Positions 1 through 64,000 of a stretch of DNA of 64,000 bases are shown in pieces (the first letter of the stretch is position 1; each line of letters starts with the position of its first letter). The translations under genes were made by a program, and so were the position numbers. The stretch comes from an uncultured Alphaproteobacteria bacterium (GTDB taxonomy: Bacteria > Pseudomonadota > Alphaproteobacteria > Paracaedibacterales > CAITNM01): the NCBI GenBank assembly GCA_903874955.1, contig CAIQTY010000037.1, forward strand, positions 5,397 through 69,396, in the 5' to 3' direction. A model generated the notes under the pieces. It searched no databases and had not been told where the DNA came from. It worked only from the letters and a program-made list of their open reading frames with translations.

Positions 1-22
1 GATCAAGAAAGAAAGATAAAAA

Positions 23-769
23 ATGTTCTCACTTAATGGCTTTTCAGCTCTTGTAACTGGTGCTAGTGGCGGTATTGGCAGATCAATCGCTTTAGTTTTA
101 GCAAGGCAAGGTGCAAGTGTAGTGCTTAGTGGAACCAGGGCGGAAGCATTAGAAGAAACGGCTAGAGAAATTTCCCTACTAGATGGTATTTCCCAAAGCG
201 TCATTTGTAATTTGTCTGATCCACTTTCAATAGAATCCCTTTTCCCAAAAGCTGAAGAAATTTTTGGAAAAATTGATATTGTTGTTAATAATGCAGGTAT
301 AACTCGCGATGGGTTGGCGATGCGCATGAAAGACGAAGATTGGCAGGCGGTGATTGATGTTAATTTGACGGCAAGTTTTCGTATTTGTAGGGCTGCATTA
401 AAAGCAATGATGCGCCGTAAATATGGCAGAATTATTAATATCTCATCAGTCGTAGGCTTAATGGGAAATATGGGGCAGGTAAACTATTGTGCTTCTAAGG
501 CTGGTTTGGTTGGTATGTCAAAAGCCTTAGCTCAAGAAGGTGCCTCCAGAGGAATAACCGTCAATTGCGTGGCGCCAGGGTTTATTGAAACGCCTATGAC
601 CCATGATTTACCAGCAGGCGTCCGTGACAAGTTATTAGCAAACATTCCTTGCGGTGCCTATGGAAAGCCAGAAAATGTGGCATCAGCGGTTGCTTTTTTA
701 GCCAGCGAACAAGCTGGGTACATCACCGGCCAAACCATTAACGTTAATGGTGGGATGTTGATGATTTAG
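23..769 (+). CDS. fabG: 3-oxoacyl-[acyl-carrier-protein] reductase (classical SDR)
   Basis: 248-aa ORF with TGASGGIG dinucleotide-binding motif, NNAG, catalytic Y-x3-K (YCASKAG) and FabG-like C-terminus GQTINVNGGMLMI. Confidence 0.85.
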   Translation: MFSLNGFSALVTGASGGIGRSIALVLARQGASVVLSGTRAEALEETAREISLLDGISQSVICNLSDPLSIESLFPKAEEIFGKIDIVVNNAGITRDGLAMRMKDEDWQAVIDVNLTASFRICRAALKAMMRRKYGRIINISSVVGLMGNMGQVNYCASKAGLVGMSKALAQEGASRGITVNCVAPGFIETPMTHDLPAGVRDKLLANIPCGAYGKPENVASAVAFLASEQAGYITGQTINVNGGMLMI

Positions 770-774
770 GCTGC

Positions 775-2382
775 TTAGCTGCTCAGTGGGATGCACGCCC
801 TGACAAGCCCAGTAAACAATGGATGAGGCCTGAATGGCCTTGAAATTAGCTCTGGGTGAAACTGACAGGCTATAAAAAATGGGTGAGGGCTATATTCAAT
901 AATTTCAGGAAGTAGCTCATCAGGTGACATACCAGAAAATACATATTTTTTCTTTTCTAGAGCTTCTTTATATTTCATGTTGACTTCATAACGGTGCCGG
1001 TGACGTTCTTGAATTTCTGTTTTTCCATATAAATTAAACGCGAGCGTTTCTTCTTTAATGGTGCATGGGAAAGAGCCAAGGCGCATGGTGCCACCTAAGT
1101 CATCAGAAACACCACGTTTTTCTTTTTCTTCGCCGCTCATCCATTCTGTCATGCGGGCGACAACAGGATTATTGGTAGGTCCAAATTCCGTGCTTGATGC
1201 GTCACGCATCCCAAATTCGGTTCGAGCTGCCTCAATAACAGTGAGCTGCATTCCAAGGCAAATGCCAAGCAACGGGATATTATTTTTACGTGCATAATTA
1301 ATGGCCTGAATTTTTCCATCAATTCCTCGAGCGCCAAATCCACCAGGAATTATTAGTCCATCAACACTTTGGATTTTTGCAAGCAAGCTTTCGTCTTCGG
1401 CATCAATCCAATTTTTTTCAATTTCTATCTGTTCTGCAATTCCGGCATGGGTGATGGCTTGATCAAGGGACTTATAGGCATCTTTTAGTTGAACATATTT
1501 ACCAACAATACCGATACGGACTTTTGCTTTAGGGCTTTTTAAGCGAAGATTTAAAGCTTGCCATGGTTTTAAGTCAGGTTGTTGTTCAATGCCGAACGCA
1601 TTAGCCACTGCCTGATCTAGGCCCTCTTGGTTATACACCAAAGGTATTTCATAAATATTACCAGCATCTTGTGCACATATGACATTTTCATAGGATACGT
1701 TGCAAAACAATCCTAATTTTTGTCTTGCTTCTTCAGGAATATCATGTTCACTGCGGCACAAGAGAATATCTGGTCTAAGCCCGAGAGTTTGAAGGGCTTG
1801 CACTGAATGTTGGGTTGGTTTTGTTTTAAGTTCCCCTGCAGCCGCCAAATAGGGCAAAAGTGTTACATGTACAAGAATGCTATTTTTCTCGCCCAGTTCG
1901 TTTCTGATCTGCCTGATCGATTCAAAAAAGGGTAGGGCTTCGATGTCGCCAACAGTGCCACCAACTTCACATATAATGACATCAACCTCATCGCTACCAT
2001 TTCTAATGAAATTTTTTATTTCATCGGTAATATGGGGGATAACCTGGACCGTGGCTCCTAGATAATCACCGCGTCGTTCTTTAGCAATAACAGAAGAGTA
2101 AATTTTTCCTGAGGTTATGGTATCAAACTTTGTTGCATCTTGGTTAGTAAAACGTTCGTAATGGCCAAGGTCTAGATCCGCTTCAGCGCCATCATTGGTG
2201 ACAAAAACTTCACCATGTTGATAAGGATTCATTGTACCAGGATCAACGTTTAAGTACGGGTCAAGTTTACGTAGTCGCACGGATAAACCACGTGCCTGCA
2301 AAAGCGCCCCTAGCGCAGCACATGCAAGACCTTTACCTAGCGATGAACTTACGCCCCCGGTCGTAAAAATAAACTTAGCCAT
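775..2382 (-). CDS. pyrG: CTP synthase
   Basis: 535-aa ORF. N-terminus [18 protein letters not shown] matches the amidoligase domain. C-terminal class I glutamine amidotransferase has GICLGMQ and QFHPE. Confidence 0.95.
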
Positions 2383-2384
2383 AT

Positions 2385-2657
2385 TTATGGCTTAGCTGGA
2401 GTTTGGCTTACGATTTTTGTCTGGTTTTTAATAGAATGACTGGTAAGCACCGTCATGAATAAACAGTTTGCCATAAAGAGTGCTGCTAACCCTGCTGTTA
2501 CCCTAGTTAAAAGGTTTGCTGATCCGCGAGCCGTGAACATGCTACCGCTGTTTCCACCGCCGCCCATACCAAGAGCGCCGCCCTCACTGCGTTGAAGCAA
2601 AATAACACCAATAAGTGCCAACGTTATAAAAATTTGTATAATTAACAGGGTATTCAT
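2385..2657 (-). CDS. secG: preprotein translocase subunit SecG
   Basis: 90-aa ORF with two hydrophobic helices flanking the Gly-rich loop [22 protein letters not shown]. It ends 2 nt upstream of pyrG. Confidence 0.8.
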
Positions 2658-2672
2658 AAAATCCTCGATTAC

Positions 2673-3224
2673 TTATTTCGCGCTAATGATCATGATCATT
2701 TGTTTACCTTCCAGCTTGGGGTTGTGATCAATTTTTGACACTTCCTCAAATTGGCTTTTTACTTTCATTAAAATTTCATAGCCTATATTTTGGTGGGATA
2801 ATTCTCTGCCTCTGAAACGCATAATAATTTTAACTTTATTTCCTTCTTCTAGAAATCTTTTAATCGCTTTGCATTTGATTTCAAAATCATGGGGATCAAT
2901 CATTGGCCTGAGCTGAATTTCTTTAACTTCAACAACTTTTTGTTTCTTTTTTGCCTCGGCTTTTTTCTTTTGCAGTTCGTACTTGTACTTGCCGAAATCT
3001 AGAATTTTACACACTGGTGGCTCAGCATTAGGAGACACTTCCACCAAATCGAGACCTGCGTCTTGTGCCATCTTAATGGCTTCGGATCTGGTAACAACGC
3101 CCATCATGTCACCTTTATCATTAATAAGTCTAATGCGTGGAGCCTGGATTTCGTGATTAATTCGTGGGCCCTCATGACCGCGGGTTTCGCGTTGTGGGTT
3201 TCCATCGTTAGGGAAGCGGCTAAT
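2673..3224 (-). CDS. infC: translation initiation factor IF-3, starting at a non-canonical ATT codon
   Basis: The ORF-track piece 2673..3107 is the IF3 C-terminal part (LDLVEVSPNAEPPVCKILDFGKYKYE). The frame stays open upstream to ATT at 3224-3222 and adds ...RINHEIQAPRIRLINDKGDMMGV, the conserved IF3 N-domain. This gives 183 aa in total. AAGGAG lies 7 nt upstream. Confidence 0.85.
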   Translation of the reverse strand: MSRFPNDGNPQRETRGHEGPRINHEIQAPRIRLINDKGDMMGVVTRSEAIKMAQDAGLDLVEVSPNAEPPVCKILDFGKYKYELQKKKAEAKKKQKVVEVKEIQLRPMIDPHDFEIKCKAIKRFLEEGNKVKIIMRFRGRELSHQNIGYEILMKVKSQFEEVSKIDHNPKLEGKQMIMIISAK

Positions 3225-3231
3225 AACAAGT

Positions 3232-3237
3232 CTCCTT
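3232..3237 (-). promoter_or_regulatory. Shine-Dalgarno (AAGGAG) for infC ATT start
   Basis: Minus-strand AAGGAG with a 7-nt spacer (ACTTGTT) before ATT at 3224. Confidence 0.6.
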
Positions 3238-3268
3238 ATAAGGTAAATACATACTGAAAAACTATCAG

Positions 3269-3290
3269 AAAACTCTAATCTAGTCCACGG
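3269..3290. repeat. degenerate third copy of the core of the repeat found at 3323-3435 and 5862-5973
   Basis: aaaactctaatctagtccacgg compared with aaaactcttaatagactccacgg (3399-3421). It lies about 45 nt upstream of the infC start. Confidence 0.5.
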
Positions 3291-3322
3291 AAATTGAATA
3301 TCGATGAACTTTGCGCTGACTG

Positions 3323-3435
3323 ATGTTGCTTTTGGTTTGAATTCAGCAAACGCTCACGATGTTATTTGAAGAGAATGAAGCGTAAAAATTCACTCTGCAA
3401 AACTCTTAATAGACTCCACGGGACTTGTGTTTATC
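3323..3435. repeat. direct repeat copy A (~113 bp), flanking the 753-aa orphan gene
   Basis: Two blocks align without gaps to copy B. The 28-nt block at 3323-3350 has 2 mismatches to 5862-5889. The 52-nt block at 3384-3435 has 3 mismatches to 5922-5973. A ~30-nt middle part is more diverged. Confidence 0.9.
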
Positions 3436-3446
3436 CCATGAAGTCT
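3411..3446 (-). terminator. 13-bp hairpin 4 nt after the stop of the 753-aa gene (possible bidirectional terminator)
   Basis: On the minus strand AGACUUCAUGGGA-(10 nt)-UCCCGUGGAGUCU pairs fully, with two G-U wobbles. On the plus strand those positions are C-A mismatches, but the hairpin is followed by CUUUUAUUUCCCUUU. Confidence 0.4.
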
Positions 3447-3449
3447 CTT

Positions 3450-5711
3450 TTATTTCCCTTTAAATAATTCAATAATTTCAGCAGGTGGTTCTTGATACTG
3501 TTCTGTATAAGCGTAAAACCAATAAATTATCTTAAGTATTTCTTGATCAGTTAGCATTGTTTGTCCGTTTAATTTTTTTCGAACAGTATTTCTAATTATG
3601 TCAGCATTTTTAAAATAATCTTTTAGTGTCTTTTTAGCAAGAAATGCAGTTGGATTTTTTAAAGATTTTGCGTTCATTAATTCGTTATAAAGTTTCTCCA
3701 TTTCAAGCTCAACGATAGAATCATCGAGATAAAGCCGATCATTGTCTTCTCTATCATTATTTTCCTTGTTTTCCTCATAAAGCATCTCTGCGAGAATTTT
3801 AGCAGAAGAAGCAACTTTAGAAGACGAGCCATTATTTTTATCGTCGACGATCGACCGTATAGAGCTACCTTCTGCTGCAATTGAATCACTGGTTCCATTG
3901 TAGCAAAGGTTAGTAATAAAAGCGGTCAAGAACGTTACCCAATCTTTATCAGGACTATTTTTTTCAATTAAAAATCTGAAAGTTTCACGAATACTTATGG
4001 GTAGGACCATCAATCTTTCACGAACTTTTTCTATATATTTTTGTTTTAATTGCTTAAGTTGATCAACACTAGGTGGAACTATAGTGTACAGTTTTTTGTA
4101 TTCGGTGATGTAATCTTCCGTCAAATCTTCAGCGTGAAGATCGTTAAATGTTGTGATAGGGTCTATTTTTGGTCCAATGTCCCCAAAAAATGCATGTCCA
4201 TTATCAATATTAGGAAATCTTCTTTTATTTTGTTTTACAGCTTTCTCTGGGGCAATAATCAATTTTTTAGAAGGAAAAAACAAACAGCCTTTTGTATCTG
4301 TATTTGACAATACATCATCCAGACTAAAATTTAAATTTCCATGATTTTTAATTATTTTAATTCTATCTAGAGCATCGCTAAATTCTTGCATATAAGTATC
4401 TTGCTCTGCCATTCCAGTTAACCCCATAGATGCACCGCGAATAACATCAGAGACAATAAATGCTTGAATTTTTTTGTCTGTCATAAGTTTTTCAAGTTTG
4501 GGCATAACCTCGTTCATGAAGAATTGAACATATAATTGTTCATCAGCATTCAAACCATCAGGCATACTGAAATGTTTTTGATTATTCCAGAAATGCCATT
4601 GTTTAGCGCTATTGTTAGGTGCCGAATGTGTTATTGATGGTTGTCCAATAGGTTGTTTTGCTGCACTAGCATCTTGCGCTTTTTGGACTTTAATCGTTCC
4701 GTTTGTTAAATTTTCATCTAAAAAAATATAAAGGTTTAGAACTATTTCTGACTTTTGAATGTCTGTGAGAGCTCCAGTATCTATAAAAAGACGGATATTT
4801 TTAAGTCCACCACCTGGATTTCCATAAAGCACGCTACCCACAAAGTTGCCTAATTCCTCAGCTACTAAATTTTTCCCGTCGTTATTCAAGTTAACGAAGG
4901 TTATTACTAAAGTTTTAATCCAATCAGCTGGTTCAGTATTTTTTCCAGCAAAACATGCAACGCCGATTCTTTTTAGTTCGTCTAGCATAGAAGTATATCT
5001 TCCATCTGTTTTAGCAATTGCATTAGTAATAATTGTGCTATAATTTTCTTGAGCATCTAGCTGATCTCTTCTTGCTGCTTCAATACTTCTAAGGCGCTCT
5101 TCCTCAGCTCTTCTTGCTTCTTCACGTCTAAGACGCTCTTCCTCAGCTCTTCTTGCTTCTTCACATCTAAGACGCTCTTCCTCCAATCTTCTTTCTTCAT
5201 CTTGATAGGGCAGAGCTTTCCTTGGGGTGTAAATATAATGAGGTTCAGCACCTATACCTCTTTTCACCAAGTCATTTAAAACCTTTGCATGACCTTCAAC
5301 TGAACTAGTATCTTTTGAATCCGCATACCATATTTCATCTTTCGTAAAATTAAGATTGCGCCCATAAGCAGCGGCTTTTTTGACAATTTCTTCAATAAGA
5401 GCTCTCTCACTAGTATTTGCTGTAAGTTTTGATGTAACGCCATTCTTATATCCATGACCGGTCATCATTCCTAATACAAGCTTTGAAAATTCAATCTCTT
5501 TAAGGTTTTTTTGTTTTAAATCATTTTCTAAAACTGCTAGCGCACCAACCACATCTAACTGAGTTTTTAATTCTGCTTTCTTGGCTTCAATGGCATCTTT
5601 TTTTCGATCACGATATTGCCTAATATCAGCATGGCTTGCTATTGATTCAGTATAAGCTTTACTACCCACCAGGGTTGAAAAGATAAAAAAGGTAATTTTA
5701 AAATACATCAT
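3450..5711 (-). CDS. orphan secreted protein, 753 aa, internally duplicated, with charged ER-rich repeat
   Basis: Long uninterrupted ORF with a hydrophobic N-terminus (MMYFKITFFIFSTLVGSKAYTES). Two related modules are visible (G.NLNFTKDE / GNLNFSLDD; ADWIKTLVITFVNLNNDG / KDWVTFLTAFITNLCYNG). I recognise no family. Confidence 0.7.
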   Translation of the reverse strand: MMYFKITFFIFSTLVGSKAYTESIASHADIRQYRDRKKDAIEAKKAELKTQLDVVGALAVLENDLKQKNLKEIEFSKLVLGMMTGHGYKNGVTSKLTANTSERALIEEIVKKAAAYGRNLNFTKDEIWYADSKDTSSVEGHAKVLNDLVKRGIGAEPHYIYTPRKALPYQDEERRLEEERLRCEEARRAEEERLRREEARRAEEERLRSIEAARRDQLDAQENYSTIITNAIAKTDGRYTSMLDELKRIGVACFAGKNTEPADWIKTLVITFVNLNNDGKNLVAEELGNFVGSVLYGNPGGGLKNIRLFIDTGALTDIQKSEIVLNLYIFLDENLTNGTIKVQKAQDASAAKQPIGQPSITHSAPNNSAKQWHFWNNQKHFSMPDGLNADEQLYVQFFMNEVMPKLEKLMTDKKIQAFIVSDVIRGASMGLTGMAEQDTYMQEFSDALDRIKIIKNHGNLNFSLDDVLSNTDTKGCLFFPSKKLIIAPEKAVKQNKRRFPNIDNGHAFFGDIGPKIDPITTFNDLHAEDLTEDYITEYKKLYTIVPPSVDQLKQLKQKYIEKVRERLMVLPISIRETFRFLIEKNSPDKDWVTFLTAFITNLCYNGTSDSIAAEGSSIRSIVDDKNNGSSSKVASSAKILAEMLYEENKENNDREDNDRLYLDDSIVELEMEKLYNELMNAKSLKNPTAFLAKKTLKDYFKNADIIRNTVRKKLNGQTMLTDQEILKIIYWFYAYTEQYQEPPAEIIELFKGK
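5088..5199. repeat. 39-bp tandem repeat, ~2.9 copies, in-frame inside the 753-aa gene
   Basis: Units 5088-5126 and 5127-5165 differ at 2 positions, and a third unit is partial. They encode EERLR(C/R/S)EEARRAE 13-aa repeats. Confidence 0.85.
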
Positions 5712-5861
5712 CTTGATTTAAAAATAAAAAAATATAACTATATATCTTTATAATGTAAAAATATTAAAAATTCGTAAAATGAAATTTTATTTTATATGCG
5801 TATTATGTTTTATAAATCTTTGGATCTGGAAGATTTGTTTGTGTTTGATCAATTTTTCAAA

Positions 5862-5973
5862 ATGTTGTTTTGGGTTTGAATTCAGCAAAGATGTAGCATG
5901 TTGTTAAAGAAATCCAAATGCAAAAATTCACTCTGCAAAACTCTTAATAGACTTCATGGGGCTTGTGTTTATC
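5862..5973. repeat. direct repeat copy B (~112 bp), upstream of the 753-aa orphan gene
   Basis: See copy A. Same orientation, offset ~2539 bp. Copy B lacks the 3' hairpin arm present after copy A. Confidence 0.9.
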
Positions 5974-6213
5974 AATTAAAGCACCCTGAGATTTATCAAA
6001 ATAATTGTTGCTTGATGCTGCAGGAGTTGGTTAATAAAATGCTCCACAACCAACACCAACCAGTGCGATTGATAATACCAAACTAAGACAAATATTTTAA
6101 ATTATTAGGAACCCTAATATAAATATATCTCATAATTATAATTTATGTTTTGTTGGTTAATTTTTTATTAATTGTGTGATTCCTTTTATTCCCTTAATGA
6201 CTATTGCTAAAAA

Positions 6214-7131
6214 CTACTGAATTTTATCCGGATCTGCCCCAAAGTATTGCATGGTATCAACCATATGATCGGAAAGGGGGGCGGTGATCACCATCTTGCC
6301 ACCATCGGGTAGGGGGAATGCTAGCTGATAGGCATGCAAGTGCAAGGTTAGTCCCTTTACAGTTGCGCCATATTTATAATCACCCACAATTGGCCAACCT
6401 GATTCACTGAGGTGCACGCGGATTTGGTGGGTTCTTCCGCTTCTTGGCCAGCAATCGACTAAGCAAAAATCACCAAGCTTTTTCTTAAGCATGTATTGGG
6501 TTTCCGCTGGGCGAGCGTGGGGTCCGTTAACGACCATTTTTTCCTTATTGCCAACCATTTCTTTACCAATCGGAAAATCAACTGTACCTTGTGCAGGGCG
6601 CACGTTTCCCTCAACAATGGCTCGGTAGGTTTTTTGCACCCCATGGCTGCTAAATAGGTGGGTAAGATACTGGGCCATCGGAATGGTTTTTGCCATAACT
6701 AAAACCCCACTGGTCTCTTTATCGATTCGATGTACCAGTCTTGCTTCAGGATTATACGCTTTCATAATTGCATCGATATGGCGCTTGGTGCCTGTGCCGC
6801 CTTGAACAGCTAGTCCTTGCGGTTTGTTCAAGGCTATCATGTGTTCATCTTCCCAAACGATGATGGTCTCAATCCATTTGATATCCTCATTGCTAACGTG
6901 AACTTCGCGTTTAATTCTCTCTGTCGAATGGGTTGTGTATAAAGACATATCAACCAGAATGCGAAGTTGTTCTTCAGATTCAACGCGGGTGCTGCTTTTG
7001 GCGGGTTTGCCATCGACGAGAATTTTTTTACTGCGCAGGAGTTTTTCCAAAGCTCCCTGGGTAAGCCCTGGGTAGAGGCGGCGTAAAAATCGATCAAGAC
7101 GGGTCAGATTATATGGAATAGAATCAGTCAT
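6214..7131 (-). CDS. RluA/RluC/RluD-family ribosomal large-subunit pseudouridine synthase
   Basis: 305-aa ORF with an S4-like N-terminus (RLDRFLRR...KLLRSKKILVDGKP) and the catalytic motif HRIDKETSGVLVMAK. Confidence 0.85.
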   Translation of the reverse strand: MTDSIPYNLTRLDRFLRRLYPGLTQGALEKLLRSKKILVDGKPAKSSTRVESEEQLRILVDMSLYTTHSTERIKREVHVSNEDIKWIETIIVWEDEHMIALNKPQGLAVQGGTGTKRHIDAIMKAYNPEARLVHRIDKETSGVLVMAKTIPMAQYLTHLFSSHGVQKTYRAIVEGNVRPAQGTVDFPIGKEMVGNKEKMVVNGPHARPAETQYMLKKKLGDFCLVDCWPRSGRTHQIRVHLSESGWPIVGDYKYGATVKGLTLHLHAYQLAFPLPDGGKMVITAPLSDHMVDTMQYFGADPDKIQ

Positions 7132-8382
7132 TTATTTTGCTTTTACCTCTACAAGGGTTTTCCAATTTGTTGTGTATGCTGGGGTTTTGTGGTCTCTTTT
7201 GTTCATCCATCCGACGCTTTGACCACATGATAATGGACGAACGGTCCCAAGGCCAAAACGTTGATTGATGCTATCCATAACCTTATCAATGTCGGGCTTT
7301 CTAGATTGATTGACTGAAACGAATAATTCTTTAGCAGACGGGGCGTTTGCATCACGCAGGTCAATCGCCATAATACCCAGTTTATGGTAAGCAACCGTTG
7401 GGTCAAAAAAACTTTCAACTGCTTGCTGCGCAAGGGTAATAATCGATGTTGTATCATTCGTAGGAGCTGCCAATACGATTGTTTGCTGATGAAAAACCGG
7501 TTTTTCGCTGCGGTAACGAGAATTCCGAGCGTACACCCAGATGGTCATGGTTTTTTGCGAAGATGCCCGTAGCTTGTGGGCCAGGCGAAACCCATAACGT
7601 GCGATGATTTGTTTTAGGGTTTCTAAATCTTGTACCGGCTCTGATAAGCTTCTGGTAATTTGAATGGATTTTTTGCTTTCCTGAATCAGGCTTAAGGACA
7701 GACATGAAATCCCGCCAAGCTCACGCAGGGTTCGTTCTACAATAACATTATATTTTCTTCTGGCCCAAGCAGGATCAGTCGTCATCAGATCATAGGCAGT
7801 GTATACGCCATGTTCTTTTAGGCTTTTATTAAGCCTTGTGCCAATTCCCCAGATTTTAGCAACGGGAATAGCTTTTAAATTATCATGATAGGCTTTGGTG
7901 TGGTCTATATAGCATGAAATCCCGCGCACTTTGGATTCAAGATTCGCAAGCTTCGCTAAGGTTTTTGTCGGGCCAAATCCAATTGAAGTGGGAATGCCTG
8001 TACATTGTAATATATGCTTTCGAAGCCGATCACCTTCCTCGGCCCAGTTTATTGAATCATTAAATTCTAAAAAGGCTTCATCAACTGAGTAGACTTCAAC
8101 TTTTTCACATTCCTGCTGCAAGATATTCATGACTCTGCGGCTCATGTCTCCGTACAACTCAAAATTACAGGATAGTACTTGGATATCGTAGGCTTTCACT
8201 AAATGGCGTATTTCAAATAGAGGGGCCCCCATGGGAATGCCTAGAAGCTTTGCTTCATTAGAGCGAGCGATAGCGCACCCATCGTTATTTGATAGAACAA
8301 TCACAGGCTTGTTTTCAAGATCAGGCCTAAAGACCCGCTCGCAGGAGACGAAAAAGTTGTTGCAATCAATTAAAGCAAACAT
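7132..8382 (-). CDS. umuC: Y-family translesion DNA polymerase, UmuC-like
   Basis: The N-terminus MFALIDCNNFFVSCERVFRPDLENKPVIVLSNNDGCAIARSNEAKLLGI is near-colinear with the E. coli UmuC N-terminus. ATG at 8382 is preferred over the track's GTG at 8391. The stop abuts the rluC-like ATG. Confidence 0.8.
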   Translation of the reverse strand: MFALIDCNNFFVSCERVFRPDLENKPVIVLSNNDGCAIARSNEAKLLGIPMGAPLFEIRHLVKAYDIQVLSCNFELYGDMSRRVMNILQQECEKVEVYSVDEAFLEFNDSINWAEEGDRLRKHILQCTGIPTSIGFGPTKTLAKLANLESKVRGISCYIDHTKAYHDNLKAIPVAKIWGIGTRLNKSLKEHGVYTAYDLMTTDPAWARRKYNVIVERTLRELGGISCLSLSLIQESKKSIQITRSLSEPVQDLETLKQIIARYGFRLAHKLRASSQKTMTIWVYARNSRYRSEKPVFHQQTIVLAAPTNDTTSIITLAQQAVESFFDPTVAYHKLGIMAIDLRDANAPSAKELFVSVNQSRKPDIDKVMDSINQRFGLGTVRPLSCGQSVGWMNKRDHKTPAYTTNWKTLVEVKAK

Positions 8383-8574
8383 GGGTAGCACCAGATGACA
8401 TTATCAAGAATATAAAACCATATGGTGTTTGCGTCTAGTTATCATATCGTTGGTAAGATTTTATCTCAATATTGTTTTATGAGTATTTTTGAGGGGTGAT
8501 ATTTAATTATTAACTCAATATTAATTGCTGTATTTTAAATTGTAAATACAATAAATAGAAATTATAGGATCAAA

Positions 8575-9912
8575 ATGGAAAACACAAGCGTAAATAATAA
8601 AAAAACGTATTCTGTAAAATTATTGCAGAATGCACTAAAGCTTACCGCTGTTAGTATAATTTTTATTGGGGATGGGTTTTGTTCTGCACCTAAATCAAAC
8701 TCCTATCTATCATCAGCGAGTAGCCTTTTATCATCAGCGAGCAATGCTGTATGGAATAATGCATTTATTCCTACACAAGAGAATCTTGATAAAAAAAATA
8801 TCATAGATCAAATAGTTCTAGGGACACAGATAAAACAAGTTGTAATTGATAAACTATGGAAATTAGATATAAAAAATCTTAAATTAATACAAAAGCTAGT
8901 TACAGGAATGAATTCTTCTGATGGAATAATATGGTGTGAGTTTTTTGCTAAAAAATCATTTGCTTATCTTAACAAATTAGCTTCACTTGTTAAAAATACG
9001 ACCCCTCAAGCTAAATCTAAGCTGTTAGATCAATCTAAGCTGCTAAATAAGTTTTACCTGGATGATGATTATCTTGAAACAATAGCTTTCCTTACTAAAA
9101 ATATGACCCATGAAGATAAATCTATACTGTTAGAAAAGTCTTCTTCTCTCGGTATGGATGCGCCTGATAAGAGACTTGAATTAATAAATAAATTTAATTT
9201 ATTAGTATCCAGGGGAGTTTTTCGTCCAGTTCTTTTCCTTGATAAGCCAGAGAGTGAAGTTAAATTTGTGGCTTCCATAGAGCATTTTGTTAAACCTGAA
9301 CATTTAAAAGAATTATCAAAAAATATTCGTTGGGTATTGGAAGAAACCAATGTAAATATTACAAAAGGTTATTATGAAGCAATAAATCCTCATAACCCTA
9401 ACATTACTGCATTAAGCAGAGTAGGTGATTTGAATACAAAAGATGAAAACTGGGTTGTTTGTTTAAAATTAGTTCCAATAGAAATTGTTGCATTGTTAGA
9501 AACAATAATTGCAAAATTAAATAAAAAATTAGAAGAAAAAATCATTGATGCAAATCAGTTAAAAGATGCTTTATATGCAATAAAGGTTTTGCTTATAGGT
9601 CATGTCAATAAAATTTATGAATTTGAAATTGATTGCGCTAAAATGGAGCTAGCAGCTAATGAGCCATTTAGAGAATTTAAACAACTACCAGTTTATAGAG
9701 GAAATGCAGAAACATATGATCAGTATAGAGTCGCTAAGAAAAATGCTCAGCAACAAATCCTAGCATGGCAAGAAAAACTCATACGTCATGAAAAAAAGTT
9801 GAATGCCGACGAAGAAAAATTCAGAAATAATCTCCAATCTATCAATAATATTATTGATAATGAACCGGAATTTTACAATAAGTTTATGAATTATATTGTT
9901 CCGTTGACTTGA
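8575..9912 (+). CDS. orphan protein, 445 aa, N-terminal hydrophobic anchor
   Basis: Long ORF in a very AT-rich stretch (16/60 G+C in line 8581-8640) with a hydrophobic segment LKLTAVSIIFIGDGF. I recognise no family. Confidence 0.6.
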   Translation: MENTSVNNKKTYSVKLLQNALKLTAVSIIFIGDGFCSAPKSNSYLSSASSLLSSASNAVWNNAFIPTQENLDKKNIIDQIVLGTQIKQVVIDKLWKLDIKNLKLIQKLVTGMNSSDGIIWCEFFAKKSFAYLNKLASLVKNTTPQAKSKLLDQSKLLNKFYLDDDYLETIAFLTKNMTHEDKSILLEKSSSLGMDAPDKRLELINKFNLLVSRGVFRPVLFLDKPESEVKFVASIEHFVKPEHLKELSKNIRWVLEETNVNITKGYYEAINPHNPNITALSRVGDLNTKDENWVVCLKLVPIEIVALLETIIAKLNKKLEEKIIDANQLKDALYAIKVLLIGHVNKIYEFEIDCAKMELAANEPFREFKQLPVYRGNAETYDQYRVAKKNAQQQILAWQEKLIRHEKKLNADEEKFRNNLQSINNIIDNEPEFYNKFMNYIVPLT

Positions 9913-9940
9913 TAACATAGCGTATGTCTCAACTAAAGCT

Positions 9941-9959
9941 CCTCCGACTAAGTCGGAGG
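9941..9959. terminator. bidirectional intrinsic terminator between convergent orphan genes
   Basis: CCTCCGAC-taa-GTCGGAGG is a perfect 8-bp GC-rich stem followed by AAGCTTTTATT. Confidence 0.6.
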
Positions 9960-9995
9960 AAGCTTTTATTGGGATAACGAAATTTATGAATCGTA

Positions 9996-10967
9996 CTATT
10001 GATCAGTCTTTGCCGTATTGACGGTGTTTGTAGACCTCTTTGAATCATCAGACGATATATGTGTAGTGCTGGTGCTTTTTAGTGACGCACTAGTTGGAGT
10101 AATTGAAACTGCCAAGGTTGCGAGCGGCGCCGACGATGCTGCTGGAGCTGATAATGAATTTGTAGCCGTACTTGCTTCTTTTGATGGATCAATAACTTTA
10201 AGGCGTCCGGTTTCTATTAATTTCTTTTTAATATGTTCCAGCTTTAACAAATCACTCAAGAAGCTATTTGTTTCGCCGCAAATTCTTCTAAATGTCATGT
10301 GAGTATGATAATATTCATGCTCTTTACGGATTTTCTGGTCAAGGGAATACACAATACCATTTTCTCCAACCGTAATCTCTGTAACCATTGGTTTTGGTGG
10401 TTGTTGTCCAAAAAAATTCATAAAAGGAAGATAATTAAGCCGCTTCAAAGAATAATTCACACCTCTCAATAGTAGTGAGTCATCCTGGTTGTCAAAGTCA
10501 AATATACAATGCCCCACAGCCCGTATAAGATCCTTTCTTTCTGAAATGAGCACTGATACGTTTGGATGCGTATCCTGTGCTCCGATTTGATCTAGTTTGG
10601 AATAAAAAGCAGACATGTTATTTAAAACGCTTTTTGCTTGCTTAATATAATCACTGGTATTTTTATAATCACTGATATCTTTAGTTATTGTTTGTGTGAT
10701 TTCAAATTTTATGATTGCGTCGTGGCCTGAAGCTGCTTTTCCTTGGGAAATATAATCGTATATTTCTTGAGCGCTAGAATTAAATTCCTTAAATAGGATC
10801 AGTTGCTTTAATGGTGTAAAGCAGTGCCGTATTACTTTTTTATCATCAGCTGCTAAATCCGAAGAAGTGCTTGATGAAGAACTTGCCGATGAAGCGTGAA
10901 CGAAGTTTACCAAAAAACATCCGACAACGCTGAATAGTAAAGCAATTTTTTTGAAATTTAGGCTCAT
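9996..10967 (-). CDS. orphan secreted protein, 323 aa, Ser-rich ends
   Basis: Signal-peptide-like MSLNFKKIALLFSVVGCFLVNFVHASSASSSSS and a C-terminal S/T/A-rich tail. I recognise no family. Confidence 0.6.
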   Translation of the reverse strand: MSLNFKKIALLFSVVGCFLVNFVHASSASSSSSTSSDLAADDKKVIRHCFTPLKQLILFKEFNSSAQEIYDYISQGKAASGHDAIIKFEITQTITKDISDYKNTSDYIKQAKSVLNNMSAFYSKLDQIGAQDTHPNVSVLISERKDLIRAVGHCIFDFDNQDDSLLLRGVNYSLKRLNYLPFMNFFGQQPPKPMVTEITVGENGIVYSLDQKIRKEHEYYHTHMTFRRICGETNSFLSDLLKLEHIKKKLIETGRLKVIDPSKEASTATNSLSAPAASSAPLATLAVSITPTSASLKSTSTTHISSDDSKRSTNTVNTAKTDQ

Positions 10968-11310
10968 AAGAATCCCCCTTACATTTAAAGTTAATTCACT
11001 GTAATTCTGCCAATTCAGTTAATGGTTTTGGGTTGTATATTTCTATAAAACGTCTTAATTCACGACGAGTTAACAGATGATAAAATTGTAGCAGCAATTA
11101 CGTTAATGCCAAGTAAAGAAGGTGGTGTATTAATAATAAATGTGAGAGTTTTTATTTCACTTTGATTTATTGTGGTCAATGCAAAAAATATTATTTGCTG
11201 ATTTGATAATAATATTTGACTGAAGATAGTGCGCCAATAGATAAACGGCTCTCAATCGCTGCTATAAAAGGGTTGCATTAATATTTTCTTTTGAAATTAT
11301 TCCATGCAAA

Positions 11311-11341
11311 CTAGATCCGTATTCTAAGGTAACGGATCTAG
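11311..11341 (-). terminator. 10-bp perfect hairpin downstream of the 531-aa orphan gene
   Basis: CTAGATCCGT-(11 nt)-ACGGATCTAG lies 41 nt after the stop at 11382. The trailing U-tract is weak (UUUGCAUGG). Confidence 0.3.
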
Positions 11342-11381
11342 CGCGCAAGGAACTTCAGATTTTTTTAGGGTGAGCGTTATC

Positions 11382-12962
11382 TTAGCTTGGTCCTGCTGGT
11401 ACTAAGATTTCGTAGTTTATTGGTACATATAAATTACTTAGATCTAGATTATATAACTCTATATGTGAAGTATACTTGAATGAATCAACTGAAAATTCAT
11501 ACATTTTTAATGGTATGCCTAATTTTTCTTTCAAATGTTTTGCGTAATGGTTGTCAAAAATGCTTGATTCATAAGCAATAAAAAGGCTTTTATTCTCTAG
11601 CGGTTTTTCAGCTTGTTCTAAGGCTGCTCTCATTCCTGGAGTAGACAATTTCTCTAGGTGAGTACCTAAAATTCTGTCGAATAGGCTTTGATGCCTATAT
11701 TTGACGCATTCAAGTAAGCTTCGATCAAATGCTGCATTCGTAGCATCTGCTTCCAACCTATCAAGGATTGCCTCTTTTTGATTCATATAAGCATGAACTA
11801 AACCATCATCTTTTGCTTTTTGGGAAGGCTTTGGATTGCTTGATCCAACAGTTAAAAGTGTTAAGTATTCTTGGTTCCCATGGGCAGCTGCGCAAACATA
11901 TAAGGCATCTATTAGATTTTGCGATGGCAGAGCCGCAAGCCTAGAAAACAAATTCAGGGCCTCTTTTACAATTTTCCATTGATTTTCCCTAGCTTTCTTT
12001 GCAGTGAATGCTTCTACAACGTTGATACTTGGTTTTTTTCCAGTGTTTGCTGATAGCATCTCCTCTGCTCGAACATAATTCCCCCTGTTTAAGGTTAGAT
12101 CTAAAGCGTAGTTTTTTGCCTCAACGGATGGTTTAGGCCAGGACGCACTTGCTAGCATTCTATCCATTAAGGTGTAATTATTGAGTTTTGCAGCTTGAGT
12201 GTACAATAAGATTACACTGGTTTGATCAGGTTGGAACTTTTCTAAAATTTTCATTTTCTCTTCAGTTTCTAGAAGTGAAGTTCCTCTTTTTTTTAAATCG
12301 GTTGTAAAAGCTACGATAAAGCTCTGTGCCAACCAATTTTTCTGCTGATGGCGCATTTGTCGATTGCCTTTTAAAAAAAGCTCAGTATGGTCTAACACAA
12401 ACTGTGCAAACTCTCCAAAACCATGACTATTACAATAGTTCAACAGTCCATCAGCAAAATTAGATTGCCAATCTCTATTGTTTTTTTCTCGCGACGAAAT
12501 AAACCAAATAAATGCTCCAAGATATCCTTTCCCGATGGTGCTTTCAAAATTTTTAAAATGTTGTTCTAGGAAGCTTTTTTTTCCAAATAAAGGAGTTGGA
12601 GTTCTAAAGGGGGTATCGCCGCTTCCAAAAAAATCTTCAAAAGTTTGTTTAGATGCCAGTAAAAATAACGTTCCTTGCCAACCCACTTTGCAAAGTAGGC
12701 TATGAACTAGTTTGCGCTTTTTGAACGTTTCTTTTTGTTCAGATTCATATTGTACGGGGCGTAAACTCTTAAATTCAGCAGGAGCTATTTTTTCTTTTAA
12801 TTTTTCATTGAGTTCAACAATATTTTTTTTAATGTCAGCACTATGTAATAATTGCAGGGCTATCTGTGCTTTTTTCCAGCTTTCCAGCTCGTCTAATGAA
12901 TCTGCTGAAAAAATTGCTGTACACCCGATCCATAGTATCATTATTGTTTTTAGTAGAGTCAT
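11382..12962 (-). CDS. orphan secreted protein with ankyrin-like 33-residue periodicity
   Basis: ATG at 12962 gives MTLLKTIMILWIGCTAIFSADS. (K/L)PS motifs sit at residues 283, 316, 351 and 384 (track numbering), each followed by helix-like segments. An example is PSQNLIDALYVCAAAHGNQEYLTLL, which resembles the ANK consensus. Confidence 0.6.
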   Translation of the reverse strand: MTLLKTIMILWIGCTAIFSADSLDELESWKKAQIALQLLHSADIKKNIVELNEKLKEKIAPAEFKSLRPVQYESEQKETFKKRKLVHSLLCKVGWQGTLFLLASKQTFEDFFGSGDTPFRTPTPLFGKKSFLEQHFKNFESTIGKGYLGAFIWFISSREKNNRDWQSNFADGLLNYCNSHGFGEFAQFVLDHTELFLKGNRQMRHQQKNWLAQSFIVAFTTDLKKRGTSLLETEEKMKILEKFQPDQTSVILLYTQAAKLNNYTLMDRMLASASWPKPSVEAKNYALDLTLNRGNYVRAEEMLSANTGKKPSINVVEAFTAKKARENQWKIVKEALNLFSRLAALPSQNLIDALYVCAAAHGNQEYLTLLTVGSSNPKPSQKAKDDGLVHAYMNQKEAILDRLEADATNAAFDRSLLECVKYRHQSLFDRILGTHLEKLSTPGMRAALEQAEKPLENKSLFIAYESSIFDNHYAKHLKEKLGIPLKMYEFSVDSFKYTSHIELYNLDLSNLYVPINYEILVPAGPS

Positions 12963-13164
12963 AGCACCTCTATTCAATTCTTTTTGATAGCAATATAATA
13001 TATAGTAATAAATATTTTAGTTACAATAAGCATTTTATATTTTTTACGATTTTTAAATTCTTAATGATGCGCTCAAATATATTATTTTTAATGACACATA
13101 GCATTAACTTCTTTTTCAAAAATTGTGTGCTACATTTACTCAGGATATACAAACAAAAATTTTT

Positions 13165-13974
13165 ATGCGCATTCTTTTTCTTGGTGATGTTTATGGCCGC
13201 AGCGGACGAGACGCGATAGCACGTCATCTTCCCTTTTTAAAACAAAAATATAAACCGGATTTTACGATTGTTAATGGCGAGAATGCCGCCCATGGTTTTG
13301 GATTATTGCCAGAAATGGCAAAGGATTTTTTTAGCCTTGGCGTTGATATTATTACCGGTGGTAATCATACCTTTGATAAAACAGAAATTATTGCCGCCAT
13401 GAGCCAAAGCCAAAATATTTTGCGCCCGATAAATTATCCTAAAAATGTTCCAGGAAAAGGCTTTGGGTTATATCCCTATCGGGGTAAAAATCTTTTAGTA
13501 ATTAATGTGATGGCCCGACTATTTATGGAGTCTTTTCTAGATTGTCCATTTATGGCGGTGGAAGAATTATTAAAACGCTATCCTTTAGGTGGTTCTATTG
13601 CAGGCATATTTATTGATATGCACGGGGAGACAACTTCTGAAAAAATGGCTTTAACCAAATATTTTGATGGTAAAGTTTCAGCGGTTATCGGGACACATAC
13701 TCATATGCCTACCGCCGATGCACATATCATGAAAGGTGGAACTGCTTATCAAAGTGATGCGGGAATGTGCGGAGATTATGATTCTGTTATCGGACTTCGT
13801 ACCGATACAGCAACAGCAACATTTTTGAAAAGGGTTCCTAAACCAAAACAACAAGAACCTGCGACTGGTGAGGGAACAGTTTGTGGTGTAATCATTGAGA
13901 TTGGTCAAAACGGCCATGCCGAATCCATTGATCCAATTAGGGTAGGGCCAATATTGAAAAATACTGGCCTATAA
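13165..13974 (+). CDS. YmdB-like (TIGR00282-type) metallophosphoesterase
   Basis: MRILFLGDVYGRSGR... NGENAAHGFG ... GGNHTFD ... HGETTSEK ... GTHTHMPTAD motifs. ATG at 13165 is preferred over the track start. Confidence 0.85.
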   Translation: MRILFLGDVYGRSGRDAIARHLPFLKQKYKPDFTIVNGENAAHGFGLLPEMAKDFFSLGVDIITGGNHTFDKTEIIAAMSQSQNILRPINYPKNVPGKGFGLYPYRGKNLLVINVMARLFMESFLDCPFMAVEELLKRYPLGGSIAGIFIDMHGETTSEKMALTKYFDGKVSAVIGTHTHMPTADAHIMKGGTAYQSDAGMCGDYDSVIGLRTDTATATFLKRVPKPKQQEPATGEGTVCGVIIEIGQNGHAESIDPIRVGPILKNTGL

Positions 13975-13976
13975 TT

Positions 13977-15269
13977 TTAGGCAAAGCGCCTACTAATAAA
14001 CTGGGTTGAATTCGCTGTTTTAAATAAAAAGGGATGACTAAAGAAGAGCATTGCAATTGCGATGTATGCATAGCGTGCTTCTGCAGCTCCTGCTATAAAA
14101 AATAGGGATAACACAAGACTAACGCCCATGATATTTTGGAAAAATAAGCTGACATATTTTGGATTCTTGTTAAAGTTTCTGTATCCTTTATATATATAAA
14201 TAAGCTGCCATAGGAAATATAGTGCATAAGCCATTAACCATTTGGCTATTGTAAAGATGCCTAATTTTTCAATCCAAGTGATTACCTTGGTAATTAAGGG
14301 CGTGCTTTCACCCTTAATATCACTCGGATGCTTGAGAAGCGATACGGTCAATTGTGATTTAAAAACTCCAAAACGGTGTTTCAGGTAGGAAGTGGGATAG
14401 TTAAATATTGCCTTGAGCCAAAATGAGTCTAATGCATCTAAATTATCTGGATTTTCTGTAACTGAAAGAGGGCTGTTATTCGTGTAAATTAAGTCATCAA
14501 GGCGATCAAAATTGTATAGCTTCTTTATTTTTTCGAAATTATAGTTTGGTGCTTGCTTTACATAATCTGGAAAAACTGGCTCATTGAGTTGTATGGATAT
14601 TCCGGCGAGATCGTATAATTTATGATGTTCTCCCCTATTTGAATGGGTGGCCATAGTTTTATTAAACCCTACGACGCCAAGGATGATTACGCAAAAAAGA
14701 ATTAGGCCGGCGAAGATCCAGTTTTTTGATTTGTCTGAAGAATAAAATTTAGCAAGCCAAAGGCACAGCCATGGAAGGGCTAAAGCGCCTTGATAAGTAG
14801 CACACGTCCCATAAAACGCAACGAACAACCATGTCAGCAGCGATAGCCATGATGGCGAGAGATCTTCACGCATACTATAAAAATGTAGCCAAGCAGCACA
14901 GAAAAGATAGGCATTTACAAACGAAATATCCTTAAGAACTAAAAGTTGATAAGCAAAAACAGGCGGCAACAGCGCTATTAAATATACCCACTTTGCTTTA
15001 TGGGGTTCTGCCATTGCAAACAAGGTTGTCGCTGACCAATATAACATTAAATGGAAGATAAACATCGGACCAGGACCGCCGAATACTCTCCCAAAAAGTC
15101 CCCACACAAATCCCATCATCGGGGGATGAAAATCGCTAAGAGTGCCAGCTACCCCTTGCTGCATTTGAATCATACTATCAGGGCGTAACAAGCCAGGCCA
15201 AAATAAAAAAGCACAAACAGAAAAAGCAATAAAAGGTATAAACTTAATGGTAAGTGATTGACGTTGCAA
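13977..15269 (-). CDS. polytopic integral membrane protein (possible GT-C-like glycosyltransferase, uncertain)
   Basis: 430-aa ORF with about 10 or more hydrophobic segments. I recognise no specific motif. Confidence 0.55.
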   Translation of the reverse strand: MQRQSLTIKFIPFIAFSVCAFLFWPGLLRPDSMIQMQQGVAGTLSDFHPPMMGFVWGLFGRVFGGPGPMFIFHLMLYWSATTLFAMAEPHKAKWVYLIALLPPVFAYQLLVLKDISFVNAYLFCAAWLHFYSMREDLSPSWLSLLTWLFVAFYGTCATYQGALALPWLCLWLAKFYSSDKSKNWIFAGLILFCVIILGVVGFNKTMATHSNRGEHHKLYDLAGISIQLNEPVFPDYVKQAPNYNFEKIKKLYNFDRLDDLIYTNNSPLSVTENPDNLDALDSFWLKAIFNYPTSYLKHRFGVFKSQLTVSLLKHPSDIKGESTPLITKVITWIEKLGIFTIAKWLMAYALYFLWQLIYIYKGYRNFNKNPKYVSLFFQNIMGVSLVLSLFFIAGAAEARYAYIAIAMLFFSHPFLFKTANSTQFISRRFA

Positions 15270-15390
15270 AATAGTAGACTCGCGGATTTTCTGTTCTATA
15301 GGTTATGGTCCTGTCCATTGAATGTCAAAAGATTTTAGCTGGGTAGAGTGATATCACTATTTTTAACAAGAAGCTTATCTATTTTATCGT

Positions 15391-16593
15391 TCAAGATTTT
15401 TGTATTTTTTTATAAAAAATGCCAAGCATTAAAAGTGCAACGAGGCTGATTAAGCCACTGGCGATAAAAGTGGCGAACTGGTTGAACTGATGCGCTACAA
15501 ATCCGCCTATTGCTCCTGCTAAAAATAATGCTAAAGAACTGATCAGATAGAAAAAACCGATTCCTGTTCCGCGCAAATCCTCAGGAACATTGTCGGCTAT
15601 AAGGCTTAGAAACATGCTTTGGCTCATGCCGATTTGTATACCCCATAGGGCTACACCAATCATCATAACGCTCAGATCTTTTGCAAATCCCAAAAAGCAA
15701 TCGGCCAGGATAAGAACGATAAAACTTAAGCATAAAAATCCATATCGACCAAAGCGATCAGATAAATACCCAACCGGATATGAGCATAGAGAATTCATTC
15801 CATTGTATAAAATCAAAATTGCATGGGAAAAACTTTGATCCATACCAAATGTGCCAGTTGCATGCAGCACAAGCACGGATTCACCAACTCTGGCACTCAT
15901 GAAGACAAGAACAATAGCCATGAGAATCCAATATGGTCTGCCAAGTCTTTTTAAATCGCTTAAATGAATCGGATGGCGGATAGGTTTTTTATCGGCAGTT
16001 ACTTCATCTTCATGCGGATCTTTTACAAAAAACACTACAATGGAGAGTCCAAGCAGGGCAGGAATACTTGCAAGCATGAAAACGGTTTGAAAATTTTGAT
16101 TGCTTGCAATCATGCACCAAATGCCTAAGAATCCTCCAATAAAAGAACCGCTAACCGCAAGACTTTGACGGAGTCCAAAACAGGCTCCTTTAGCGTCTTC
16201 TGGAGCAAGGTCTCCGACGAGTGCATCACGCGGGGTCGATTGTATGCCGTTTCCTAAACGATCCAACAACCTGGCAGATAGAACCGCACCAAAACTTGAA
16301 AACAGGGCAAGCAAAGGTCTGGCAAGAACTGTTAATGCAAATCCCCAAACAATAATTGATTTTCGTCGTCTTAAATAATCGCTGGCAACCCCTGAAAATA
16401 ACTTTACTAAATAGGCCATAGCCTCAAAAAAGCCTTCAATTAACAAGACAACACCGGTAGCAACACCTAAAATTTGCTTTAGATATAAAGCCGCTATTCC
16501 AAAAACCATTACAGTTGAAATATTTAAAAGCATGCTTGCCAATCCAATTGCCCATATCGACAATGGAATTTTGTGTTTAATCTTCATCATCAT
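15391..16593 (-). CDS. MFS transporter
   Basis: 400 aa with ~12 TM segments and the MFS loop motif GVASDYLRRRKS / LSDRFGRYG between TM2-3 and TM8-9. Confidence 0.8.
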   Translation of the reverse strand: MMMKIKHKIPLSIWAIGLASMLLNISTVMVFGIAALYLKQILGVATGVVLLIEGFFEAMAYLVKLFSGVASDYLRRRKSIIVWGFALTVLARPLLALFSSFGAVLSARLLDRLGNGIQSTPRDALVGDLAPEDAKGACFGLRQSLAVSGSFIGGFLGIWCMIASNQNFQTVFMLASIPALLGLSIVVFFVKDPHEDEVTADKKPIRHPIHLSDLKRLGRPYWILMAIVLVFMSARVGESVLVLHATGTFGMDQSFSHAILILYNGMNSLCSYPVGYLSDRFGRYGFLCLSFIVLILADCFLGFAKDLSVMMIGVALWGIQIGMSQSMFLSLIADNVPEDLRGTGIGFFYLISSLALFLAGAIGGFVAHQFNQFATFIASGLISLVALLMLGIFYKKIQKS

Positions 16594-16668
16594 AATTGCT
16601 AATAAAAGAGAAATATGGCCAAATGGTTGAAGACTAAGTAACTTATCAGATTCTTAAGTGGAGCGCAA

Positions 16669-17448
16669 ATGAACAATGCAAAAACAGCTTTGGTCACAGG
16701 ATCATCAAGCGGTATAGGTTATGGTATTGCAAAAATACTTCTTAAAAATGGTTATCAAGTAGTGATTCATGGGGTGGAATCTCAAGAGCAAGCTGCGCCA
16801 ATGCTTAAAGATTTGTTTTCCATCGGGAATGTTCTTGGGTATTACAGTGTTGATGTCAGTAATGCGCCATCGATTGAGCAATTTTATAGTGATCTTCAAT
16901 CAGCAAATATAACCATCGATATTCTGGTGAACAATGCAGGTATACAGTATGTCGCTCCTATCCAAGAATTTCCTATCCAGAAATGGGACCAAATCTTAGC
17001 AATAAATTTATCATCAGCGTTTCATTTTACTCGCTTACTGTTGCCTGCAATGCAGAAACAAAAGTGGGGGAGAATTATTAATATCGCCTCAGCACATGGG
17101 GTGGTTGCATCGGTAAATAAAGCAGCCTATGTTGCCAGTAAACATGGTATAGTTGGGCTAACAAAAGTTGCTGCACTTGAAAATGCTCAAAATGGCATTA
17201 CCTGTAATGCCATTTGTCCTGGGTGGGTTCTAACTCCGCTGGTTGAGGCGCAAATTGAAAAGCGTGCATCTGAGCAGGAAATCAGTATTGATCAAGCTAG
17301 ATCAAACCTGCTACTAGAAAAGCAGCCTACAGGGCAGTTTGCAACAGCTGATGAAATTGGTGAATATGTTGCGTTTTTATGTACTGACAGCGCTGCACAA
17401 ATAAATGGGGCTTCCTTGACCATTGATGGGGGTTGGACAGCTCAATAG
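16669..17448 (+). CDS. bdhA: 3-hydroxybutyrate dehydrogenase (SDR)
   Basis: TGSSSGIGYGIA, NNAG and YVASKHG motifs. The C-terminus ASLTIDGGWTAQ is typical of BdhA. Confidence 0.75.
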   Translation: MNNAKTALVTGSSSGIGYGIAKILLKNGYQVVIHGVESQEQAAPMLKDLFSIGNVLGYYSVDVSNAPSIEQFYSDLQSANITIDILVNNAGIQYVAPIQEFPIQKWDQILAINLSSAFHFTRLLLPAMQKQKWGRIINIASAHGVVASVNKAAYVASKHGIVGLTKVAALENAQNGITCNAICPGWVLTPLVEAQIEKRASEQEISIDQARSNLLLEKQPTGQFATADEIGEYVAFLCTDSAAQINGASLTIDGGWTAQ

Positions 17449-17461
17449 GAAAGCGAATGGC

Positions 17462-18667
17462 ATGACTTTTGATCTACTATTTTGGCTGCTTGTTGCGGCA
17501 ACGGTTTGCCTTGCGGGATTGTGTTATCAATTATTTAATCAAAAGCAGATTTTACTTCTTAAAAATACGCAACTTCAAGCACAGATTCAAAACGAGAGCC
17601 AAGTCCAGCAAATGTGGCAGCAGCAAATTGAACGGCTGACCCAGCAGGCTCTTATCAACCAATCTAATCAATTCTTAGGACTTGCTAAAGCGCAATTCGA
17701 TGGGGTGATGGAAAAAGCCAATTTAACCTTTGAGCAGCGTCAACAGCAGTTCCAACATTTACTAGAGCCAATTTCGAAGTCTTTAGAACAAGTTAACGCC
17801 CAGGTTCAAACAGCAGAAAAACAGCGGATAGATGCTTTCGCAGATTTGCGCCGGCAGCTTACTGACATTGTAGTTTCTCAAAAAGATTTGCGCCAAGAGA
17901 CAGCAACACTCGTAAAAGCGCTTCGCACGCCACATGCCAGGGGTCAGTGGGGAGAAATGCAGCTTAAAAGAGTCATTGAAATGGCGGGAATGGTTGACCA
18001 TGTTGACTTTCTTGAGCAAGCTTTATCCGCCGATGGTAAGCTCCGTCCGGATATGATCGTGCGTTTGCCTGCAGGAAAAACAATTATAATCGATGCAAAA
18101 ACCCCGCTTGCAGCTTACCTTGATTATCTAGAAGCAACTGATGATGGAGTTAAAGCCCAAAAGCTTCAAGACCACGCTCGCCATGTACGCACGCACATCC
18201 GCCAGCTTTCTCAAAAAAGTTATTTTGAGCAATTTGAGAATAGCCCAGAATTTGTTGTGTTATTTATTCCTAACGAGGCTATGTTTAGCGCTGCCTTGCA
18301 AGCTGATCCTGGATTGATAGAGGCCGGTGTGAACGAGAAAGTCCTTATGGCCACGCCAACAACGTTAATCGCTTTGTTACGTGCTGTTGCTTATGGTTGG
18401 CGCCAGGAAAACATTGCCGAAAATGCAAAAGCAATTTCGGTTTTAGGTCAGGAACTTTACAAACGTTTGGGGGATATGTCAGGGCACATGGAACGCATGG
18501 GCAAAGGGCTTAGTACGGCCGTGGATGCTTATAATAGTACCGTAGGTTCTTTTGAGCAGAGAGTATTGGTGAGCGCAAGGCGTTTTCAAGAACTCGACCC
18601 TAATCCTCATACCCTGGAGGAACCGAGCGTAATTGAAATTCCGCTTAGATCATTAAAGTCAACTTAA
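17462..18667 (+). CDS. rmuC: DNA recombination protein RmuC
   Basis: N-terminal TM, then a Q-rich coiled coil, then the RmuC core (RGQWGEMQLKRVIEMAGM...VRLPAGKTIIIDAKTPL...EFVVLFIPNEAMF). Confidence 0.85.
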   Translation: MTFDLLFWLLVAATVCLAGLCYQLFNQKQILLLKNTQLQAQIQNESQVQQMWQQQIERLTQQALINQSNQFLGLAKAQFDGVMEKANLTFEQRQQQFQHLLEPISKSLEQVNAQVQTAEKQRIDAFADLRRQLTDIVVSQKDLRQETATLVKALRTPHARGQWGEMQLKRVIEMAGMVDHVDFLEQALSADGKLRPDMIVRLPAGKTIIIDAKTPLAAYLDYLEATDDGVKAQKLQDHARHVRTHIRQLSQKSYFEQFENSPEFVVLFIPNEAMFSAALQADPGLIEAGVNEKVLMATPTTLIALLRAVAYGWRQENIAENAKAISVLGQELYKRLGDMSGHMERMGKGLSTAVDAYNSTVGSFEQRVLVSARRFQELDPNPHTLEEPSVIEIPLRSLKST

Positions 18668-18679
18668 AGAGAGATCAAC

Positions 18680-18982
18680 ATGCCAAAACCAGCGACATTT
18701 ATGGGTGCCATGCACGTTTGCCCGATGGTGACTATGGTGGGAATCGTGCCTGTCCCCCATGTGGGCGGGCCTGTAATGGGGACTGCCGCTACAGTTTTGG
18801 TAGCGGGTCCTCCTGCTGTGAATATCGGCGATATGGGTATTTGCGTGGGCCCACCGGATTCAGTTGCTTTGGCAAGCGTTACGGTTATGGCGCAAGGAAA
18901 GCCAATGGCACGTATGGGGGATTTGTCAGGTCATGGCGGTACGATTGTATTGGGAATGCCAACGATTATTGTTGGTGATTAG
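18680..18982 (+). CDS. PAAR-domain protein (contractile-injection spike tip), stand-alone 100 aa
   Basis: Repeated PAAR-like strands: HVCPMV...HVGGPV, TVLVAGPPAVNIGDMGIC, TVMAQGKPMARMGDLSGHGGTIVLGMPTIIVGD. There is no extension domain. Confidence 0.75.
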   Translation: MPKPATFMGAMHVCPMVTMVGIVPVPHVGGPVMGTAATVLVAGPPAVNIGDMGICVGPPDSVALASVTVMAQGKPMARMGDLSGHGGTIVLGMPTIIVGD

Positions 18983-19474
18983 TTTATGCTGCCTAAAATT
19001 TTACTTATCCTACTAGGTTCGGAATCACCATTCCAAGGCAGTTTCCTCACGGTTTGATCCAGATTGATTTGGGTAGGTGCCCAAGCAAAACTATAGAATC
19101 TATAGTCTCCCTCTGACTTGATTAAAGAGTCCAATCAAAGGAATCTAACGTGTGACCAGGCAAGCCAGAGTAAAACTCGTGTAGCTGCGAATATTTTTCA
19201 AGTTTTTTTGGAGTATATAATCTCGAACTGAGGTGGATTTAATCTACAGCAGGTAGTGTTTAATTATCTTTTTTCTGAAATTTTGTTATTTTTTTAAATA
19301 GTTTTCTGAATTTCTACGTATTTAAATGATGGTTTACCTAAATTTTCCATCTTTAACTTGGTCTTTTTTGATTTTACTTTACTATTTAAATAATTTATTA
19401 ATTTTTCTCTGGTAATATATATCTCTTTTTGGTACTTTAAATCGCAAATCAAATTATTGATATTAGGGCTAATT

Positions 19475-21547
19475 ATGATCAAATTTCGTTCATTGCTATT
19501 TTTATTGTTGTTTTCTTTGGGGGTATTATTGCAGGCTGCAGCTGTAGCTGCACCTACACCTTCAACAGGTGATTATAATTATGATGACTTGCGTCATCGG
19601 CTTGAAAACACATCGGGGCCAGATGCTTTAGATGCATTTGTTGAATTTTGTGGAAGAAGAATAATTGCTGTTCCTCAGGAATACGACTTTTCAATTGATC
19701 GTGAAAATCAATATAAATTGAGTGAACAATGCCAGATAGCATGTACGATTAGGTCCGCCAGGATTGCTTTTATCCGATTAGCCGATGATCAACTTTCTCG
19801 ATTATTAGTTGATTCTAAATATAACGAATTTCTATCAAGTGCACTTGGTTTTAGTTTTATTCACGGATGGATATTGGCACGATCAGAAGCAGTAATTACC
19901 CCCTATTACGTTGGTAAGTACTTTAGCTATGAAAAAATGTATCAGGGGTTAATTGCTCAAGTTGAATCTGGAAATATTAAAACACGTTTTAATGACTTGT
20001 TGTGTGATGGTATTGTAAGTATAAATGCTGCCAATGAGGTAAGAGAGCTCGGATACTTTTTTGACTACGTAATCCCCTTGCATTACGCGATTGAGAAGGC
20101 AAAAGAAGCACCTGTTACATCATCAGTAACGACGGCAGCGCCAACAATACAAAAATTTAATCCCGCACTTTCAATGAGGAGAATTATTCAAGATGCAACT
20201 GACTTCCGCTTGAATTGGGGTGTGAAAACTGAGCGTAATCCTTTTGTGTTTGACTCAAAAAGTGAGGTGAAGAAAAAAAAAGCGAGTTTTACTACTAGCA
20301 CAAAAAAATCGACATGGGGAAGCTATGCTAAAGCAGCTTTTGTTGTTGGTGCTATTGCTATTGCTGGTCTTCGTGCCTATACGGTCCGTGATTGCATAGG
20401 GAGAGCACCTTATTTTAACCAAGGAAATGAAACTATAGGTTTATTCGATTTTACAAGTCCTTCTGCAGCTTATTGTTTAGTGAATCCAAGTGCTTATCCG
20501 AATCAAGAATGGATGCCAATAATTCAAAGTTCAGCTAATAGCACTAACGCCTCTTCCCAGTTTTCTGGTAATGGAGCTGTTGGTGGCGTTGGATCTGTGG
20601 ACGATACGGATAACGAGGAAGGTGAAGAAGGTGATAAGACCTCAGTTGATGAAGAAGAATATGAACATGGATCTTCAAACTCAACAACTTTCCAAGGTTC
20701 TACAGAACTAATGTTACATTCAGCCAATGAGAAAGCACTAGTACTTTTTAACGGTACAGCAATAGCTCACAAAGATGACGAATTTTCTGTGATTTTGCGA
20801 CCTAAAGATGAGTTTATTTCACTTTTTCAAATCTTGGGATGTTTTAGTCGCAAATATCAATCAGACTTATATCCAAAACATTTTAGAAATGATGTGTTCG
20901 ATCATATATTCCAAGAAGGATATAACGAAACATATCAACAAAATTTTATAGATAGTTTTGACGATAACCAAAGAAAAGTATTGATTTCTGCTGGTCAACA
21001 GTTAAATTGTGGGCAAATTCGTGGAATATATCTCAAAAATATAAAATATGGAACACTTTTAGGTCCACAAAGGCAAACTTACGAACGGTTAAAGCTAGTA
21101 TTATCTCAAAAACAGAAAGAAAAAATTTCTTCACTAAGACTACGAGAATATGATGAACTGGATGATGATGAAAAATTATTTTTATTGTTAACAGGGGTAA
21201 TAGACGGATCTAAATCATCAGTAGTACAAAGAATCTTTACTCGCAATGGATGGGCACCAATGCAGCAAATAAATATACTCGAATTATCCAGCAAAGGACA
21301 ATTTAACGATCAACTTTTAGGTTATTTATTAAATTTACTTGATGGAGGAGCAATAGAAATTGGTCAGAAATACGATCCTACAACTCGAAAGAAAATCCAT
21401 TGTATAAAAGCTCAGGTTTCTCCAACGGAATATAATTTAATATACATAGACCCTTTGACTAAACAACCCAAGACCGATCGCTATAATAATAGGGGCTTTA
21501 TTCCACCGGAAAATAATTATTTTCTCACCATAAATACAACAAACTAG
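19475..21547 (+). CDS. orphan membrane/secreted protein (~690 aa)
   Basis: ATG at 19475 gives MIKFRSLLFLLLFSLGVLLQAAAVAAP. There is an internal TM segment (AAFVVGAIAIAGLRAY) and an acidic patch DDTDNEEGEEGDKTSVDEEEYEHG. I recognise no family. Confidence 0.6.
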   Translation: MIKFRSLLFLLLFSLGVLLQAAAVAAPTPSTGDYNYDDLRHRLENTSGPDALDAFVEFCGRRIIAVPQEYDFSIDRENQYKLSEQCQIACTIRSARIAFIRLADDQLSRLLVDSKYNEFLSSALGFSFIHGWILARSEAVITPYYVGKYFSYEKMYQGLIAQVESGNIKTRFNDLLCDGIVSINAANEVRELGYFFDYVIPLHYAIEKAKEAPVTSSVTTAAPTIQKFNPALSMRRIIQDATDFRLNWGVKTERNPFVFDSKSEVKKKKASFTTSTKKSTWGSYAKAAFVVGAIAIAGLRAYTVRDCIGRAPYFNQGNETIGLFDFTSPSAAYCLVNPSAYPNQEWMPIIQSSANSTNASSQFSGNGAVGGVGSVDDTDNEEGEEGDKTSVDEEEYEHGSSNSTTFQGSTELMLHSANEKALVLFNGTAIAHKDDEFSVILRPKDEFISLFQILGCFSRKYQSDLYPKHFRNDVFDHIFQEGYNETYQQNFIDSFDDNQRKVLISAGQQLNCGQIRGIYLKNIKYGTLLGPQRQTYERLKLVLSQKQKEKISSLRLREYDELDDDEKLFLLLTGVIDGSKSSVVQRIFTRNGWAPMQQINILELSSKGQFNDQLLGYLLNLLDGGAIEIGQKYDPTTRKKIHCIKAQVSPTEYNLIYIDPLTKQPKTDRYNNRGFIPPENNYFLTINTTN

Positions 21548-21602
21548 GCCGTTTAAATCTTTAACACTTTTTAAAAAGGCATTTTTCAGGTAGGGTAAGT
21601 TT

Positions 21603-22508
21603 ATGATTATCGGTCACGATCTAGCGTATTCGAACCTGGAAACAGCCCTTGAAAACGGCAGTCACCATGGGTTTTTATTGAGTGGGCCCAAAGGGGTCGG
21701 CAAAGCCTTATTAGCCCAGCGGCTTGCCTTATCAGCGCTTGCCAAAGCAAGTCCCTTTCCGGCGAAAATGGTTAAGCAGCAGTGCGAAGCTGGGGCTTAC
21801 CCTAATTATTTTTATATCACTCAACTTAGCGACGATGACGGCAAACTTAAAAACGATATTAGTGTTGAACAAATTCGCACCCTTTTAAACAGTCTAAAAC
21901 AAAAAGCTGCCATCGCAGGGCCCAGAATTATTATTATTGATTCGGTTGATAAGTTGAACCGGCAAGCGGCGAATTCTCTGTTGAAAATGCTAGAGGAACC
22001 GCCACTAAATACATTCTTTTTAGGCATCTGCCATACTATAGGCAGCATTTTGCCAACTATTCGCTCGCGGTGTTTAACGGTTAATTTGAAGCCCTTGTCC
22101 GATAGCGATATGGCTACAGTTATTAATCAAAAAGGCTTGAACGTAGAACACGATATTCTTCAATTGAGCATGGGCTCCCCAGGAAATTACCTAAAAATTC
22201 TTCAGGCAGGGGGAAGCCAAACTCTATCAGCATTGCAGAGACTGATAATCCAAACGAACTTGAGCGATTTAAAAACAGCTATTCATGAGCTTTTAAAAAA
22301 TACTGATGATAGTTTTTTAGGCCATTTGCTGCATCAATTTTTATACCAAAAAGCCTTACAAGAACCCGAGACATTTGCCCATTCAGCGCAATCTGTTGAG
22401 CGCTTTTTACGCTATAGTGATAATACCCACCTTGATGGGGCGCACCGGCTTCAAGCTGCGATACTTTTAGCGCAAAATCCTGAGCAAGAAAGACTCGTTT
22501 ATGGCTAA
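21603..22508 (+). CDS. holB: DNA polymerase III subunit delta prime
   Basis: HHGFLLSGPKGVGKALLAQRLA (degenerate Walker A), IIIIDSVDKLNRQAANSLLKMLEEPP and SRC motif (TIRSRC). Confidence 0.8.
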   Translation: MIIGHDLAYSNLETALENGSHHGFLLSGPKGVGKALLAQRLALSALAKASPFPAKMVKQQCEAGAYPNYFYITQLSDDDGKLKNDISVEQIRTLLNSLKQKAAIAGPRIIIIDSVDKLNRQAANSLLKMLEEPPLNTFFLGICHTIGSILPTIRSRCLTVNLKPLSDSDMATVINQKGLNVEHDILQLSMGSPGNYLKILQAGGSQTLSALQRLIIQTNLSDLKTAIHELLKNTDDSFLGHLLHQFLYQKALQEPETFAHSAQSVERFLRYSDNTHLDGAHRLQAAILLAQNPEQERLVYG

Positions 22509-22833
22509 TGCCCTCGGCATTTTTTTAGCCGGTGGGCTAGGGTGCCTAAGTCGTTATTTAGTTATGGTCTACTTTACGCCGCTTTTAGGATTTCCAGTTA
22601 CCCTTATTGTCAATGTTGTTGGCGGATTTTTTGCAGGATTCGTTGCATCGAAATTACCCCAATTGAAACCGTTGTTTTTAGCGGGTTTCCTTGGTGGCTT
22701 TACAACTTTTTCGGCGTTTTCCCTGGATTGCCTAGCAATGATCCAAAATCAAGAATTTTTAAGTGCTGTCTTGTATATTCTAGCCAGTGTCTTTTTAAGC
22801 CTTGCGGCAGCGTGGCTTGGCTGGGTGGTTTAA
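22501..22833 (+). CDS. crcB: fluoride channel CrcB/FluC
   Basis: 110 aa with 4 TM segments and GGLGCLSRY...GFLGGFTTFSAF motifs. The start overlaps the holB stop (ATGGCTAA). Confidence 0.85.
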   Translation: MANALGIFLAGGLGCLSRYLVMVYFTPLLGFPVTLIVNVVGGFFAGFVASKLPQLKPLFLAGFLGGFTTFSAFSLDCLAMIQNQEFLSAVLYILASVFLSLAAAWLGWVV

Positions 22834-22835
22834 TA

Positions 22836-22862
22836 GGCACCATAATTGTTTATTATGGTGCC
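22836..22862. terminator. bidirectional hairpin between crcB and the patatin gene
   Basis: GGCACCATAA-ttgttta-TTATGGTGCC is a perfect 10-bp stem. A T7 run follows 7 nt later on the plus strand. Confidence 0.55.
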
Positions 22863-22874
22863 AGGAGTGTTTTT

Positions 22875-24041
22875 TTATTTTTTAAGCATTTTAATCATGT
22901 CAGGAATGATGTTTTTGTTAGTTTTTAAGTATTCAATTGTCGATTGCTCTAAGGCATTTAAGTCTACCCCCAAAAAAGCTTTTGGATTTGCAATAACTGG
23001 TGCAAAACGTATGAAGTTGTTCCCCATAGCCGCAGATAGCGCTTGGCTAATATCAGCCTCATAAGGATCAATATCCAGATTCAATAAATGCGTTACTATA
23101 TCAAGATACGTAAAAAATTCCTTGCTAGCGGAAACACAAAAATTTGATCCTTTTGCAATACCATTTCCAAGGGATAGCAGTCTAAATTCTTTCGCGTCTG
23201 GGTATAATTCTCTTGCTTTAATGAGGGCATTAAAGGCTGGGTTAATATCTAACGTTGCTCCGTCGATACAGAGGTATTCAGCCCCTCCACTATTTAAAGG
23301 TGAAAGAAGTCTAGGAGGAAATACAAATGGAAACGCTGTACTTGATAAAACGACATCGGTTGTTTTATAGGTATTTTGGGTGTCTTTGCTTGAAATTACT
23401 CTTGTTTTCAAATTTTTTATATCGAATACACAAGCAGCTCTTGGCATAGTGGTATGATCGTAGGTCGAATTTCCAAAGTACGAGTTGTATAGTTCTTCTG
23501 GTCCTTTTGGATCAAAAAGGGAAGGAAGTAGTCGAAATTTTGAAAAAATCTTGCCGCTTTCCTTTTTTTTAATCTCTAGGTATTCACTAGGTGTAAAAAT
23601 AGGCTTCGAAGAATCTGAGAGGCTTGGTTGAGTTAAAACGGCTATATCAAGGCAGCCTGCTGATGCGCCGACGGCGAGATCAAATATTTCATGGATAGGT
23701 TTGCCCATTCTGTCTTCAAGCTGACTTAAGGCAACCAATTCACAAATACCACCAGATGTTCCCCCATCAAATGACAAGACATTCACTATATCTTTATTTC
23801 CGCAGCCTGCTTGCATATACATACCTCTGGGCATATGTAGAGCAGATGATCCAGAAATTGCAGAAGCAGCAAAGAATATAGTTGTTAAAACATTTGGTCT
23901 TTTAGCAACGCGAGTATATTGAGTGCTTTCTTGTTCAATCGTTGTTTTATTTGCTGCAATCAAATTAGGTGTTTGAAAGGCGGTTACAAAAAATGCAAGC
24001 GATAGTGTGGTGATGATTTTTGATATTTTAAAATTAAACAT
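22875..24041 (-). CDS. patatin-like phospholipase with signal peptide
   Basis: Oxyanion-hole region SFDGGTSGG, nucleophile elbow GASAG and catalytic Asp motif IDGATLDINP. The N-terminus is MFNFKISKIITTLSLAFFVTAF. Confidence 0.8.
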   Translation of the reverse strand: MFNFKISKIITTLSLAFFVTAFQTPNLIAANKTTIEQESTQYTRVAKRPNVLTTIFFAASAISGSSALHMPRGMYMQAGCGNKDIVNVLSFDGGTSGGICELVALSQLEDRMGKPIHEIFDLAVGASAGCLDIAVLTQPSLSDSSKPIFTPSEYLEIKKKESGKIFSKFRLLPSLFDPKGPEELYNSYFGNSTYDHTTMPRAACVFDIKNLKTRVISSKDTQNTYKTTDVVLSSTAFPFVFPPRLLSPLNSGGAEYLCIDGATLDINPAFNALIKARELYPDAKEFRLLSLGNGIAKGSNFCVSASKEFFTYLDIVTHLLNLDIDPYEADISQALSAAMGNNFIRFAPVIANPKAFLGVDLNALEQSTIEYLKTNKNIIPDMIKMLKK

Positions 24042-24118
24042 TTTTATCCTCTAATTAAGTTTCTCTAATTAGATTTAAAACATTAATTATTTAAGGATTA
24101 GTTAATCGGTCTTTTCAT

Positions 24119-24886
24119 TTAAAATAGGTATATGCTGTAGGTAAAAAGCTTCTCAAAACCAAATTTTTGGTAAACATTAAGTCCATCTGATGATGCATCA
24201 AGAAAGCAATGATTGAAACCTTTGGCTTTTACTAAATTAATGGCAAATTGCACCATTTGAGAACCATAACCAAGTCGCTGATATGTCTCGTGGGTGGCGA
24301 CATTATCAATGCGGACTGTATCATTCAAATACGTTAGCGTAATTGCCGATACTGGTTGACCATCTTGGCTTCCCAGGAAGTGCTGTATATTTACATTTCT
24401 CGACTGTGCTCTGTCCAGGGCTTTTCTGTATTGGTTAGTCGTTATTTCCGTTCCGCCAAATCCACTTTTTAAAACTTGAAACCAACCATCTTTATCGGTA
24501 TCTGCTGATTGAATAATCAGGGGAACTGATGGGGAAGTTTCAATATTTTTTATAGATTCTAAATTTAAGTGCATCGCTGTGGAGGATTCATCAAAAACTA
24601 AGCGGTGATTGGCTAGAGCCTTTTGTAGTTCTGGTGTTTCAATGTGGTTAGGAACGGCATATACCCAGTTAGGGACAGCGTTTTCCTTAAAAAAATTCTT
24701 AAGGTCACTGATTAGTTGTTCGTAATTTTGGTGAGCTTGCCTCTGTAAAAAACCATTAAACTTAGCTTCGTCAATACCATCAATATAAGCTATTGAACCA
24801 TTTTCAAACTCGCGTTCGAGTATGCTGATACCATTTGAGAAATAGCTCTCAAGCTTGAAGAAGCTTTGTTGGTGTTCAAGGCTCAT
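24119..24886 (-). CDS. GNAT-family N-acetyltransferase
   Basis: The C-terminal domain has VRIDNVATHETYQRLGYGSQMV (acetyl-CoA-binding Q/R-x-x-G-x-G/A) and ...YQKFGFEKL. Start is uncertain (24886 or 24934). Confidence 0.7.
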   Translation of the reverse strand: MSLEHQQSFFKLESYFSNGISILEREFENGSIAYIDGIDEAKFNGFLQRQAHQNYEQLISDLKNFFKENAVPNWVYAVPNHIETPELQKALANHRLVFDESSTAMHLNLESIKNIETSPSVPLIIQSADTDKDGWFQVLKSGFGGTEITTNQYRKALDRAQSRNVNIQHFLGSQDGQPVSAITLTYLNDTVRIDNVATHETYQRLGYGSQMVQFAINLVKAKGFNHCFLDASSDGLNVYQKFGFEKLFTYSIYLF

Positions 24887-25322
24887 GGAGACTCGTATTT
24901 TCCCAAAGGATTTTTGCTCTTTCTTCAAAAGCACTGATCATTTTACCAGCAGCATTATCTAAGAGCTTTCCAACCGTTGCTTGCAGCAAAACTGATTTTA
25001 ATTTGAAATCAAGGGTGAAATTCACTAAACAGCGTTTGTTTTCATATGCTGTGAAATTCCAGCGGGTTTCAAGAAACTCAAAAGTATTATCGGCTTTGGC
25101 TTTAGCCTCTACAGCATCGTCAAATATAAAAACTTCTGATCTGTAGGTTTTTTCAAAGACGGAATGACCAATGGTTAAGTCGGCTTCAAAAAATGTCTCG
25201 GTCTTTGGGTAAATGGCAACAGCCTTTAACATAGGCACAAATGCAGGATACTGCTCAACATCAGCAACGATGGTTTTTAAGAAATAAGCCGGGTACGGTA
25301 AGACTTTAGATGTTTGAAACAT
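24876..25322 (-). CDS. SRPBCC/START-fold protein of the RatA / COQ10 (ubiquinone-binding) family
   Basis: 148 aa beginning ...[20 protein letters not shown].... It sits immediately downstream of lipA, as is common in alphaproteobacteria. Confidence 0.65.
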
Positions 25323-26214
25323 GGGGTGTTACCATCGCTTTTCTGGCAGCTTGTAAGCGCATAAAATCGTCCCCAGCATGGTAAGATGAGCGTGTGAGCG
25401 GTGATGCTGCAATAAGCAAAAAGCCTTTTGCGCGGCCACGGCTTGCATATTCTTCAAATTGCTGAGGGGTAATAAAATCCATAACGTCATGGTGTTTAGG
25501 GGTTGGCTGTAAATATTGACCGATGGTCATAAAGTCGACATTCGCCGAACGTAAATCATCCATGACTTGGAAAATTTCGTGTTTTTCCTCTCCGAGTCCA
25601 ACCATTACACCTGATTTGGTAAAGATGGTTTCGTCGAGTTTTTTAACCGTATCGAGTAAACGCAAGGAATTAAAATAGCGAGCTCCTGGGCGCACTGTTG
25701 CATAGAGACGGGGGACGGTTTCAAGATTGTGATTAAACACATCTGGTTTAGCTCTAACGACAGTTTCTATGGCACCTTCTTTGCGCAAAAAATCTGGCGT
25801 TAGCACTTCAATTGTTGTACTAGGCGATTTTAGGCGAATTTCTTGAATTACTTGCGCAAAATGTTCTGCGCCTCCGTCTTCTAAATCATCTCTATCAACA
25901 GACGTAATAACCACATGAGAGAGATTCATTTTCTTAACGGCAAGGCCAACCCGTTCTGGTTCGTGGGGGTCAAGTAAATCTGGAAGACCGGTTTTAACAT
26001 TGCAAAATCTGCAAGATCTTGTGCAGACATCTCCTAATATCATGAAGGTAGCGTGACGTTTTGCCCAACATTCTCCAATATTTGGACAGGCTGCCTCTTC
26101 GCAAACTGTATGAAGTTTATGCTCGTTTACAAGAGTTTTTGTTTCAAAATATTCTTTTGAAATAGGTGCCTTGACTTTAATCCAATCAGGTTTTTTACGC
26201 TGGGCGGATTCCAC
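25306..26214 (-). CDS. lipA: lipoyl synthase
   Basis: [12 protein letters not shown] auxiliary cluster and [10 protein letters not shown] radical-SAM CxxxCxxC motif. The whole length is LipA-like. Confidence 0.95.
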
Positions 26215-26222
26215 GTTGATCC

Positions 26223-26723
26223 TTATTTTTCGTTTGTTCTAATATTTCTGGCTTCTCGTAAAATAATGTTTTCTAATTCTCTAGAGGCTTTATTATCAAT
26301 GCCAACATCATACCAGCTGCCATTTTTTTGAGCCTGCTTGTATACGCTAACCTCTAACGCATTAGAGCGCAACTCCTTATCCTTGATTCGTACTTGGATT
26401 TTAAGTCTGTCTTTAGCAGCGGCGGATTGATACCAATCGGTAACCAAAATACCCCCAGGTCCATCTGAGGAAACTAAAGGGGCAAACTTGAGCGTGTTCA
26501 AACTAGCCTGCCATAAATAGCGATTTACAACTTGCCCACCTTGGTCTCGGGTGCGGCCCGTAACTTTTTCTGAACCTAGCACAAGTCCTTCTGGTCCAGC
26601 TAAAGAACCAAACCCAAGTTTTACTTTATCTTCTCTAGACTTTGGGGCTTCTGCTGTTTGCTGGGTGTTCGAGCAAGAAGCTAAAAGTACGCATAAAAAT
26701 ATATTTAAAATTTTAAAAGACAT
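26223..26723 (-). CDS. lipoprotein, DUF3576-like
   Basis: Lipobox LLASC followed by [31 protein letters not shown]...RLKIQVRI, the pattern I associate with DUF3576. Confidence 0.55.
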
Positions 26724-26996
26724 TTGAAATTAAAATCTAAAATGGTAATGGAATATAGCTTATTTTTAGAAATTTTTCGAGTGATTCTTTCGTGAAAAAA
26801 TTAAAATTAAGAGTGAAATATTAATCAGTTTTTAATTTTATTTATTCAGAATGAAAAGATATCAAAGGTGAAATAAATCAAAATGAAATTTACAAACCCA
26901 ATTTTTATTATAATAAAAGGTTTGTCTGCTATGTGACGATTTCCATAGCTAAGTTCTATTTTGCCTAACTTCACCGAAAAAATATCGGAGTAAGTT

Positions 26997-28808
26997 ATGC
27001 TGAAAAAATTTTCCCTCACCTTCTTCATTTGCTTTTTAGTACAAAAGAGTGTTCTGACCCCAAGTGATATTTATCCTTCCAATCTACCAGCAATGTTTTG
27101 GATGATGAGGGACCATTTTTATGAACGCCTTTCAGCGCCGTCAGCAACAAGAGCTTCTTTTGCATCTACTTTATGCGAGTTTGTGAGATTATGTGACTTT
27201 ATTTCACCGAATCCTGTTGGACGAGATAGATTGAGAAGTGACCTTAATGACTATTCCGTTATAAGAAAAATGACTGAAACTGCTAAAGCCGATAATCTAA
27301 GCGTACTCGATGAGCTAGAGAAAAAAGCTAAGGAAGCATCTTTGGATTTTTATTCTAGCCGTCCCATACCAGGATATGTTTTTACCAAAGCAGACGGTGC
27401 GCCTAATGAAGCGGCAGAGATATACCCAAAGGCAATATCAAGTTTTTTTTGGGTAGCTAGAGAACAGTTTTATTGCTATTTAACTGATGAAGAGTCAACA
27501 AAAGAGGATATACGAAAGTCATTTTGTGAATTGATATTAATCAGTGACCATGTTGCACCTGAAAAATTTATAAAGACTTGCCTACGTGTTGACCTTGAAA
27601 AATTTTCCTTTGAAAAGAAAATTAAAAGAAAACGAAAAACGGAGATATTGTCTATTCTGTCAGAATTGGAGCAGATCAATGTCTACGAAATAAGGCCAAT
27701 TCCAGGATATAACCTCATAAAAAGTCCTGATCAGGTTGCTCAAGAGCAGGCGGTTATTCTAAAAGTATTTGAATATACCTTCAAGCAACAATCTTTAATT
27801 ACTGATGCAAAGTCTTACATGGGGAATGCCTTTAAAGGATTACTTATGCCCGAAGAAATTGCAGAAATTCTTAAAGAATATATCCGAGGTCAAGATTCCG
27901 CGATGAATGCTTTAGGTATTATTGGCCATAAAATCATGGCCCAAATACGTCTCAAGCAAACTCATTCTGATTGGGAATTCCGTCCTCCCCATGCATTTTT
28001 AATTGGGAAATCGGGTTCCGGCAAAACTCAGTCAGTTATTGAATTATGTAAAATTATTGGTATTCCGTGGATTAGGATTAATGCCCCTGAGGTGGTGGGG
28101 GAGGGGTTCAAAGGTCCAACCTTGTCATATCATTACGAACAATTGAAGCAGGCGCAAAAGATTCCTCCCTATGCGATCATAATTTTAGACGAAGCAGGAA
28201 AAATGGGTAGGACTGGATCTGGTGATGATGCTCCAAAATATGGTTCTAGTATCATGAGAACACTGTTGGCTCATATGGATGGTACAACGGTTAAACTACC
28301 TTCTTCAGATAGTAGCGAGCAAAGTCTTTCTACAAAATGTTTTACTTATCTTGCAACTGACGCGTGCGCAACTTTACCTGACTCTGTTGAAGTAACACCA
28401 GATGTACTTGGTCAATATATAGACATGCCTCTAGAGCTCATTAACCGGTTTAGCCAGGGAATTATCAGACTTGCTCCCCATACGGTATCCAGTTTATTTG
28501 ATATTTTAAAAAATAATTCAAAAGGCGCTTATGCCCATGAACGTAATTTCTTTAAGAAATTATACAACATTGATCTGGTTATTGAAGATGAAGGGCTTAA
28601 GGCTATAGCAGAAAGGTCTATTTTAGATTCAACCGGTGTTAGAAAACTTGAAGAAATACTGGGGCACGTTATATCGCCCCTTTACAGTTTACCTATAGGG
28701 TTAATTAAGGAGGAAAATGGTACAAAAAAAATAACCTTAGATAAAAAGTTTGTTCAAGAACGTTTGCCTGCTGTGGTTCAAAAAGAACATAACCCAATGT
28801 ATAACTAA
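26997..28808 (+). CDS. ClpX-like AAA+ ATPase with hydrophobic N-terminus and tandemly duplicated unknown N-terminal module
   Basis: Residues 283-560 are ClpX-like: LLMPEEIAEILKEYIRGQD, Walker A GKSGSGKT (337-344), GFKG at the pore-loop position, Walker B IIILDE (394-399) and STGVRKLEEIL. Residues 25-131 and 142-242 are repeats sharing IYP..FW..R..FY, CE, LR.DL, LS.L.ELE and RPIPGY. Confidence 0.7.
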   Translation: MLKKFSLTFFICFLVQKSVLTPSDIYPSNLPAMFWMMRDHFYERLSAPSATRASFASTLCEFVRLCDFISPNPVGRDRLRSDLNDYSVIRKMTETAKADNLSVLDELEKKAKEASLDFYSSRPIPGYVFTKADGAPNEAAEIYPKAISSFFWVAREQFYCYLTDEESTKEDIRKSFCELILISDHVAPEKFIKTCLRVDLEKFSFEKKIKRKRKTEILSILSELEQINVYEIRPIPGYNLIKSPDQVAQEQAVILKVFEYTFKQQSLITDAKSYMGNAFKGLLMPEEIAEILKEYIRGQDSAMNALGIIGHKIMAQIRLKQTHSDWEFRPPHAFLIGKSGSGKTQSVIELCKIIGIPWIRINAPEVVGEGFKGPTLSYHYEQLKQAQKIPPYAIIILDEAGKMGRTGSGDDAPKYGSSIMRTLLAHMDGTTVKLPSSDSSEQSLSTKCFTYLATDACATLPDSVEVTPDVLGQYIDMPLELINRFSQGIIRLAPHTVSSLFDILKNNSKGAYAHERNFFKKLYNIDLVIEDEGLKAIAERSILDSTGVRKLEEILGHVISPLYSLPIGLIKEENGTKKITLDKKFVQERLPAVVQKEHNPMYN

Positions 28809-29569
28809 TGTTCCAGAAACTGTTCATGAAGAATTCTCTCTTCTAAGTGATGGTTGGGATCAAATAAAAGAGTGTAAGGTTGTGATGTATCTAAAAAAAT
28901 ATTAACCGTGTTAACTTTGTTAATTAATCTCTGGTCTGCCGTTAGTTTTACGGGGCGCTGATCTGGGTTTAAAACTTCTAATTCGATTTTGGTAGAGCTT
29001 GGAATTAAGGCGCCTTTCCACCTTCTTGGCCTAAAAGGGCATATAGGCGTAATTGCAATAAGGCTTGATTCTAAAGGTACAATAGGTCCGCCAGCAGATA
29101 AATTATACGCAGTACTTCCTGCTGGCGTTGCAATAATTAAACCATCTCCGATTAAGGAGCTTAGCCGCATTTTATCATTTAATTTAATCGCTATTTTCGA
29201 TGTTTGTGCTGAGCTTCTAAGCAAAGAAATTTCGTTAAAGGCCTTTATGGAAAAAGATTTTCCATAGAGATCTTTAACTTCAGCTTTTAACGCATAAAGG
29301 GTCGTTGGTTTTGCTTTCGTAAGTTTCTCTGGAAGCTTTTCGAGTTCTTCAGCGTCATTCAATAAAAATCCTATTGTGCCTGCATTAACGCCATAAACGG
29401 GCACGTTATTGCTTTCTAAATTGTGTAGGGTATGAAGCATAAAGCCATCTCCGCCAAAAGCTACGATGATTTCAGCTTCTTGCCTAGACGTGCAATTTAA
29501 GAAGCCTTCAGCCAGCTTGGCAAGTTTTTTTGCTTTAGGATTAATTGAAGCCAGGATTGCTACTTTCAT
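28805..29569 (-). CDS. nadK: NAD+ kinase
   Basis: GGDGFMLHT motif plus the NE..L and TPAGSTAYNLSAGGPI motifs. Its stop overlaps the ClpX-like gene stop (convergent). Confidence 0.85.
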   Translation of the reverse strand: MKVAILASINPKAKKLAKLAEGFLNCTSRQEAEIIVAFGGDGFMLHTLHNLESNNVPVYGVNAGTIGFLLNDAEELEKLPEKLTKAKPTTLYALKAEVKDLYGKSFSIKAFNEISLLRSSAQTSKIAIKLNDKMRLSSLIGDGLIIATPAGSTAYNLSAGGPIVPLESSLIAITPICPFRPRRWKGALIPSSTKIELEVLNPDQRPVKLTADQRLINKVNTVNIFLDTSQPYTLLFDPNHHLEERILHEQFLEH

Positions 29570-29571
29570 GT

Positions 29572-30657
29572 CTATAGCTTGCCCACATAAATGCCCATTG
29601 CCTTTGCGGTTTTGATCAGCATTCCATGGGGATCTACGGCGTTGTAGGTATCTATGGTTGAATCTATTGGTACCGATTCAACTTGATTGTTACGCCATAC
29701 AACCATTTCTCCAAAAGTTTTTGCAGCAACTAAGTCTACTGCTTTAACGCCAAAGGCGGTTGCGATAATGCGATCTTGAGCATTCGGCTGTCCGCCCCGT
29801 TGGACATGCCCTAGAACAGTAAAGCGTGTATCAGCCTTAATGCGTTCTTCAAGTTCAGTGCATAAGTATTGAGAAATACCACCATAGCGGGGTCTATCAT
29901 TGTATGATGTTCCTCTTAGCACTGCATTTCCGCTTTCGGTTTTTACAGCCTCTGATACAATAATCAGGGAAAAATTTCGTCCCGAACTCGTAATTTTTTG
30001 AATATGATCGCATATTGCACCAAGTTCGTAGGGAATTTCTGGAATGAGAATAACATCGGCGCCGCCTGCTATTCCTGCAGATAGTGCAATATGGCCGGCA
30101 TCACGTCCCATAACTTCTAGGATCATCACCCGTTGATGGCTGGCTGCAGTTGGTTGTAAGCGGTCAAGTGCTTCAGTTGCAACGCTTACTGCTGTATTGT
30201 AGCCAATAGAAAAATCAGTTTGGGCAAGGTCATTGTCAATAGTCTTAGGGATACAAACCAGGTTGATATCGCCTTTTTTTGCAAGACTGCTATTAATGCG
30301 CATGCTCCCGTCGCCGCCAATGGCGATGATAGCGTCTAGTTTTAATTGATGGTAACCAGATATAGCATCACCAGAACGGTCGATTTTTTGGCCGTTTTCT
30401 GATGGAAAATAGAATGGATTTTCTTTTGTCGTGCTGCCTAAAATTGTTCCTGCCGAACGGAGCATGGTTTGGTCGCAATTAGAAAGATCAAGCTTAATAT
30501 ATTCCATTGGTCTTCTAATTAAACCGCTTGTTCCTTTTAAGATCCCAAAAACTTCCCAGCCATAATGTTGAGTGGCATGGATCGTAATCGCCCTTATGGC
30601 GGCATTTAAGCCTGAACAATCCCCGCCACTGGTTAACACACCAATTCTTTTAGTCAT
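29572..30657 (-). CDS. pfkA: 6-phosphofructokinase
   Basis: IGVLTSGGDCSGLNAAIRA, IGGDGS, PKTIDNDL, MGRDAGHIA and GHVQRGG motifs. Confidence 0.85.
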   Translation of the reverse strand: MTKRIGVLTSGGDCSGLNAAIRAITIHATQHYGWEVFGILKGTSGLIRRPMEYIKLDLSNCDQTMLRSAGTILGSTTKENPFYFPSENGQKIDRSGDAISGYHQLKLDAIIAIGGDGSMRINSSLAKKGDINLVCIPKTIDNDLAQTDFSIGYNTAVSVATEALDRLQPTAASHQRVMILEVMGRDAGHIALSAGIAGGADVILIPEIPYELGAICDHIQKITSSGRNFSLIIVSEAVKTESGNAVLRGTSYNDRPRYGGISQYLCTELEERIKADTRFTVLGHVQRGGQPNAQDRIIATAFGVKAVDLVAAKTFGEMVVWRNNQVESVPIDSTIDTYNAVDPHGMLIKTAKAMGIYVGKL

Positions 30658-30662
30658 TCTGG

Positions 30663-31415
30663 CTAGCCTTTCTTAATTCTGTCTTCTAACTTTTTTTGTT
30701 TTTGAAAAATCATACTTCTGATTGTAACATAGGAGTCTTTCGATGTCGTGTAGATGTCATCGAGAGTTTGCAGTAGATCCGCACGAGTATTGATGATATC
30801 AAAAGCAGTAATCCCCCAAAGCCAATATTTAAACTGATGATGATTATTGAGATGACTTTTTGAATGGTAAGCAACAAAGCGCAATGGATCAGCAAACCAA
30901 TCAAATGCATATCCCACAGCGCCTCTGAATGTGGTTGGTCCAAGAACCGGCAGCATAATATATGGGCCTGCCTCTACACCCCAAGAGGCGAGGGTTTCGT
31001 TGAAGCTTGTAGGATTTTCTTTTATGCCTACAAAATCAGCAAAGTCCAAAAGACCAAATAAACCTAGCGTTGTATTTAAGATAAATCTGATAGTCGTTGT
31101 TGCGGCTTTTTCTATTCTGCCTTGAAGGGTGTAATTCAATAAATTAATTGGTCCGTAGGCATTTTTAACAAAGCTTTTCACACAATACTTGAAATTTTCA
31201 GGGGTTCCTAATTCATAGGTAATAGCAACTGGCTGTATTACCGCAATATCTAAAATACGGTTAAATCCATACATGTAGCGGTTGAACAACTCTAAGGGGT
31301 CTGGCTCGTACAGGGAGAATTCATCGAAGTCACCACTATCCTTGGTTGAATCTTGGGTTGTCGAGCATCCGCACAAAAAGAATAGAAGAACAAATGCCCA
31401 CCTCCAGAATCTCAT
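30663..31415 (-). CDS. mlaA: MlaA/VacJ-family outer-membrane lipoprotein
   Basis: Lipobox FFLCGC and the VacJ core NRYMYGFNRILDIAVIQPVAITY ... GPYIMLPVLGPTTFR. Confidence 0.8.
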   Translation of the reverse strand: MRFWRWAFVLLFFLCGCSTTQDSTKDSGDFDEFSLYEPDPLELFNRYMYGFNRILDIAVIQPVAITYELGTPENFKYCVKSFVKNAYGPINLLNYTLQGRIEKAATTTIRFILNTTLGLFGLLDFADFVGIKENPTSFNETLASWGVEAGPYIMLPVLGPTTFRGAVGYAFDWFADPLRFVAYHSKSHLNNHHQFKYWLWGITAFDIINTRADLLQTLDDIYTTSKDSYVTIRSMIFQKQKKLEDRIKKG

Positions 31416-31618
31416 AAAGCCTGTATATCCAAAAAGTATTTAAAAGTTTAACAAAATTTATCTCGGAACCCAAGATAGCAAGCCTTGATTCATGGCAATT
31501 TAAAGCAAAATAAATTCATTAAAAATATTTTTTTCAATTTCTTTTGCTAAGTTCCATTTGCTAAAATAAATAATCTTAGTTTAAATTTATAATGATTGGT
31601 GAATTTAATGTTTAACAT

Positions 31619-32098
31619 ATGTTTTGGTGTAATAAAAAATCTAATTTTTTATCAAACTTTTTAATAAAAAATTATTTTAAATTCTTTTTTTTGTGGATAT
31701 TTATCTCTGTATCATTTTTTGCCTCTGAAAAAATAGATCAACAAGATGATTCTTGTGAACTCATTAATCCAAGGTATATCAATAAATTGTTGGATGTATG
31801 GAATCATGGAAATGATCGGCCTACCATTTGCATAATAATGAGACATTGCGCGGAGTATGCTGATCCTTTATTTTCTAACAAGCTGTCGTTCGCATTGTGG
31901 GAGAAAGGGGATGACGAAGATAAAAAATTCGCTTTGGGTATTATTCGATCAAGAGCCAAAAAAAAACCTGTCGATGCAGATGTTAATAATGCAATATCCT
32001 TTTTATTGAAAAATGGGAATCAGGAAGATAAAGATTATTTCCAGCCTCTTGTTCAATCGTTAGAGAGAGATCTTCGTTCGCTAGATTTGAATTTTTAA
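31619..32098 (+). CDS. orphan small membrane-anchored protein (159 aa)
   Basis: AT-rich ORF with a hydrophobic N-terminal segment FFFLWIFISVSFFA. I recognise no family. Confidence 0.45.
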   Translation: MFWCNKKSNFLSNFLIKNYFKFFFLWIFISVSFFASEKIDQQDDSCELINPRYINKLLDVWNHGNDRPTICIIMRHCAEYADPLFSNKLSFALWEKGDDEDKKFALGIIRSRAKKKPVDADVNNAISFLLKNGNQEDKDYFQPLVQSLERDLRSLDLNF

Positions 32099-32225
32099 TG
32101 CAATTGTCCTTTTTCACTCAAAAACGCTAGAGTTGTGGTCAAAATGTGAATTAGAAAATCTCTCTAGTGAAAAGTATGCGATTAACTGATCCAGCAATAC
32201 GATCTTCACTTTTTAAAAAAACATT

Positions 32226-33380
32226 ATGAACAATTTTGTTTTCGATGATCGTGCTCAGCAGGTAATGCAAAAAATTCATCAAGCAGGTTTTGATGCTTGG
32301 TTTGTTGGTGGGTGCGTGCGTGATGCTTTAATAGCAAAATCGTTCGGCGACTATGATATAGCAACCTCCGCTTATCCTGAAGATATTAAATCCCTTTTAA
32401 ATCATGAATTTGAGCTAGATTTTAAAGGTGCTAAATTTGGTTGTGTTAGGGTCCTTAACAATGATCTGTGGCTAGAGGTGACAACGTTGCGTGAAGACAC
32501 ACAGACTGATGGGCGTCATGCAAAAGTTACATTTACTAAAGATTTGGCAAAGGATGCAGCGCGAAGGGATTTTACAATTAACGCTTTGTATTGGCATGGT
32601 GCTCCCCACGCACCTTCTGAAATAGTTGACTTCTACGGTGGTCAGGAAGATCTTGCAAAGGGCAGGGTGCAATTCATTGGTAATCCAGACCTGCGTGTTG
32701 AAGAAGATTACTTAAGAATTCTGAGGTTCTTTAGATTTTCAGCTAACTATGCCCTTGATTTGGATGAAAGCGGTCTTAACGCTTGTACAGATCATCAAGG
32801 TGGACTTCAGTACTTATCAGGTGAGCGCGTTTGGTGCGAGTGGTCAAAAACACTTTTTGGTAAAAATACTTTAGCCGTTTTGGAGGCAATTAATGCTCAA
32901 TCAATTGATATGACCCTTTTTGGGGGAAAAATTAACACGCGGATCTATAATGAATACCAGGGATATGATCCTTTGCTAGTAACAAGTCTTCTTTTGCCGA
33001 CCGTACGTTCAGAGCATTTGGCCCATAGATTGAATCTAAGCAATGCCCAAAAAGATTGGTTAAAAATTGCTATTGCCCTCGGCTCTGATTGTGATTTTCG
33101 TATGCAATACGTAGAACATGGGCAGCGTGCCAGAGAACTTGTTTACTTTTGGGCCTGCACATATCAAAAAAATAGTGATGAAATTTTTACGCAAGATTTT
33201 TGGAATACGAAAACACCAGTTTTTCCTTTAGGCGGGAAAGATATTATAAACCTTGGTTGCCAACCTGGGCCAATTGTTGGAAAATACTTGGAGCGTGCTC
33301 GGCAATGGTGGGCGCAAAATAACTTCAAACCAAGCTATCGGGACTGCCTAGAATATGCTCAATCCTTATTTAACAAATGA
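32226..33380 (+). CDS. cca: tRNA nucleotidyltransferase (CCA-adding) / poly(A) polymerase family
   Basis: FVGGCVRDALI..GDYDIAT (GG.VRD and D.D catalytic motifs) and RRDFTINAL. Confidence 0.7.
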   Translation: MNNFVFDDRAQQVMQKIHQAGFDAWFVGGCVRDALIAKSFGDYDIATSAYPEDIKSLLNHEFELDFKGAKFGCVRVLNNDLWLEVTTLREDTQTDGRHAKVTFTKDLAKDAARRDFTINALYWHGAPHAPSEIVDFYGGQEDLAKGRVQFIGNPDLRVEEDYLRILRFFRFSANYALDLDESGLNACTDHQGGLQYLSGERVWCEWSKTLFGKNTLAVLEAINAQSIDMTLFGGKINTRIYNEYQGYDPLLVTSLLLPTVRSEHLAHRLNLSNAQKDWLKIAIALGSDCDFRMQYVEHGQRARELVYFWACTYQKNSDEIFTQDFWNTKTPVFPLGGKDIINLGCQPGPIVGKYLERARQWWAQNNFKPSYRDCLEYAQSLFNK

Positions 33381-33933
33381 AGCAAAGCTCCTTTTTGCAA
33401 AGACTTTTCACGACATGGCTGCTCCCTTGGGGGCGTTAACGCTTTGTATAGATGATATCAAAAAGGCTCTTCCGGAATCTGGAGATCTTATTGAAACGAG
33501 CATTGAAACCTTATTTCAGCGGATTGCCTATTGGCGGTTGATGTTAACCGGGGGTGATCAATCACCCAGTTATTCAGACGCGGCGAATGTCATGAGGTCT
33601 ATGGCCAAGCTAAAGTCTGTTGAGCTGATATTTTTACCAGCAGAAGACTACCAAGGAAATTACATTCGCCTAATTTTAGGTCTTGTTCTTCTTGGCATCG
33701 AAAGTCTCCCTCGTGGTGGAAAAATTGCTATAGATGCTGATGCAGGCATCTTAACTGTCTCTGGTGAAAAATGTTTTATTCTAAAAGAGTTGCAGGAAAT
33801 TTTTGATCAAAAAGTTGAGGTGCCAACTAGTCGTCATGCCCTTGGGATGTTGATTTGCGAATGGGCAAAGGCTTGCAAGGCATCGATAAGTTTTGAACAT
33901 ACACCTACCAGCCTAATATTTCGCTTGCAATAA
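33355..33933 (+). CDS. chpT: ChpT-like histidine phosphotransferase
   Basis: LLFAKTFHDMAAPLGAL matches the ChpT phospho-His helix (LL..R.CHD..SP..AI). The degenerate HATPase-like half has LPRGGKIAI. The gene overlaps the cca end by 26 nt. Confidence 0.55.
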   Translation: MLNPYLTNEAKLLFAKTFHDMAAPLGALTLCIDDIKKALPESGDLIETSIETLFQRIAYWRLMLTGGDQSPSYSDAANVMRSMAKLKSVELIFLPAEDYQGNYIRLILGLVLLGIESLPRGGKIAIDADAGILTVSGEKCFILKELQEIFDQKVEVPTSRHALGMLICEWAKACKASISFEHTPTSLIFRLQ

Positions 33934-33972
33934 GTGAATTTTAAAGTAAGTGAAACGGTTGGTTTAGGTCCG

Positions 33973-34746
33973 TTATTTTTTCCTGGTAACTGTTAAAATA
34001 CTTTTAGTTTCATTCTCGTGGAAAGGTGAACCATCCATTGCATATTGGTCCATGGTTTCAAATCCGTTTTTTGCTAACATTTCTTTGAGTTCCTTGGCTT
34101 TATACAGTTGCAGGGAAAATTTATGACTGATTTTTTTTGGCTTTGCACCATTTTTTGTAATGGTATAGTTATCATAAGATGTAAGTTGGCCTGTTTTTCT
34201 ATCAATTTCAGAATGTTGTAAGTTGTGAATTTGAGTCTCATCAACCGATCGGTTTGTTTCCATGTCCAAGTTACGCACAGCTTCATCGGTCATCGCTTGT
34301 ACATTAAAAATATCAAAAATATAAATTCCCCCAGTTTTTAAATTCTCAGCTATATTTTTCATAGCTTTGGCAAAACCTGCTTTTGTAAGATGACCTACTG
34401 CATTAAACATGGTTATCACTGCATCGAAAGTACCTACTTTTAGGGTGCGCATATCACCAGCTATAAATTTAATATCAAATTTCGCAGCAATGGCTTTTTG
34501 ACGTGCGATTTCCAAAAGGGCAGGGCTGAAATCTGCTCCGGTGACTTTATATCCGTTTTTTGTTAAATGAAAAACTTGTGATCCCGTGCCGCAGGTAAAG
34601 TCTAAAACTGTTTTTATATTGTGGGTTTTTAATAACTTTTCAACAACGGCATTTTTTGCATTTGTATCCTCACCTATATTGTGCGCATCAAAATATTCTG
34701 GGAATTTTTTATATTCAAGTGGCAATCCTAGCTTATTTTTATGCAT
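33973..34746 (-). CDS. class I SAM-dependent methyltransferase
   Basis: Motif I VLDFTCGTGSQ, then DFSPALLEIA and FDAVITMFNAVGHL. Confidence 0.8.
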   Translation of the reverse strand: MHKNKLGLPLEYKKFPEYFDAHNIGEDTNAKNAVVEKLLKTHNIKTVLDFTCGTGSQVFHLTKNGYKVTGADFSPALLEIARQKAIAAKFDIKFIAGDMRTLKVGTFDAVITMFNAVGHLTKAGFAKAMKNIAENLKTGGIYIFDIFNVQAMTDEAVRNLDMETNRSVDETQIHNLQHSEIDRKTGQLTSYDNYTITKNGAKPKKISHKFSLQLYKAKELKEMLAKNGFETMDQYAMDGSPFHENETKSILTVTRKK

Positions 34747-34834
34747 CGGTTTTATCTTTCTGCTTTGATTTTTAGTTTAATCATACGCGACGCACAGCTT
34801 GGTCCTTACTAATTTTTGTGGCATAGTTTCAAGT

Positions 34835-36424
34835 ATGTCATTACTTACGATTAATAATCTTTCTGTGCGCTTTGCGCCACCGGGGCGTCCGGTTGTTGAT
34901 GCGGTCCAGGGTGTCGGTTTTACTGTCAACCCTAAAGAAACACTTGCTTTGGTTGGTGAAAGTGGATCGGGTAAATCGGTTACGGCTTTTTCGATTTTAA
35001 AATTGCTGCCATACCCTATGGCGAGTAATCCAACCGGCGAAATACTTTTCGACGGCCAGGATCTTTTAAGTTTGTCTGATAAAGCACTTAGGCAAATTCG
35101 TGGACGGCGTATTGGCATGATTTTTCAAGAACCAATGACCGCTTTAAACCCTTTGCATACAATAGCAAAACAAATAGCAGAGACCATAAGACTACACCTG
35201 GGATATTCAAAAGAAAAAGCGCTTGCAAGAGTAAAAGAGCTTCTAGAATTGGTCGAATTTCCAGAAGGAATAGACCGTTTAGATGCGTACCCTCATCAGT
35301 TATCTGGTGGTCAGCGCCAGCGGGTAATGATTGCGATGGCCTTGGCGTGTGGTCCTGATTTGCTGATTGCGGATGAGCCAACAACAGCGCTGGATGTTAC
35401 GATTCAAGCTGGTATTATCAAGCTTTTGCAAAAATTGCAGTCAGAACTTGGCATGTCGATGCTATTAATTAGCCATGATTTAAGTATGGTGAAGCATTTA
35501 GCCAACAGAGTGATTGTGATGAACCATGGAAAAATTGTCGAATCAGGTGATACAAAGGAAGTTTTTGAAATACCAAAACACGCCTATACTCAGCGACTTA
35601 TTGCCTGTGAACCAACAGGAATTGCCGATCCCATAGCAAAAACATCCCAAGAAATTTTAAATGTGGCTAATATAAAAGTTGTATTTGAAAATCGTTCGTT
35701 ATTTAGTTTTAAAAAACTTCCGCCAAAAGTTGCCGTAAATGAAGTGTCTTTGACGCTCAAACAAGGAGAAACTTTGGGGGTGGTTGGCGAGAGTGGTTCA
35801 GGAAAGTCAACATTGGCCTATGGAATTTTGAAGTTAGTAAGTGCAAGTGGAAAAATTATCTTTTTAGGTAAAGAGTTGCCAAATACCCTTAAACTCATGC
35901 GGCCTATCCGCCGTGATTTACAAATTATTTTCCAAGATCCTTTTGGTTCGTTGAATCCACGATTTTCGATTCTTGATGTGGTATGTGAAGGCCTTAAAAT
36001 CCATGAGTATGATTTATCCCCCCAAGCATTACGCACAAGAGCAGAAAGAGCACTAGAGCAAGTTGGTTTAAACGCCGAATTTCTAGACCGTTATCCCCAT
36101 GAGTTATCAGGCGGACAGCGCCAGCGCGTAGCCATCGCTAGGGCATTAGTTCTGAATCCAAAGCTTGTTGTGCTGGACGAACCAACGTCTGCCCTTGACC
36201 GTTCTATTCAGGCAGATATTTTAGATTTGCTTCGAAGCCTTCAAAAAGATTTAAAATTATCGTACATCTTTATCAGTCACGATCTGAAAGTTGTTCGCGC
36301 CATGGCCCACAGGATGATTGTGATGCACCAAGGACAAATTGTTGAACATGGAGAATCACAGGAGCTTTTTAGTAATCCTCAGCATGCCTATACAAAAGCA
36401 TTGCTGAGTGCTTGTTTGGATTAA
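34835..36424 (+). CDS. duplicated-ATPase ABC protein, YejF/DppDF-like (peptide-type importer ATPase)
   Basis: Two full ABC modules: GESGSGKS x2, LSGGQRQR x2, and Walker [13 protein letters not shown] / [15 protein letters not shown] at 34835 ([13 protein letters not shown]) is preferred over the track's TTG. Confidence 0.85.
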
Positions 36425-36445
36425 GCTGGATGTTCTTACATGCTT

Positions 36446-37786
36446 TTAATGGTACTGATAAAAAGGTTTTAAGCCATCTGCATATCCTGAGTCGATCATG
36501 GTAAAACCTAATAGATTAGCTATTTCCTTGTTTTCAAATTTTTGTGCACTTAGCGCTCGTTGATCAAAACTGAAAACTGATCCATGGCTACTAAAGCTTA
36601 CCATGTCCTGATTTTTACGCAGGTTTAGCTTCTGTTTGATTGTTTGCCAAACACCTGAAAAACTTATACTTTTTAGCGAAGTGAATCTTTTTCTGAAAAG
36701 TTCCAAAGGATCCAAAGGATCCATATCGGCTGATTTAAGTGCTTTCACCTGTTCATCTTCTAGTTCTAAAATAGATGTTAGTGCTTTTTCGCTAATACTT
36801 GCTGCGTAAACATTGCGTAAATTATGGCAAAAACAATATGCTAGCATTTGCTCTTCACCAGGAAGATCCTGCATTTTAGTGACCAATTCTAAATTTTTGG
36901 CATCTTGATAAAAACCAAAGGTTTTAAAAAACACATCAACAACTGCTGCAGCTTGTTGTTTTAGAGCATTATCTTCTTTAAACAGCTGAGCAACTCGGTA
37001 TTCAAGGAAATGTTCAGGGTTAATAGCTTTCCAAGGGTTATCCGATGCTTGCATCGCCTTATTAAACTGTAAAATTTCCAATGATTCTTGATCTGTTGCT
37101 CCATCAGCTATAAGCGTGTTGTCTTTTTTCACTCCCAGTGCCATAAGCATTAATTTGTATAATCCATAGTTATAAAATACTCTGTTATCATCTAACATTT
37201 GGTGTGTTTTAAATATCATAATATGCCCAAAAATTTTTACTTTTTGATCTTTAGAATCAGTAGTTGATGGCAGGCGAACTATATTTGCGTCAAGATGATT
37301 GTCTTTTCTTGATAATAAGTGAGGAAAAAAACTCGGCGCAGCAAGCTGATTTTGAGGATCTAACCTGGCTATGTAATCCTTACCATCTTCAATAGTGATA
37401 CTGCCTTTTAAAACTCTATTGATAAAACTTTCAAAAGGACTTTCGTGCCTATCTCTTTCAGAGCGAAAAATTTCATACCACTTATAAAAATGTTCCGCTG
37501 TTTCTAAAAACCATTCATAGCGGCTTTTGCAAAGGCCTAGAGGTTTGAATTCTTTATCAAGTATTTCTCCATTATTATTATTTCTAATATTTTGAAGTTT
37601 TTTATAATTATCCCAGCAGGATAGGAAACAAACAGCTCCCACTTGCTGAGGGACCAAGTAAATATGGGGTTTTTGATCTTGCCTATCTATTTTTGCTTCT
37701 TCAGAACTTGAATTGGCTACGGAGAAAAACGCTAGGTTAATACTAAAAAATATTAAGAAATTTTTAATTTTTAAATTTTTAATCAT
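36446..37786 (-). CDS. orphan secreted protein, 446 aa
   Basis: Signal-peptide-like MIKNLKIKNFLIFFSINLAFFSVANSS. AT-rich. I recognise no family. Confidence 0.6.
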   Translation of the reverse strand: MIKNLKIKNFLIFFSINLAFFSVANSSSEEAKIDRQDQKPHIYLVPQQVGAVCFLSCWDNYKKLQNIRNNNNGEILDKEFKPLGLCKSRYEWFLETAEHFYKWYEIFRSERDRHESPFESFINRVLKGSITIEDGKDYIARLDPQNQLAAPSFFPHLLSRKDNHLDANIVRLPSTTDSKDQKVKIFGHIMIFKTHQMLDDNRVFYNYGLYKLMLMALGVKKDNTLIADGATDQESLEILQFNKAMQASDNPWKAINPEHFLEYRVAQLFKEDNALKQQAAAVVDVFFKTFGFYQDAKNLELVTKMQDLPGEEQMLAYCFCHNLRNVYAASISEKALTSILELEDEQVKALKSADMDPLDPLELFRKRFTSLKSISFSGVWQTIKQKLNLRKNQDMVSFSSHGSVFSFDQRALSAQKFENKEIANLLGFTMIDSGYADGLKPFYQYH

Positions 37787-37857
37787 TAGTAATAAATCTT
37801 ACAAAAATTATATTCTATTTATAGATTTAATAGTTCATAAATTCAACCGAATTTGGT

Positions 37858-38427
37858 TTAAAGTTTCTTATTTTTGAGTTTTTTAAAAGCGTAATAAACA
37901 ATTAATAAAACTACAGCAATAGCAATGGCAAGGAACAAATAGTTTTTGAAGGTTTCTATATTTTTAAGAACTTTTTCCAGTACATCGCCTAGCATATACC
38001 CTGTATAACAGCTGACTAAGGTCCAGATTAATGCAGATAAAACATTTAAAGGGGCGAATTTTTTTTGGTCTATGTTCGCTGCACCAATGACAATTGGGCT
38101 TATAACGCGAATACCATAGATAAACCTGAATGATAGAATAAACCATTTATCAAAACGGTGGAGTAACTTGAAAGCTTTATCAGCTTTAGGGCGAAGTTTT
38201 GGAAATCGCTCGAAAAAAGCTGGTCCATAGCGCCTACCTAATACAAACAATCCTTGATCTACAACTACCGTGGTGCAAAAGGTAATCAGCATAATTTTGT
38301 AAATGTTCATGTAGCCTAACGCTGCTAAGGCAGAGGAGGTCAATATAACTGTCTCTCCCTCAACAATAGCGCCGAGAAAAACGGCTATATAGCCCCATTC
38401 ATGAACAAATGCTAAGAACGATTCCAT
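37858..38427 (-). CDS. DedA-family inner-membrane protein
   Basis: WGYIAVFLGAIVEGETV... and FIYGIRVISPIVIGA, the typical DedA/SNARE-associated pattern. Confidence 0.8.
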   Translation of the reverse strand: MESFLAFVHEWGYIAVFLGAIVEGETVILTSSALAALGYMNIYKIMLITFCTTVVVDQGLFVLGRRYGPAFFERFPKLRPKADKAFKLLHRFDKWFILSFRFIYGIRVISPIVIGAANIDQKKFAPLNVLSALIWTLVSCYTGYMLGDVLEKVLKNIETFKNYLFLAIAIAVVLLIVYYAFKKLKNKKL

Positions 38428-38495
38428 TTAACTCTAACTGATTACTAGCGCATAACTATAGCAAAATTAGCTTTATCCAGCAATTCGTTGAAAAT

Positions 38496-38526
38496 AGCTA
38501 AATCCAAAGTGACTCGGGACTTAGCT
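38496..38526 (-). terminator. hairpin downstream of the 68-aa gene
   Basis: On the minus strand AGCUAAGUCC-(loop)-GGAUUUAGCU gives 10 bp including one G-U, followed by AUUUUCAA. Confidence 0.3.
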
Positions 38527-38556
38527 GTTTAAAAGGTATTAACAAGCAAACAATTT

Positions 38557-38763
38557 TTATTTAATAATGTTATAAGTCTGCAAGTTACTCCCTTTTTTCA
38601 TACATTTTCCGTCTGATTTGATGCTACCTCCAGAATTGCGACATTTCTCGGTTTTGCGTTGAACTTGCTCTGGACTATCGGCTGCAGGTGCAGGTGATGA
38701 TGCAGCAGATAAATTATGAGCCACAAGGCTGGACAAAATAAGTGCTAGTGTTAAATATTTCAT
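38557..38763 (-). CDS. small secreted protein (68 aa)
   Basis: Signal peptide MKYLTLALILSSLVAHNLSAASS. The mature part has 2 Cys and is Lys-rich. Confidence 0.4.
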   Translation of the reverse strand: MKYLTLALILSSLVAHNLSAASSPAPAADSPEQVQRKTEKCRNSGGSIKSDGKCMKKGSNLQTYNIIK

Positions 38764-38853
38764 TGATTACTCCTTCAAAATTAAACAAGTGGAAATCTTA
38801 TTTTCCTATTATAAAATTAATATTTAGTTAATTTTTCAAGAGAGTATATTTTT

Positions 38854-40584
38854 TTATTTAAGTCGTATATTTCTAATACTAACTGCAATCCCGATAAGCA
38901 CAAAAAGTATTCCAAACCAAAAAATATTAATATAAGGCTTCAAAATTAGTTCTATTTTCCATTTGTTTTGCTCCACAAAACAGGTTCCGTGAATATCGTC
39001 TAAATAGTGTTGAATCCACGCAGGCTGATGTTTCGTTAGATGGCTGATATGAAAATGCTGGCGTTCAGGAATTAGCTCTTTTCCACTCAGGTTAAATTTT
39101 AAAATTTCTTTAGTCATTTGTTTGGTTTCAAGAGTGTTCGTTGATTGGTACCTAATAGGTTGAGACGCAAAAGTTGGAGGTAATTTTGAGATATCATATT
39201 CTTGTTTAACAGTGAATATTTCACTATGACTTGCGCCTAAAATGCAAAGGCCAATACCCAGGTGACTGGCCACAAAACCTTTTGAGAATAAGTGTTTTAA
39301 AACGTTGCTTGTGCTAATGATAAGCCAAAAACTTATTAGCGCTGAGCAAGCAGCTAACAGATGAAAATAAGGTTGTGCCCAGGTGCACCAGACACAAACT
39401 CCTAAAAAAGCACAGATAAAATTCCATAGATGAATTTTTTGAAATGTCATCTGCGGAGCAAGTACACAAAAACTCAAGGCTATCAGCAAGAATGGATTAA
39501 TGTATTGATGAAAGAAATTTTCATCTATTGCGAGCTCAATACCAAAGAAAATTTTAAAAAAAACAGGAAAAATAATGAGACTGACCAAAATTCCTAGCAT
39601 CACAAGAAATCCATACGGAATAAGATCTCGTGCTAAAAATGAATAAGATGTAACTGATCTATTTTTGTATAAAACTAAAATCGATATTAAGCTAACGGCT
39701 AGTGTGCAAAGTCCCAGCCAAATCCCATTATTCAGGTCGAAACCAAAACTATGAACCGAGACTAAAACACCAGATCGCACAAGGGTAAGGCCAAGCATGA
39801 CCATAGGAAAAGAGATCAGCAAGCAGTTCCTAAAAATTTTTTCATCAGTTTTTTTTGCATGAACAGCTGCAGCGATTGCTAGCCATGGGAATAAGGAAAC
39901 GGTTTCAACAGGATCCCAAAACCAGAATCCTCCCCAACCAAGTTCTCCGTAAGCCCAGCGAGCCCCTAGGACTAGCCCTAATGTTATAAAAAAAAAACAA
40001 ATGCGCGTGTACTGTTGAATTTTGGAGTGGATAGGATTTACGCATGCCATTACCCAAAGTGCAAAACATAAAGTTTGTCCTGCGTATAATATAGGGGGGT
40101 GAATTGCTAAATACGGATTCTGTAGGGCAGGATTTAGATCTTGTCCCGCTGCAGCCTTTATTGCCAAAATTACAAAGGGATTTGCTTGAAAGTAAAGGTA
40201 TCCTCCTAGTGCTAATAGTACAAAAGCTGATAAGCGGATTGAATGTAAATCTTTCAGTAATAGTGCTGCCCATGCAGTTAAAAACATATAGAATAAAAGC
40301 ATTGATCCTTCATGATTTCCCCAAATTCCTGCAATTTTGTATAAAAGAGGGGTGCTTTCATGAGAATTCAACCATACATTACTAATAGTTAAATTATTTG
40401 TAAGGTAGAAAAACAATAAACAAAAAACACTGAAAATACTTATAAAAAAAGGTGTTCGAATTGATATACTATGCTGGTTTGTAAAAATTTTTTTTATAAG
40501 GAGTAATGCTAGTAATGCGAAGATTATATCGATTGAAAAAATTAATAAATATAAAGGATTAACCAATAACCTCAAATCCATCAA
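38854..40584 (-). CDS. ccmF: cytochrome c-type biogenesis heme lyase subunit CcmF
   Basis: WGNHEGSMLL, LAIHPPILYAG and the WWD-type motif ELGWGGFWFWDPVE, with many TM segments. Confidence 0.85.
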   Translation of the reverse strand: MMDLRLLVNPLYLLIFSIDIIFALLALLLIKKIFTNQHSISIRTPFFISIFSVFCLLFFYLTNNLTISNVWLNSHESTPLLYKIAGIWGNHEGSMLLFYMFLTAWAALLLKDLHSIRLSAFVLLALGGYLYFQANPFVILAIKAAAGQDLNPALQNPYLAIHPPILYAGQTLCFALWVMACVNPIHSKIQQYTRICFFFITLGLVLGARWAYGELGWGGFWFWDPVETVSLFPWLAIAAAVHAKKTDEKIFRNCLLISFPMVMLGLTLVRSGVLVSVHSFGFDLNNGIWLGLCTLAVSLISILVLYKNRSVTSYSFLARDLIPYGFLVMLGILVSLIIFPVFFKIFFGIELAIDENFFHQYINPFLLIALSFCVLAPQMTFQKIHLWNFICAFLGVCVWCTWAQPYFHLLAACSALISFWLIISTSNVLKHLFSKGFVASHLGIGLCILGASHSEIFTVKQEYDISKLPPTFASQPIRYQSTNTLETKQMTKEILKFNLSGKELIPERQHFHISHLTKHQPAWIQHYLDDIHGTCFVEQNKWKIELILKPYINIFWFGILFVLIGIAVSIRNIRLK

Positions 40585-41363
40585 ATGAATTCTTTAAGAA
40601 TTGATATTAGTACTTCAACCATAATCAGAATAATGATAACCCATTCAAGGAAAGATGAATGGGCGTGTTTTAATTCATTGCTTAGAATTTCGTACAATTC
40701 ATGAATGACGTTGAGTTTGCCATTTAGAATATTAAGTCGCACTTGGATATCAAGAAACTCAACGGCTTGTTGGTAAAATGGTTCATAGCGTGGACGTTTC
40801 CAGAAAAATTCAGGCGTATCAAGAGCATAAGAATCAAGATTTATTGAGTTTTTTTGGGAAAACAGCTTACCTATGTGTTGTGAGATTTTTTTCCTAGAAA
40901 GGGTTATTTTTCCTTTCTCAGCTAGCTCTGCTGGCAAGTGCCTCGTATTCTGAATTGTTTTATCAATTTCGTGTTCAAAAACTGATAGTTTTGCAGATTG
41001 TGATAACCCATAGGAAAGAGAAACCTTAAGCAGTAAGTCTTCAGATTGTAAAATTATCCGATCTTCTTCTTCGTCGATAAGTGTTTCTGGTCCATATTCA
41101 TAAAAAAAAGTGTCTTCTTGAACTTGCGCGAGCGCAGATTTTAGGTAAGGAGATAGTTTAACAAGAAATTCTTTTTCCTCAGAGGCTGTGTAGCCCCAAA
41201 ATACAACTGCTCCGTAAGCAAAAACACACAGAGTGTGTCCTTGTTCGATCGAAATGATAACGAGTTCGTCGAAAAGTTGCGCATTTACAGATACGGTTTT
41301 ATAGGCATTAAAAACCGCCCCTATGTCATAAGTAAGACCAGTACAATATGATGCGCAGCGCAT
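40581..41363 (-). CDS. RMD1/DUF155-family protein
   Basis: LCVFAYGAVVFWGYTASEE resembles the DUF155 core (F.F.YG..VFW). There is a single C-terminal TM. The stop overlaps the ccmF start by 4 nt. Confidence 0.55.
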   Translation of the reverse strand: MRCASYCTGLTYDIGAVFNAYKTVSVNAQLFDELVIISIEQGHTLCVFAYGAVVFWGYTASEEKEFLVKLSPYLKSALAQVQEDTFFYEYGPETLIDEEEDRIILQSEDLLLKVSLSYGLSQSAKLSVFEHEIDKTIQNTRHLPAELAEKGKITLSRKKISQHIGKLFSQKNSINLDSYALDTPEFFWKRPRYEPFYQQAVEFLDIQVRLNILNGKLNVIHELYEILSNELKHAHSSFLEWVIIILIMVEVLISILKEFI

Positions 41364-41369
41364 AAATGT

Positions 41370-42833
41370 TTACTCTGTAATGTGCACTACTTTTGTTCCA
41401 TCTATTTTTACAGCGTATTTGAGCGCTTTGACTTTTTCTTCAAATGGCCCCATCAAAAGACGGTAAACGGTTTCTCCATCACTTGTTTCTGACTCTTTAA
41501 TTTGTGATTTCATTCCCTTAAGATTAAACTTAGCTTGCACTCGTTTCCATTCTCTTAATGCCGCAGCTTCTGTTTTTACAGTTGCTAGTTGCACAAAGAA
41601 TTTACCTTTAATTGTTGGCGTTGTGTTTGTTTTTAACGTAACATCAGGCTCAATTTGTTCCACGGTTTCTGGTTTTTTTGTATCATTTGGTGTTTGCCTC
41701 TCACTAGATTGTGCTTGGTTATTCACCCGAGCATTACCAGCTTGCTCTGATTGAAACTGACGTCTTGGTTGTCTAGGAGTTTGAGTGGTGGATGGATAGC
41801 TCTGCTGTTGGGCAGGAGTCATTTTTTGCTCCATTGGCTCATCATCGTACAAGGGTTGTTGTTGCTCAGAGCTATGCTCTTGATTGGCAGGATGAGAACT
41901 TTGGTGGTTATTACTCATCATTGAAGGTTTTTCAGGAGGTGGCAGGAGTCTCTCGGCTGGTTCCTCTGAATTTCCCTCTCCAATGCGGTCATAGATAAGC
42001 TTGTCTTGATAAGGAATATTGATGCCGCCTCTATGATCTGGCGATATTTTATGAGGGCCTGTTTCAGCATGAATAAGAGGGGGGGTGTCTGATGATGGGG
42101 ATTTTGCCCATTTGTAAGCAAACCATGAAAGACCAGCGACTAGGGCAATTCCTGCAACTGCTACTAATGATTTGATAGGTGAATTACTATCATTTTCGTT
42201 TTCTGGTTGGTCAAAGCCAGAATTAGCATGGGTTTCCTGCATAAAAGCCAAAGACCTAGCATCTTCACGAACATAATCTGCTGTATATTGTGAGGGTGCT
42301 GCTCCTGAGTGGTTTTGACTTGGATTATTGTATTCTTGGAAGTAATTTTTTTGTCCCGCCAACTGGCTCGCTTGAACGGGATGCATGTACGATTTTTGCT
42401 GATCTGTCATGATTCCAGGTTGTTGCTGGGTCATTTGTGGATGCGCCATACCATAAGGCTGTCCTGCTGAGGAATTGAGTATTGGCTGTTGCGGATAGTT
42501 CTGCCTGGGTATATTTCCAAATCCAGATTGCTGTTGAGGCGGGAAGTTGGAACCGTTGCCATTTCCATTCCCATGAAAAGTTTGTTGTTGGGGCTGATTT
42601 TGTGGATGAAATTGTTGTCTCGGCTGCATAGTTTGAAATTGTTGAGGTCCCTGAGGACTGTGCATACCAAATTCGTTATTAAACCTTGGATCAAAGCCTT
42701 GATGATTGCTCATTGGTTGGGCATACATCGTTGAATCAATTATGTTTTGTTGATTAGACGAATTTTGAAAAAAAGGTTCTTGCTGAGGCGACTGCTCACG
42801 GACGTCGCCGCGTCGTCTGAATTGAAATGACAT
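41370..42833 (-). CDS. SPOR-domain protein with long Q/P-rich disordered N-terminus and one TM
   Basis: The C-terminal ~80 aa (FFVQLATVKTEAAALREWKRVQAKF...YRLLMGPFEEKVKALKY) is SPOR-like. A TM sits at VAVAGIALVAGLSWFAY. Confidence 0.75.
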   Translation of the reverse strand: MSFQFRRRGDVREQSPQQEPFFQNSSNQQNIIDSTMYAQPMSNHQGFDPRFNNEFGMHSPQGPQQFQTMQPRQQFHPQNQPQQQTFHGNGNGNGSNFPPQQQSGFGNIPRQNYPQQPILNSSAGQPYGMAHPQMTQQQPGIMTDQQKSYMHPVQASQLAGQKNYFQEYNNPSQNHSGAAPSQYTADYVREDARSLAFMQETHANSGFDQPENENDSNSPIKSLVAVAGIALVAGLSWFAYKWAKSPSSDTPPLIHAETGPHKISPDHRGGINIPYQDKLIYDRIGEGNSEEPAERLLPPPEKPSMMSNNHQSSHPANQEHSSEQQQPLYDDEPMEQKMTPAQQQSYPSTTQTPRQPRRQFQSEQAGNARVNNQAQSSERQTPNDTKKPETVEQIEPDVTLKTNTTPTIKGKFFVQLATVKTEAAALREWKRVQAKFNLKGMKSQIKESETSDGETVYRLLMGPFEEKVKALKYAVKIDGTKVVHITE

Positions 42834-43224
42834 TAGGTAATCTCCCCTAAATGACTCAGGATAAATTTGAATTGTTACAAAATAAGATAGTATGTTCTTG
42901 GAATAATTGCAAAAAAGTTTTGAATTACAGTCCTAGAATATCTTTTGGATATCCTCTTATCAAAAACTACAAATCATCAAAAACAGTCATATTTTTATTT
43001 AATAAAAAATTCATATAAATACATAATTTATTAATAAATCCAATTGTATAATAATTTTAAATTTAAATTAAAAATAATTTAATGAAAAAAATATTTTTTA
43101 ATAATTTTTTTACTATTTTGCAAAATCTTTTAGTGCAGATCAAGAAATTATCCTTTTTCTGCGAACTATTTATCTGTGGAAGCTTCCTGGTCAGTTCATG
43201 CAATTTCAAAGAAGGTAGAGCTTT

Positions 43225-43881
43225 ATGAAAGTTTTTTTCTATATATTGTTTGGGTTTTTTTTTAGTTTTGCACCTGCCTATGCAGCATATGGTGCTTATG
43301 ATGATGATCCAAGCACAATGGCTGATGATGGAAGCGATCCGAGTGCAGATCCTTATGCAGATCCGAATGCAGGTAATGATGGAAGTGATCCGAGTGCAGA
43401 TCCTTATGCAGATCCGAATGCAGGTGATGATGGAAGCGATCCGAGTGCAGATCCTTATGCAGATCCGAATGCAGGTAATGATGGAAGCGATCAGAATGCA
43501 GGTAATGATGGAAGCGATCAGAATGCAGGTAATGATGGAAGCGATCAGAATGCAGGCGATGATGGAAGCGATCCGAGTGCAGATCCGATGCAGGCACCGG
43601 CAGCTAATGCAAGAGCTGCAGCGCCTGGTGGTCCTTTGACTAAAAAAATCAAGAAACCAAAGCCTAAGACGTCAAAGATGCGAAACAAGAGAGGGGTAAA
43701 GCAAAAGAAGCCAAAAGGTAAAATGCCTAGATTTTTTGGCAAAAAAAACAAGAAATCAAAGGGAAAACCAAAACCTAAAATGCAGCAAAAAAAGCGTTCA
43801 AAACAAAAAACGCCAAAGAAAAATCGTGCAAAATTAAAGAAGCCAAACAAGAAAGCCAAAAGTCTAAAATGCCGCAATTGA
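43225..43881 (+). CDS. secreted repeat protein: acidic DGSDPSADPYADPNAG repeats plus Lys/Pro-rich basic tail
   Basis: Signal peptide MKVFFYILFGFFFSFAPAYA, 17-aa x3 and 9-aa x3 repeats, and a tail KKIKKPKPKTSKMRNKRGVKQKKPKGK... Confidence 0.65.
   Translation: MKVFFYILFGFFFSFAPAYAAYGAYDDDPSTMADDGSDPSADPYADPNAGNDGSDPSADPYADPNAGDDGSDPSADPYADPNAGNDGSDQNAGNDGSDQNAGNDGSDQNAGDDGSDPSADPMQAPAANARAAAPGGPLTKKIKKPKPKTSKMRNKRGVKQKKPKGKMPRFFGKKNKKSKGKPKPKMQQKKRSKQKTPKKNRAKLKKPNKKAKSLKCRN
43327..43587. repeat. in-frame tandem repeats: 51 bp x3 (43327-43479), 27 bp x3 (43480-43560), partial unit to 43587
   Basis: Directly visible near-identical units gatggaagcgatccgagtgcagatccttatgcagatccgaatgcaggtaat and gatggaagcgatcagaatgcaggtaat. 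Confidence 0.9.
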
Positions 43882-44084
43882 ATCGTCAAAAATCTAGCGT
43901 GTCGAGGGTTTGTGAATTTCTTGGAAAAAAGGAAAAAAGAAAACTATCGTAAAATAGTTTGCATTTTTTATGACTTAGTTTTTAAGGATCAAAAAGGTGC
44001 TGTGCTGGGTATAATGGACTGCGCAAAATCTTGCATGGTTTAGCTCATCACTTACAAAACCTGAAATCAGAGTTATGCTTGGTT

Positions 44085-44975
44085 TCATTTAATCACGTTG
44101 TTTTTTTTAGCTTTCTTTCCCTTTTTCTTTTTTTTTCCTTTTTTAGCTTTCTTAGCCTGTTTTCTTTTTTTATTTTTTGAATCTTTTTTACCGTTCTTTG
44201 CTGCAGCTTCTGCTTTTTTGGCTGCTGCCTCAACCTTTTTTTCTTCTTTTTCAAGTTTATTTTCTTTACCTGCTAAGCTACGCTCATTCTTTTGAAGTTT
44301 TTTCACTTCTTTTTTTAGATTTTCTGCATCTTCTGGGGCATCTTCCTTAGTTTTTTCTATTATACTTTTTGCTGCAACTTCTTCTTTTTTAGCTTTTGAA
44401 ACCTCTTTTTTTGCTGTAGATGCAAGGTTTTTCATTTTTTTTACTTCTTTTTTTAACTTGCTCGCCAATTTTTTCGCGGCTTTCGGGTCTTTCACTTTGT
44501 TTGAAGCGTTTTCAAGAGTTTTTGCATTTTTGAGTTCTATATCAACTTTCTTTATCGTCGAGCCAATTTTACTCTCTTCTTTGACAACTTTTTTTATTTC
44601 TTTGTTTGCTTTTTTAGCTGCGGTTTTGGCTGCTTTTTGTTTTGCAAGATCCTCTTCTTCAGTTCCATCACTTGCCTGGCCATCTTGATCGGCGTCACCA
44701 TCGTCTGCCTGGTCATTTTGATTACCGTTATCATTCCCACCTGTATCTTCGTTGTCTCCTTGGTCTAGTGAGTCAGCATTGTTTCCATCTCCATCATTAT
44801 TGTCATCACTGCCTATTTGATTGTCTGCTTCATCGTCCATTGCAGAATCATCCTCAGTAAAGCTTTGCTGATTCATGTCGTCATCTAAGTCACTAAAATC
44901 ACCAGCCTTCAAGTGTGCTAAATTACCAATATTTAAACAAAAAATACTTAATAAAAAAAACTGAATAATTTTCAT
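44085..44975 (-). CDS. secreted protein: acidic D/N/G/Q-rich half plus K/E/A coiled-coil and poly-Lys tail
   Basis: Signal peptide MKIIQFFLLSIFCLNIGNLAHL, an acidic ~90 aa region, then KAAKTAAKKANKEIKK... ending KKRKQAKKAKKGKKKKKGKKAKK. Confidence 0.65.
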   Translation of the reverse strand: MKIIQFFLLSIFCLNIGNLAHLKAGDFSDLDDDMNQQSFTEDDSAMDDEADNQIGSDDNNDGDGNNADSLDQGDNEDTGGNDNGNQNDQADDGDADQDGQASDGTEEEDLAKQKAAKTAAKKANKEIKKVVKEESKIGSTIKKVDIELKNAKTLENASNKVKDPKAAKKLASKLKKEVKKMKNLASTAKKEVSKAKKEEVAAKSIIEKTKEDAPEDAENLKKEVKKLQKNERSLAGKENKLEKEEKKVEAAAKKAEAAAKNGKKDSKNKKRKQAKKAKKGKKKKKGKKAKKNNVIK

Positions 44976-45256
44976 GAATACCTACTAGCTTTAATATTTT
45001 AATTTTAAATTTTTGCAATCAAAAATTAAAATATGCAACCAAGCATTATAACTATAAATATAGTATATGTTAGTTTCTTAATAATTCACTAAAACATGTG
45101 GATTGTTATTTTAAAAAAATGTTGAAAAAACGAATCTCTTTAAAAATCCAGAGCGCTGCTGTTGATTTTTTTATTTTTGTGAAACTGATTTTTTAAACCT
45201 TCTTTTTTAATTTGAAACACAATACACTACAAAAGATAAGAAAATTTTATTTGTTT

Positions 45257-45475
45257 ATGAGTAAAAAAAATTATGAGGTAGATCTTGAGGCTGGTAAAAC
45301 TTATTACTGGTGTACATGCGGATTGACTAATAATCAGCCTTTTTGCGATGGAGCGCATAAAGGTACTGGGGGAAAATCATTACCTTTTGTTGAGCCTGTC
45401 ACACAAAGTCGTTATCTTTGTGGTTGTAAGAAAACAAAAACTCCTCCTTATTGTGACGGAAGCCATGATCAATAA
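45257..45475 (+). CDS. CDGSH-type iron-sulfur domain protein (two CDGSH motifs)
   Basis: C.C....PFCDGAHK and C.C....PYCDGSHD. ATG at 45257 (MSKKNYEV) is preferred over the track's TTG. Confidence 0.8.
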   Translation: MSKKNYEVDLEAGKTYYWCTCGLTNNQPFCDGAHKGTGGKSLPFVEPVTQSRYLCGCKKTKTPPYCDGSHDQ

Positions 45476-45764
45476 ATGTTTATTAAAAAAACGATTCTGT
45501 TTATGTAAATAAGCTGCTCAACTGCTTAATTTTCATGCGAATTTAATTTTTTAAAAATAAAAAATCATTAAATTTATGATTTTAGAATTAAAAAAATGCT
45601 TATGAGAGGATTAATATTCTTGGATTTTGCTTAAAAGATTTTTTTGTATTACCCTTACAATTGTAAAATGTTCTAGACCTATTCGGAATAAAGCTTGATT
45701 TATGCAAAAGTATTGTCAGCGATATCTTGGCAATGAGTATAAATACCGCTACATTTCAGCATGC

Positions 45765-45841
45765 GCACCCGTAGCTCAGCTGGATAGAGCGTTGCCCTCC
45801 GGAGGCAAAGGTCGTACGTTCGAATCGTGTCGGGTGCGCCA
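45765..45841 (+). tRNA. tRNA-Arg (anticodon CCG), CCA encoded
   Basis: Hand-folded cloverleaf: acceptor GCACCCG/CGGGTGC, D arm GCTC-AGCTGGATA-GAGC, anticodon arm TTGCC-CTCCGGA-GGCAA, T arm GTACG-TTCGAAT-CGTGT, discriminator G, CCA. It is near-identical in layout to E. coli tRNA-Arg(CCG). Confidence 0.95.
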
Positions 45842-45864
45842 AGATCAGATAATAGGGACCGCCT

Positions 45865-46602
45865 ATGAAGTTTAATGAAAGATCCTGTCCTCTTATTGAG
45901 CTTAATGATGTTAGTTTTTCATACAAGGGATATAGCAGAGATATTCTTAAGAGTATAAATATTGAGTTTCAATCCCATGAATTTTATTTTTTAACTGGTA
46001 ATAGTGGAGTTGGTAAAACTTCTTTTTTGAAATTGCTTTGTGCCGCATATCTTCCAACATCAGGCCATATAACAATTCTTGGAGTCAACACAAGAGATTT
46101 AAACATAAATAGTCTTCCTTCTTTTAGGCAAAAAATAGGGATTGTTCAGCAGGATTGTGAACTTTTTGAACATCTTAATATTCTGGAAAATGTTGCCTTG
46201 GCTTTGAAATTGCAGAGTGATAACCCAAGAAGAGCAAATAATTATGCAGAAGAGCTACTCGCTTGGGTTGATCTTGGTGATTACCTGAAAAGATATCCGA
46301 AAGAATTGTCACAAGGTCAAAAACAAAGAGTTGCTGTTGCCCGAGCCGTAATCCGCAAACCAAAACTTATATTAGCCGATGAACCGACGGGAAACGTAGA
46401 TCAAGCCCAATCAAAAAGATTGATGGGTTTATTCGCTGAATTAGTCAAAATGGGTACAACGGTTATTGTGGCGACACATAATCGCCAATTAGTTGTATCA
46501 AAAGGTTATCGCGAGCTTAGACTGAGTGATGGTGAGATAAAAAAGGCTGATCCTTTGAGAGGGACATCCAGTTTGACTGCTAAGTTAATGAGGCTAGCCT
46601 AA
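45865..46602 (+). CDS. ftsE: cell-division ABC ATPase FtsE
   Basis: GNSGVGKTS Walker [15 protein letters not shown] and [11 protein letters not shown]. It is followed by the ftsX-like permease with a 1-nt overlap. Confidence 0.85.
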
Positions 46603-47486
46603 TGTCATCGATTCCAAGTGACTTACCACTTTTGTACGATAAAAATCGTCGCACTTTTATACTTATACTATCATTCATTATTGGCATATTATATCTTGTC
46701 CTGATCACTTCGAATGGCCTAAAAAGCTTCACAAATGCTTGGAGGCATAACCCAGAGCAAGAACATTATGTGCTTATACCCTATGCAGGTAACAGCGCAG
46801 AGCTAAAAGCTGACACAGACAAAATAGAGAGATTTTTAAAAAAGTCTAATTTAATAAAAGGCTTTAGAAAAATAGATGAGCATTCATTTCAAAGGTTATT
46901 TAATCCAAATCCCACAGCGAACAAGGCTTGGATTGAAACGATTCCTTTTCCTATTTTTATTGAATTAAATTTAAGGTCATCTGATGCAAATTCAGCTCAA
47001 GTTATTGAAAAACAAATTAAGAAAATAGTTAGCAATGCTCAAGTTTATACTCAGCCAAGATATTCTAGTGAATTTGCCGCTTCTTTTGGTGTTTTGAATT
47101 TTATTCTTGATTGGCTTATTGGCAGTTTAGTTATCGCGTTTTTAGCTGTGTTGGTGCTCATGACGCGTGCGCATTTTTCGCAGCAAGAAAAAAACATAGA
47201 GCGTCTCTCAATGCTTGGGGCTACACCGTCGTATATCAAAAAATTATATTGTTGGTTTATGGCACGATGTATTGCTTTGAGTTCCTTGTATGGATTTTTG
47301 GGCGGTGGCATTGCTTGTTGGATAGTTCATATTTTAACAGAGCATATGTCATTCTTCCCCTATGGTTTTGAACTTCCGTCTTTAATTTTTTATATAGTTT
47401 TGCCACATTCTTGTCTTTTGGTTGGCGTAATCATTACTTATTTTCTCATAACTAATCTGTTGAAAAAATCTTGGTCATGCGCTTAA
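46602..47486 (+). CDS. ftsX: FtsX-like cell-division permease
   Basis: 294 aa with an N-terminal TM, a periplasmic loop domain and 3 C-terminal TMs. The call also rests on its position after ftsE. Confidence 0.7.
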   Translation: MSSIPSDLPLLYDKNRRTFILILSFIIGILYLVLITSNGLKSFTNAWRHNPEQEHYVLIPYAGNSAELKADTDKIERFLKKSNLIKGFRKIDEHSFQRLFNPNPTANKAWIETIPFPIFIELNLRSSDANSAQVIEKQIKKIVSNAQVYTQPRYSSEFAASFGVLNFILDWLIGSLVIAFLAVLVLMTRAHFSQQEKNIERLSMLGATPSYIKKLYCWFMARCIALSSLYGFLGGGIACWIVHILTEHMSFFPYGFELPSLIFYIVLPHSCLLVGVIITYFLITNLLKKSWSCA

Positions 47487-48043
47487 AACTATTCCTTTCG
47501 ATAGGGATATCTTTTGTGTGGTTTTACAGCCTTTTTAATTTTTATAAAAGTGCCGCAGATTTTTCTAATCAAACAAATCAGGTTGAAGGTATTGTTATTT
47601 TGACAGGTGGGAAAGACAGAATTCAAACAGGAATGGCTCTTTTTAAGGAATTAAATGCTAAACGTATATTGATTTCAGGTGTTGATAGAACTGTTAAATT
47701 ATCTGTTATTAAAGACAAACAACTTAAAGGCTACGATGATATCTATCCATTTACAGATCTTGGGTATGGAGCGGTTAATACTTTTTCTAACGCATTAGAA
47801 GCAGCTTTTTGGGTTCAAAAACATCAGTTTTTGAAAGTGGGGTTGGTTACAAGTCGCTTCCACATGCCAAGAAGCTTGTGGCTTTTTAAAAGGGCTATGC
47901 CAGATATTGCCATTTTTCCAATAGTTGTTGACGGTAAAGACTTTAGTTTCTTCAATTTTTTACGTGAGTACAGCAAATATTATTTAACAAAAATAGTAAG
48001 TGCTTTTCTTTTTGATGGCTATAATGAACTCGTAATTCTTTAA
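47477..48043 (+). CDS. DUF218 / YdcF (SanA-like) family protein
   Basis: N-terminal TM followed by GIVILTGGKDRIQTGMALFKE..AKRILISG and TSRFHMPRS. Confidence 0.7.
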   Translation: MRLKLFLSIGISFVWFYSLFNFYKSAADFSNQTNQVEGIVILTGGKDRIQTGMALFKELNAKRILISGVDRTVKLSVIKDKQLKGYDDIYPFTDLGYGAVNTFSNALEAAFWVQKHQFLKVGLVTSRFHMPRSLWLFKRAMPDIAIFPIVVDGKDFSFFNFLREYSKYYLTKIVSAFLFDGYNELVIL

Positions 48044-48200
48044 AAAGATCATCTTTTTGTAATGTAACAATGAAATCAAATATTTTTGTTTTTTGTTGGT
48101 TTGAAAATAAAATTATTTAATTTTTATTAAATTTATATATGTACATGCCTATATTGTATTGTTAAGCTTTATGTAGAAATGGAAATGTACCTATGCGCAA

Positions 48201-50231
48201 ATGAGATATTCAATCTATACTATTTCTAGCTTTCTGTTATTAAGTTCTTGTGGACCTATTACAGAAAATTCAAAAAGTTCAGAATCTTCAGATAGTTTAA
48301 ATCAGCTTGATAGGGCTGATCAGCAGGACTCTATTTTACCAACTAGTCAGCAAGATTCATTAGGAAGTTCAAGGGAAGAAATTTCCGAAATTTTAGAAAA
48401 TAATAAACTGATACCAGAGGTTAAAAATGGAATTCTTGCAATGCAAAGAGGTGATTATGAGAGTGCCTCAAAATCTTTTAATAGTGCATTGCTCGATAAT
48501 CCCGGAGATTCTTATTTACATTTCTTAAATGGTTTGAATTATTTGCACAAAGCTGCAGCCGGAGATGCAGCCTCTAGAGATTTGGCGCTTACTGGATTTA
48601 GATACGCGATAGTGTATGACCAATCAAACGTACTTGCCCATAAGCGTTTGGGATATATGTATTATCAAACAAAAGAGTATGCTAGGGCTCAGCAGCATTT
48701 TGCTGAAGTTTTACTGCTGCAAGAGCCAAATGTTAAAGCATTATATGCATTAGCTGCAGCTTCTTATTATAATCGAGATCTCAAAACAGCTTATGCTTCT
48801 ATAAATAAGGCAGCAAGCATGGCACCAGATAATATTTTTGTGCTAAAAGCAGCAGCGATGATTGCTGCTGCGCTGAATCAACCCTTAGATGTACAAAATT
48901 TCCGCAAGAAATATATGGATGTATCTAAGAAATCCGATGGGCACCTTGATAGACGCTTACATCAATGGATGAGTGTGCATAACAATCCAAACTTAATTCT
49001 AACTTCAGCAGATGCAGGAGATGATTCTGGAGGTGATGGTGCGGGAGATGATGATGCAGGTGCAGACGCGGACGCAGACGCAGACGCGGGTGGTGGTAAT
49101 GATGCAGGAGGCAACGCTAAACCTGGTGGAGCACCAGATTTACCAGGCGATGACGCTCTTCCCCCATCAGACGGAACAGTTGCTGCCACTCCAATGGCTA
49201 AAAAATTAGGCGATTTTGATCCAAAAAATCCAGATACCTTCGTCATAGATTGTGCAATTATGAGGGTAAGCGAAGAGGGAAAAACCTCTAAGGGTAGTAA
49301 TATTCTTGATACCATAAATGTTGTGCTTAATCCTGGTACCTATACTGGCAACAGAACTTGGACAAATAATACAGGTAATGGTAACACAAAAGCAATGAAC
49401 TTCACTCAAAGTTTTGGGCTTAGTCAACCGGCTACTGCTACCTATTCTCTGAATATCTTTAACGTTACCGATACGCGCATAGAAGTTGTCGCTCGTCCCA
49501 CCGTTATGGCCGCTTTAGGCAAAGTTTCTGAATTCTTTGCGGGAACAGACTTAATAGCAAACGTTTCATCAGCTGCTGCTGGTAATAGCATTGAGAAATT
49601 GCCGATAGGCTATCGTGTTACCGTTACGCCAATTGGTTCTCGTAAAAACAAGGACGGTGTTTTGAAAATTCAGTTCGACGTTCGTGTTGAGGGTAACTCT
49701 GTAGGCGTGCTGTATGGCTATACAGGTTCTAATTCAACTGCCACCTCAAATTATAGCCAAATTAACCACAGTTCAGTTTGTACAACGGTCGAATTATCCT
49801 TTGGTGAAACAGTTATTTTGGCTGGTCTGTACGATCGAGAAGATAATATGACCAAATCAAAAACGCCCGGTCTTGGTGATATTCCTGGTCTTGGTTTGTT
49901 ATTTTCATCGGAAACAACAGATAGTTCAAGAAAATCTGTCGTTTACATGATGACATTGCGTCCAACGGAAAAAATGCAAGAAGATGCGAATATGTTTAAC
50001 GATGGTCGAAGAATAAGCCCAGAAGTTCTTGAGCTTCAAATGAAAAATATTAGTTGGTTCAATACAGTTCCTGTATCTGCAATTTTGATGAAAGGTTTAT
50101 CAAGAATATACCGAGAATTCAGAACAGGTGATATTCCCAATATTTACTGGGATCATCAAGATATGGGAGAAAAAAAACTTGGGGAGATGAATAACGAAAT
50201 TGGAGAAGCCGTCAGAATGATGGATTCATAA
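48201..50231 (+). CDS. lipoprotein fusing TPR repeats to a secretin (GspD/PilQ/RcpA-type) C-domain
   Basis: Lipobox LLSSC (Cys17). TPR-like helices span ~75-235. A D/G/A low-complexity linker spans 270-325. The secretin core spans ~347-588 and ends GETVILAGLYDRED...KTPGLGDIPGLGLLFSSETTDSSRKSVVYMMTLRP. Confidence 0.75.
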   Translation: MRYSIYTISSFLLLSSCGPITENSKSSESSDSLNQLDRADQQDSILPTSQQDSLGSSREEISEILENNKLIPEVKNGILAMQRGDYESASKSFNSALLDNPGDSYLHFLNGLNYLHKAAAGDAASRDLALTGFRYAIVYDQSNVLAHKRLGYMYYQTKEYARAQQHFAEVLLLQEPNVKALYALAAASYYNRDLKTAYASINKAASMAPDNIFVLKAAAMIAAALNQPLDVQNFRKKYMDVSKKSDGHLDRRLHQWMSVHNNPNLILTSADAGDDSGGDGAGDDDAGADADADADAGGGNDAGGNAKPGGAPDLPGDDALPPSDGTVAATPMAKKLGDFDPKNPDTFVIDCAIMRVSEEGKTSKGSNILDTINVVLNPGTYTGNRTWTNNTGNGNTKAMNFTQSFGLSQPATATYSLNIFNVTDTRIEVVARPTVMAALGKVSEFFAGTDLIANVSSAAAGNSIEKLPIGYRVTVTPIGSRKNKDGVLKIQFDVRVEGNSVGVLYGYTGSNSTATSNYSQINHSSVCTTVELSFGETVILAGLYDREDNMTKSKTPGLGDIPGLGLLFSSETTDSSRKSVVYMMTLRPTEKMQEDANMFNDGRRISPEVLELQMKNISWFNTVPVSAILMKGLSRIYREFRTGDIPNIYWDHQDMGEKKLGEMNNEIGEAVRMMDS

Positions 50232-50262
50232 GCTTTTGTAATTTGCCATTTCCTGCTACAAA

Positions 50263-50288
50263 AGAGCTAGTTATCTAGCTCTTTTTTT
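50263..50288 (+). terminator. canonical intrinsic terminator after the secretin gene, ending 2 nt before the thrS ATG
   Basis: AGAGCTAG-ttat-CTAGCTCT is a perfect 8-bp stem followed by a T-run. Confidence 0.7.
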
Positions 50289-50290
50289 AT

Positions 50291-52204
50291 ATGGTTGCCC
50301 TTCGTTTAAAAGATGGTTCTGAAAGAATATTTGAAAATTTGCCAACAGGTGAAGAGGTTGCTTTTGCTATATCTCCGCGCTTAGCTCGGGAGGCAGTAGC
50401 AATCCGCGTGAATGGAGATTTAAAAGATTTAAATCTACCCGTTCCTGATGCAGCGCAGATAGATATTATCACCAAAAATACCGATGAGGGGCTTGAAGTA
50501 ATCCGACACGATGCTGCTCACGTGTTCGCCCAAGCTGTGAAAGAATTGTATCCTGATACGCAAATTACCATAGGGCCTGCTATCGAAAATGGCTTTTACT
50601 ATGATATTTATCCAAAATTTCCTCTTTCTTTGGATGATTTGCCAACGATTGAGCAACGCATGCACGATATTGTTGATCGTGATATTGCAATTACCCGTGA
50701 AGAGTGGAATCGGGATGATGCTATTCCTTTTTTCAATAATATGGGTGAAAAATTCAAAGCTGAAATCATTGAAGGAATTCCACAGGGCCAGGTGATCAGC
50801 TTGTACCGCCAGGGGGAATTTATTGACCTTTGTCGTGGGCCCCATCTGCCAACAACTAAAAGGGTAGGTCATGCCTTCAAACTAATGAAACTTGCAGGAG
50901 CCTATTGGCGTGGGGACCATCGTAATGTGATGCTGCAGCGAATTTATGGTACCGCCTGGGCAACTGAGAAGCAGCTTGAAGAATATCTGCATATGCTTGA
51001 AGAAGCTGAAAAGCGCGACCACCGTAAACTGGGTGCGGAGCTTGGGCTATTTCATATGCAAGAAGAGGCACCAGGTTCAGTATTTTGGCACCCCAAGGGC
51101 TGGACAGTTTATAGAGCTCTTGAAAATTTTGTGCGTAGACGAATGGAAAAAGCTGGGTATGTCGAAGTAAAGACCCCTCAGTTGGTTGACTTATCCTTAT
51201 GGGAAGCTTCAGGCCACTGGGAAAAATTCGGTGAGAATATGTTCACTGTGGAAAATGATGAAGACAAAGTTTTAGCGATTAAGCCGATGAACTGTCCGTG
51301 CCATGTACAAATTTTTAAACAGGGCCTTAAAAGTTATCGCGATTTACCGCTGCGTATGGGGGAATTCGGATCGTGTCATCGCAATGAACCAAGTGGATCC
51401 TTACATGGTATTATGCGAGTGCGTAGCTTTGTACAAGACGATGCCCATATTTTTTGTACTCCCGATCAGATTATTTCTGAAACAAAAAGTTTCTGTGACT
51501 TGTTAAAGGGCATTTATCAAGACCTTGGTTTTAATGAATTTAAAGTGAAGTTCTCTGACCGTCCTGAAAAGCGTGCGGGAAGCGATGAACTCTGGGATAA
51601 AGCCGAACATGCTTTGAAAGAGGCAACCACAGCAGCCGGTATTGAATTTAGTCTAAATCCTGGGGAAGGTGCTTTTTACGGGCCTAAACTAGAATTTGTC
51701 TTGAAAGATTGTATTGGTCGTGAATGGCAATGTGGAACTTTACAGGTTGATTACTGCCTGCCAGAACGGCTTGATGCTACTTATGTTGGTGAGGACGGCC
51801 AAAAACACCGCCCTGTGATGCTTCACCGCGCTATTTTGGGTTCTTTAGAGCGCTTTATCGGGGTGCTTATTGAACACTATGCGGGTAAATTCCCCTTGTG
51901 GTTAGCGCCGGTGCAAGTGGTGGTTGCAAGTGTTACAACCCAGGCAAATGACTATGCTAAGACCATTCAGCAGCAGCTGCTAGATAAAGGCATACGAGCT
52001 GAACTTGATATAAGGAACGAAAAAATTCCTTATAAGGTGCGTGAACATTCTCTGCAGAAAGTTCCCTACATTCTTGTAGTTGGAATGCGCGAGGCCGAAG
52101 AAAAAACCGTGGCGATTCGTACCCTAGGGGGAGAGCATCAAAAAGTTGTAGCGCTCGACCAGGCGGTACAGGATTTGCTGTATCAAGTTGCGAGAGTTGG
52201 TTAA
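50291..52204 (+). CDS. thrS: threonine--tRNA ligase
   Basis: 637 aa, colinear with E. coli ThrRS from the N-terminus ([12 protein letters not shown].. vs MPVITLPDGSQR..). It has the TGS, editing, class II core ([10 protein letters not shown]-like [14 protein letters not shown]) and anticodon-binding domains. Confidence 0.95.
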
Positions 52205-52206
52205 GA

Positions 52207-52248
52207 ACAACGCCTGAAGTTTTTTAGGCTTCAGGCGTTGTAGTTTTT
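52207..52248. terminator. bidirectional intrinsic terminator between thrS and the FabK-like gene
   Basis: ACAACGCCTGAAG-(9 nt)-CTTCAGGCGTTGT is a 13-bp perfect stem followed by AGTTTTT. Confidence 0.75.
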
Positions 52249-52307
52249 AAATTCATGAACTTACTGATGTGCAAATTTCATGAAGCTACAGAGTAACAGT
52301 ACTTTTA

Positions 52308-53333
52308 TCAAGCAGCTTTGAAGGGTTTTTCTTCCAAAAAAGCATTAGCCTGTTCAATAAGCTCATGCATGATCTCAGCTGTTGATTGAATGCAGGTTAC
52401 CATGCCAACACTTTGACCAGCCATTAGGGAACCGTTTTCGATATCTCCATCAACAGCTGCCCGGCGCAGCGCACCTGCCCAATAGTGCTCAATTTTTAGT
52501 TGCGCTTCTTTCAAATCGGTCGTGCCACTATCGTATTCCTTGATCACTTTTGCTTGAACTTCGAGGAATTCTTTCGTTGCTTTATTGGCAAGCGCACGTA
52601 CCGGTATTACTGGAAAGCGTTGGTCTAGCTGCAATGAAACGACAGCATCGCGAGCTTGAGCTTTGATAAAAGCTTGTTTGAAATTTTCATGGGCGGGAGA
52701 TTCCTCGGCACAAACAAAACGAGTCCCCAGTTGGCACCCACTTGCCCCCATTTTTAAATACGAAACAAAAGCTTCTCCTCTGCCAATACCGCCTGCAATA
52801 AACACAGGAACGTCGTATATTTGCGGTAAAATTTCTTGGGCTAAAACGCTTGTTGATACGGGGCCAATATGCCCCCCAGCTTCGCTTCCTTCAATGACCA
52901 AGGCATCAGCCCCCATTTTAATGAGTTTTTTTGCAATGATTAAAGCTGGTGCAAAACCAATAACTAAGCATCCATAATCTTTAAGACGAGAAAAACTTGC
53001 TGAATTCGGAAGTCCACCGGCGAGAACCACATGACGAATTTTATGTTCTCCGCAAACATCAATCATTTCTTCAAGTTTTGGATGCATTGTAATCAGGTTT
53101 ACGCCAAACGGTTTTGATGTCATCGCTTTAGTACGATCAATTTCTTGCGATAAAATGTCAGGTGACATAGCACCACTTGCTAAAACTCCAAATCCGCCAG
53201 CATTTGAAATTGCTGCTACTAAATTATGATTGGATACCCATGTCATTGCTCCGCCTAAAATAGCGTACCGCGTGCCAAGGAAATCGCACCCTCGTTTACA
53301 TAATTGTTCGAGAGACGAGCAGGGCGAAATCAT
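52308..53333 (-). CDS. FMN-dependent nitronate-monooxygenase-family oxidoreductase, FabK-like (enoyl-ACP reductase II candidate)
   Basis: Colinear by eye with S. pneumoniae FabK: ILGGAMTWVS..., KPFGVNL, EGSEAGGHIG, FIAGGIGRGE, QLGTRFV..EES.AH..FK and a C-terminal MAGQSVGMV. Confidence 0.7.
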   Translation of the reverse strand: MISPCSSLEQLCKRGCDFLGTRYAILGGAMTWVSNHNLVAAISNAGGFGVLASGAMSPDILSQEIDRTKAMTSKPFGVNLITMHPKLEEMIDVCGEHKIRHVVLAGGLPNSASFSRLKDYGCLVIGFAPALIIAKKLIKMGADALVIEGSEAGGHIGPVSTSVLAQEILPQIYDVPVFIAGGIGRGEAFVSYLKMGASGCQLGTRFVCAEESPAHENFKQAFIKAQARDAVVSLQLDQRFPVIPVRALANKATKEFLEVQAKVIKEYDSGTTDLKEAQLKIEHYWAGALRRAAVDGDIENGSLMAGQSVGMVTCIQSTAEIMHELIEQANAFLEEKPFKAA

Positions 53334-54577
53334 TATGCGGCTTCCTTTTCAATTTTGGGATATTGATCAAGCTTAAAAGCTTTGTGCAAAGCGGTTAAAG
53401 CTGGCTGTAGGCATAGCTGATTGATCACCAGAGACATTTTTATTTCAGAAGAGTAAATCATATAAATATTTATTCCTTCATCTGCTAGCGTTCGGCATAT
53501 CAGTGCTGGAATATCCATGTTGCTTCGAAGGCCAATACCAACAATTGTAACCTTTGCAACATTTTTATTAATTGAAAGCTCAGTAAAACCAAGATCATCT
53601 TTAAATTTCATCATGGTTTCGTTAAAACGTTCAATATCAGAGCGGCTGATCATACCATCCATATCACATGCCCCATCGAGGGTATGTGATTGGGTCATCA
53701 TATCGATTAGAATATTGGATTGTCCCATCGTTGTATAAAGTTTTGCAGCAATCCCTGGAACGTTCTTCAAACCTCTAACGGTAACCTTTGCTTCTTGTAA
53801 ACTGTGTACAATACTTGTGATGTTTCCTTTTTTAGCAGTTTGTTCATCGTCAACAATTACTGTACCTTTTGAAGAATCTGTCAAACTCGATAACACGCGT
53901 AATTTTATTCCATGTTTCATGGCCATTTCTACGGAACGTGCCTGCAAAACTTTAGCACCAGCTGCGGCCATTTCGAACATTTCATTATAGCTTAGTGTAT
54001 CTTGTCTGCGAGCCTCTGGGACAAGTCTTGGATCTGCAGTATACACCCCATCAACATCAGTATAGATATCGCAGCGATCGGCTTTTAAAGCAACAGCAAG
54101 AGCAACTGCTGTTGTATCTGAACCGCCACGCCCCAGAGTCGTTAAGATATAATTTTTATCCATTCCTTGAAAACCTGCAACAACGGGAATTTCCCCCTGG
54201 GAGATACTTTCATTAATTTTATCTGGGCTGATATGCAAAATTCGGGCATTTGTAGAGACGGAATCTGTATGGATAGGAATTTGCCACGCTAAGAAAGAAC
54301 GAGCCTTCATACCAGCCTTTTTAAGGGCTAATGCTAGCAATCCTGCAGTTACTTGTTCCCCAGCGCTTGCAACTACGTCATGTTCTTGAGTTGCTTCATG
54401 AGGGCAGAGAGCCTGCGAGTACCCAACTAACTGATCTGTAATACCAGCCATTGCTGATACAACAACAACAATTCTATTCCCGTTGAGGATTTCCTGGCGA
54501 ACAACCTGTGCTACATGTTCAAGCCGTGCTAGGTTTGAAACAGAGGTGCCGCCGAATTTTAAAACATAAAGTGCCAT
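53333..54577 (-). CDS. lysC: aspartate kinase
   Basis: KFGGTSV N-terminus, LGRGGSDTTA, and two C-terminal ACT domains. Confidence 0.9.
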   Translation of the reverse strand: MALYVLKFGGTSVSNLARLEHVAQVVRQEILNGNRIVVVVSAMAGITDQLVGYSQALCPHEATQEHDVVASAGEQVTAGLLALALKKAGMKARSFLAWQIPIHTDSVSTNARILHISPDKINESISQGEIPVVAGFQGMDKNYILTTLGRGGSDTTAVALAVALKADRCDIYTDVDGVYTADPRLVPEARRQDTLSYNEMFEMAAAGAKVLQARSVEMAMKHGIKLRVLSSLTDSSKGTVIVDDEQTAKKGNITSIVHSLQEAKVTVRGLKNVPGIAAKLYTTMGQSNILIDMMTQSHTLDGACDMDGMISRSDIERFNETMMKFKDDLGFTELSINKNVAKVTIVGIGLRSNMDIPALICRTLADEGINIYMIYSSEIKMSLVINQLCLQPALTALHKAFKLDQYPKIEKEAA

Positions 54578-54668
54578 GATTTAGAATATGGTAAGTTAAA
54601 TATTAAATAGCAAGATAAACAAACCTCATTAAAGCGAAAATCGTAAATTTTTAAAAGGAATTTTTTAA

Positions 54669-55382
54669 ATGCAAACGCAAAATACTTCTCAAGTTGAGCA
54701 TTTTGACGCTCTTTCATCGCAGTGGTGGGATCAGCAAGGAGCATTTGGTGTTCTTCATTCAATGAATCCTGCAAGAGTTCGATTCATTAAAGAAATAGCT
54801 GGGCAATCTTTTACATCAACTGGTTTAAGGGATCTACAAGTGCTTGATGTTGGTTGTGGAGGGGGCATTGTTTGTGAACCACTTGCAAGGCTCGGAGCTA
54901 ATGTTACAGGGATTGATGCAAGCCCTGAAGCGATTAACATAGCATCAAGCCATGCTCTTGGACAAAACTTAGACATCATTTATCAATGCTGTGATCTAAG
55001 TGCCCTTCAAAAGTCTTTCGACCTAATCACATGCTTAGAGGTTGTTGAACATGTAGATGATTTAAAAATCTTCGCACATGATTTGGTGAGAAAATTAAAT
55101 CCAGGTGGCATATTAATTTTATCAACTCTTAATAGAACCCTACTTTCCTACCTGGTTGGAATCATTGGAGCTGAATACCTAACTCGGAAAGTTCCATTAG
55201 GTACTCATGATTGGAAAAAATTTATTGAACCTGCAGAGCTGGTGGCTCTTTTTGAAAATTTTGGCATGCAGGTTATGTCTCTAAAAGGTCTTAATTATTC
55301 ACTTTATAAGCGAGAATGGTATCTGGGTGGTAGACTAAACATGAATTACCTAGCGGCATTCAAAACTATCTCAAGGGAGTAA
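54669..55382 (+). CDS. ubiG: ubiquinone biosynthesis O-methyltransferase
   Basis: FDALSSQWWDQQGAFGVLHSMNPARVRFI, motif I VLDVGCGGGI, and FDLITCLEVVEHV. Confidence 0.85.
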   Translation: MQTQNTSQVEHFDALSSQWWDQQGAFGVLHSMNPARVRFIKEIAGQSFTSTGLRDLQVLDVGCGGGIVCEPLARLGANVTGIDASPEAINIASSHALGQNLDIIYQCCDLSALQKSFDLITCLEVVEHVDDLKIFAHDLVRKLNPGGILILSTLNRTLLSYLVGIIGAEYLTRKVPLGTHDWKKFIEPAELVALFENFGMQVMSLKGLNYSLYKREWYLGGRLNMNYLAAFKTISRE

Positions 55383-55383
55383 A

Positions 55384-55869
55384 TTACTCAGTAACTATTG
55401 GCATTTGGTTTTTCGTTTCCTCTAAAAGCTCAGTGCATAGATTTAATAAATTTTCTATGCGTTTTTGTTTTTTTAAATTTTTTAACTGGTAGGGTTCTCT
55501 ATACAATTCAACAAGTTTTAAAATTAGTTTCAGTGGTGATGATTTGCTGATCGTCGTAAGCTGCTCTAAAATTTTCTGAGCACTAAGCAGAGAGTCAATT
55601 TTACCACCTAATACTTTTTGCTGCGCTAGAAATTCTGCTTGAACGGGAATTGTGTGGTCTAACAACCCTTTAATTGTTAATAGTTTGAAGCCTAAAAACT
55701 TTAATGACAGAATATTAGCTAGTTTTAGTAGCTCGGTTTCCCTATAGACTCTGAAACCATTTTCCTGGTTTTTTAAAGGGGATAGCAGTCCGATCTGATC
55801 ATAGTGATGCAAAGTTCTTACCGATACATTTGTAAGTTTGCTAAATTCACTAATTTTATATTTTTGCAT
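55384..55869 (-). CDS. MerR-family transcriptional regulator
   Basis: The N-terminal wHTH ISEFSKLTNVSVRTLHHYDQIGLL is a MerR signature. Confidence 0.8.
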   Translation of the reverse strand: MQKYKISEFSKLTNVSVRTLHHYDQIGLLSPLKNQENGFRVYRETELLKLANILSLKFLGFKLLTIKGLLDHTIPVQAEFLAQQKVLGGKIDSLLSAQKILEQLTTISKSSPLKLILKLVELYREPYQLKNLKKQKRIENLLNLCTELLEETKNQMPIVTE

Positions 55870-55962
55870 TTTGGCCCCAATTTAATAAACTAGCAGTTTA
55901 TTAAATCGGGTCCAAGGTTTTATTTAAATAAAATTAACTTATTTTGAATTTTGATCGCAATT

Positions 55963-56532
55963 TTATCCGTGTTGCATTGCGTTGGGAATAAGTTCATAGA
56001 CTTCTGCCAAAATAACACTACAAGCAACAAGAATCTCCTCGTTAGATAAGTTATCTATTTGTTGAAGGATATGGCTAATTTTTTGACTGTATTCTTTAGC
56101 CTTTTTAGTCAATTCAGGTAATACCTTGCGGGTGCACATTTTTTCTAGATAGTGAGATACCCTATAAAGTTCGATAAGTTTTAAGATTAAATCCGATGGA
56201 AGCGATTCAGATGTTTCTGTGAGCTCTGATAAAATTTTACTGGCTTTCGATAAAATGTTGATTTTTTTATCTAAAATTTTCTTTTGTTCTAAAAAACGTT
56301 CCTTAATAGGAATAGTTTTATCGAGTAATCCCTTAATTACCAGAAGATCAAACCCCAGAAACTTTAGCGAAAGTATTTTCAAAAGGACCTGAAGGTCTCT
56401 TTCTTCATAAAGACGAAAACCATTCATTTGATTTTTTGATGCTTTTAGCAATCCAATTTGGTCGTAATGATGCAAGGTTCTCACAGAAACTCCCGTAAGC
56501 TTGCTAAATTCGCCGATTCTCCACTGATTCAT
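55963..56532 (-). CDS. MerR-family transcriptional regulator (tandem paralog)
   Basis: IGEFSKLTGVSVRTLHHYDQIGLL. It is colinear with the neighbouring MerR gene through about 105 aa. Confidence 0.8.
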   Translation of the reverse strand: MNQWRIGEFSKLTGVSVRTLHHYDQIGLLKASKNQMNGFRLYEERDLQVLLKILSLKFLGFDLLVIKGLLDKTIPIKERFLEQKKILDKKINILSKASKILSELTETSESLPSDLILKLIELYRVSHYLEKMCTRKVLPELTKKAKEYSQKISHILQQIDNLSNEEILVACSVILAEVYELIPNAMQHG

Positions 56533-56704
56533 TGATTACCTTGCTAGTTTTCTAACATTTCTAAAGGTAGTCTATGACGTTAGGTTAGACACAAGGGGAT
56601 TTGCTCAGTTTTTATTTAATATTTAGTGAATTCCAGGAGCATCACCTGAATAATGCCTGATATTCTTTTGGATGGATGAAAGGATTAGCTGTGTTTGGTT
56701 TATG

Positions 56705-57982
56705 TTAAAAACACAGATTATAAATTTCACAAACTATAACGCATATACCCACAGCTAAAATAAGCATTACCAATTGTTGATTTAAACTGCTTGAAAGTTT
56801 CTGTTTTCCTAAGCGCAGCCATATTAGACATGGAAGACCCACAGCAATAATACTCAAAAATATTCCGGCAAATCCAAGAACTTTTAAAAAGGTCTTTTCA
56901 GCAATTAGTGTAAGGGCTAACGGAACACCAAGGGCCAAAAATCCTGATATAAAACGCTTTTTAGCGGGAGAGGTAATCGAGATATGTTCGCGATAATAGT
57001 CAAACAAACCTATAGCAACACCAAGAAATGAAGTGATTATCGCAAGTAACGAAAAAATCCAGCTAGAGGATTGTAGCCAATTGGTATCAATAACCTGACT
57101 TAGAGCTGAAACAAAAACCCCTAAATCTGCGTTGCCATTTACTAATAGTTCAAACACTAAAGGATTATTAACATATACAATACTTAATCCGCCGATCATC
57201 CAAACGATATAGGTTAGAAGCGGTATTAAGGTTCCCCAAAAGAAGGCTCGCTTTAGAATTAGAGGTTGTTTTTTGCAGTATTGAACCATACTAGGGATGC
57301 TGCCATGAAAACCAAAAGAAGTGAAAAACAAAGGTATGGCAATAAACCAAGGTGAAAAGCTCGTATGTTGAACTGGTAGCATTTCGGATGAGATATGTAT
57401 TTTTGGAAATAACACTATCATCATTGCTATAAAAACGCCGATCATTATCGCAAAGAATATCCGATTTCCTGCATCAAGAACCTTCATGTCAATACATACA
57501 AGCGCTGACATTAATATAACAAAAACAATCATAATTGAGTGTTCGTTGAGGGTAATATTTGCGTGTGAAGTAACTAGATTTTGGATTAAGGAAGATGCTC
57601 CACTTGTGTATGCAACAAGCAGTGAATTAAGCATAAGCACTAAAGCAATTGAGGCAATGTAGCCTGGGATTTTGCCCAGATATAAATTAGACAATTTTGC
57701 AATCGAACTTCCAACTCCTATGTGAAGGTTTAAGTCAACTGCAATGAGTGCAGCAACATACATTACAAACCACATGGCAACCAGTAGAGCGCTTCCCCCT
57801 AATATACCAAGAGCTGCAACGCTCATTGGCAAGCTGAGCATTCCTGCGCCGATAGTTGTGCCTGCAATTACCAACAAGGCCCCCCAAAATTTTTTTTGCT
57901 GAGCATTTTCTTGAGAAGATTTAATTGAAAGACTTTCTTCTTCGTTATTAATAAAATGAAGCACGTTCTTTGATTTTGACAT
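56705..57982 (-). CDS. aromatic amino acid permease of the HAAAP family (TyrP/Mtr/TnaB-like)
   Basis: IAGTTIGAGMLSLPM, FTSFGFHGSIPSMVQY and SFLGVAIGLFDY all match E. coli TyrP landmarks. About 11 TM segments. Confidence 0.8.
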   Translation of the reverse strand: MSKSKNVLHFINNEEESLSIKSSQENAQQKKFWGALLVIAGTTIGAGMLSLPMSVAALGILGGSALLVAMWFVMYVAALIAVDLNLHIGVGSSIAKLSNLYLGKIPGYIASIALVLMLNSLLVAYTSGASSLIQNLVTSHANITLNEHSIMIVFVILMSALVCIDMKVLDAGNRIFFAIMIGVFIAMMIVLFPKIHISSEMLPVQHTSFSPWFIAIPLFFTSFGFHGSIPSMVQYCKKQPLILKRAFFWGTLIPLLTYIVWMIGGLSIVYVNNPLVFELLVNGNADLGVFVSALSQVIDTNWLQSSSWIFSLLAIITSFLGVAIGLFDYYREHISITSPAKKRFISGFLALGVPLALTLIAEKTFLKVLGFAGIFLSIIAVGLPCLIWLRLGKQKLSSSLNQQLVMLILAVGICVIVCEIYNLCF

Positions 57983-58216
57983 TTATCCCGAGGAATATCT
58001 GCGCCTACTAAAATATCGTAACCACAAAAACAAAAAAAATATGAAGAATATTTATCTTTAAGTGAAATATATTATTTGATTTTTTAGAATAAATCTGAAA
58101 GCCCTTGTTTTTATATGATTGCAAAGAAATATATAAAATCCACCATACGGTTTTAGATTTTGAATGTTTTTGTCAGATACACCAAAAAAGAAAATATTGC
58201 CTATATTTTAAACAAT

Positions 58217-58360
58217 CTAATTTTCTAAACTCCTCCTTTTCATTGCTTTGTGAGATGTTTCATGTCTTGAGTGTTTTCTGGGTTTGTGTGGCGCAGAAAA
58301 CACAAGTGACCCCATTAGTACAAGAATTGCGAAGATTTTAGCTACAATAATGGTGCTCAT
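58217..58360 (-). CDS. possible small exported basic peptide (47 aa), below the ORF-track length cut-off
   Basis: GAGG lies 8 nt upstream of the ATG. The product is MSTIIVAKIFAILVLMGSLVFSA-PHKPRKHSRHETSHKAMKRRSLEN. It could be a chance ORF in an AT-rich spacer. Confidence 0.25.
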   Translation of the reverse strand: MSTIIVAKIFAILVLMGSLVFSAPHKPRKHSRHETSHKAMKRRSLEN

Positions 58361-58481
58361 CTTTTAGCCTCTGACGTTACGTTATCTGCATAAATTACAA
58401 CAATGTCGGCCATTCTCACCTTTAAATTTATTATATTATTCAACTTGACTTTTAAAAAAAGAAATTTTTAAGGGTCTGTTT

Positions 58482-59777
58482 TTAGTGCTTATCTTTCCTA
58501 AATATTCCGACTGTTTCTAGATGAGCGGCCCAAAGAAATTGATCAATAGGATGAGCCGTTTCTAAAATATATCCTCCTTTTTCTAAAGTTTTTGCATCCC
58601 TTGCAAAACTATTTGGGTTACAAGAAACATAAATTACTAAGGGGACTTTACTCACCGAGAGTTCTTCAATTTGTGCTTGAGCCCCTGCTCGAGGTGGATT
58701 AATTACAGTTGCATCATACTTATTAAGGTCATCAGTACTCAGCGGGCTAGTAAATAAGTCTCTGGACTCAGCAGAAATATCGTAATTCTTGCCAGCAAAA
58801 TCAAGCTGTTGTATGGCCTTTGCATCTCCTTCGTATGCTTTAACTTTTCCATATTGCAATAAAATACCGCTGAATGTTCCCCGGCCTGAAAATAAATCGA
58901 TAAGATTCAAATGATTCTCCGCTTTTTTGCCAAGTGCTGTCGATATGATCTCTTGCATCCAAGTTTGTGCTAACTGACTAGCTTGTAAAAATGCCCATGG
59001 ATCTGCTTCTACTGCTAAGGGTCCGAAATCAATAGTTATAGGGCTGGTTTGCCAAAGCACGTCGTAAATTTTTCTGTGACGAAACTGCAGGCGGCTCCAT
59101 TTTGCAGTTTCAGCAATACTTTTCAATAGGTCTCGTTGGACATCTGTTAAGTGATTGATACCTTGGATTTCAATGCCGATATCGACAGTACTATCAAGAT
59201 CGAGAATAAAGATTTTTGCTTTTTGGAAAGGCTCAAGTAAGTTTTCTAAGGCGAAACGCAAATGGGGTAGAGCGTTTTGCAGGCTAGGCGTTAAAACAGG
59301 ACATTCTTGCATATCAATAATTTGGTGACTTTGAAGACGGTGAAAGCCCATAAAAAGTTTGTCCCCTTTTTTTATGGCTTCAAGATTGGCTCTTCTGCGT
59401 TGTCCCGGCGGTACTACTTTGATTGGTTGAATTATGTAAGGATTTAAACCATTTTCTAAAAATGCTTGTGTTAGCAGACCTGTTTTAAACTCTTTGTAGA
59501 AGCCTTCGCTGGCATGTTGCAGAATGCACCCACCACAGGTTGTAAAGTGTATACACGTTGCGTCTTGACGTTCATGGGATGCCTTAATAATTTCCTTGAA
59601 ATAAGTGTTGGTTTTTTTAGGATATTGAACTTTCTCAAAAGCAACCTCTTCGCCCGGGAGGCAAAATGGCAATTCAGTATCTCCGCTATCGCTGATAACT
59701 TCAGCAAAACAATCATTTTTAAGCTGTATTGCCTTTCCTCTTGCTTGCGAGATTATTGGTGGTGCTTGATTTCGCAT
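58482..59777 (-). CDS. RumA/RlmD/TrmA-family RNA (uracil-C5)-methyltransferase
   Basis: Fe-S Cys cluster CIHFTTCGGCILQH, SAM motif DLFSGRGTFS, VINPPRAG, and the catalytic region YVSCNP. Confidence 0.8.
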   Translation of the reverse strand: MRNQAPPIISQARGKAIQLKNDCFAEVISDSGDTELPFCLPGEEVAFEKVQYPKKTNTYFKEIIKASHERQDATCIHFTTCGGCILQHASEGFYKEFKTGLLTQAFLENGLNPYIIQPIKVVPPGQRRRANLEAIKKGDKLFMGFHRLQSHQIIDMQECPVLTPSLQNALPHLRFALENLLEPFQKAKIFILDLDSTVDIGIEIQGINHLTDVQRDLLKSIAETAKWSRLQFRHRKIYDVLWQTSPITIDFGPLAVEADPWAFLQASQLAQTWMQEIISTALGKKAENHLNLIDLFSGRGTFSGILLQYGKVKAYEGDAKAIQQLDFAGKNYDISAESRDLFTSPLSTDDLNKYDATVINPPRAGAQAQIEELSVSKVPLVIYVSCNPNSFARDAKTLEKGGYILETAHPIDQFLWAAHLETVGIFRKDKH

Positions 59778-59964
59778 ATAAATTTCACAGAATGTTGCTA
59801 TGAGTAGGTAAAAAAGGATACTAAGTGTTTTTTTAAAGTAAATCTATGGAAAAACTTAAGGCTTATTTTTGTGTGCATAAAAACGAATCAAATCATTAGT
59901 TTAGTAATTTTTTAATAAGCTTGTGAATACACTACTAAGTGTGATCGAAATATATGAATGAAAA

Positions 59965-60828
59965 ATGATAAACACTAAAATTCCTTATTTAAAATATTTA
60001 TTTCAAAGCATGGCTTTGCTGTTGATACTAGGTGGAACGATTCAGGCTGACAATTCAACAATAACTAAAGATGAGGTGTTAAAGGTATTAACAGACAAAG
60101 AATTTAAAATAAGACAACAAGGAGATTCTGAATGCTTTAGAGTTTTTGAATCGGTAAAACTCTCAGGCAGTACACAATTTTCTAAAACTAGCTTGAAAAA
60201 AATTGTGGAAAAAATCAAAGAACTTCAAGCCCAATCACCTGTTGCAATTCTCGATGTAAGAGAAGAAATGCATTTGTTGGGGGACAATGAACTATCAGAA
60301 ATTATTGCTGAAAAAGATTGGTCAGAACTTCATCATAAGCTTGAAGTTATTAATGAAGATGAAAATAAATTAGTACAGCCTGGTTTGATTGAACAAGAAC
60401 AAACGATTGCTAAAAATCTTAATCTTCAATATGTTCGAGTTCCCGTTACCGATGATAAAATTCCCCATGATAATGTGGTTGATTTATTTCTTGAATTTTA
60501 CAAAGAACAGATGAAAAACCACCCAAATACTTGGTTCCATGCTCATTGTGAGCATGGGCACGGACGCACAACTACTTTTATGGCATTGATACATATTCTA
60601 AACACCAAAGGTGAGAAAAAATTGGCCGATATTTTGAAAGAACAGCATAAAGCAGGTGGAGCTGACCTTCATTTTTCTTCAGATATTAAGGTTGATCCTA
60701 AGGATCTTGAGCTCAAAAGAATGCGTTTTGCTTTTTTAGAAAAATTCCATGAATATGTTAACGATAAGGATAGAGGGTTCTTTGCTAAAAACTCTTGGTC
60801 TGAATGGAAAAAAATCGTTGATGAATAG
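59965..60828 (+). CDS. secreted CX5R phosphatase, PTP-like phytase / inositol-phosphate phosphatase candidate
   Basis: Signal peptide MINTKIPYLKYLFQSMALLLILGGTIQA and P-loop HCEHGHGRTT (HCx5R[TS]), as in PTP-like phytases (HCEAGVGRTT). Confidence 0.7.
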   Translation: MINTKIPYLKYLFQSMALLLILGGTIQADNSTITKDEVLKVLTDKEFKIRQQGDSECFRVFESVKLSGSTQFSKTSLKKIVEKIKELQAQSPVAILDVREEMHLLGDNELSEIIAEKDWSELHHKLEVINEDENKLVQPGLIEQEQTIAKNLNLQYVRVPVTDDKIPHDNVVDLFLEFYKEQMKNHPNTWFHAHCEHGHGRTTTFMALIHILNTKGEKKLADILKEQHKAGGADLHFSSDIKVDPKDLELKRMRFAFLEKFHEYVNDKDRGFFAKNSWSEWKKIVDE

Positions 60829-60837
60829 ATTTTTTGT

Positions 60838-61677
60838 CTAGTATGCCAGAGATTCTCCACCATCAAGAACAATATTTATGCCGTTTAAATGGGCTGACTT
60901 TGACGACAACAAAAATAATACTAGATTTGCAACATCGTCTGGTTTTCCATAAGCACCTAAAGGAATAGACGATGCATTTTTAGCTGCTTGTTCTTCAAAG
61001 CTTATATTGTTTGAAAAAGCTTTCTCTTTAATTCTATCAATGTGAAATTGAGTAAGGATAGGGCCTGGAGAAATTGCATTTACTCGAATCTTTCTTTTCC
61101 CAAAGTAATGGGCCAGGTTTTTTATTTCGCCTGACCATGCGAGTCGAATAACGTTCGTATTAGGGTAACCTGGTAGATAATTTTTGGAACTATTGCCAGA
61201 TATAACAATAATGCTGGCATTTTCTTTAATGAAAGGACTAAAAGCACTAATTACTTCAAGGGGGTTAATAAACGTCTCTAAAAAGACCTGAGACCATTCT
61301 TCTTTTGTTGGAATTCCATCCTTCGTCAGGACTGGCCTTGGCCCAATAAGCACTATACCACTAATTGATTTCCTCTCTAACTTTTTAGCAGCTAAATGAA
61401 TCGTTAGGGTATCTGAAAAATCTATGATTAGGCTTTGAACAGAAACTAATGGGTGTTGAGATTTCAGTCTTTTTTGGAGTTCGTCTAATTTTTTTTGATT
61501 TCTTCCCGTAATAATCAGATCATAGCCTTTTTCAGCAATAGAATTACAAATGCATTCTCCGAAAGCGCCTGTAGCTGCTGTAACCAAAAATGTATTCGCA
61601 TTTTGGTTAATTGTTACTGTAGAAGCAGCGCAATAATTAAATCCAAAAATCAGAAGCCCAAATAGTATTTTTTGCAT
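60838..61677 (-). CDS. SDR-family oxidoreductase with hydrophobic N-terminal leader
   Basis: VTAATGAFG (TGxxxxxG) and the C-terminus AHLNGINIVLDGGESL. The leader is MQKILFGLLIFGFNYCAAS. Confidence 0.65.
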   Translation of the reverse strand: MQKILFGLLIFGFNYCAASTVTINQNANTFLVTAATGAFGECICNSIAEKGYDLIITGRNQKKLDELQKRLKSQHPLVSVQSLIIDFSDTLTIHLAAKKLERKSISGIVLIGPRPVLTKDGIPTKEEWSQVFLETFINPLEVISAFSPFIKENASIIVISGNSSKNYLPGYPNTNVIRLAWSGEIKNLAHYFGKRKIRVNAISPGPILTQFHIDRIKEKAFSNNISFEEQAAKNASSIPLGAYGKPDDVANLVLFLLSSKSAHLNGINIVLDGGESLAY

Positions 61678-61841
61678 AATTAAACTTTGTTTTGGTCATG
61701 TCACATGTTTATAAAATTATAATTCTTATTAGTCTAGGCTTTCTTTTAAATCATTGTTCAAGATAATTCTACCCTGCGTGAACCCCTTGGATTAGCCTCG
61801 AAATTTAGCCATAATGCTCAAAATAATTAGAAAATTTTCAA

Positions 61842-63794
61842 ATGACAACTTTTCACGACCTTTCTAATGCGATTCGCTTTTTAAGTATTGATGCGGTTGA
61901 AAAAGCCAATTCTGGCCATCCGGGGATGCCTATGGGAATGGCTGATGTCGCGACAGTTTTGTTTCAAAAACATTTGGTCTTCAATCCCAAAGATGCAACG
62001 TGGCCAAACCGTGATCGATTTGTTTTATCAGCAGGTCATGGATCAATGCTTTTGTATAGCCTTTTGTATTTAACAGGGTATCCAGATACAACTTTCGAAC
62101 AGCTTAAAAATTTTAGGCAGCTTCATTCTAAAACGCCGGGGCATCCTGAATATGGACATTTGCCGGGGGTAGAGACGACAACTGGTCCATTAGGGCAGGG
62201 GTTGGCAACGGCTGTAGGCATTGCTATTGCTGAGAGAATGCTTAATGCACGCCACCCAGATGCTATCAGTCACTATACCTACGTTATTGCAAGTGATGGT
62301 GACCTAATGGAAGGAATAAGCCATGAAGCAGCTTCCCTGGCAGGACATTTAAATCTCAACAAACTTATTGTGCTGTATGACGATAATGGTATCAGTATCG
62401 ATGGAAAAACAGATTTATCTTTCAGTGATAATACTCTTAAGCGATTTGAGTCTTATGGTTGGCATGCAGAATGCATTGATGGTCATGAAAATACGGCAGT
62501 AGATGAAGCTATTGCTAGGGCAAAACGTTCTAATAAGCCTAGCCTTATAGCCTGTAAAACAACGATCGGATTTGGTTCACCTAATAAAGCGCATACCAGC
62601 GGTGTTCACGGTTCCCCCCTTGGCAAAGCCGAAATTGAAGCAACCCGCGTGGCGCTTAATTGGCATCATGAACCATTCGAGATTCCGCAACAAATAATCC
62701 ATGCATGGAGAACGATTGGCGCGCAGCATCAAGCTACATATGATCAATGGCAAAAGCAAGTAGATGCCGATCTGCAAAAGCAATTCCATGAACCCTTATT
62801 TAACATTACGAAAGTAATAGATAACTATAAGCAATTAGCCCGTGATACTAAGCCAAATCTTGCGACTCGAGTTTTATCTCAGCAAGTGCTAGAAGTCATT
62901 GTACCGAATATGTCAATCGTCGGAGGCTCAGCCGATTTAACGGGTTCAAATAATACAAAAGTATCCTCACAAAAGACAATAAGCGCCTCTGATTTCGCTG
63001 GAAACTACATCTATTATGGTGTTCGTGAACATGCAATGGCGGCCGTTATGAATGGTCTTAGTCTCTCAAAAGCTTTTATTCCCTATGGTGGAACTTTTTT
63101 GGTCTTTTTAGATTATTTGAAGCCTGCGTTGCGCTTATCCGCTATGATGAAACAAGGCGTTATTTATATTTTAACCCATGATTCGATTGGACTCGGTGAA
63201 GACGGACCAACGCATCAGCCTATTGAGCATTTAGCGCATCTGCGCTGCATACCAGGTGTGCAAACGTTTCGCCCAATGGATGCAACAGAAGTGGCAGAAT
63301 GTTGGCAATTAGCCGTTCATAATCGTAAAGGTCCTTCGGTACTTGTTCTGACGCGACAAAATTTACCCTACCTTAGTGACCTTAGAGCGAATCATTTAGA
63401 AAATGCTTGCGCTAAAGGAGCTTATGTTCTAATCGAAAAACAAGGTTCTAACGTGACTCTAATTGCAACGGGTTCAGAAGTTTCAATAGCTGTCGATGCG
63501 GCAAATGCGCTTATGGAATTGAATATTCCCGTACGTGTTGTTTCTATGCCTTGTGCTGATTTATTTGATAAACAACCCCAAGAATACAAGAGCCAGGTTT
63601 TAGGAACCGGGCTTCGCATTGCCATAGAAGCAGCTACAGAAGGAACATGGCCAAAATATATAGGCGAAAAGGGTGTGTTTGTTGGGATGAATTCTTATGG
63701 TGCTTCAGCTCCGGCGAATGATTTGTATACACACTTTGGCATAACAGCTGATATGGTGATAAAAAAAGTAAAAGCATATTTAGGTAGAAATTAA
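61842..63794 (+). CDS. tkt: transketolase
   Basis: [16 protein letters not shown], the [16 protein letters not shown] motif, and the [16 protein letters not shown](I)EHL motif. Confidence 0.95.
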
Positions 63795-64000
63795 TGCCCC
63801 GCAGTATATACGAACAGTCATTAGAGTATCATTCTCACCATCCACGCGGAAAGCTTGAAATTAAGGCAACAAAACCACTTACAAATCCACATGATTTAGC
63901 ATTGGCATATTCTCCAGGTGTTGCAGAGCCATGTTTGGAGATAGCTAGGAATCCTTTAAAAGCTGCTGATTACACTATACGCGGTAATCTTGTTGCGGTT
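63794..64000 (+). CDS. maeB: NADP-dependent malic enzyme, N-terminal fragment (runs off window)
   Basis: [39 protein letters not shown] is the conserved MaeB N-terminus. The ATG overlaps the tkt stop (TAATG). Confidence 0.8.

Follow-up and report, generated by a model that had tools for sequence, protein, structure and literature searches.

A ~113-nt non-coding sequence is present as two direct copies that bracket an orphan gene between rluC and infC in an uncultured Odyssella-like (Holosporales) bacterium, a member of a protist-associated endosymbiont group. The duplication of these units (named unit A and unit B) is genuine and of modest interest, and it looks like the leftover of a local duplication, not like a mobile element. 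The explanation we favour, to which we give about an even chance of being right, is a species-specific two-copy duplication of spacer sequence that was left by a recombinational insertion at a point of rearrangement. Unit B, a 150-nt AT-rich region, the orphan gene, and a hairpin together with unit A would make up a module of 2.65 kb. The analysis covered a 64-kb window, by which we mean the whole stretch of DNA that was analysed, and all features of the rluC–infC region described below lie on the minus strand.

Unit A (3323-3435) and unit B (5862-5973) form the downstream and the upstream copy, respectively, in the sense of the gene. BLASTN aligns the whole unit over 113 nt with 80.5% identity and 1 gap (E 4e-24), and the exact core common to both copies is 32 nt long. 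A 31-mer of this core occurs exactly twice in 64 kb and is found in 0 of 100 shuffles. The similarity comprises a 28-nt block with 2 mismatches (3323-3350 and 5862-5889) and a stretch of 70 nt at 84% identity (3366-3435 and 5904-5973), the final 52 nt of which hold 3 mismatches; the coordinates and mismatch counts of the original prediction are thereby reproduced. Faint A-like similarity may reach beyond unit B to ~5986. The same-orientation copies do bracket the orphan gene, as had been claimed, but asymmetrically: 14 nt lie between unit A and the last base of the orphan-gene stop codon (3450), whereas unit B lies 150 nt ahead of the ATG (5711) and 240 nt past the rluC stop codon. The far end of unit A is located ~35 nt upstream of the infC -35 box and 99 nt before the infC ATT. 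Units A and B are the sole non-tandem non-coding repeat of at least 30 nt within the window, and no third copy was identified by an nhmmer profile of A and B in the window and 86 loci, or by BLASTN. The 20-mer of the core has 0 exact matches in GTDB genomes and JGI metagenomes, and the gapped two-block pattern has 0 matches in JGI metagenomes, these being collections without the source genome; a BLAST comparison of unit A with plasmids likewise gave no match. Separately, the AT-rich intergenic DNA of the window yields many short spurious repeats (families D3-D17).

The orphan gene (3450-5711) encodes a protein of 753 aa with no known family match, and it is a real, fast-evolving, lineage-specific gene. 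Its GC content is ~0.33 vs ~0.43 in its neighbours, and its dN/dS between two haplotypes is 0.82. The protein has a signal-peptide-like N-terminus, an N-domain (~1-175), a coiled-coil repeat region, and a C-domain (~180-750), and the product is probably secreted. An in-frame tandem repeat of 39 nt (5070-5186) is present as 3 units in the window and as 2 units in the other haplotype, giving 740 aa there vs 753 aa here, and unit A is identical in this second haplotype (0 differences over 3231-3449). Pfam finds nothing above cut-off on the orphan protein and 9 homologues; NCBIfam, PADLOC, and PHROGs give no match for the four no-domain genes of the region, and BLAST finds no plasmid match for the protein. 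An AlphaFold2 model built from a 4-sequence alignment has a mean pLDDT of 48. The gene belongs to a sparse, modular family, the members of which share the N-domain (~1-175). The original prediction held that its reading would fall if relatives carried the gene without flanking repeats, and this is what we found for the four distant homologues examined (L002, L003, L103, and L104), none of which has them. Two of these (L002 and L003) lie in another gene context, leuS-X-NUDIX, and the contigs of the other two are too short to show neighbours. The lack of repeats at these homologues counts against a mobile cassette bounded by repeats but leaves a local duplication untouched. The 502-nt spacer between rluC and the orphan gene gave only noise in a tblastn search for a decayed orphan-gene paralogue to E = 1000, and no trace of one is seen in the 240 nt between rluC and unit B. 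Within the AT-rich spacer of 150 nt between unit B and the ATG (5712-5861), the best sigma-70-like match of the minus strand is TTTACA-17-TATATT (5759-5731), a pattern match only, and sigma-70 hexamer scans return no more matches than in shuffled sequence.

A strong hairpin (named hairpin A, 3411-3446) with 14 pairs and an 8-nt loop in RNAfold straddles the end of unit A. Its inner arm (3411-3424) lies inside the unit, and its outer arm (3433-3446) lies outside and begins 4 nt past the orphan-gene stop codon. As minus-strand RNA, hairpin A reaches -22.5 kcal/mol (z = -7.0, with 0 of 200 shuffles as stable), compared with -11.1 kcal/mol (z = -1.9) as plus-strand RNA. The hairpin of the original prediction is thus real, and the described asymmetry, with G-U pairs on the minus strand vs C-A on the plus strand, fits these energies. 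Hairpin A ranks 7th in stability among 31,976 windows of 48 nt, and among the top-ranked hairpins that were read off, five more are also at gene ends; hairpins just past other stop codons in this ranking include those at 9925-9976, 52197-52244, 55869-55916, and 11301-11348. Given its position 4 nt past the stop, like the other strongest hairpins of the window, hairpin A probably serves as the orphan gene's terminator or 3'-end stem. It resembles an intrinsic (Rho-independent) terminator in being a stable G+C-containing stem just past the stop that is stable only in the sense RNA, but it differs from the standard form because no U-tract directly adjoins it (the tail is AUUAAGAGUUUUGC), and a strict terminator scan gave 0 sites in 2600-6300. 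The outer arm of A is exactly complementary to the inner arm as it stands in B, so that the ancestral stem would have been perfect. Only two transitions have occurred in the stem of A, and both give G-U pairs in the sense RNA, i.e., wobble-compatible changes. At unit B, no stable hairpin forms on either strand (z = -1.3 and -1.6), and 6 of 13 positions match the outer-arm sequence when read by eye. When 138 nt around each unit are folded, no hairpin spans the whole unit (copy B, z = -0.6 and +0.2); the sole strong stem in these folds is that of copy A, which uses the flank outside the unit.

The gene downstream of unit A is infC (2673-3224), which encodes IF3, has an ATT start codon (3224-3222), and is the first gene of an infC-secG-pyrG block. 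Its ancestral promoter and leader (3225-3316) contain TGGACT (3287-3282), followed after a 17-nt spacer by TGATAGTTT (3267-3259), and an SD GGAG (3235-3232) ahead of the start. The promoter boxes are kept in relatives and are invariant in the alignments with L007, L008, L088, and L091 despite saturated synonymous sites. The original prediction had placed a third, degenerate copy of the repeat at 3269-3290. This sequence is present 45 nt upstream of the ATT at 3224, as claimed, but it is not a repeat copy. It matches unit A in 23 of 29 columns with 1 gap, a marginal likeness since 5 of 2000 shuffles score as high and equal scores occur elsewhere in the window, and its match to unit B is not significant. 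We reject it as a degenerate member of the repeat family, as it belongs to the conserved infC core promoter common to relatives.

The module sits at a synteny breakpoint between the dinB-rluC and infC-secG-pyrG blocks. The flanking genes are as originally claimed, IF3 on one side and, on the other, an RluA-family pseudouridine synthase with an S4 domain (the rluC-like gene, 6214-7131), which is the last gene of its block. The order infC-secG-pyrG is kept in the loci L007, L008, and L087-L093 of relatives, in which the gene upstream of infC varies (rnpB plus flagellin, methyltransferase, or argS). The downstream neighbour of rluC is different in each of L004-L006, and the gene before it is dinB in L005 and L006 and an MFS transporter gene in L004. 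Neither the module nor the unit occurs in any of the 3 rluC contexts or 6 infC contexts examined in relatives. Homology to the ancestral infC upstream region extends from the ATT to ~3316 and stops ~7 nt short of unit A. The ancestral state, with rluC adjoining infC or with the orphan gene in a tandem array, was found in none of the sampled relatives, the nearest of which are at saturated dS (~1.7-3); within the species dS is ~0.02. With its middle ~50% diverged, the unit dates the duplication between the within-species and the nearest-relative levels. All 5 conspecific contigs that span the site, which come from different samples, carry the orphan gene and both units, and three more end inside the orphan gene. 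All conspecific contigs with the rluC protein were checked and gave no empty site, and neither an empty site nor a hybrid unit is seen in any of 10 conspecific contigs. The module is fixed in all sampled contigs.

The divergence between the two units is distributed unevenly. Of 22 differences between A and B, 17 fall inside the 33-nt middle (permutation scan p = 5e-6; Fisher p = 9e-7), leaving the outer blocks (52 nt and 28 nt) ~94% identical and the middle ~50% identical. The length of the middle is held between the copies, 33 vs 32 nt. It contains 10 transitions vs 6 transversions, an excess of transitions as expected for homologous decay. The clustering of the differences suggests that the two outer blocks are probably under purifying selection, whether for a role in cis or as RNA. 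In principle, the blocks could also have been kept alike by gene conversion or by mosaic exchange with any further copies that the genome may contain. Read directly off the sequence, block 2 holds the 8-bp palindrome TGAATTCA and a GTTTG-N7-CAAAC inverted repeat. Inspection by eye revealed no CtrA, sigma-54, DnaA-box, or CcrM (GANTC) motif common to both units. Consensus folding of A and B on both strands gave no usable covariation from two sequences: one fold has 0 compensatory pairs, and the other has two that involve the non-homologous flanks.

For the recombinational duplication that we favour, the following order of events may be envisaged. The unit would have originated as the orphan gene's own 3' flank, i.e., the terminator hairpin plus ~100 nt, and recombination would have left the gene with a copy at either end. 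Unequal crossing-over or tandem duplication could account for this, as could Campbell-type integration of a circle that contained a little over one repeat period. At its right-hand end, the module would have been joined ~90 nt upstream of infC, leaving the infC promoter intact. Copy A may have retained the hairpin as terminator or 3'-end stem of the orphan gene, insulating infC, and copy B has no stable hairpin. The 33-nt middle of the unit would since have drifted, with the outer blocks kept. What is observed agrees with such a footprint, in that direct copies bound a segment and the insertion is absent from the relatives examined. Campbell-type integration, or tandem duplication with partial deletion, is likewise known by same-orientation copies directly flanking a lineage-specific segment, requires no dedicated recombinase, and would fit a module at a rearrangement junction. 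The difference is that A and B are only 80% identical and form a mosaic of conserved blocks and decayed middle, which points to an old event after which the repeats evolved under uneven constraint. The proposal that the gene was inserted, or is excisable, by recombination between duplicated intergenic sequence therefore divides: a recombinational insertion fits best with the module at a breakpoint, but a gene that is still excisable finds no support, with 5 of 5 spanning contigs intact and no empty site in the contigs checked.

Other readings take the unit itself as the functional entity. It is possible, though unlikely, that A and B are a shared cis-regulatory module, duplicated so that the orphan gene and infC answer the same signal; the blocks would then be functional sites (protein-binding sites, or an upstream promoter with a long leader) and the middle a spacer of fixed length. 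Each unit indeed stands upstream of a co-oriented gene, at the distances from the ATG and the ATT given above, and the contrast of blocks and middle, the near-constant spacer, and the symmetric elements of block 2 are of the kind expected. However, no convincing promoter lies in the unit on the gene strand, where hexamer matches stay at the shuffled level, and A and B are at unequal distances from the likely start sites of the downstream genes. Besides, infC is already served by a conserved promoter that lies between it and unit A, the unit is absent upstream of infC in the relatives examined, and no known operator motif was recognised. The earlier suggestion of a regulatory leader or terminator module is thus borne out in part, in that unit A gives one arm of the likely terminator hairpin and the two blocks suggest constraint. 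Slightly less likely again is that the units are small RNA genes or belong to a small dispersed non-coding family with further copies elsewhere in the genome, recombination between copies having caused the rearrangement and the bracketing. The 64 kb contain just 2 copies, both at the orphan gene, and the other loci searched contain none. Rfam 15 at gathering score finds one tRNA only in the whole window and nothing on the units, and at E <= 5 it gives a single chance match inside a coding region within 3150-6300. The dispersed element or sRNA family of the original prediction is consequently not supported by the sequences searched, even though sRNA paralogues and intergenic repeat families typically join a conserved body to a variable segment, copy A on the plus strand has at its end a stem with CUUUUAUUU behind it, both units are at synteny breakpoints, and Logan contigs end exactly at the common 32-nt core. 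The plus-strand stem is weak (z = -1.9), neither strand of copy B folds significantly, and the consensus folds rest on two sequences. Like the Rickettsia palindromic elements and REP/ERIC-type repeats, the unit is short, non-coding, intergenic, and partly hairpin-forming in a protist-associated alphaproteobacterium, but it is seen in 2 copies at one gene and is itself not palindromic, and we found no relationship to any described dispersed repeat family. A broader view, that the unit is an undescribed functional non-coding element specific to the Odyssella-like lineage (a structured RNA or a two-site protein-binding module), is equally doubtful, and it is retained because the divergence is genuinely uneven (p = 5e-6) and nothing else accounts for this firmly.

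Mobility accounts for the locus less well still. We regard it as very unlikely that the units are attL/attR- or attC-like sites of a still-mobile cassette that excises by site-specific or homologous recombination. The arrangement is suggestive, with direct repeats of exact 32-nt core flanking a single AT-rich, foreign-looking gene, and with conserved ends and a variable centre that we take to be loosely like chromosomal attC sites. No transposase, integrase, or recombinase domain occurs, however, in the genes examined from ~700 to ~15,000, in agreement with the original prediction; those matched by Pfam are housekeeping (pyrG, secG, infC, rluC, dinB, and a metallophosphoesterase), and none of the four no-domain genes could be matched to a family. 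The unit also has neither unit-wide dyad symmetry nor a GTTRRRY core on either strand of either copy, the conspecific contigs show no empty site or hybrid unit, the homologues on four other contigs are without flanking repeats, and 80% identity with a 50%-diverged middle makes a poor substrate for homologous recombination. An integron cassette with attC is thus not supported: the Vibrio VCR arrays likewise have a single ORF between ~110-125-nt direct repeats with conserved ends and variable centre, but here there is no intI among the genes examined, no dyad symmetry across the site, no GTTRRRY, and no array, and the ORF, which is of unusual length, is preceded by an AT-rich region of its own. 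An attL/attR integrative element is not supported either since the single ORF has no recombinase domain and the similarity extends over 113 nt, beyond the 32-nt core. An insertion sequence, composite transposon, or MITE likewise finds no support, as there is no transposase domain in the genes examined and no inverted repeat joining the unit or module ends; the only relevant inverted pair at the module is hairpin A. That the similarity arose by chance or as an assembly artefact has next to no probability. The AT-rich intergenic DNA does produce short repeats by chance (D3-D17), but the E-value of 4e-24 and the shuffles refute this origin, and both copies recur in independent assemblies from several samples.

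The consequences of the finding are local and have no bearing on a general open question. The locus provides a dated, clean case of a lineage-specific, probably secreted gene that became fixed between two housekeeping blocks in poorly known protist endosymbionts, in which a piece of 3' spacer has probably found new use as a terminator. In the two conserved blocks it offers a candidate for a small regulatory element, in a group for which hardly any experimental data exist. If the unit were indeed a functional element, its copies before a secreted, fast-evolving protein and before IF3 would couple the control of translation initiation to a gene for host interaction.

The orphan ORF (753 aa, 3450-5711) belongs to a run in which the minus strand is the coding strand of every gene between 700 and 8400, and it lies between an RluA-family pseudouridine synthase gene with an S4 domain (referred to as rluC, 6214-7131), preceded by a dinB-like gene (7132-8391), and infC (2673-3224), secG (2385-2657) and pyrG (775-2382). 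No domain was assigned to the ORF. As the original prediction held, it is bracketed by two direct repeats, unit A (3323-3435) and unit B (5862-5973), which match in two stretches, and a single alignment of the units covers 113 nt at 80.5% identity with one gap (E 4e-24). The first stretch (3323-3350 and 5862-5889) spans 28 nt at 93% identity, and the second (3366-3435 and 5904-5973) spans 70 nt at 84% identity. A 31-mer core occurs exactly twice in the 64 kb and in none of 100 shuffles, and a repeat search of the whole window gave no other repeat of at least 30 nt that is both non-tandem and non-coding. The repeat also fragments short-read assemblies. Two Logan contigs from different samples (L099 and L100) stop exactly where the 32-nt core of the units ends (window 5924), the break that a k-mer assembly graph would be expected to make where a core of this length is repeated, and not a biological junction.

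A segment near infC (3269-3290) had been taken for a third, degenerate copy. Its likeness to unit A is marginal: the alignment includes one gap and agrees in 23 of 29 columns, a score that was equalled or beaten in 5 of 2000 shuffles and is equalled elsewhere in the window. Its likeness to unit B is not significant. The segment falls inside a block (window 3222-3290; L007 5950-6010 and its equivalents in L008, L088 and L091) that is invariant across these relatives though dS is saturated. The block consists of T(G/A)GAC, a gap of ~17-18 nt, TGATA-N-TTT, GGAGACT-N-GTT and ATT, and is read as a -35 element followed by an extended -10 element, a Shine-Dalgarno sequence and an AUU initiation codon. 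The start codon of infC is ATT, and an AUU start of this gene is known in E. coli. We therefore rejected 3269-3290 as a member of the repeat family and assign it to the infC promoter.

A hairpin at unit A (3411-3446) begins 4 nt past the stop codon of the orphan gene. As minus-strand (sense) RNA it folds into a 14-pair stem of -22.5 kcal/mol (z = -7.0), against only -11.1 kcal/mol (z = -1.9) as plus-strand RNA, and it is the seventh most stable of the 31,976 windows of 48 nt scanned over the two strands. Five other top hairpins lie at gene ends; among them, 9925-9976 and 52197-52244 each fall between two convergent genes, and 55869-55916 and 11301-11348 follow stop codons. These four have energies of -21 to -25 kcal/mol, some with weak U-tracts only, and are probably terminators of this genome. 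Since no proper U-tract was found at the hairpin of unit A, it is graded as a probable, not proven, terminator or 3'-end stem of the orphan gene. The exact complement of the outer arm of A (3435-3447) is found in the inner arm of B and not in that of A itself, and neither strand of unit B folds into a significant hairpin. Most simply, a perfect ancestral stem would have been followed by two transitions in the inner arm of A, each of which leaves a G-U pair in the sense RNA; such wobble-compatible changes weakly suggest selection at the RNA level.

The differences between the units are unevenly distributed, with 17 of 22 inside a 33-nt middle segment and 5 in the remaining 80 nt (permutation scan p = 5e-6; Fisher p = 9e-7). 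The middle segment, 33 versus 32 nt long and 50% identical with 10 transitions and 6 transversions, still looks homologous. If it represents the neutral distance, the duplication would be much older than the split of the two haplotypes of this species and would postdate the divergence from the sampled relatives, and both outer blocks would be under selection. These blocks hint at a cis-acting or RNA function. Gene conversion could also keep the 28-nt block similar, but is less likely, as homology is lacking beyond one edge of this block and the sequence beyond its other edge is 50% diverged; the pattern may also stem from mosaic exchange with further, unseen copies at other sites of the genome. 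It is possible that the units are a dispersed family or a pair of sRNA genes; a joint nhmmer profile of A and B detected no further copy in the window and 86 other loci.

The source organism is uncultured, and its nearest named relative by IF3 comparison is a "Candidatus Odyssella sp." MAG (85% identity); Candidatus Odyssella belongs to the Holosporales, described in PMC11909080 as obligate protist associates. The infC-secG-pyrG block is kept in all relatives examined, and the gene 5' of infC varies: an opposite-strand rnpB with flagellin genes ahead of it (L007, L008; L087 has rnpB too), a methyltransferase gene (L088-L090) or argS (L091-L093). The dinB-rluC pair is retained in L005 and L006, in L004 the gene ahead of rluC encodes an MFS transporter, and a different gene follows rluC in each of the three. 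The infC upstream region of the window aligns with relatives from the ATT start to about 3316, 7 nt short of the end of unit A (3323), so that unit A abuts the end of the ancestral sequence. The gene and its two units lie at a breakpoint of synteny. As dS to the nearest other species is 2.1-3.1 in rluC and 1.7 or more in infC (~0.02 within species), neutral intergenic sequence is not expected to align with the sampled relatives. The rnpB-like gene (RNase P RNA, recognized by eye) stands head-to-head with infC (L007 ~5490-5880, L008 ~5495-5860, L087 1-50), and no rnpB was found in the 64-kb window by Rfam at the gathering score; a rearrangement thus separated rnpB from infC. On the other side, three ORFs adjoining dinB (8575-9912, +; 9996-10967, -; 11382-12977, -), the first clearly AT-rich (GC ~0.29-0.32), match no family in Pfam, NCBIfam, PADLOC or PHROGs, so genes without assigned function lie on both sides of the conserved dinB-rluC pair.

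The second haplotype is present in several ENA and Logan metagenome assemblies; in L001, which represents it, pyrG is called as two ORFs (7311-8766; 134 aa and 357 aa) and is intact in the window and L094-L096, a split for which misassembly or a frameshift in this sample is the likely cause. In all five conspecific contigs spanning the site, unit B, the gene and unit A are spaced identically, three further contigs terminate within the gene, and neither an empty site nor a hybrid unit was found among those checked. Homologues occur in another context, leuS-X-NUDIX (L002, L003), or on short contigs (L103, L104), and none of the four has flanking repeats, a situation that the original prediction had named as speaking against it. 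The genes examined (about 700-15,000) also yielded no recombinase domain, and the units are unlikely to be the ends of a mobile cassette. Of the proposal that the gene was inserted or is excisable by recombination, insertion through local duplication agrees with the breakpoint position, and excision is not borne out. The units are best explained by an old recombination event that locally duplicated the 3' spacer of the gene, a feature of a kind already known, in which copy A would double as the terminator stem. On this reading, the duplicated spacer now bounds a lineage-specific gene that became fixed at the junction of a rearrangement.

The orphan gene is real. Among 1.84 billion proteins, 32 representative relatives of its product were identified, the best matches outside the species being 35-41% identical over ~570 residues. 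The gene has no family match in Pfam, NCBIfam, PADLOC or PHROGs, and nine relatives of the protein have no Pfam match. The family is modular: the C-domain (about residues 180-750) is found with other N-termini, and the N-domain (about residues 1-175) also heads proteins of >1000 aa. These ~175 residues recur at 40-46% identity in otherwise unrelated proteins of 1000-1300 aa (P0192-P0200), which have no Pfam domain, and may be a secretion or anchoring module; the N-terminus of the orphan protein (MMYFKITFFIFSTLVGSKA) resembles a signal peptide. AlphaFold2 gave an all-helical but unreliable model (mean pLDDT 48). Between haplotypes (window 3450-5711 and L001 4021-6243), dN/dS is 0.82 for the orphan gene and 0.14 for rluC at equal dS (~0.02), which indicates relaxed or diversifying selection. 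An in-frame 39-nt tandem repeat (5070-5186), encoding an EEERLR/EEARRA coiled-coil motif, has three units in the window (753 aa) and two in every other conspecific contig (740 aa). As the homologues in L002, L103 and L104 likewise contain internal coding tandem repeats, variable repeats seem to be a family trait. Another ORF (43225-43881) has coding tandem repeats at 43323-43596, with 27-nt and 51-nt periods and an Asp/Gly/Asn/Ala-rich motif. The divergence and repeat profile of the orphan gene would suit a putative secreted or surface protein for host interaction.

Follow-up and report, generated by a model that had tools for sequence, protein, structure and literature searches.

Bacterial AAA+ unfoldases are regarded as cytoplasmic, because the bacterial envelope is taken to lack ATP, and we know of no exported bacterial AAA+ unfoldase described so far, so that any reading that invokes export starts from a low prior. 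AAA+ proteins targeted to a site outside the cytosol include the torsins of the ER lumen. N-terminally targeted AAA+ machines also operate outside the cytosol of their maker, in comparable compartments and with ATP from elsewhere, as exemplified by CLPB/SKD3 in the mitochondrial intermembrane space (PMC9934407) and by HSP101 of the Plasmodium PTEX (PMC7355975). Here we analyze a gene located in a stretch of alphaproteobacterial DNA of 64,000 nucleotides (hereafter, the window) that encodes an AAA+ ATPase which, judging by its N-terminal sequence, appears to carry an export signal. With this ATPase as founding member, we define a small family of ClpX/HslU-type AAA+ rings that is confined to one lineage, the Finniella-like cytoplasmic endosymbionts of protists. 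The putative targeting of the ATPase would liken it to the organelle and parasite machines, but these are eukaryotic and of the ClpB/Hsp104 or torsin type, and CLPB/SKD3, HSP101 and the torsins are all missing from its PDB sequence matches at E ≤ 1, the relation being limited to the AAA+ fold.

The gene lies at positions 26997..28808 of the plus strand, on which all the features described below are located, and encodes 603 amino acids (aa) followed by a stop codon. The open-reading frame (ORF) list and the profile and sequence matches identify it as a real and complete coding sequence. An in-frame TAA (26991-26993) precedes the ATG, the sequence GGAG (26987-26990) stands six nucleotides ahead of it, and no alternative in-frame ATG, GTG or TTG occurs ahead of codon 33, so the hydrophobic N-terminus MLKKFSLTFFICFLVQKSVLTPS must be translated. 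Both the TAA and the GGAG, a Shine-Dalgarno sequence, are held in an AT-rich divergent intergenic region (26724..26996). The first-pass annotation had correctly given this spacer as 273 bp long and the gene as standing alone, i.e. monocistronic, and in convergent overlap with nadK, which amounts to 4 nucleotides (28805-28808). A promoter and terminator scan of positions 26200-29700 returned sites no more numerous than in shuffled sequence. The neighboring genes are lipA, DUF3576, nadK, pfk and mlaA, and in the family loci the ATPase gene always sits between DUF3576 and nadK; recent horizontal transfer or a mobile element was rejected in view of ordinary GC content and strict synteny over six loci. 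Neither the window nor four syntenic loci yielded a clpP, hslV, clpX or hslU gene, with ClpP and HslV searched by tblastn using E. coli queries. The window also encodes an orphan outer-membrane secretin, as well as patatin-like and PTP-like enzymes bearing signals.

The family consists of about 12 clusters, all of them from Candidatus Finniella-like endosymbionts (Paracaedibacteraceae), which bears out a restriction of homologs to intracellular alphaproteobacteria, a point that the first-pass annotation had put forward for checking. Finniella species inhabit the cytoplasm of their hosts (PMC11909080). Word-index searches, which remote relatives may escape, were queried with the full-length protein, the family profile and the AAA+ part alone, and revealed no AAA+ relatives intermediate between the family (at least 57% identity) and ordinary ClpX or HslU. 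Apparent relatives in Propionivibrio emerging from a genome scan proved to be ordinary clpX genes in tig-clpP-clpX-lon operons. The overall architecture outlined in the first-pass annotation (a signal-like start, a duplicated unrecognised module and an AAA+ module devoid of zinc finger and IGF loop) withstood analysis.

The large (alpha/beta) subdomain of the AAA+ module (aa 283-493; 27843..28475) is conserved better than any other part of the protein (mean column majority 0.90, versus 0.72 for the N-terminal head), and the Pfam AAA profile (PF00004) matches aa 334-445 with 43.8 bits (E 4.4e-11), above its gathering cut-off of 21.2. It contains the Walker A motif GKSGSGKT (aa 337-344; 28005..28028), the pore-1 loop GFKG (aa 370-373; 28104..28115), which is aligned with the GYVG of ClpX and HslU, the Walker B motif IIILDE (aa 394-399; 28176..28193) and the arginine finger R484 (28446..28448), in a segment, ELINRF, aligned with ClpX EFIGRL; we take R484 to be the counterpart of ClpX R307. 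The small (helical lid) subdomain (aa 494-566; 28476..28694), to which the ClpB_D2-small profile matches weakly, provides the sensor-2 residue R549 (28641-28643) within STGVRKL. Comparison with E. coli ClpX and HslU upholds the motif assignments made previously, namely Walker A with K343, GFKG in place of GYVG, the Walker B ILDE and STGVRKL in place of TGARGL, and K343, D398/E399, R484 and R549 align with their ClpX/HslU counterparts and do not vary among 12 family members. The pore-1 loop, likewise invariant in the family, keeps its aromatic residue and replaces the Val of GYVG with Lys, an aromatic-basic pair that is also found in the D1 loops of ClpA and ClpB. Judged by its motifs (Walker A and B, aromatic pore-1 loop, arginine finger and sensor-2), the AAA+ module is catalytically complete. 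The AF2 model of this part of the protein is of low confidence.

Over 289 shared columns, the family is 24-26% identical to ClpX and 22-26% identical to HslU, whereas the identity between ClpX and HslU themselves is 40-42%. In the PDB, the AAA+ module matches ClpX best and HslU next, both by sequence and by fold, and the corresponding profiles match with E 6e-19 and E 1.5e-12, but the scores fall well short of the cut-offs of PRK05342 (ClpX; 68.2 bits vs 359), TIGR00382 (ClpX; 51.1 bits vs 370.75) and TIGR00390 (HslU; 47.2 bits vs 362.45). The initial description of the protein as ClpX-like thus holds for its best matches, but not as an assignment to ClpX, since the module is equally far from HslU and fails the equivalog cut-offs of both. 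As first noted, the C4 zinc-finger N-domain of ClpX is absent: the CSFCGK...CDEC sequence is aligned to nothing, and no zinc-finger Pfam match was obtained. The IGF loop is also absent as claimed, but the stretch adduced for it, LPSSDSSEQSLSTKCFTYLATDACATLPDSVEV, corresponds mostly to the RKH/pre-sensor-1 hairpin and strand beta4. The IGF-loop site proper (aa 458-472, ATLPDSVEVTPDVLG; 28368..28412) directly follows DACATL, and shows a gap of about 30 residues with respect to ClpX and no IGF-like tripeptide. The RKH loop of ClpX (GGRKHPQQEF) is aligned with DSSE--Q, which contains no basic residues, and a gap of about 130 residues against both E. coli and clostridial HslU takes the place of the HslU I-domain, between the pore-1 loop and Walker B. 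From the alignments, all the accessory elements of ClpX (zinc finger, RKH and IGF) and of HslU (I-domain) are missing.

The family resembles ClpX in the order of its elements (Walker A, pore-1 loop, Walker B, pre-sensor-1 hairpin, arginine finger, sensor-2), in its lack of an I-domain and in a segment, VTPDVLGQYIDMPLELINRF, that matches ClpX VEPEDLIKFGLIPEFIGRL; it differs from it in its signal-like N-terminus, its orphan double head, its aromatic C-terminal tail and the lack of an adjacent clpP. With HslU it shares the lack of both IGF loop and zinc finger, but it differs from HslU in the signal-like N-terminus, an N-terminal extension of 260 aa and the lack of an adjacent hslV. Because the family is as far from ClpX as it is from HslU, and has an HslU-like C-terminal helix, the absence of the IGF loop cannot by itself be read as a loss from ClpX. 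A role as a ClpV/TssH replacement for a reduced T6SS was rejected, the match being a generic one of 21 bits and ClpV being cytoplasmic.

The N-terminal head is made up of two repeats of a four-helix module, the first starting at DIYP (aa 24-133; 27066..27395) and the second at EIYP (aa 138-244; 27408..27728), both of which end in RPIPGY. A long linker (aa 245-282; 27729..27842), predicted as a helix at aa 244-279 in both models, joins this head to the AAA+ module. The tandem duplication reported in the first-pass annotation is well supported by BLASTP, which aligns aa 22-133 to aa 137-248 with 32% identity over 110 aa (E 1e-23), and the repeats represent two diverged copies of a module of about 105 aa. 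The repeat motif quoted at the time corresponds to the invariant columns of a 15-copy alignment, which match IYP..FW..R..FY...CE...D...LR.D...L..L.ELE...RPIPGY. At the DNA level, the PIPGY codons alone remain, 333 nucleotides apart. The module is predicted confidently (pLDDT 88), yielding a double four-helix head.

This module is an orphan. A Pfam search at E ≤ 10 returned Imm58 alone (E 0.14), and the best match among PDB profiles was the coiled coil of an SH3-kinase-binding protein (E 0.36), both at noise level. When 1.84 billion representative proteins were searched exhaustively with an HMM, the matches were the family itself and two frameshifted fragments (P0013 and P0014), with nothing outside the family. 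Foldseek returned nothing significant (best E 0.41 in the PDB and 0.25 in BFVD, TM<0.3), the novelty of the fold being judged here against the PDB and viral models. The helix bundles of Erv/QSOX sulfhydryl oxidases recurred among the Foldseek matches and were rejected on account of their noise-level scores and the lack of a CxxC in the module. With Pfam, PDB, HMM and Foldseek searches all negative, the module, which the first-pass annotation did not recognise, shows no match to any described adaptor domain. A tandem four-helix duplication N-terminal to an unfoldase ring is also found in the Clp_N domain (PF02861) of ClpA, ClpB and ClpC. The family head shares this layout, but its units are longer (about 105 aa versus about 75 aa) and each ends in the conserved RPIPGY segment. 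The module has no Pfam match to Clp_N at E ≤ 10, and the N-domains of ClpA, ClpB and ClpC are missing from the 50 Foldseek PDB matches listed for it, none of which is significant.

Rule-based inspection and the layout of orthologs identify aa 1-23 (26997..27065) as signal-peptide-like. The segment comprises an n-region (MLKK), an h-region (FSLTFFICFLV) and a c-region (QKSVLTPS), with a predicted SPase I site between TPS and D, and under these rules it has the basic n-region, 7-15-residue h-region, polar c-region and small -1/-3 residues of a Sec (SPase I) signal. Ortholog N-termini follow the same scheme, with n-regions of the form MI[HR][RK], h-regions of the FFLIILITVV type and c-regions of the form N..T.L.A followed by TD. 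The n/h/c layout extends to all ten full-length orthologs, including those with a public gene call cut short, and lends weight to the earlier claim of a signal-like N-terminus. The segment is among the less conserved parts of the family sequence, and its AF2 pLDDT is 32-35. In the window, housekeeping cytoplasmic ORFs lack signal-like starts, whereas lipoproteins such as DUF3576 and MlaA have them. Signal-like N-termini are also found on some cytoplasmic proteins. Neither a lipobox (L-[AS]-[GA]-C with a conserved Cys) nor an RR in the n-region is present, and the protein was consequently rejected as a lipoprotein and as a Tat substrate. A bitopic arrangement, in which the head would face outward and the ATPase inward, was also rejected, as no hydrophobic segment separates the two. 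The basic residues precede the hydrophobic run and the first 20 residues of the predicted mature protein are net negative, a charge distribution that predicts an N-in/C-out topology, so that even an uncleaved anchor would place the ATPase outside. The membrane anchor put forward in the first-pass annotation would therefore not retain the ATPase on the cytoplasmic side.

The C-terminal extension (aa 567-600; 28695..28796) comprises a pair of strands, a last helix (KKFVQERLPAVV) similar to that of HslU and a flexible linker rich in Pro and acidic residues, and leads to an extreme C-terminus, defined on the family alignment, of sequence M-Y-N (28797..28805). The last helix (FVQERLPAVV in the family, YVQERLSSIV in HslU) and the tail (MYN and YIL, respectively) can be aligned with HslU to the very end. 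The [M/L]-[Y/F]-x ending, overlooked in the first-pass annotation, is conserved in 12/12 aligned members and also in L001, as MYN, MYT, MYV, MYL, LYL or LYI in most members and as MFI or MFL in two, and the residues ahead of it fall into three versions. With its aromatic residue in the penultimate position, this ending is in an HbYX-like register and the C-terminus conforms to the HbYX pattern (hydrophobic, Tyr, any); Phe in the penultimate position is tolerated by some activators (PMC8907193). HslU also bears an aromatic residue among the final three of a flexible tail, where it constitutes the HslV-activating element (PMC4106860), but its aromatic residue is third from the end and followed by a terminal Leu, whereas in the family it is penultimate and followed by N, T, V, I or L, and the register thus differs. 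On sequence grounds, no other element is as good a candidate as the conserved tail for docking in place of the IGF loop.

We favor, with middling confidence, the reading of the ATPase as an unfoldase that is exported, draws on host ATP and works without ClpP, for which we infer localisation, partner and substrate as follows. The precursor would leave through Sec, with its very hydrophobic h-region suggesting SRP-dependent, co-translational export, and the signal would probably be cleaved behind the small residue ahead of (T)DIYP. The mature ATPase would then form a hexamer outside the bacterial cytoplasm, where it would find host ATP in the periplasm, given that the bacterium lies naked in the host cytoplasm, or in the host cytosol, if it also crosses the outer membrane; our confidence in export splits roughly evenly between a periplasmic stay and arrival in the host cytosol. 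The double four-helix head would pick the client, the F371 pore loops would thread and unfold it, and the C-terminal tails would dock the ring on a partner ring or pocket, replacing the missing IGF loops and allowing the ATPase to act without ClpP. Periplasmic proteins are reportedly released into the host by Holospora, which, together with the secretin and the signal-bearing enzymes encoded in the window, speaks for the feasibility of export. The premise of the first-pass annotation that an unfoldase has no fuel in the periplasm breaks down for bacteria that live free in the host cytoplasm, in view of Tlc import and of the known extracytoplasmic AAA+ machines. Several Holosporales take up host ATP by means of Tlc translocases, and retain Sec (PMC9992710), so ATP must cross their periplasm. 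Against passage through the outer membrane stands the report that Holosporales possess no more than incomplete type IV pili and a T6SS that is reduced (PMC9992710).

Foremost among the alternatives, and in our estimation unlikely, is a cytoplasmic or inner-leaflet-associated HslU paralogue in which the N-terminus is no export signal, the aromatic tails dock on HslV of the bacterium itself and substrates are selected by the head instead of an I-domain. The HslU-like C-terminal helix and the aromatic tail, aligned with HslU down to the last residues, could indicate a cytoplasmic HslV instead of export. HslU binds and activates HslV by such a tail, the aromatic residue being F441, or Tyr in trypanosome HslU2 (PMC4106860), the family lacks the IGF loop as HslU does, and both ATP and a peptidase partner would be at hand. 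The register of the tail speaks against this possibility, with the penultimate aromatic residue of the family set against the [F/Y]-I-L ending of two HslU sequences, as do the HslU profile score of 47 bits against a cut-off of 362, the finding that hslV adjoins the gene in none of the six loci, and an N-terminal layout and flanking charges that predict translocation of the whole protein.

An uncleaved signal-anchor, whereby the N-terminal helix would tether the ring on the outer face of the inner membrane to extract or remodel envelope or imported proteins, strikes us as quite improbable. In most orthologs, 16 uncharged residues separate the basic n-region from the first Lys, a borderline length for a transmembrane helix, the conserved module starts right after this stretch with no linker, and the Leu at -3 is not the best residue for SPase I; against this, the strongly hydrophobic core is just 10-11 residues long, and a polar c-region with a small -1 residue, present in every ortholog, is the usual pattern of a cleaved signal. 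The mitochondrial i-AAA protease would be a functional analogue of such an anchored ring, but the family has no protease domain.

To our knowledge, alphaproteobacteria lack 20S proteasomes, and the host 20S would hence be the sole such particle expected nearby for an HbYX-like tail; a secreted effector could then dock its hexamer on this particle, open the alpha-ring gate and feed it host proteins chosen by the head without ubiquitin. The HbYX ATPases (PAN, Rpt2/3/5, Mpa and archaeal Cdc48) are hexameric unfoldases that resemble the family in their flexible hydrophobic-Tyr(/Phe)-x tail and in an N-terminal substrate-selecting region joined by a long helix, but all those known to us belong to the classical AAA clade and have coiled-coil/OB or Cdc48-type double-psi-barrel heads, which counts against such a role for a ring of the ClpX/HslU type. 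The HbYX register of the tail, on a flexible Pro-rich linker, in all orthologs, the missing IGF loop and a eukaryotic host with the bacterium free in its cytoplasm (PMC11909080) are consistent with a proteasome cap, as is a family ending, PPFGMYT, comparable with the preferences of the human 20S, which accepts Phe in the penultimate position, favors Thr as last residue and tolerates Gly or Pro at P4 (PMC8907193). We nevertheless deem a proteasome-capping effector very unlikely, given that HbYX-type endings arise by chance in 0.72% of bacterial proteins (PMC11475706), that the human 20S requires a Tyr rather than a Met or Leu at P3 of monovalent peptides (PMC8907193) and that the effector would depend on a putative route across the outer membrane.

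The ATPase family would represent a third, deeply divergent branch beside ClpX and HslU, in which features of both are mixed, and its N-terminal module a putative recognition domain that the structural models predict with confidence and for which the searches detected no relatives. Should the signal prove misleading, the protein would still stand out as an HslU-like paralogue in which a new substrate selector replaces the I-domain. If the HbYX-like tail were to engage the host proteasome, the family would provide symbionts with a new route to reprogramme host protein turnover, in the form of a symbiont-encoded, ubiquitin-independent proteasome cap. In a slightly less radical version, the ATPase would be the first periplasmic AAA+ unfoldase, mirroring the machines of the mitochondrial intermembrane space, and would owe its fuel to the host ATP that bathes the periplasm of a bacterium dwelling in cytoplasm. 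A conserved ring of the ClpX/HslU type, catalytically intact and equipped with a Sec-type signal, would call into question the view that these bacterial machines are confined to the cytoplasm. The family occurs only in bacteria that lie naked in eukaryotic cytoplasm and, if exported, would offer a living parallel to the acquisition of AAA+ machines by the mitochondrial intermembrane space.

The ORF at 26997-28808 (+ strand) encodes a protein of 603 aa, and its start can be placed unambiguously, since an in-frame TAA (26991-26993) and a GGAG sequence (26987-26990, six nt 5′ of the ATG) precede it and no alternative in-frame ATG, GTG or TTG occurs before codon 33. What the first-pass annotation observed on this ORF as a whole was confirmed, including the 273-bp AT-rich spacer on its 5′ side, common to the divergent gene of a DUF3576 lipoprotein, and the convergent overlap with nadK, the stop codon of the gene sharing 4 nt with the nadK stop. 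The neighborhood is of a housekeeping nature, with patatin-like lipase, GNAT, SRPBCC, lipA and DUF3576 genes on one side and nadK, pfk, mlaA and cca on the other.

The family, comprising this protein and its orthologs in Finniella-like Paracaedibacteraceae, amounts to only 12 clusters (90% identity) among 5.8 billion proteins, with 57-73% identity to the query (100% for the query's own cluster). The genomes matched are Candidatus Finniella MAGs, and the IMG automatic name of the protein is "ATP-dependent protease Clp ATPase subunit". In all six syntenic loci examined the gene is preceded by lipA and DUF3576 and followed by nadK (except in one relative's locus, L011), pfk and mlaA, constant neighbors that identify it as a stable chromosomal gene of the clade. 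Cercozoans and ciliates harbor Finniella species in their cytoplasm (PMC11909080). In L011, a 122-aa call after a gap of ~375 bp (4516-5259) occupies the slot held elsewhere by a stop-overlapping 254-aa nadK, and may reflect nadK decay or an assembly problem. Between mlaA and cca, the window carries a 159-aa ORF (31619-32098, + strand) that includes a hydrophobic segment and has no Pfam match; in a second relative (L006) its place is taken by an unrelated unknown gene of 403 aa on the opposite strand, and in a third (L007) the slot is empty. This slot thus varies within a neighborhood that is fixed elsewhere.

Profile and structure searches agree on a ClpX/HslU type for the AAA+ half of the protein. 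Pfam AAA matches with E 4e-11, and the NCBIfam profiles for ClpX (E 6e-19) and HslU (E 1.5e-12) reach 68 and 47 bits, against equivalog cut-offs of 359 and 362, respectively; a PDB sequence search places ClpX best (E 2e-13) and HslU next, and Foldseek returns the same order for the full AF2 model, the AAA+ part of which is poor. In an alignment with E. coli ClpX and HslU, a Propionivibrio ClpX and a clostridial HslU, Walker A (GKSGSGKT, K343) and Walker B (ILDE, D398 and E399) line up with their ClpX/HslU counterparts, the pore-1 loop reads GFKG (370-373) where ClpX/HslU have GYVG, and the arginine finger (R484) and sensor-2 (R549) lie in ELINRF and TGVRKL, the counterparts being EFIGRL and TGARGL. 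None of these motif residues varies among the 12 family members, and the column majority is 0.90 for the AAA+ large subdomain, the highest in the protein, vs. 0.72 for the N-terminal head. Judged by its sequence, the protein appears to be a working, strongly constrained ATPase and no relic.

The same alignment shows that the ClpX zinc finger is missing, as is the RKH that ClpX bears in its pre-sensor-1 hairpin, which is short here, and that a ~30-residue gap falls exactly at the ClpX IGF position; the ~130-residue I-domain of HslU is also missing. In the 289 core columns without gaps, the family shows 24-26% identity to ClpX and 22-26% to HslU, against 40-42% between ClpX and HslU themselves. 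Its features are a mosaic: the segment VTPDVLGQYIDMPLELINRF follows ClpX VEPEDLIKFGLIPEFIGRL, five residues longer than HslU's, while the last helix is HslU-like (FVQERLPAVV vs. YVQERLSSIV) and the alignment with HslU reaches the very last residue. Equally low identity to both and this mosaic argue for a third, very divergent ClpX/HslU branch. The initial interpretation is thereby partly supported: it is retained for the absence of zinc finger and IGF loop and is too narrow in its ClpX label.

Ahead of the motor lies a recognition domain that is truly orphan. Residues 22-133 and 137-248 form the tandem repeat already reported (32% identical, E 1e-23), and an alignment of 15 repeat copies has invariant Y, FW, R, F, C, D, LR, L..L..LE and R(PIPGY). 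Modeled alone with ten orthologs (pLDDT 88, pTM 0.84), the module folds into two four-helix sets, each followed by an extended RPIPGY segment, and a single ~35-residue helix then leads into the AAA+ module. Its description as unrecognized is borne out by searches returning no Pfam match, no PDB sequence match, no relatives outside the family among 1.84 billion representative proteins and no significant Foldseek match in PDB and BFVD. The layout is reminiscent of Clp_N, the double four-helix domain of ClpA/B/C, with no measurable link between them. Two metagenomic proteins, P0013 (191 aa) and P0014 (91 aa), match the first repeat perfectly and continue into unrelated sequence; we rejected them as independent single-module proteins and regard them as frameshifted or chimeric family fragments.

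Every family member ends in [M/L]-[Y/F]-x (PMYN, FGMYT, FGMYV, RNMFI, RNMFL, KNMYL, RNLYL, RNMYL, and RDLYI in locus L001) after a Pro/acid-rich linker; the residues just before this ending occur in three different versions, and AF2 pLDDT is <50 for residues 597-603. The ending has the same register as HbYX, the motif by which proteasome activators end in a hydrophobic residue, Tyr and any last residue (PMC11475706); the human 20S tolerates a penultimate Phe, favors a last Thr and tolerates Gly/Pro at P4 (PMC8907193). Chance alone gives 0.72% of bacterial proteins an HbYX-type end (PMC11475706), so a single occurrence is weak; the actual signal is the family-wide retention of the ending while adjacent residues drift. 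HslV is bound and activated through the aromatic C-terminal tail of HslU (PMC4106860), and the tail and last helix of the protein would suit a cytoplasmic partner of HslV; the HslU aromatic is third from the end, whereas the family's is penultimate, and with a signal-like start besides we consider this identity rather unlikely.

That hydrophobic, signal-peptide-like start is indeed present: the protein opens with MLKK / FSLTFFICFLV / QKSVLTPS|DIYP, and its orthologs with MI[HR][RK] / FFLIILITVV-type / N(Q)..T.L.A|TDIYP, the bar marking the predicted SPase I cleavage point. At least three relatives' proteins (P0003, P0004, P0005) seemingly lack it, yet their public calls begin 11-12 codons late (L006 7968-8000, L011 2698-2733, L012 2968-3000), which cuts off most of the peptide, and the full MIH[RK]... 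start lies in frame upstream at each locus; the P0008 call has the same short start. Conservation of the segment (0.64) is among the lower in the protein while the n/h/c layout is kept, a combination suggestive of a signal peptide. When the 56 ORFs of the window are scanned in a simple way, such starts turn up on lipoproteins and unknown secreted-type ORFs, and none on NadK, PFK, LipA and similar proteins. We infer export by Sec. Given the basic residues before the hydrophobic run and the net-negative early mature region, an uncleaved segment would also be oriented N-in/C-out and, with no further hydrophobic segment, would leave the entire protein on one membrane side; an outward-facing anchor of this kind is an improbable sub-case of export.

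Seven window ORFs of 218-753 aa (3450-5711, 9996-10967, 11382-12977, 36446-37786 and 44085-44975 on the - strand; 19457-21547 and 43225-43881 on the + strand) begin with a hydrophobic, signal-like stretch and draw no Pfam hit at E<=0.001; for 64 kb, this is a high density of unknown proteins with an exported look. The window also encodes, beside ccmF and a SPOR-domain protein, a DUF155 protein (40581-41363, - strand; RMND1/Sif2 family, E 4.8e-51), of a family best known from mitochondria.

In this protein, a complete ClpX/HslU-type AAA+ motor with an aromatic pore loop, devoid of ClpP-docking or I-domain hardware, thus stands between a signal-like start and orphan head on its N-terminal side and a conserved aromatic tail. 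We propose that Sec would export it, that a hexamer would assemble outside the bacterial cytoplasm with host ATP as its fuel, and that the head would choose a client, the pore loops would thread it and the tails would dock the hexamer to a partner. We give this exported unfoldase about an even chance, divided roughly equally between periplasm and host cytosol; capping of the host proteasome, which the HbYX register would allow and its chance frequency tempers, is the least probable sub-case. The first-pass annotation had reasoned that the periplasm holds no fuel, a premise inapplicable here: Tlc translocases bring host ATP into several Holosporales (PMC9992710), so that ATP necessarily traverses their periplasm, and AAA+ machines at work in the mitochondrial intermembrane space (PMC9934407) and the Plasmodium vacuole (PMC7355975) offer organellar and parasite precedents.

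Other genes of the window touch on release. A 676-aa lipoprotein-like ORF (48201-50231, + strand; MRYSIYTISSFLLLSSCG) carries TPR repeats as well as a Secretin domain (PF00263, E 4.7e-23) and reaches only ~56 bits with GspD/PilQ profiles, far under their cut-offs; ftsE (45865-46602), ftsX (46602-47486) and a DUF218 gene (47471-48043) lie on its 5′ side, and further pilus or T2SS genes are absent from its surroundings. This orphan outer-membrane channel could be relevant to the release of Sec-exported proteins. A patatin-like phospholipase (22875-24041, - strand; PF01734, E 1e-13), encoded 3 kb upstream of the gene and likewise starting with a signal-like segment, is of a eukaryote-targeting enzyme type, and a signal-bearing PTP-like phytase/dual-specificity phosphatase (59965-60828, + strand; PF14566, E 2.3e-18), for which DSP-PTPase models of polymorphic toxins give matches too, may be secreted and directed at the host. 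Holospora reportedly releases periplasmic proteins into its host; taken with the secretin, patatin-like and PTP-like genes, it means that the protein could conceivably reach the host. The protein represents a new architecture of a known machine type, with an unusual inferred localization that merits experimental follow-up.

Follow-up and report, generated by a model that had tools for sequence, protein, structure and literature searches.

TPR-secretins, a large unnamed family of secretins conserved at full length and candidate pilus-independent exporters

The window analysed here, a 64-kb stretch of DNA (64,000 nucleotides) from an uncultured alphaproteobacterium, contains at 48201..50231 (+) an open reading frame with an ATG start, and we show that its 676-aa product is a secretin-family outer-membrane protein of unusual build. 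The protein joins a TPR domain to a secretin core in one chain, and such TPR-secretins form a large, unnamed family conserved at full length. To our knowledge, every well-studied secretin is the outer-membrane end of an envelope-spanning machine (T2SS, T4P, Tad, T3SS or filamentous-phage assembly). These secretins dock via periplasmic N-domains, and most of them need a separate pilotin. Our best reading of the TPR-secretin, to which we assign an even chance, is that of a self-piloting, pilus-independent secretin exporting periplasmic proteins.

Domain architecture and missing ring domains

From the N-terminus onwards the protein consists of a lipoprotein signal peptide, a tether of ~50 aa, a six-repeat TPR solenoid, an acidic linker of ~85 aa, a minimal secretin core and a helical tail, all encoded on the + strand. 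The lipobox, TPR domain, linker and secretin core each lie where a sequence-only reading of the same DNA had put them. The signal peptide (aa 1-17, 48201..48251) lies in the N-terminal sequence MRYSIYTISSFLLLSSC, in which a positively charged n-region precedes a hydrophobic core and the lipobox L-S-S-C. Lipidation is predicted at Cys17, which is followed by Gly, not Asp. In an alignment of 102 family members the Cys column is at least 90% conserved and the lipobox pattern is matched in 83 of them. The lipobox claimed around Cys17 is indeed present. The S/Q/D/E-rich tether (aa 18-71, 48252..48413) is predicted to be disordered, with pLDDT values of 44-63 to ~aa 60 that climb thereafter, and a short helix at aa 56-67 leads into the TPR domain.

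The TPR solenoid (aa 72-261, 48414..48983) is composed of 12 helices in about six repeats. It is recognized by Pfam in the N-terminal half of the protein (TPR_2, E 2.3e-10; TPR_1, E 6e-7) and by AlphaFold at pLDDT 95-98, and its Foldseek matches are MamA and consensus TPR proteins. The repeats that had been claimed for aa 75-235 were thus confirmed, over a slightly longer extent. Their description as “pilotin-like” holds insofar as this is a TPR lipoprotein, but by sequence the repeats are generic, and MamA and CTPR match better than pilotins do. With its lipobox and 12 TPR helices the N-terminal part of the chain has the build of a TPR pilotin (an outer-membrane lipoprotein with 5-6 TPRs), whereas the PilW model TIGR02521, which aligns over aa 58-236, reaches only 21.6 bits against a cut-off of 154. 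The match to TPR_Slam is insignificant (E 0.056).

The acidic linker (aa 262-345, 48984..49235) is rich in D, A, G and P (19 D, 16 A, 16 G and 9 P among 84 residues) and predicted to be disordered, with pLDDT ~39-48 over aa 269-336. Its composition agrees with the D/G/A-rich linker described earlier, and Tandem Repeats Finder recovered the microsatellite noted there as (GCAGAC) x4.3 at 49062-49087.

The secretin core (aa 346-588, 49236..49964) had been proposed at aa ~347-588, and its identification is secure. PF00263 matches at aa 423-585 with 82.1 bits, against a gathering cut-off of 27.5 (E 5e-23), and a beta-core was modelled at aa 346-587; score and fold together place the protein in the secretin superfamily. 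The core, which could be aligned residue by residue to GspD, contains the first beta-hairpin (VIDCAIMRVSE..KG.N.L), the YSLNIFN motif, the gate strands and the amphipathic-helix-loop motif PGLGDIPGLGLLF (aa 556-568, DNA 49866-49904), and its family-invariant residues include D350, G365, N367, P433, F445, G448, T537, G542 and P562. Foldseek matched it to all solved secretin classes (T2SS, Tad, T4P, T3SS, pIV) with E 1e-13 to 6e-9 and probability 1.00. The helical C-terminal tail (aa 589-676 plus stop codon, 49965..50231) is family-specific and found no match among solved secretins. Its motif is at least 90% conserved in the family alignment, R641, G643, D644 and W650 being near-invariant, and 84 of the 102 members end in a conserved aromatic tetrapeptide of the FLYY type. 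The endosymbiont clade of the window ends in ...NEIGEAVRMMDS and has lost the FLYY terminus.

N0-N3 or N-domain rings are missing from this protein and likewise from the whole family, which the sequence-only reading had not noted. No Secretin_N, STN, AMIN or T2SS-T3SS_pil_N match was obtained with Pfam for the 676-aa protein at E <= 1, and in the predicted structure only the linker lies between TPR domain and core. Across the family this linker measures 36-152 aa and is disordered, and, being both too short and too disordered, it leaves no room for N0-N3. Canonical secretins use such rings to dock onto a pilus or pseudopilus machine in the inner membrane.

No curated model names the protein, and all NCBIfam secretin and pilotin models score far below cut-off. 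The GspD model TIGR02517 gives 56.5 bits (cut-off 351), the PilQ model TIGR02515 56.7 bits (cut-off 284) and the model of the T3SS secretin SctC, TIGR02516, 41.5 bits (cut-off 238), while HofQ, a DNA-uptake porin, is a weak match. In profile comparisons GspD scored 98-104 bits, RcpA 91, PilQ 86-89 and pIV 63, the last being the weakest secretin-class match among those listed. A phage pIV belongs to an inovirus genome or prophage with pI-type assembly genes; the chromosomal housekeeping context here is fixed in eight genomes. The possibility that the architecture is an already named family, raised in the sequence-only reading as a refutation, is not borne out by these scores, and our search of the literature found no paper describing it.

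The TPR-secretin family and its genomic contexts

The fusion is no “orphan”, as had been supposed: at least 150 protein clusters (50% identity) from Alpha-, Beta- and Zetaproteobacteria and Verrucomicrobia share the full architecture. In each of the best 150 representatives (420-934 bits) the family profile aligns to the TPR half as well as to the secretin-plus-tail half, and in roughly two thirds of these the alignment is uninterrupted; 646 representatives score E <= 1e-30. A second, word-indexed homolog search with this profile added nothing new. Existing annotations read “hypothetical”, “TPR repeat protein” or “GspD”. A distant relative of the same architecture, annotated “tetratricopeptide repeat protein”, is found on an Asticcacaulis plasmid, where its neighbours are all hypothetical. 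Cultured carriers are Roseospirillum parvum 930I, Thalassospira australica and T. aquimaris. A phage origin was considered and rejected, as 50,697 phage records yielded no match and the gene keeps its chromosomal synteny.

In free-living bacteria the gene adjoins large lectin/toxin-like proteins in all 15 assessable loci, a pairing that the sequence-only reading had likewise not noted. These neighbours, of Tectonin, Ricin-B, Vps62 and discoidin types and 790 to 4368 aa long, are mostly encoded on the same strand at gaps of 7-120 bp, and the complete ones start with Sec-type signal peptides. Among them are similarities to the defence lectin Tectonin 2, to pyocin-L lectins and to an insecticidal protein of a Gram-negative bacterium. 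A neighbour-joining (NJ) tree of the secretin core groups by cargo type, with bootstrap values of 98 for the Tectonin-linked clade and 100 for the clade linked to Ricin-B giants, and two secretin types that are not sisters occur in Thalassospira, each beside its own cargo. A recognition domain common to all cargo classes was not found; some classes are linked by weak similarities (E 1e-5 to 1e-8) over 150-200 aa. No homolog of GspC, E-M, O, HofB, HofC or PpdD was detected by tblastn in 24 related loci, each spanning +/-10 kb where the contig allowed.

The window itself belongs with Candidatus Finniella-like protist endosymbionts. Upstream of the TPR-secretin gene lie FtsE (ABC_tran), FtsX and DUF218, and downstream a 637-aa ORF with 86-88% identity to its counterparts in relatives, which from its sequence we accept as thrS; the position between an ftsE-ftsX-ydcF block and thrS was thus described correctly before. 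The block ftsE-ftsX-DUF218-gene-thrS is identical in the window and seven MAGs. In a six-genome alignment the ~100 bp before the ATG carry most invariant columns, whereas the synonymous sites of the gene are saturated (dS >2 versus the window), and we regard 48100..48200 (+) as conserved non-coding DNA holding a candidate promoter and 5' UTR. A simple sigma-70 scan of this AT-rich DNA found no confident promoter upstream of the gene. Between the gene and thrS, at 50260..50285 (+), an 11-bp stem followed by a T-run forms a terminator-like hairpin, so that the gene has its own conserved upstream region and its own terminator-like hairpin. It is under strong purifying selection in the protist-endosymbiont clade, with dN/dS values of 0.09 for the whole gene, 0.025 for the TPR solenoid, which is the most constrained part of the protein, 0.048 for the tail and 0.19 for the tether, whose sequence varies between orthologs.

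The claim that no partner gene is present in the 64 kb was upheld. With E. coli GspC, E-M, O, HofB, HofC and PpdD as queries, tblastn returned nothing from the window at E <= 0.01; Tad- and T3SS-specific components were judged by eye and via shared T2SSE ATPase homology, and no T3SS genes were recognized among the window ORFs, the remainder of which are housekeeping genes or orphans. Five genes upstream of ftsE in relatives, considered as hidden pilus genes, were identified as ppx, dapF, recJ, dapD and dapE. DUF218 (YdcF-like) was likewise discarded as a functional partner, since in a clade of 56% identity the upstream neighbours are nrdAB or lpxD and an unrelated small ORF. In the P0022 clade the gene lies among bamA-skp-lpxD. 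The window's clade has no adjacent cargo gene, and no lectin-type homolog was found in the window or in Finniella-clade loci apart from one chance-level match (E 0.008). Candidate cargo encoded in the window includes a patatin phospholipase, a PTP-like phosphatase and numerous orphans with Sec signals. A PAAR gene is present in the same 64 kb.

Proposed function and rival explanations

According to our best reading the TPR-secretin would be exported by Sec, then lipidated and then sorted by Lol. Its lipid anchor and TPR domain would serve as a pilotin in cis, modelled on TadD/PilF for RcpA/PilQ and on the lipid anchor of HxcQ, and the conserved C-terminal tail, from its own subunit or a neighbouring one, may lie in the TPR groove. 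The secretin core would assemble into a gated multimeric pore, and the tethered TPR arms could capture periplasmic cargo and/or trigger gate opening. The protein would most likely act as a stand-alone second-step exporter, analogous to the TpsB or Slam partner, because it is without ring domains, pilus or T2SS genes never accompany it, and in free-living relatives it is operonic with large Sec-signal lectin/toxin-like proteins whose type follows the secretin phylogeny. Adjacency, signal peptides and co-phylogeny suggest that these neighbours are exported. The Finniella-like endosymbiont may have lost or moved its adjacent cargo gene while keeping the channel, probably to release some of the many Sec-signal orphan or effector-like proteins encoded in its genome.

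The sequence-only reading had proposed a pilotin-secretin fusion. A TPR lipoprotein is indeed fused to a secretin core, and by analogy with TadD a pilotin-in-cis role is plausible; the TPR domain is, however, not pilotin-specific, and the neighbour context points past a pilotin fusion to an autonomous exporter. Several observations count against our own proposal. The cis-pilotin idea relies on FLYY, which the endosymbiont clade has lost. The absence of adjacent cargo and, in the sequence available, of lectin-type homologs in the window's own clade speaks against the exporter reading, and the TPR sequence, which looks generic and not specifically pilotin-like, against the best reading as a whole. 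Moreover, we know of nothing that would power a secretin, or open its gate, in the absence of a pilus or pseudopilus piston, and this too weighs against export.

The main rival, which we consider unlikely but serious, is that the protein is the ordinary secretin of a T4P or Tad pilus, or of a reduced T2SS, encoded elsewhere, with a PilF/PilW/TadD-type pilotin fused on and a pilus passing through. Pilotins that are TPR lipoproteins occur specifically in T4P, Tad and MSH systems (PMC10499894), and the scores of RcpA (91 bits) and PilQ (86-89 bits) are nearly at the level of GspD. A distant partner system may exist, as TXSScan-based work has assigned “incomplete type IV pili” to most Holosporales and Tad pili to some Paracaedibacteraceae (PMC9992710), and secretin genes are now and then unlinked from their own system; a lone secretin match would, however, itself yield an “incomplete T4P” call. 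The family also has no N0, N-domain or AMIN module of the sort by which PilQ, RcpA and GspD connect to the inner-membrane platform. No homolog of a T2SSE-type ATPase, platform protein, pilin or prepilin peptidase was found in the 24 related loci and the 64-kb window, and the conserved neighbours in free-living bacteria are lectin/toxin-like Sec substrates tracked by the secretin phylogeny. We regard it as improbable that the pore instead serves import or permeability, as a gated channel for uptake of macromolecules or nutrients (like HofQ, or PilQ with DNA) or as a structural link between outer membrane and peptidoglycan. The weak HofQ match, the reliance of Holosporales on their host for nutrients reported in the literature, and the location among genes of the envelope and of cell division (ftsEX; bamA-skp-lpxD in the P0022 clade) would fit, and secretins can work in uptake, as PilQ does in V. 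cholerae competence and in Thermus. Known uptake secretins nevertheless have N-domains and require a retracting pilus, the conserved partners encoded beside the gene in free-living bacteria carry signal peptides and are of secreted type, and the housekeeping neighbours vary between clades, so that their linkage is not functional.

Somewhat more improbable still is a polymer exporter, a secretin counterpart of PgaA, BcsC, AlgK-AlgE or PelB in which the TPR domain guides a polysaccharide that lectins bind outside. The parts are arranged in a comparable way, with a periplasmic TPR in front of an outer-membrane channel, the neighbour proteins are carbohydrate-binding, and secretins have lately been implicated in slime secretion (PMC12475490). 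Yet no glycosyltransferase, synthase or polysaccharide export gene was present in the contexts examined, and a reduced endosymbiont genome retains the gene alone. Very remote, finally, is a role as the missing outer-membrane component of the non-standard Holosporales T6SS, for which we know of no precedent involving a secretin. According to a review, certain core parts are apparently missing from the Holosporineae T6SS, among them a protein of the outer-membrane complex; the window contains a PAAR gene, and the TPR-secretin is a predicted outer-membrane lipoprotein like TssJ. Against this, no T6SS gene was adjacent in 30 loci examined, free-living members pair with Sec substrates, which are not used by T6SS, and a tssJ-like gene has been reported in Ca. 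Bodocaedibacter.

Taking the exporter reading further, we tentatively suggest, with somewhat less than even confidence, that TPR-secretins are the single outer-membrane component of an unrecognized secretion route that uses neither pilus nor ATPase. The lipid-tethered TPR arms would capture lectin/toxin proteins, often giant ones, after their export by Sec and pass them out via a minimal self-piloting pore, and the Finniella group would have kept the gate without a linked cargo gene to deliver Sec-dependent effectors to the host. If true, secretins can also act as autonomous, cargo-dedicated exporters, in a family with hundreds of members, and this would constitute a new two-step secretion route. 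It would explain the exit of very large lectin-type toxins from some marine and soil Proteobacteria. It would also offer Sec-dependent effectors a candidate way out of Holosporales endosymbionts, where the non-standard T6SS is the only host-directed system recognized so far. The TPR-secretin would furthermore be a natural single-chain test of how TPR pilotins engage secretins.

Comparison with known systems

By sequence and by profile the core matches GspD/PulD best (98-104 bits), and the motifs GETV.L.GL and P.LGDIP..G.LF are shared. The TPR-secretin has a helical C-terminal extension at the position of the S-domain, but its tail is unrelated to known S-domains, and it differs from GspD/PulD in having neither N0-N3 nor gspC-O (the gspC/gspE-O context is absent from the window and the 24 related loci). 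PilQ (86-89 bits) likewise shares the secretin core, and its pilotin (PilF/PilW/Tgl) is also a TPR outer-membrane lipoprotein, whereas AMIN, N0, N1, pilMNOP neighbours, pilins and a pilMNOPQ context are missing from the TPR-secretin, with no pil genes nearby.

A parallel to the two-part build is found in the Tad system of P. aeruginosa, where the lipoprotein pilotin TadD, which has five TPRs and is lipidated at Cys17, surrounds the secretin RcpA and binds its four C-terminal residues in the TPR groove (PDB 8odn; PMC10499894). The same two parts are here united in a single polypeptide, with a conserved C-terminal tetrapeptide in most family members, and the core fold is like that of RcpA/CpaC (Foldseek E 4e-12, profile 91 bits). 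Identity is, however, only ~18%, TadD is not among the best TPR matches, and the tail of the TPR-secretin is ~90 aa long and helical rather than coil. A VirB9-like N-domain is lacking (no PF13629 match at E <= 1), as are a tad/cpa operon, nearby Tad genes and a nearby T2SSE-type ATPase.

In liposecretins a lipobox on the secretin itself makes a separate pilotin unnecessary. HxcQ of P. aeruginosa and BfpB and TcpC of type IVb pili have kept N0 and N-domains and are free of TPRs; each is encoded within a complete T2SS or T4bP operon and serves the pseudopilus or pilus of that system. HxcQ is a known pilotin-independent exception (PMC12475490). The TPR-secretin shares with these proteins the N-terminal lipobox on the secretin, its lipidation being predicted, but neither their N0/N-domains nor a T2SS/T4bP operon.

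Outer-membrane channels of other kinds complete the comparison. TpsB, a POTRA domain with a barrel, carries out two-partner secretion of giant TpsA, Slam (T11SS) combines TPRs with a DUF560 barrel, and PgaA and BcsC are TPR-porin outer-membrane translocators. All follow one logic, a periplasmic repeat domain on a dedicated outer-membrane channel without an inner-membrane motor. The TPR-secretin is not homologous to them, and its channel is a multimeric secretin and not a monomeric 16-stranded barrel. What it shares with these translocators is that logic together with a Sec-exported, often giant partner encoded next to the channel.

Architecture of the TPR-secretin and its missing ring domains

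The TPR-secretin gene (window 48201..50231, + strand) encodes 676 aa, starting with a lipoprotein signal, MRYSIYTISSFLLLSSC, in which the lipobox Cys17 is followed by Gly, not Asp. Pfam matched TPR_2 and TPR_1 repeats and placed Secretin (PF00263) at aa 423-585 with 82 bits against a cut-off of 27.5, and a residue-by-residue alignment with GspD runs through the GETV.L.GL and P.LGDIP..G.LF motifs. An AlphaFold model computed from a 102-sequence family alignment (mean pLDDT 75.6) consists of a 12-helix TPR solenoid (aa 72-261, pLDDT 95-98), a disordered stretch (aa 269-336, pLDDT below 50), a beta-core (aa 346-587, pLDDT mostly 80-93) and a helical tail that continues to aa 676. D, A, G and P predominate in the linker, whose DNA holds a (GCAGAC)x4.3 repeat (49062-49087). 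A sequence-only reading had proposed the lipoprotein signal, the TPR repeats, the secretin core and a D/G/A-rich linker with a microsatellite, and all of these are borne out. The neighbours it named, ftsE-ftsX-ydcF and thrS, are likewise found, as FtsE, FtsX and a DUF218 protein upstream and thrS, identified from its sequence, downstream.

What that reading overlooked is that the N0-N3 rings are missing. Secretin_N, STN, AMIN and T2SS-T3SS_pil_N gave no Pfam match at E <= 1 in the protein, and in the model nothing but disordered linker connects the TPR domain to the core's first beta-hairpin. Among 102 diverse relatives the linker, rich in A, S, P, G and D, is 36-152 aa long (median 72); because it is this short and predicted to be disordered, it should leave no room for a folded N0-N3 module anywhere in the family. 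Canonical secretins use their N-domains as periplasmic rings for docking onto GspC, PilP and the other machine components (PMC10499894).

A widespread and unnamed family

The architecture is not a one-off fusion. A word-indexed search returned 26 close (54-100% identity) and five distant relatives (27-30% identity), with TPR-plus-Secretin architecture in all full-length members. When 1.84 billion cluster representatives were searched exhaustively with the profile, 646 matched at E <= 1e-30, a figure possibly inflated by long TPR proteins. The best 150 of these (420-934 bits) align with the profile over the TPR part as well as over secretin and tail, about two thirds of them in a single stretch; a safe lower bound for the family is 150 clusters at 50% identity. 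The lipobox cysteine is conserved in at least 90% of the rows of the family alignment, which also shows conserved core residues (D350, G365, N367, P433, F445, G448, T537, G542, P562) and a tail motif (R641, G643, D644, W650). An aromatic C-terminal tetrapeptide (FLYY, FLYF, FLWY or similar) ends 84 of the 102 aligned members, and may be a ligand for the TPR groove, as with the RcpA C-terminus and TadD, or a BAM beta-signal. The endosymbiont clade has instead a predicted helix ending ...NEIGEAVRMMDS (...MMDS; window 50193-50228).

Carriers include Thalassospira, Roseospirillum parvum 930I, Pacificispira, other Rhodospirillales, Mariprofundaceae, Sulfuritalea and Verrucomicrobia. A shorter variant of 549 aa, WP_226746377.1, is borne by the Asticcacaulis sp. 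AND118 plasmid NZ_CP084912.1 (locus L031, 13248-14897); RefSeq names it 'tetratricopeptide repeat protein' only, its secretin domain having been missed by automatic annotation. It is flanked by four hypothetical proteins, one likewise TPR. A deep-branching member from a low-GC MAG, Alphaproteobacteria bacterium 16-39-46 (L018, 228-2318), adjoins a protein with five Sel1 repeats, and the contig ends on its upstream side.

No named family fits. The NCBIfam models all score far below cut-off on the TPR-secretin (GspD 56.5 bits vs 351, PilQ 56.7 vs 284, SctC 41.5 vs 238, PilW pilotin 21.6 vs 154), and source annotations of members read 'hypothetical protein', 'TPR repeat protein' or 'general secretion pathway protein D'. 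In the full-text literature we found no description of this architecture, or of secretins of this endosymbiont group; the main secretin phylogeny was limited to secretins in systems with an ATPase, a platform protein and a pilin (Denise et al. 2019). At the profile level the core lies about equally far from GspD/PulD (98-104 bits), RcpA (91) and PilQ (86-89), and further from pIV (63), with which Foldseek is consistent, and the tail had no match among solved structures. TPR-secretins are an unnamed, widespread, N-domain-less liposecretin family.

Candidate cargo genes in free-living relatives

The key lead on function is the gene context in free-living relatives. Large proteins adjoin the TPR-secretin gene in all 15 loci with enough flanking sequence, most of them in the same orientation and separated by 7-120 bp. 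They comprise a Vps62 protein (L001, 1373 aa); a Vps62 plus Ricin-B protein (L014, 1129 aa) on a Pacificispira sp. chromosome, upstream of two tandem secretin paralogs (7947-9848 and 9785-11773); and Tectonin proteins of 790-865 aa (L002, L016, L017, L024, L027/L028). The secretin gene has Tectonin genes to either side in L017, in L024 (judged from homology to L017) and in L027/L028, and L027 holds a further copy of 830 aa; L002 has a 978-aa copy about 1.8 kb upstream on the opposite strand, and in L016 only the downstream one is visible. A Ricin-B giant of about 4368 aa is found in L003, L019, L022 and L029, and also in L002, its full-length copies being 67-89% identical to one another, and a different one of 2227 aa in L015 (Roseospirillum parvum 930I). 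In Thalassospira aquimaris and T. australica (L020, L021) a giant of at least 2142 aa bears three Ricin-B and three discoidin domains together with a CDT-A-like region, and two opposite-strand genes intervene between it and the secretin. An ABC ATPase lies between giant and secretin in these two loci, and an 895-aa ABC transporter further upstream of the L014 Vps62/Ricin-B protein. All complete neighbours start with a Sec-type signal peptide, and they show similarity to the defence lectin Tectonin 2, to pyocin-L lectins and to a Gram-negative insecticidal protein; AraC-type or response regulators often adjoin these loci.

In a neighbour-joining tree (232 core columns) the secretins cluster by neighbouring cargo, with bootstraps of 98 for the Tectonin-linked and 100 for the Ricin-B-giant-linked clade, and Thalassospira carries two non-sister types, each with a different cargo. 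That secretin and cargo are inherited together speaks for a functional module of exporter and cargo. E. coli GspC, E-M, O, HofB, HofC and PpdD had no tblastn match in the window or in 24 related loci, where GspD matched the TPR-secretin genes only, which agrees with the earlier claim that the 64 kb hold no T2SS or T4P partner gene.

In the main rival reading, pilotin and secretin have fused and the protein serves a pilus system whose genes lie elsewhere. TXSScan-based calls of 'incomplete type IV pili' in most Holosporales, and of Tad pili in some Paracaedibacteraceae (PMC9992710), would favor it; however, an 'incomplete T4P' call is to be expected from a lone secretin match itself, the N-domains are absent, pilus genes are lacking in 30 contexts and the phylogeny tracks cargo. 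The earlier proposal of a pilotin-secretin fusion was right in that one chain joins a TPR lipoprotein and a secretin, but too narrow for an N-domain-less, cargo-linked family. Roles in uptake or permeability, in polysaccharide export or in a T6SS are less likely. We favor the reading that TPR-secretins probably export giant lectin/toxin-like proteins on their own. There is a realistic chance that the family defines a new secretion route, and since cultured carriers exist the idea is testable.

The endosymbiont lineage and a proposed mechanism

The window is placed with MAGs of Candidatus Finniella and 'Odyssella sp.', a group of Holosporales-like protist endosymbionts. The order ftsE-ftsX-DUF218-gene-thrS is identical in seven of these MAGs, with varying outer flanks and identities to the window of 66-70% for the TPR-secretin, 65-71% for FtsE and FtsX and 86-88% for ThrRS. 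Among eight orthologs dN/dS (Nei-Gojobori) is 0.09 overall; it is lowest in the TPR domain (0.025) and the tail (0.048), which are therefore the most constrained parts, and rises to 0.10 in the core and 0.19 in the linker. One lineage of the family is kept under strong constraint in protist endosymbionts. About 100 bp upstream are conserved despite saturated synonymous sites, and a strong hairpin with a T-run (50260-50285) precedes thrS; the gene seems to be transcribed as a unit of its own. A sister clade (56% identity) also has it isolated between housekeeping genes, yet not the same ones (lpxD / gene / pnp, and nrdAB / gene / ... pnp), so that the neighbours are incidental. Neither a lectin-type cargo homolog nor a linked cargo gene is visible in the available sequence of the Finniella-like clade.

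The window does code for many Sec-signal orphans. Signal-peptide-like N-termini are also found on a patatin-like phospholipase (PF01734; 22875-24041, -) and a PTP-like phytase or dual-specificity phosphatase (PF14566; 59965-60828, +), typical host-directed effector activities. Five ORFs of 323-753 aa without Pfam family (3450-5711, -; 8575-9912, +; 9996-10967, -; 11382-12977, -; 36446-37786, -), most with hydrophobic, signal-like N-termini and the 753-aa one with EERLRREEARRAEEERLR-type repeats, may be secreted or effector proteins specific to this lineage, and could be cargo of the secretin. Two small secreted-type proteins without Pfam match (43225-43881, +; 44085-44975, -) each join an acidic D/G/S/P/A repeat half (e.g. 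DGSDPSADPYADPNAG x3), similar in composition to the secretin linker, to a lysine-rich half; the lysine-rich gene on the minus strand accounts for a strong dip in AT skew over 44000-44750. A PAAR-motif protein of 100 aa (PF05488, E 1.7e-12; 18680-18982, +) and the following 696-aa orphan (19457-21547, +; signal-like N-terminus, no Pfam match) could be a T6SS spike-tip/effector pair, in agreement with the reported non-standard T6SS of Holosporales. Two adjacent genes at 55384-55869 (-) and 55963-56532 (-) are, judging by eye only from the N-terminal HTH sequence, paralogous MerR-like regulators.

The data show the architecture, its conservation, the selection on it, the gene contexts and the co-phylogeny. 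Beyond these, we propose that Sec would export the TPR-secretin and that, after lipidation of Cys17, it would reach the outer membrane by sorting, where lipid anchor and TPR domain would act as a built-in pilotin, with the conserved tail and FLYY terminus as candidate ligands of the TPR groove. The channel would most likely be an autonomous second-step exporter, because ring domains and piston genes are absent and the gene shares operons with Sec substrates; the flexibly tethered TPR arms might double as cargo receptors or gate triggers. In the Finniella-like clade, the Sec-signal orphans, the patatin and the PTP-like phosphatase would need such an exit through the outer membrane. The nearest precedent for the built-in pilotin is TadD, likewise a Cys17 lipoprotein with five TPRs, whose groove binds the last four residues of RcpA in a contact essential for secretin assembly (PMC10499894). 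The loss of FLYY in the endosymbiont clade is a weak point of the mechanism. A weak point of the autonomous exporter is that we know of no energy source or gate-opening trigger. The exporter's working logic is comparable to that of TpsB, Slam and PgaA.
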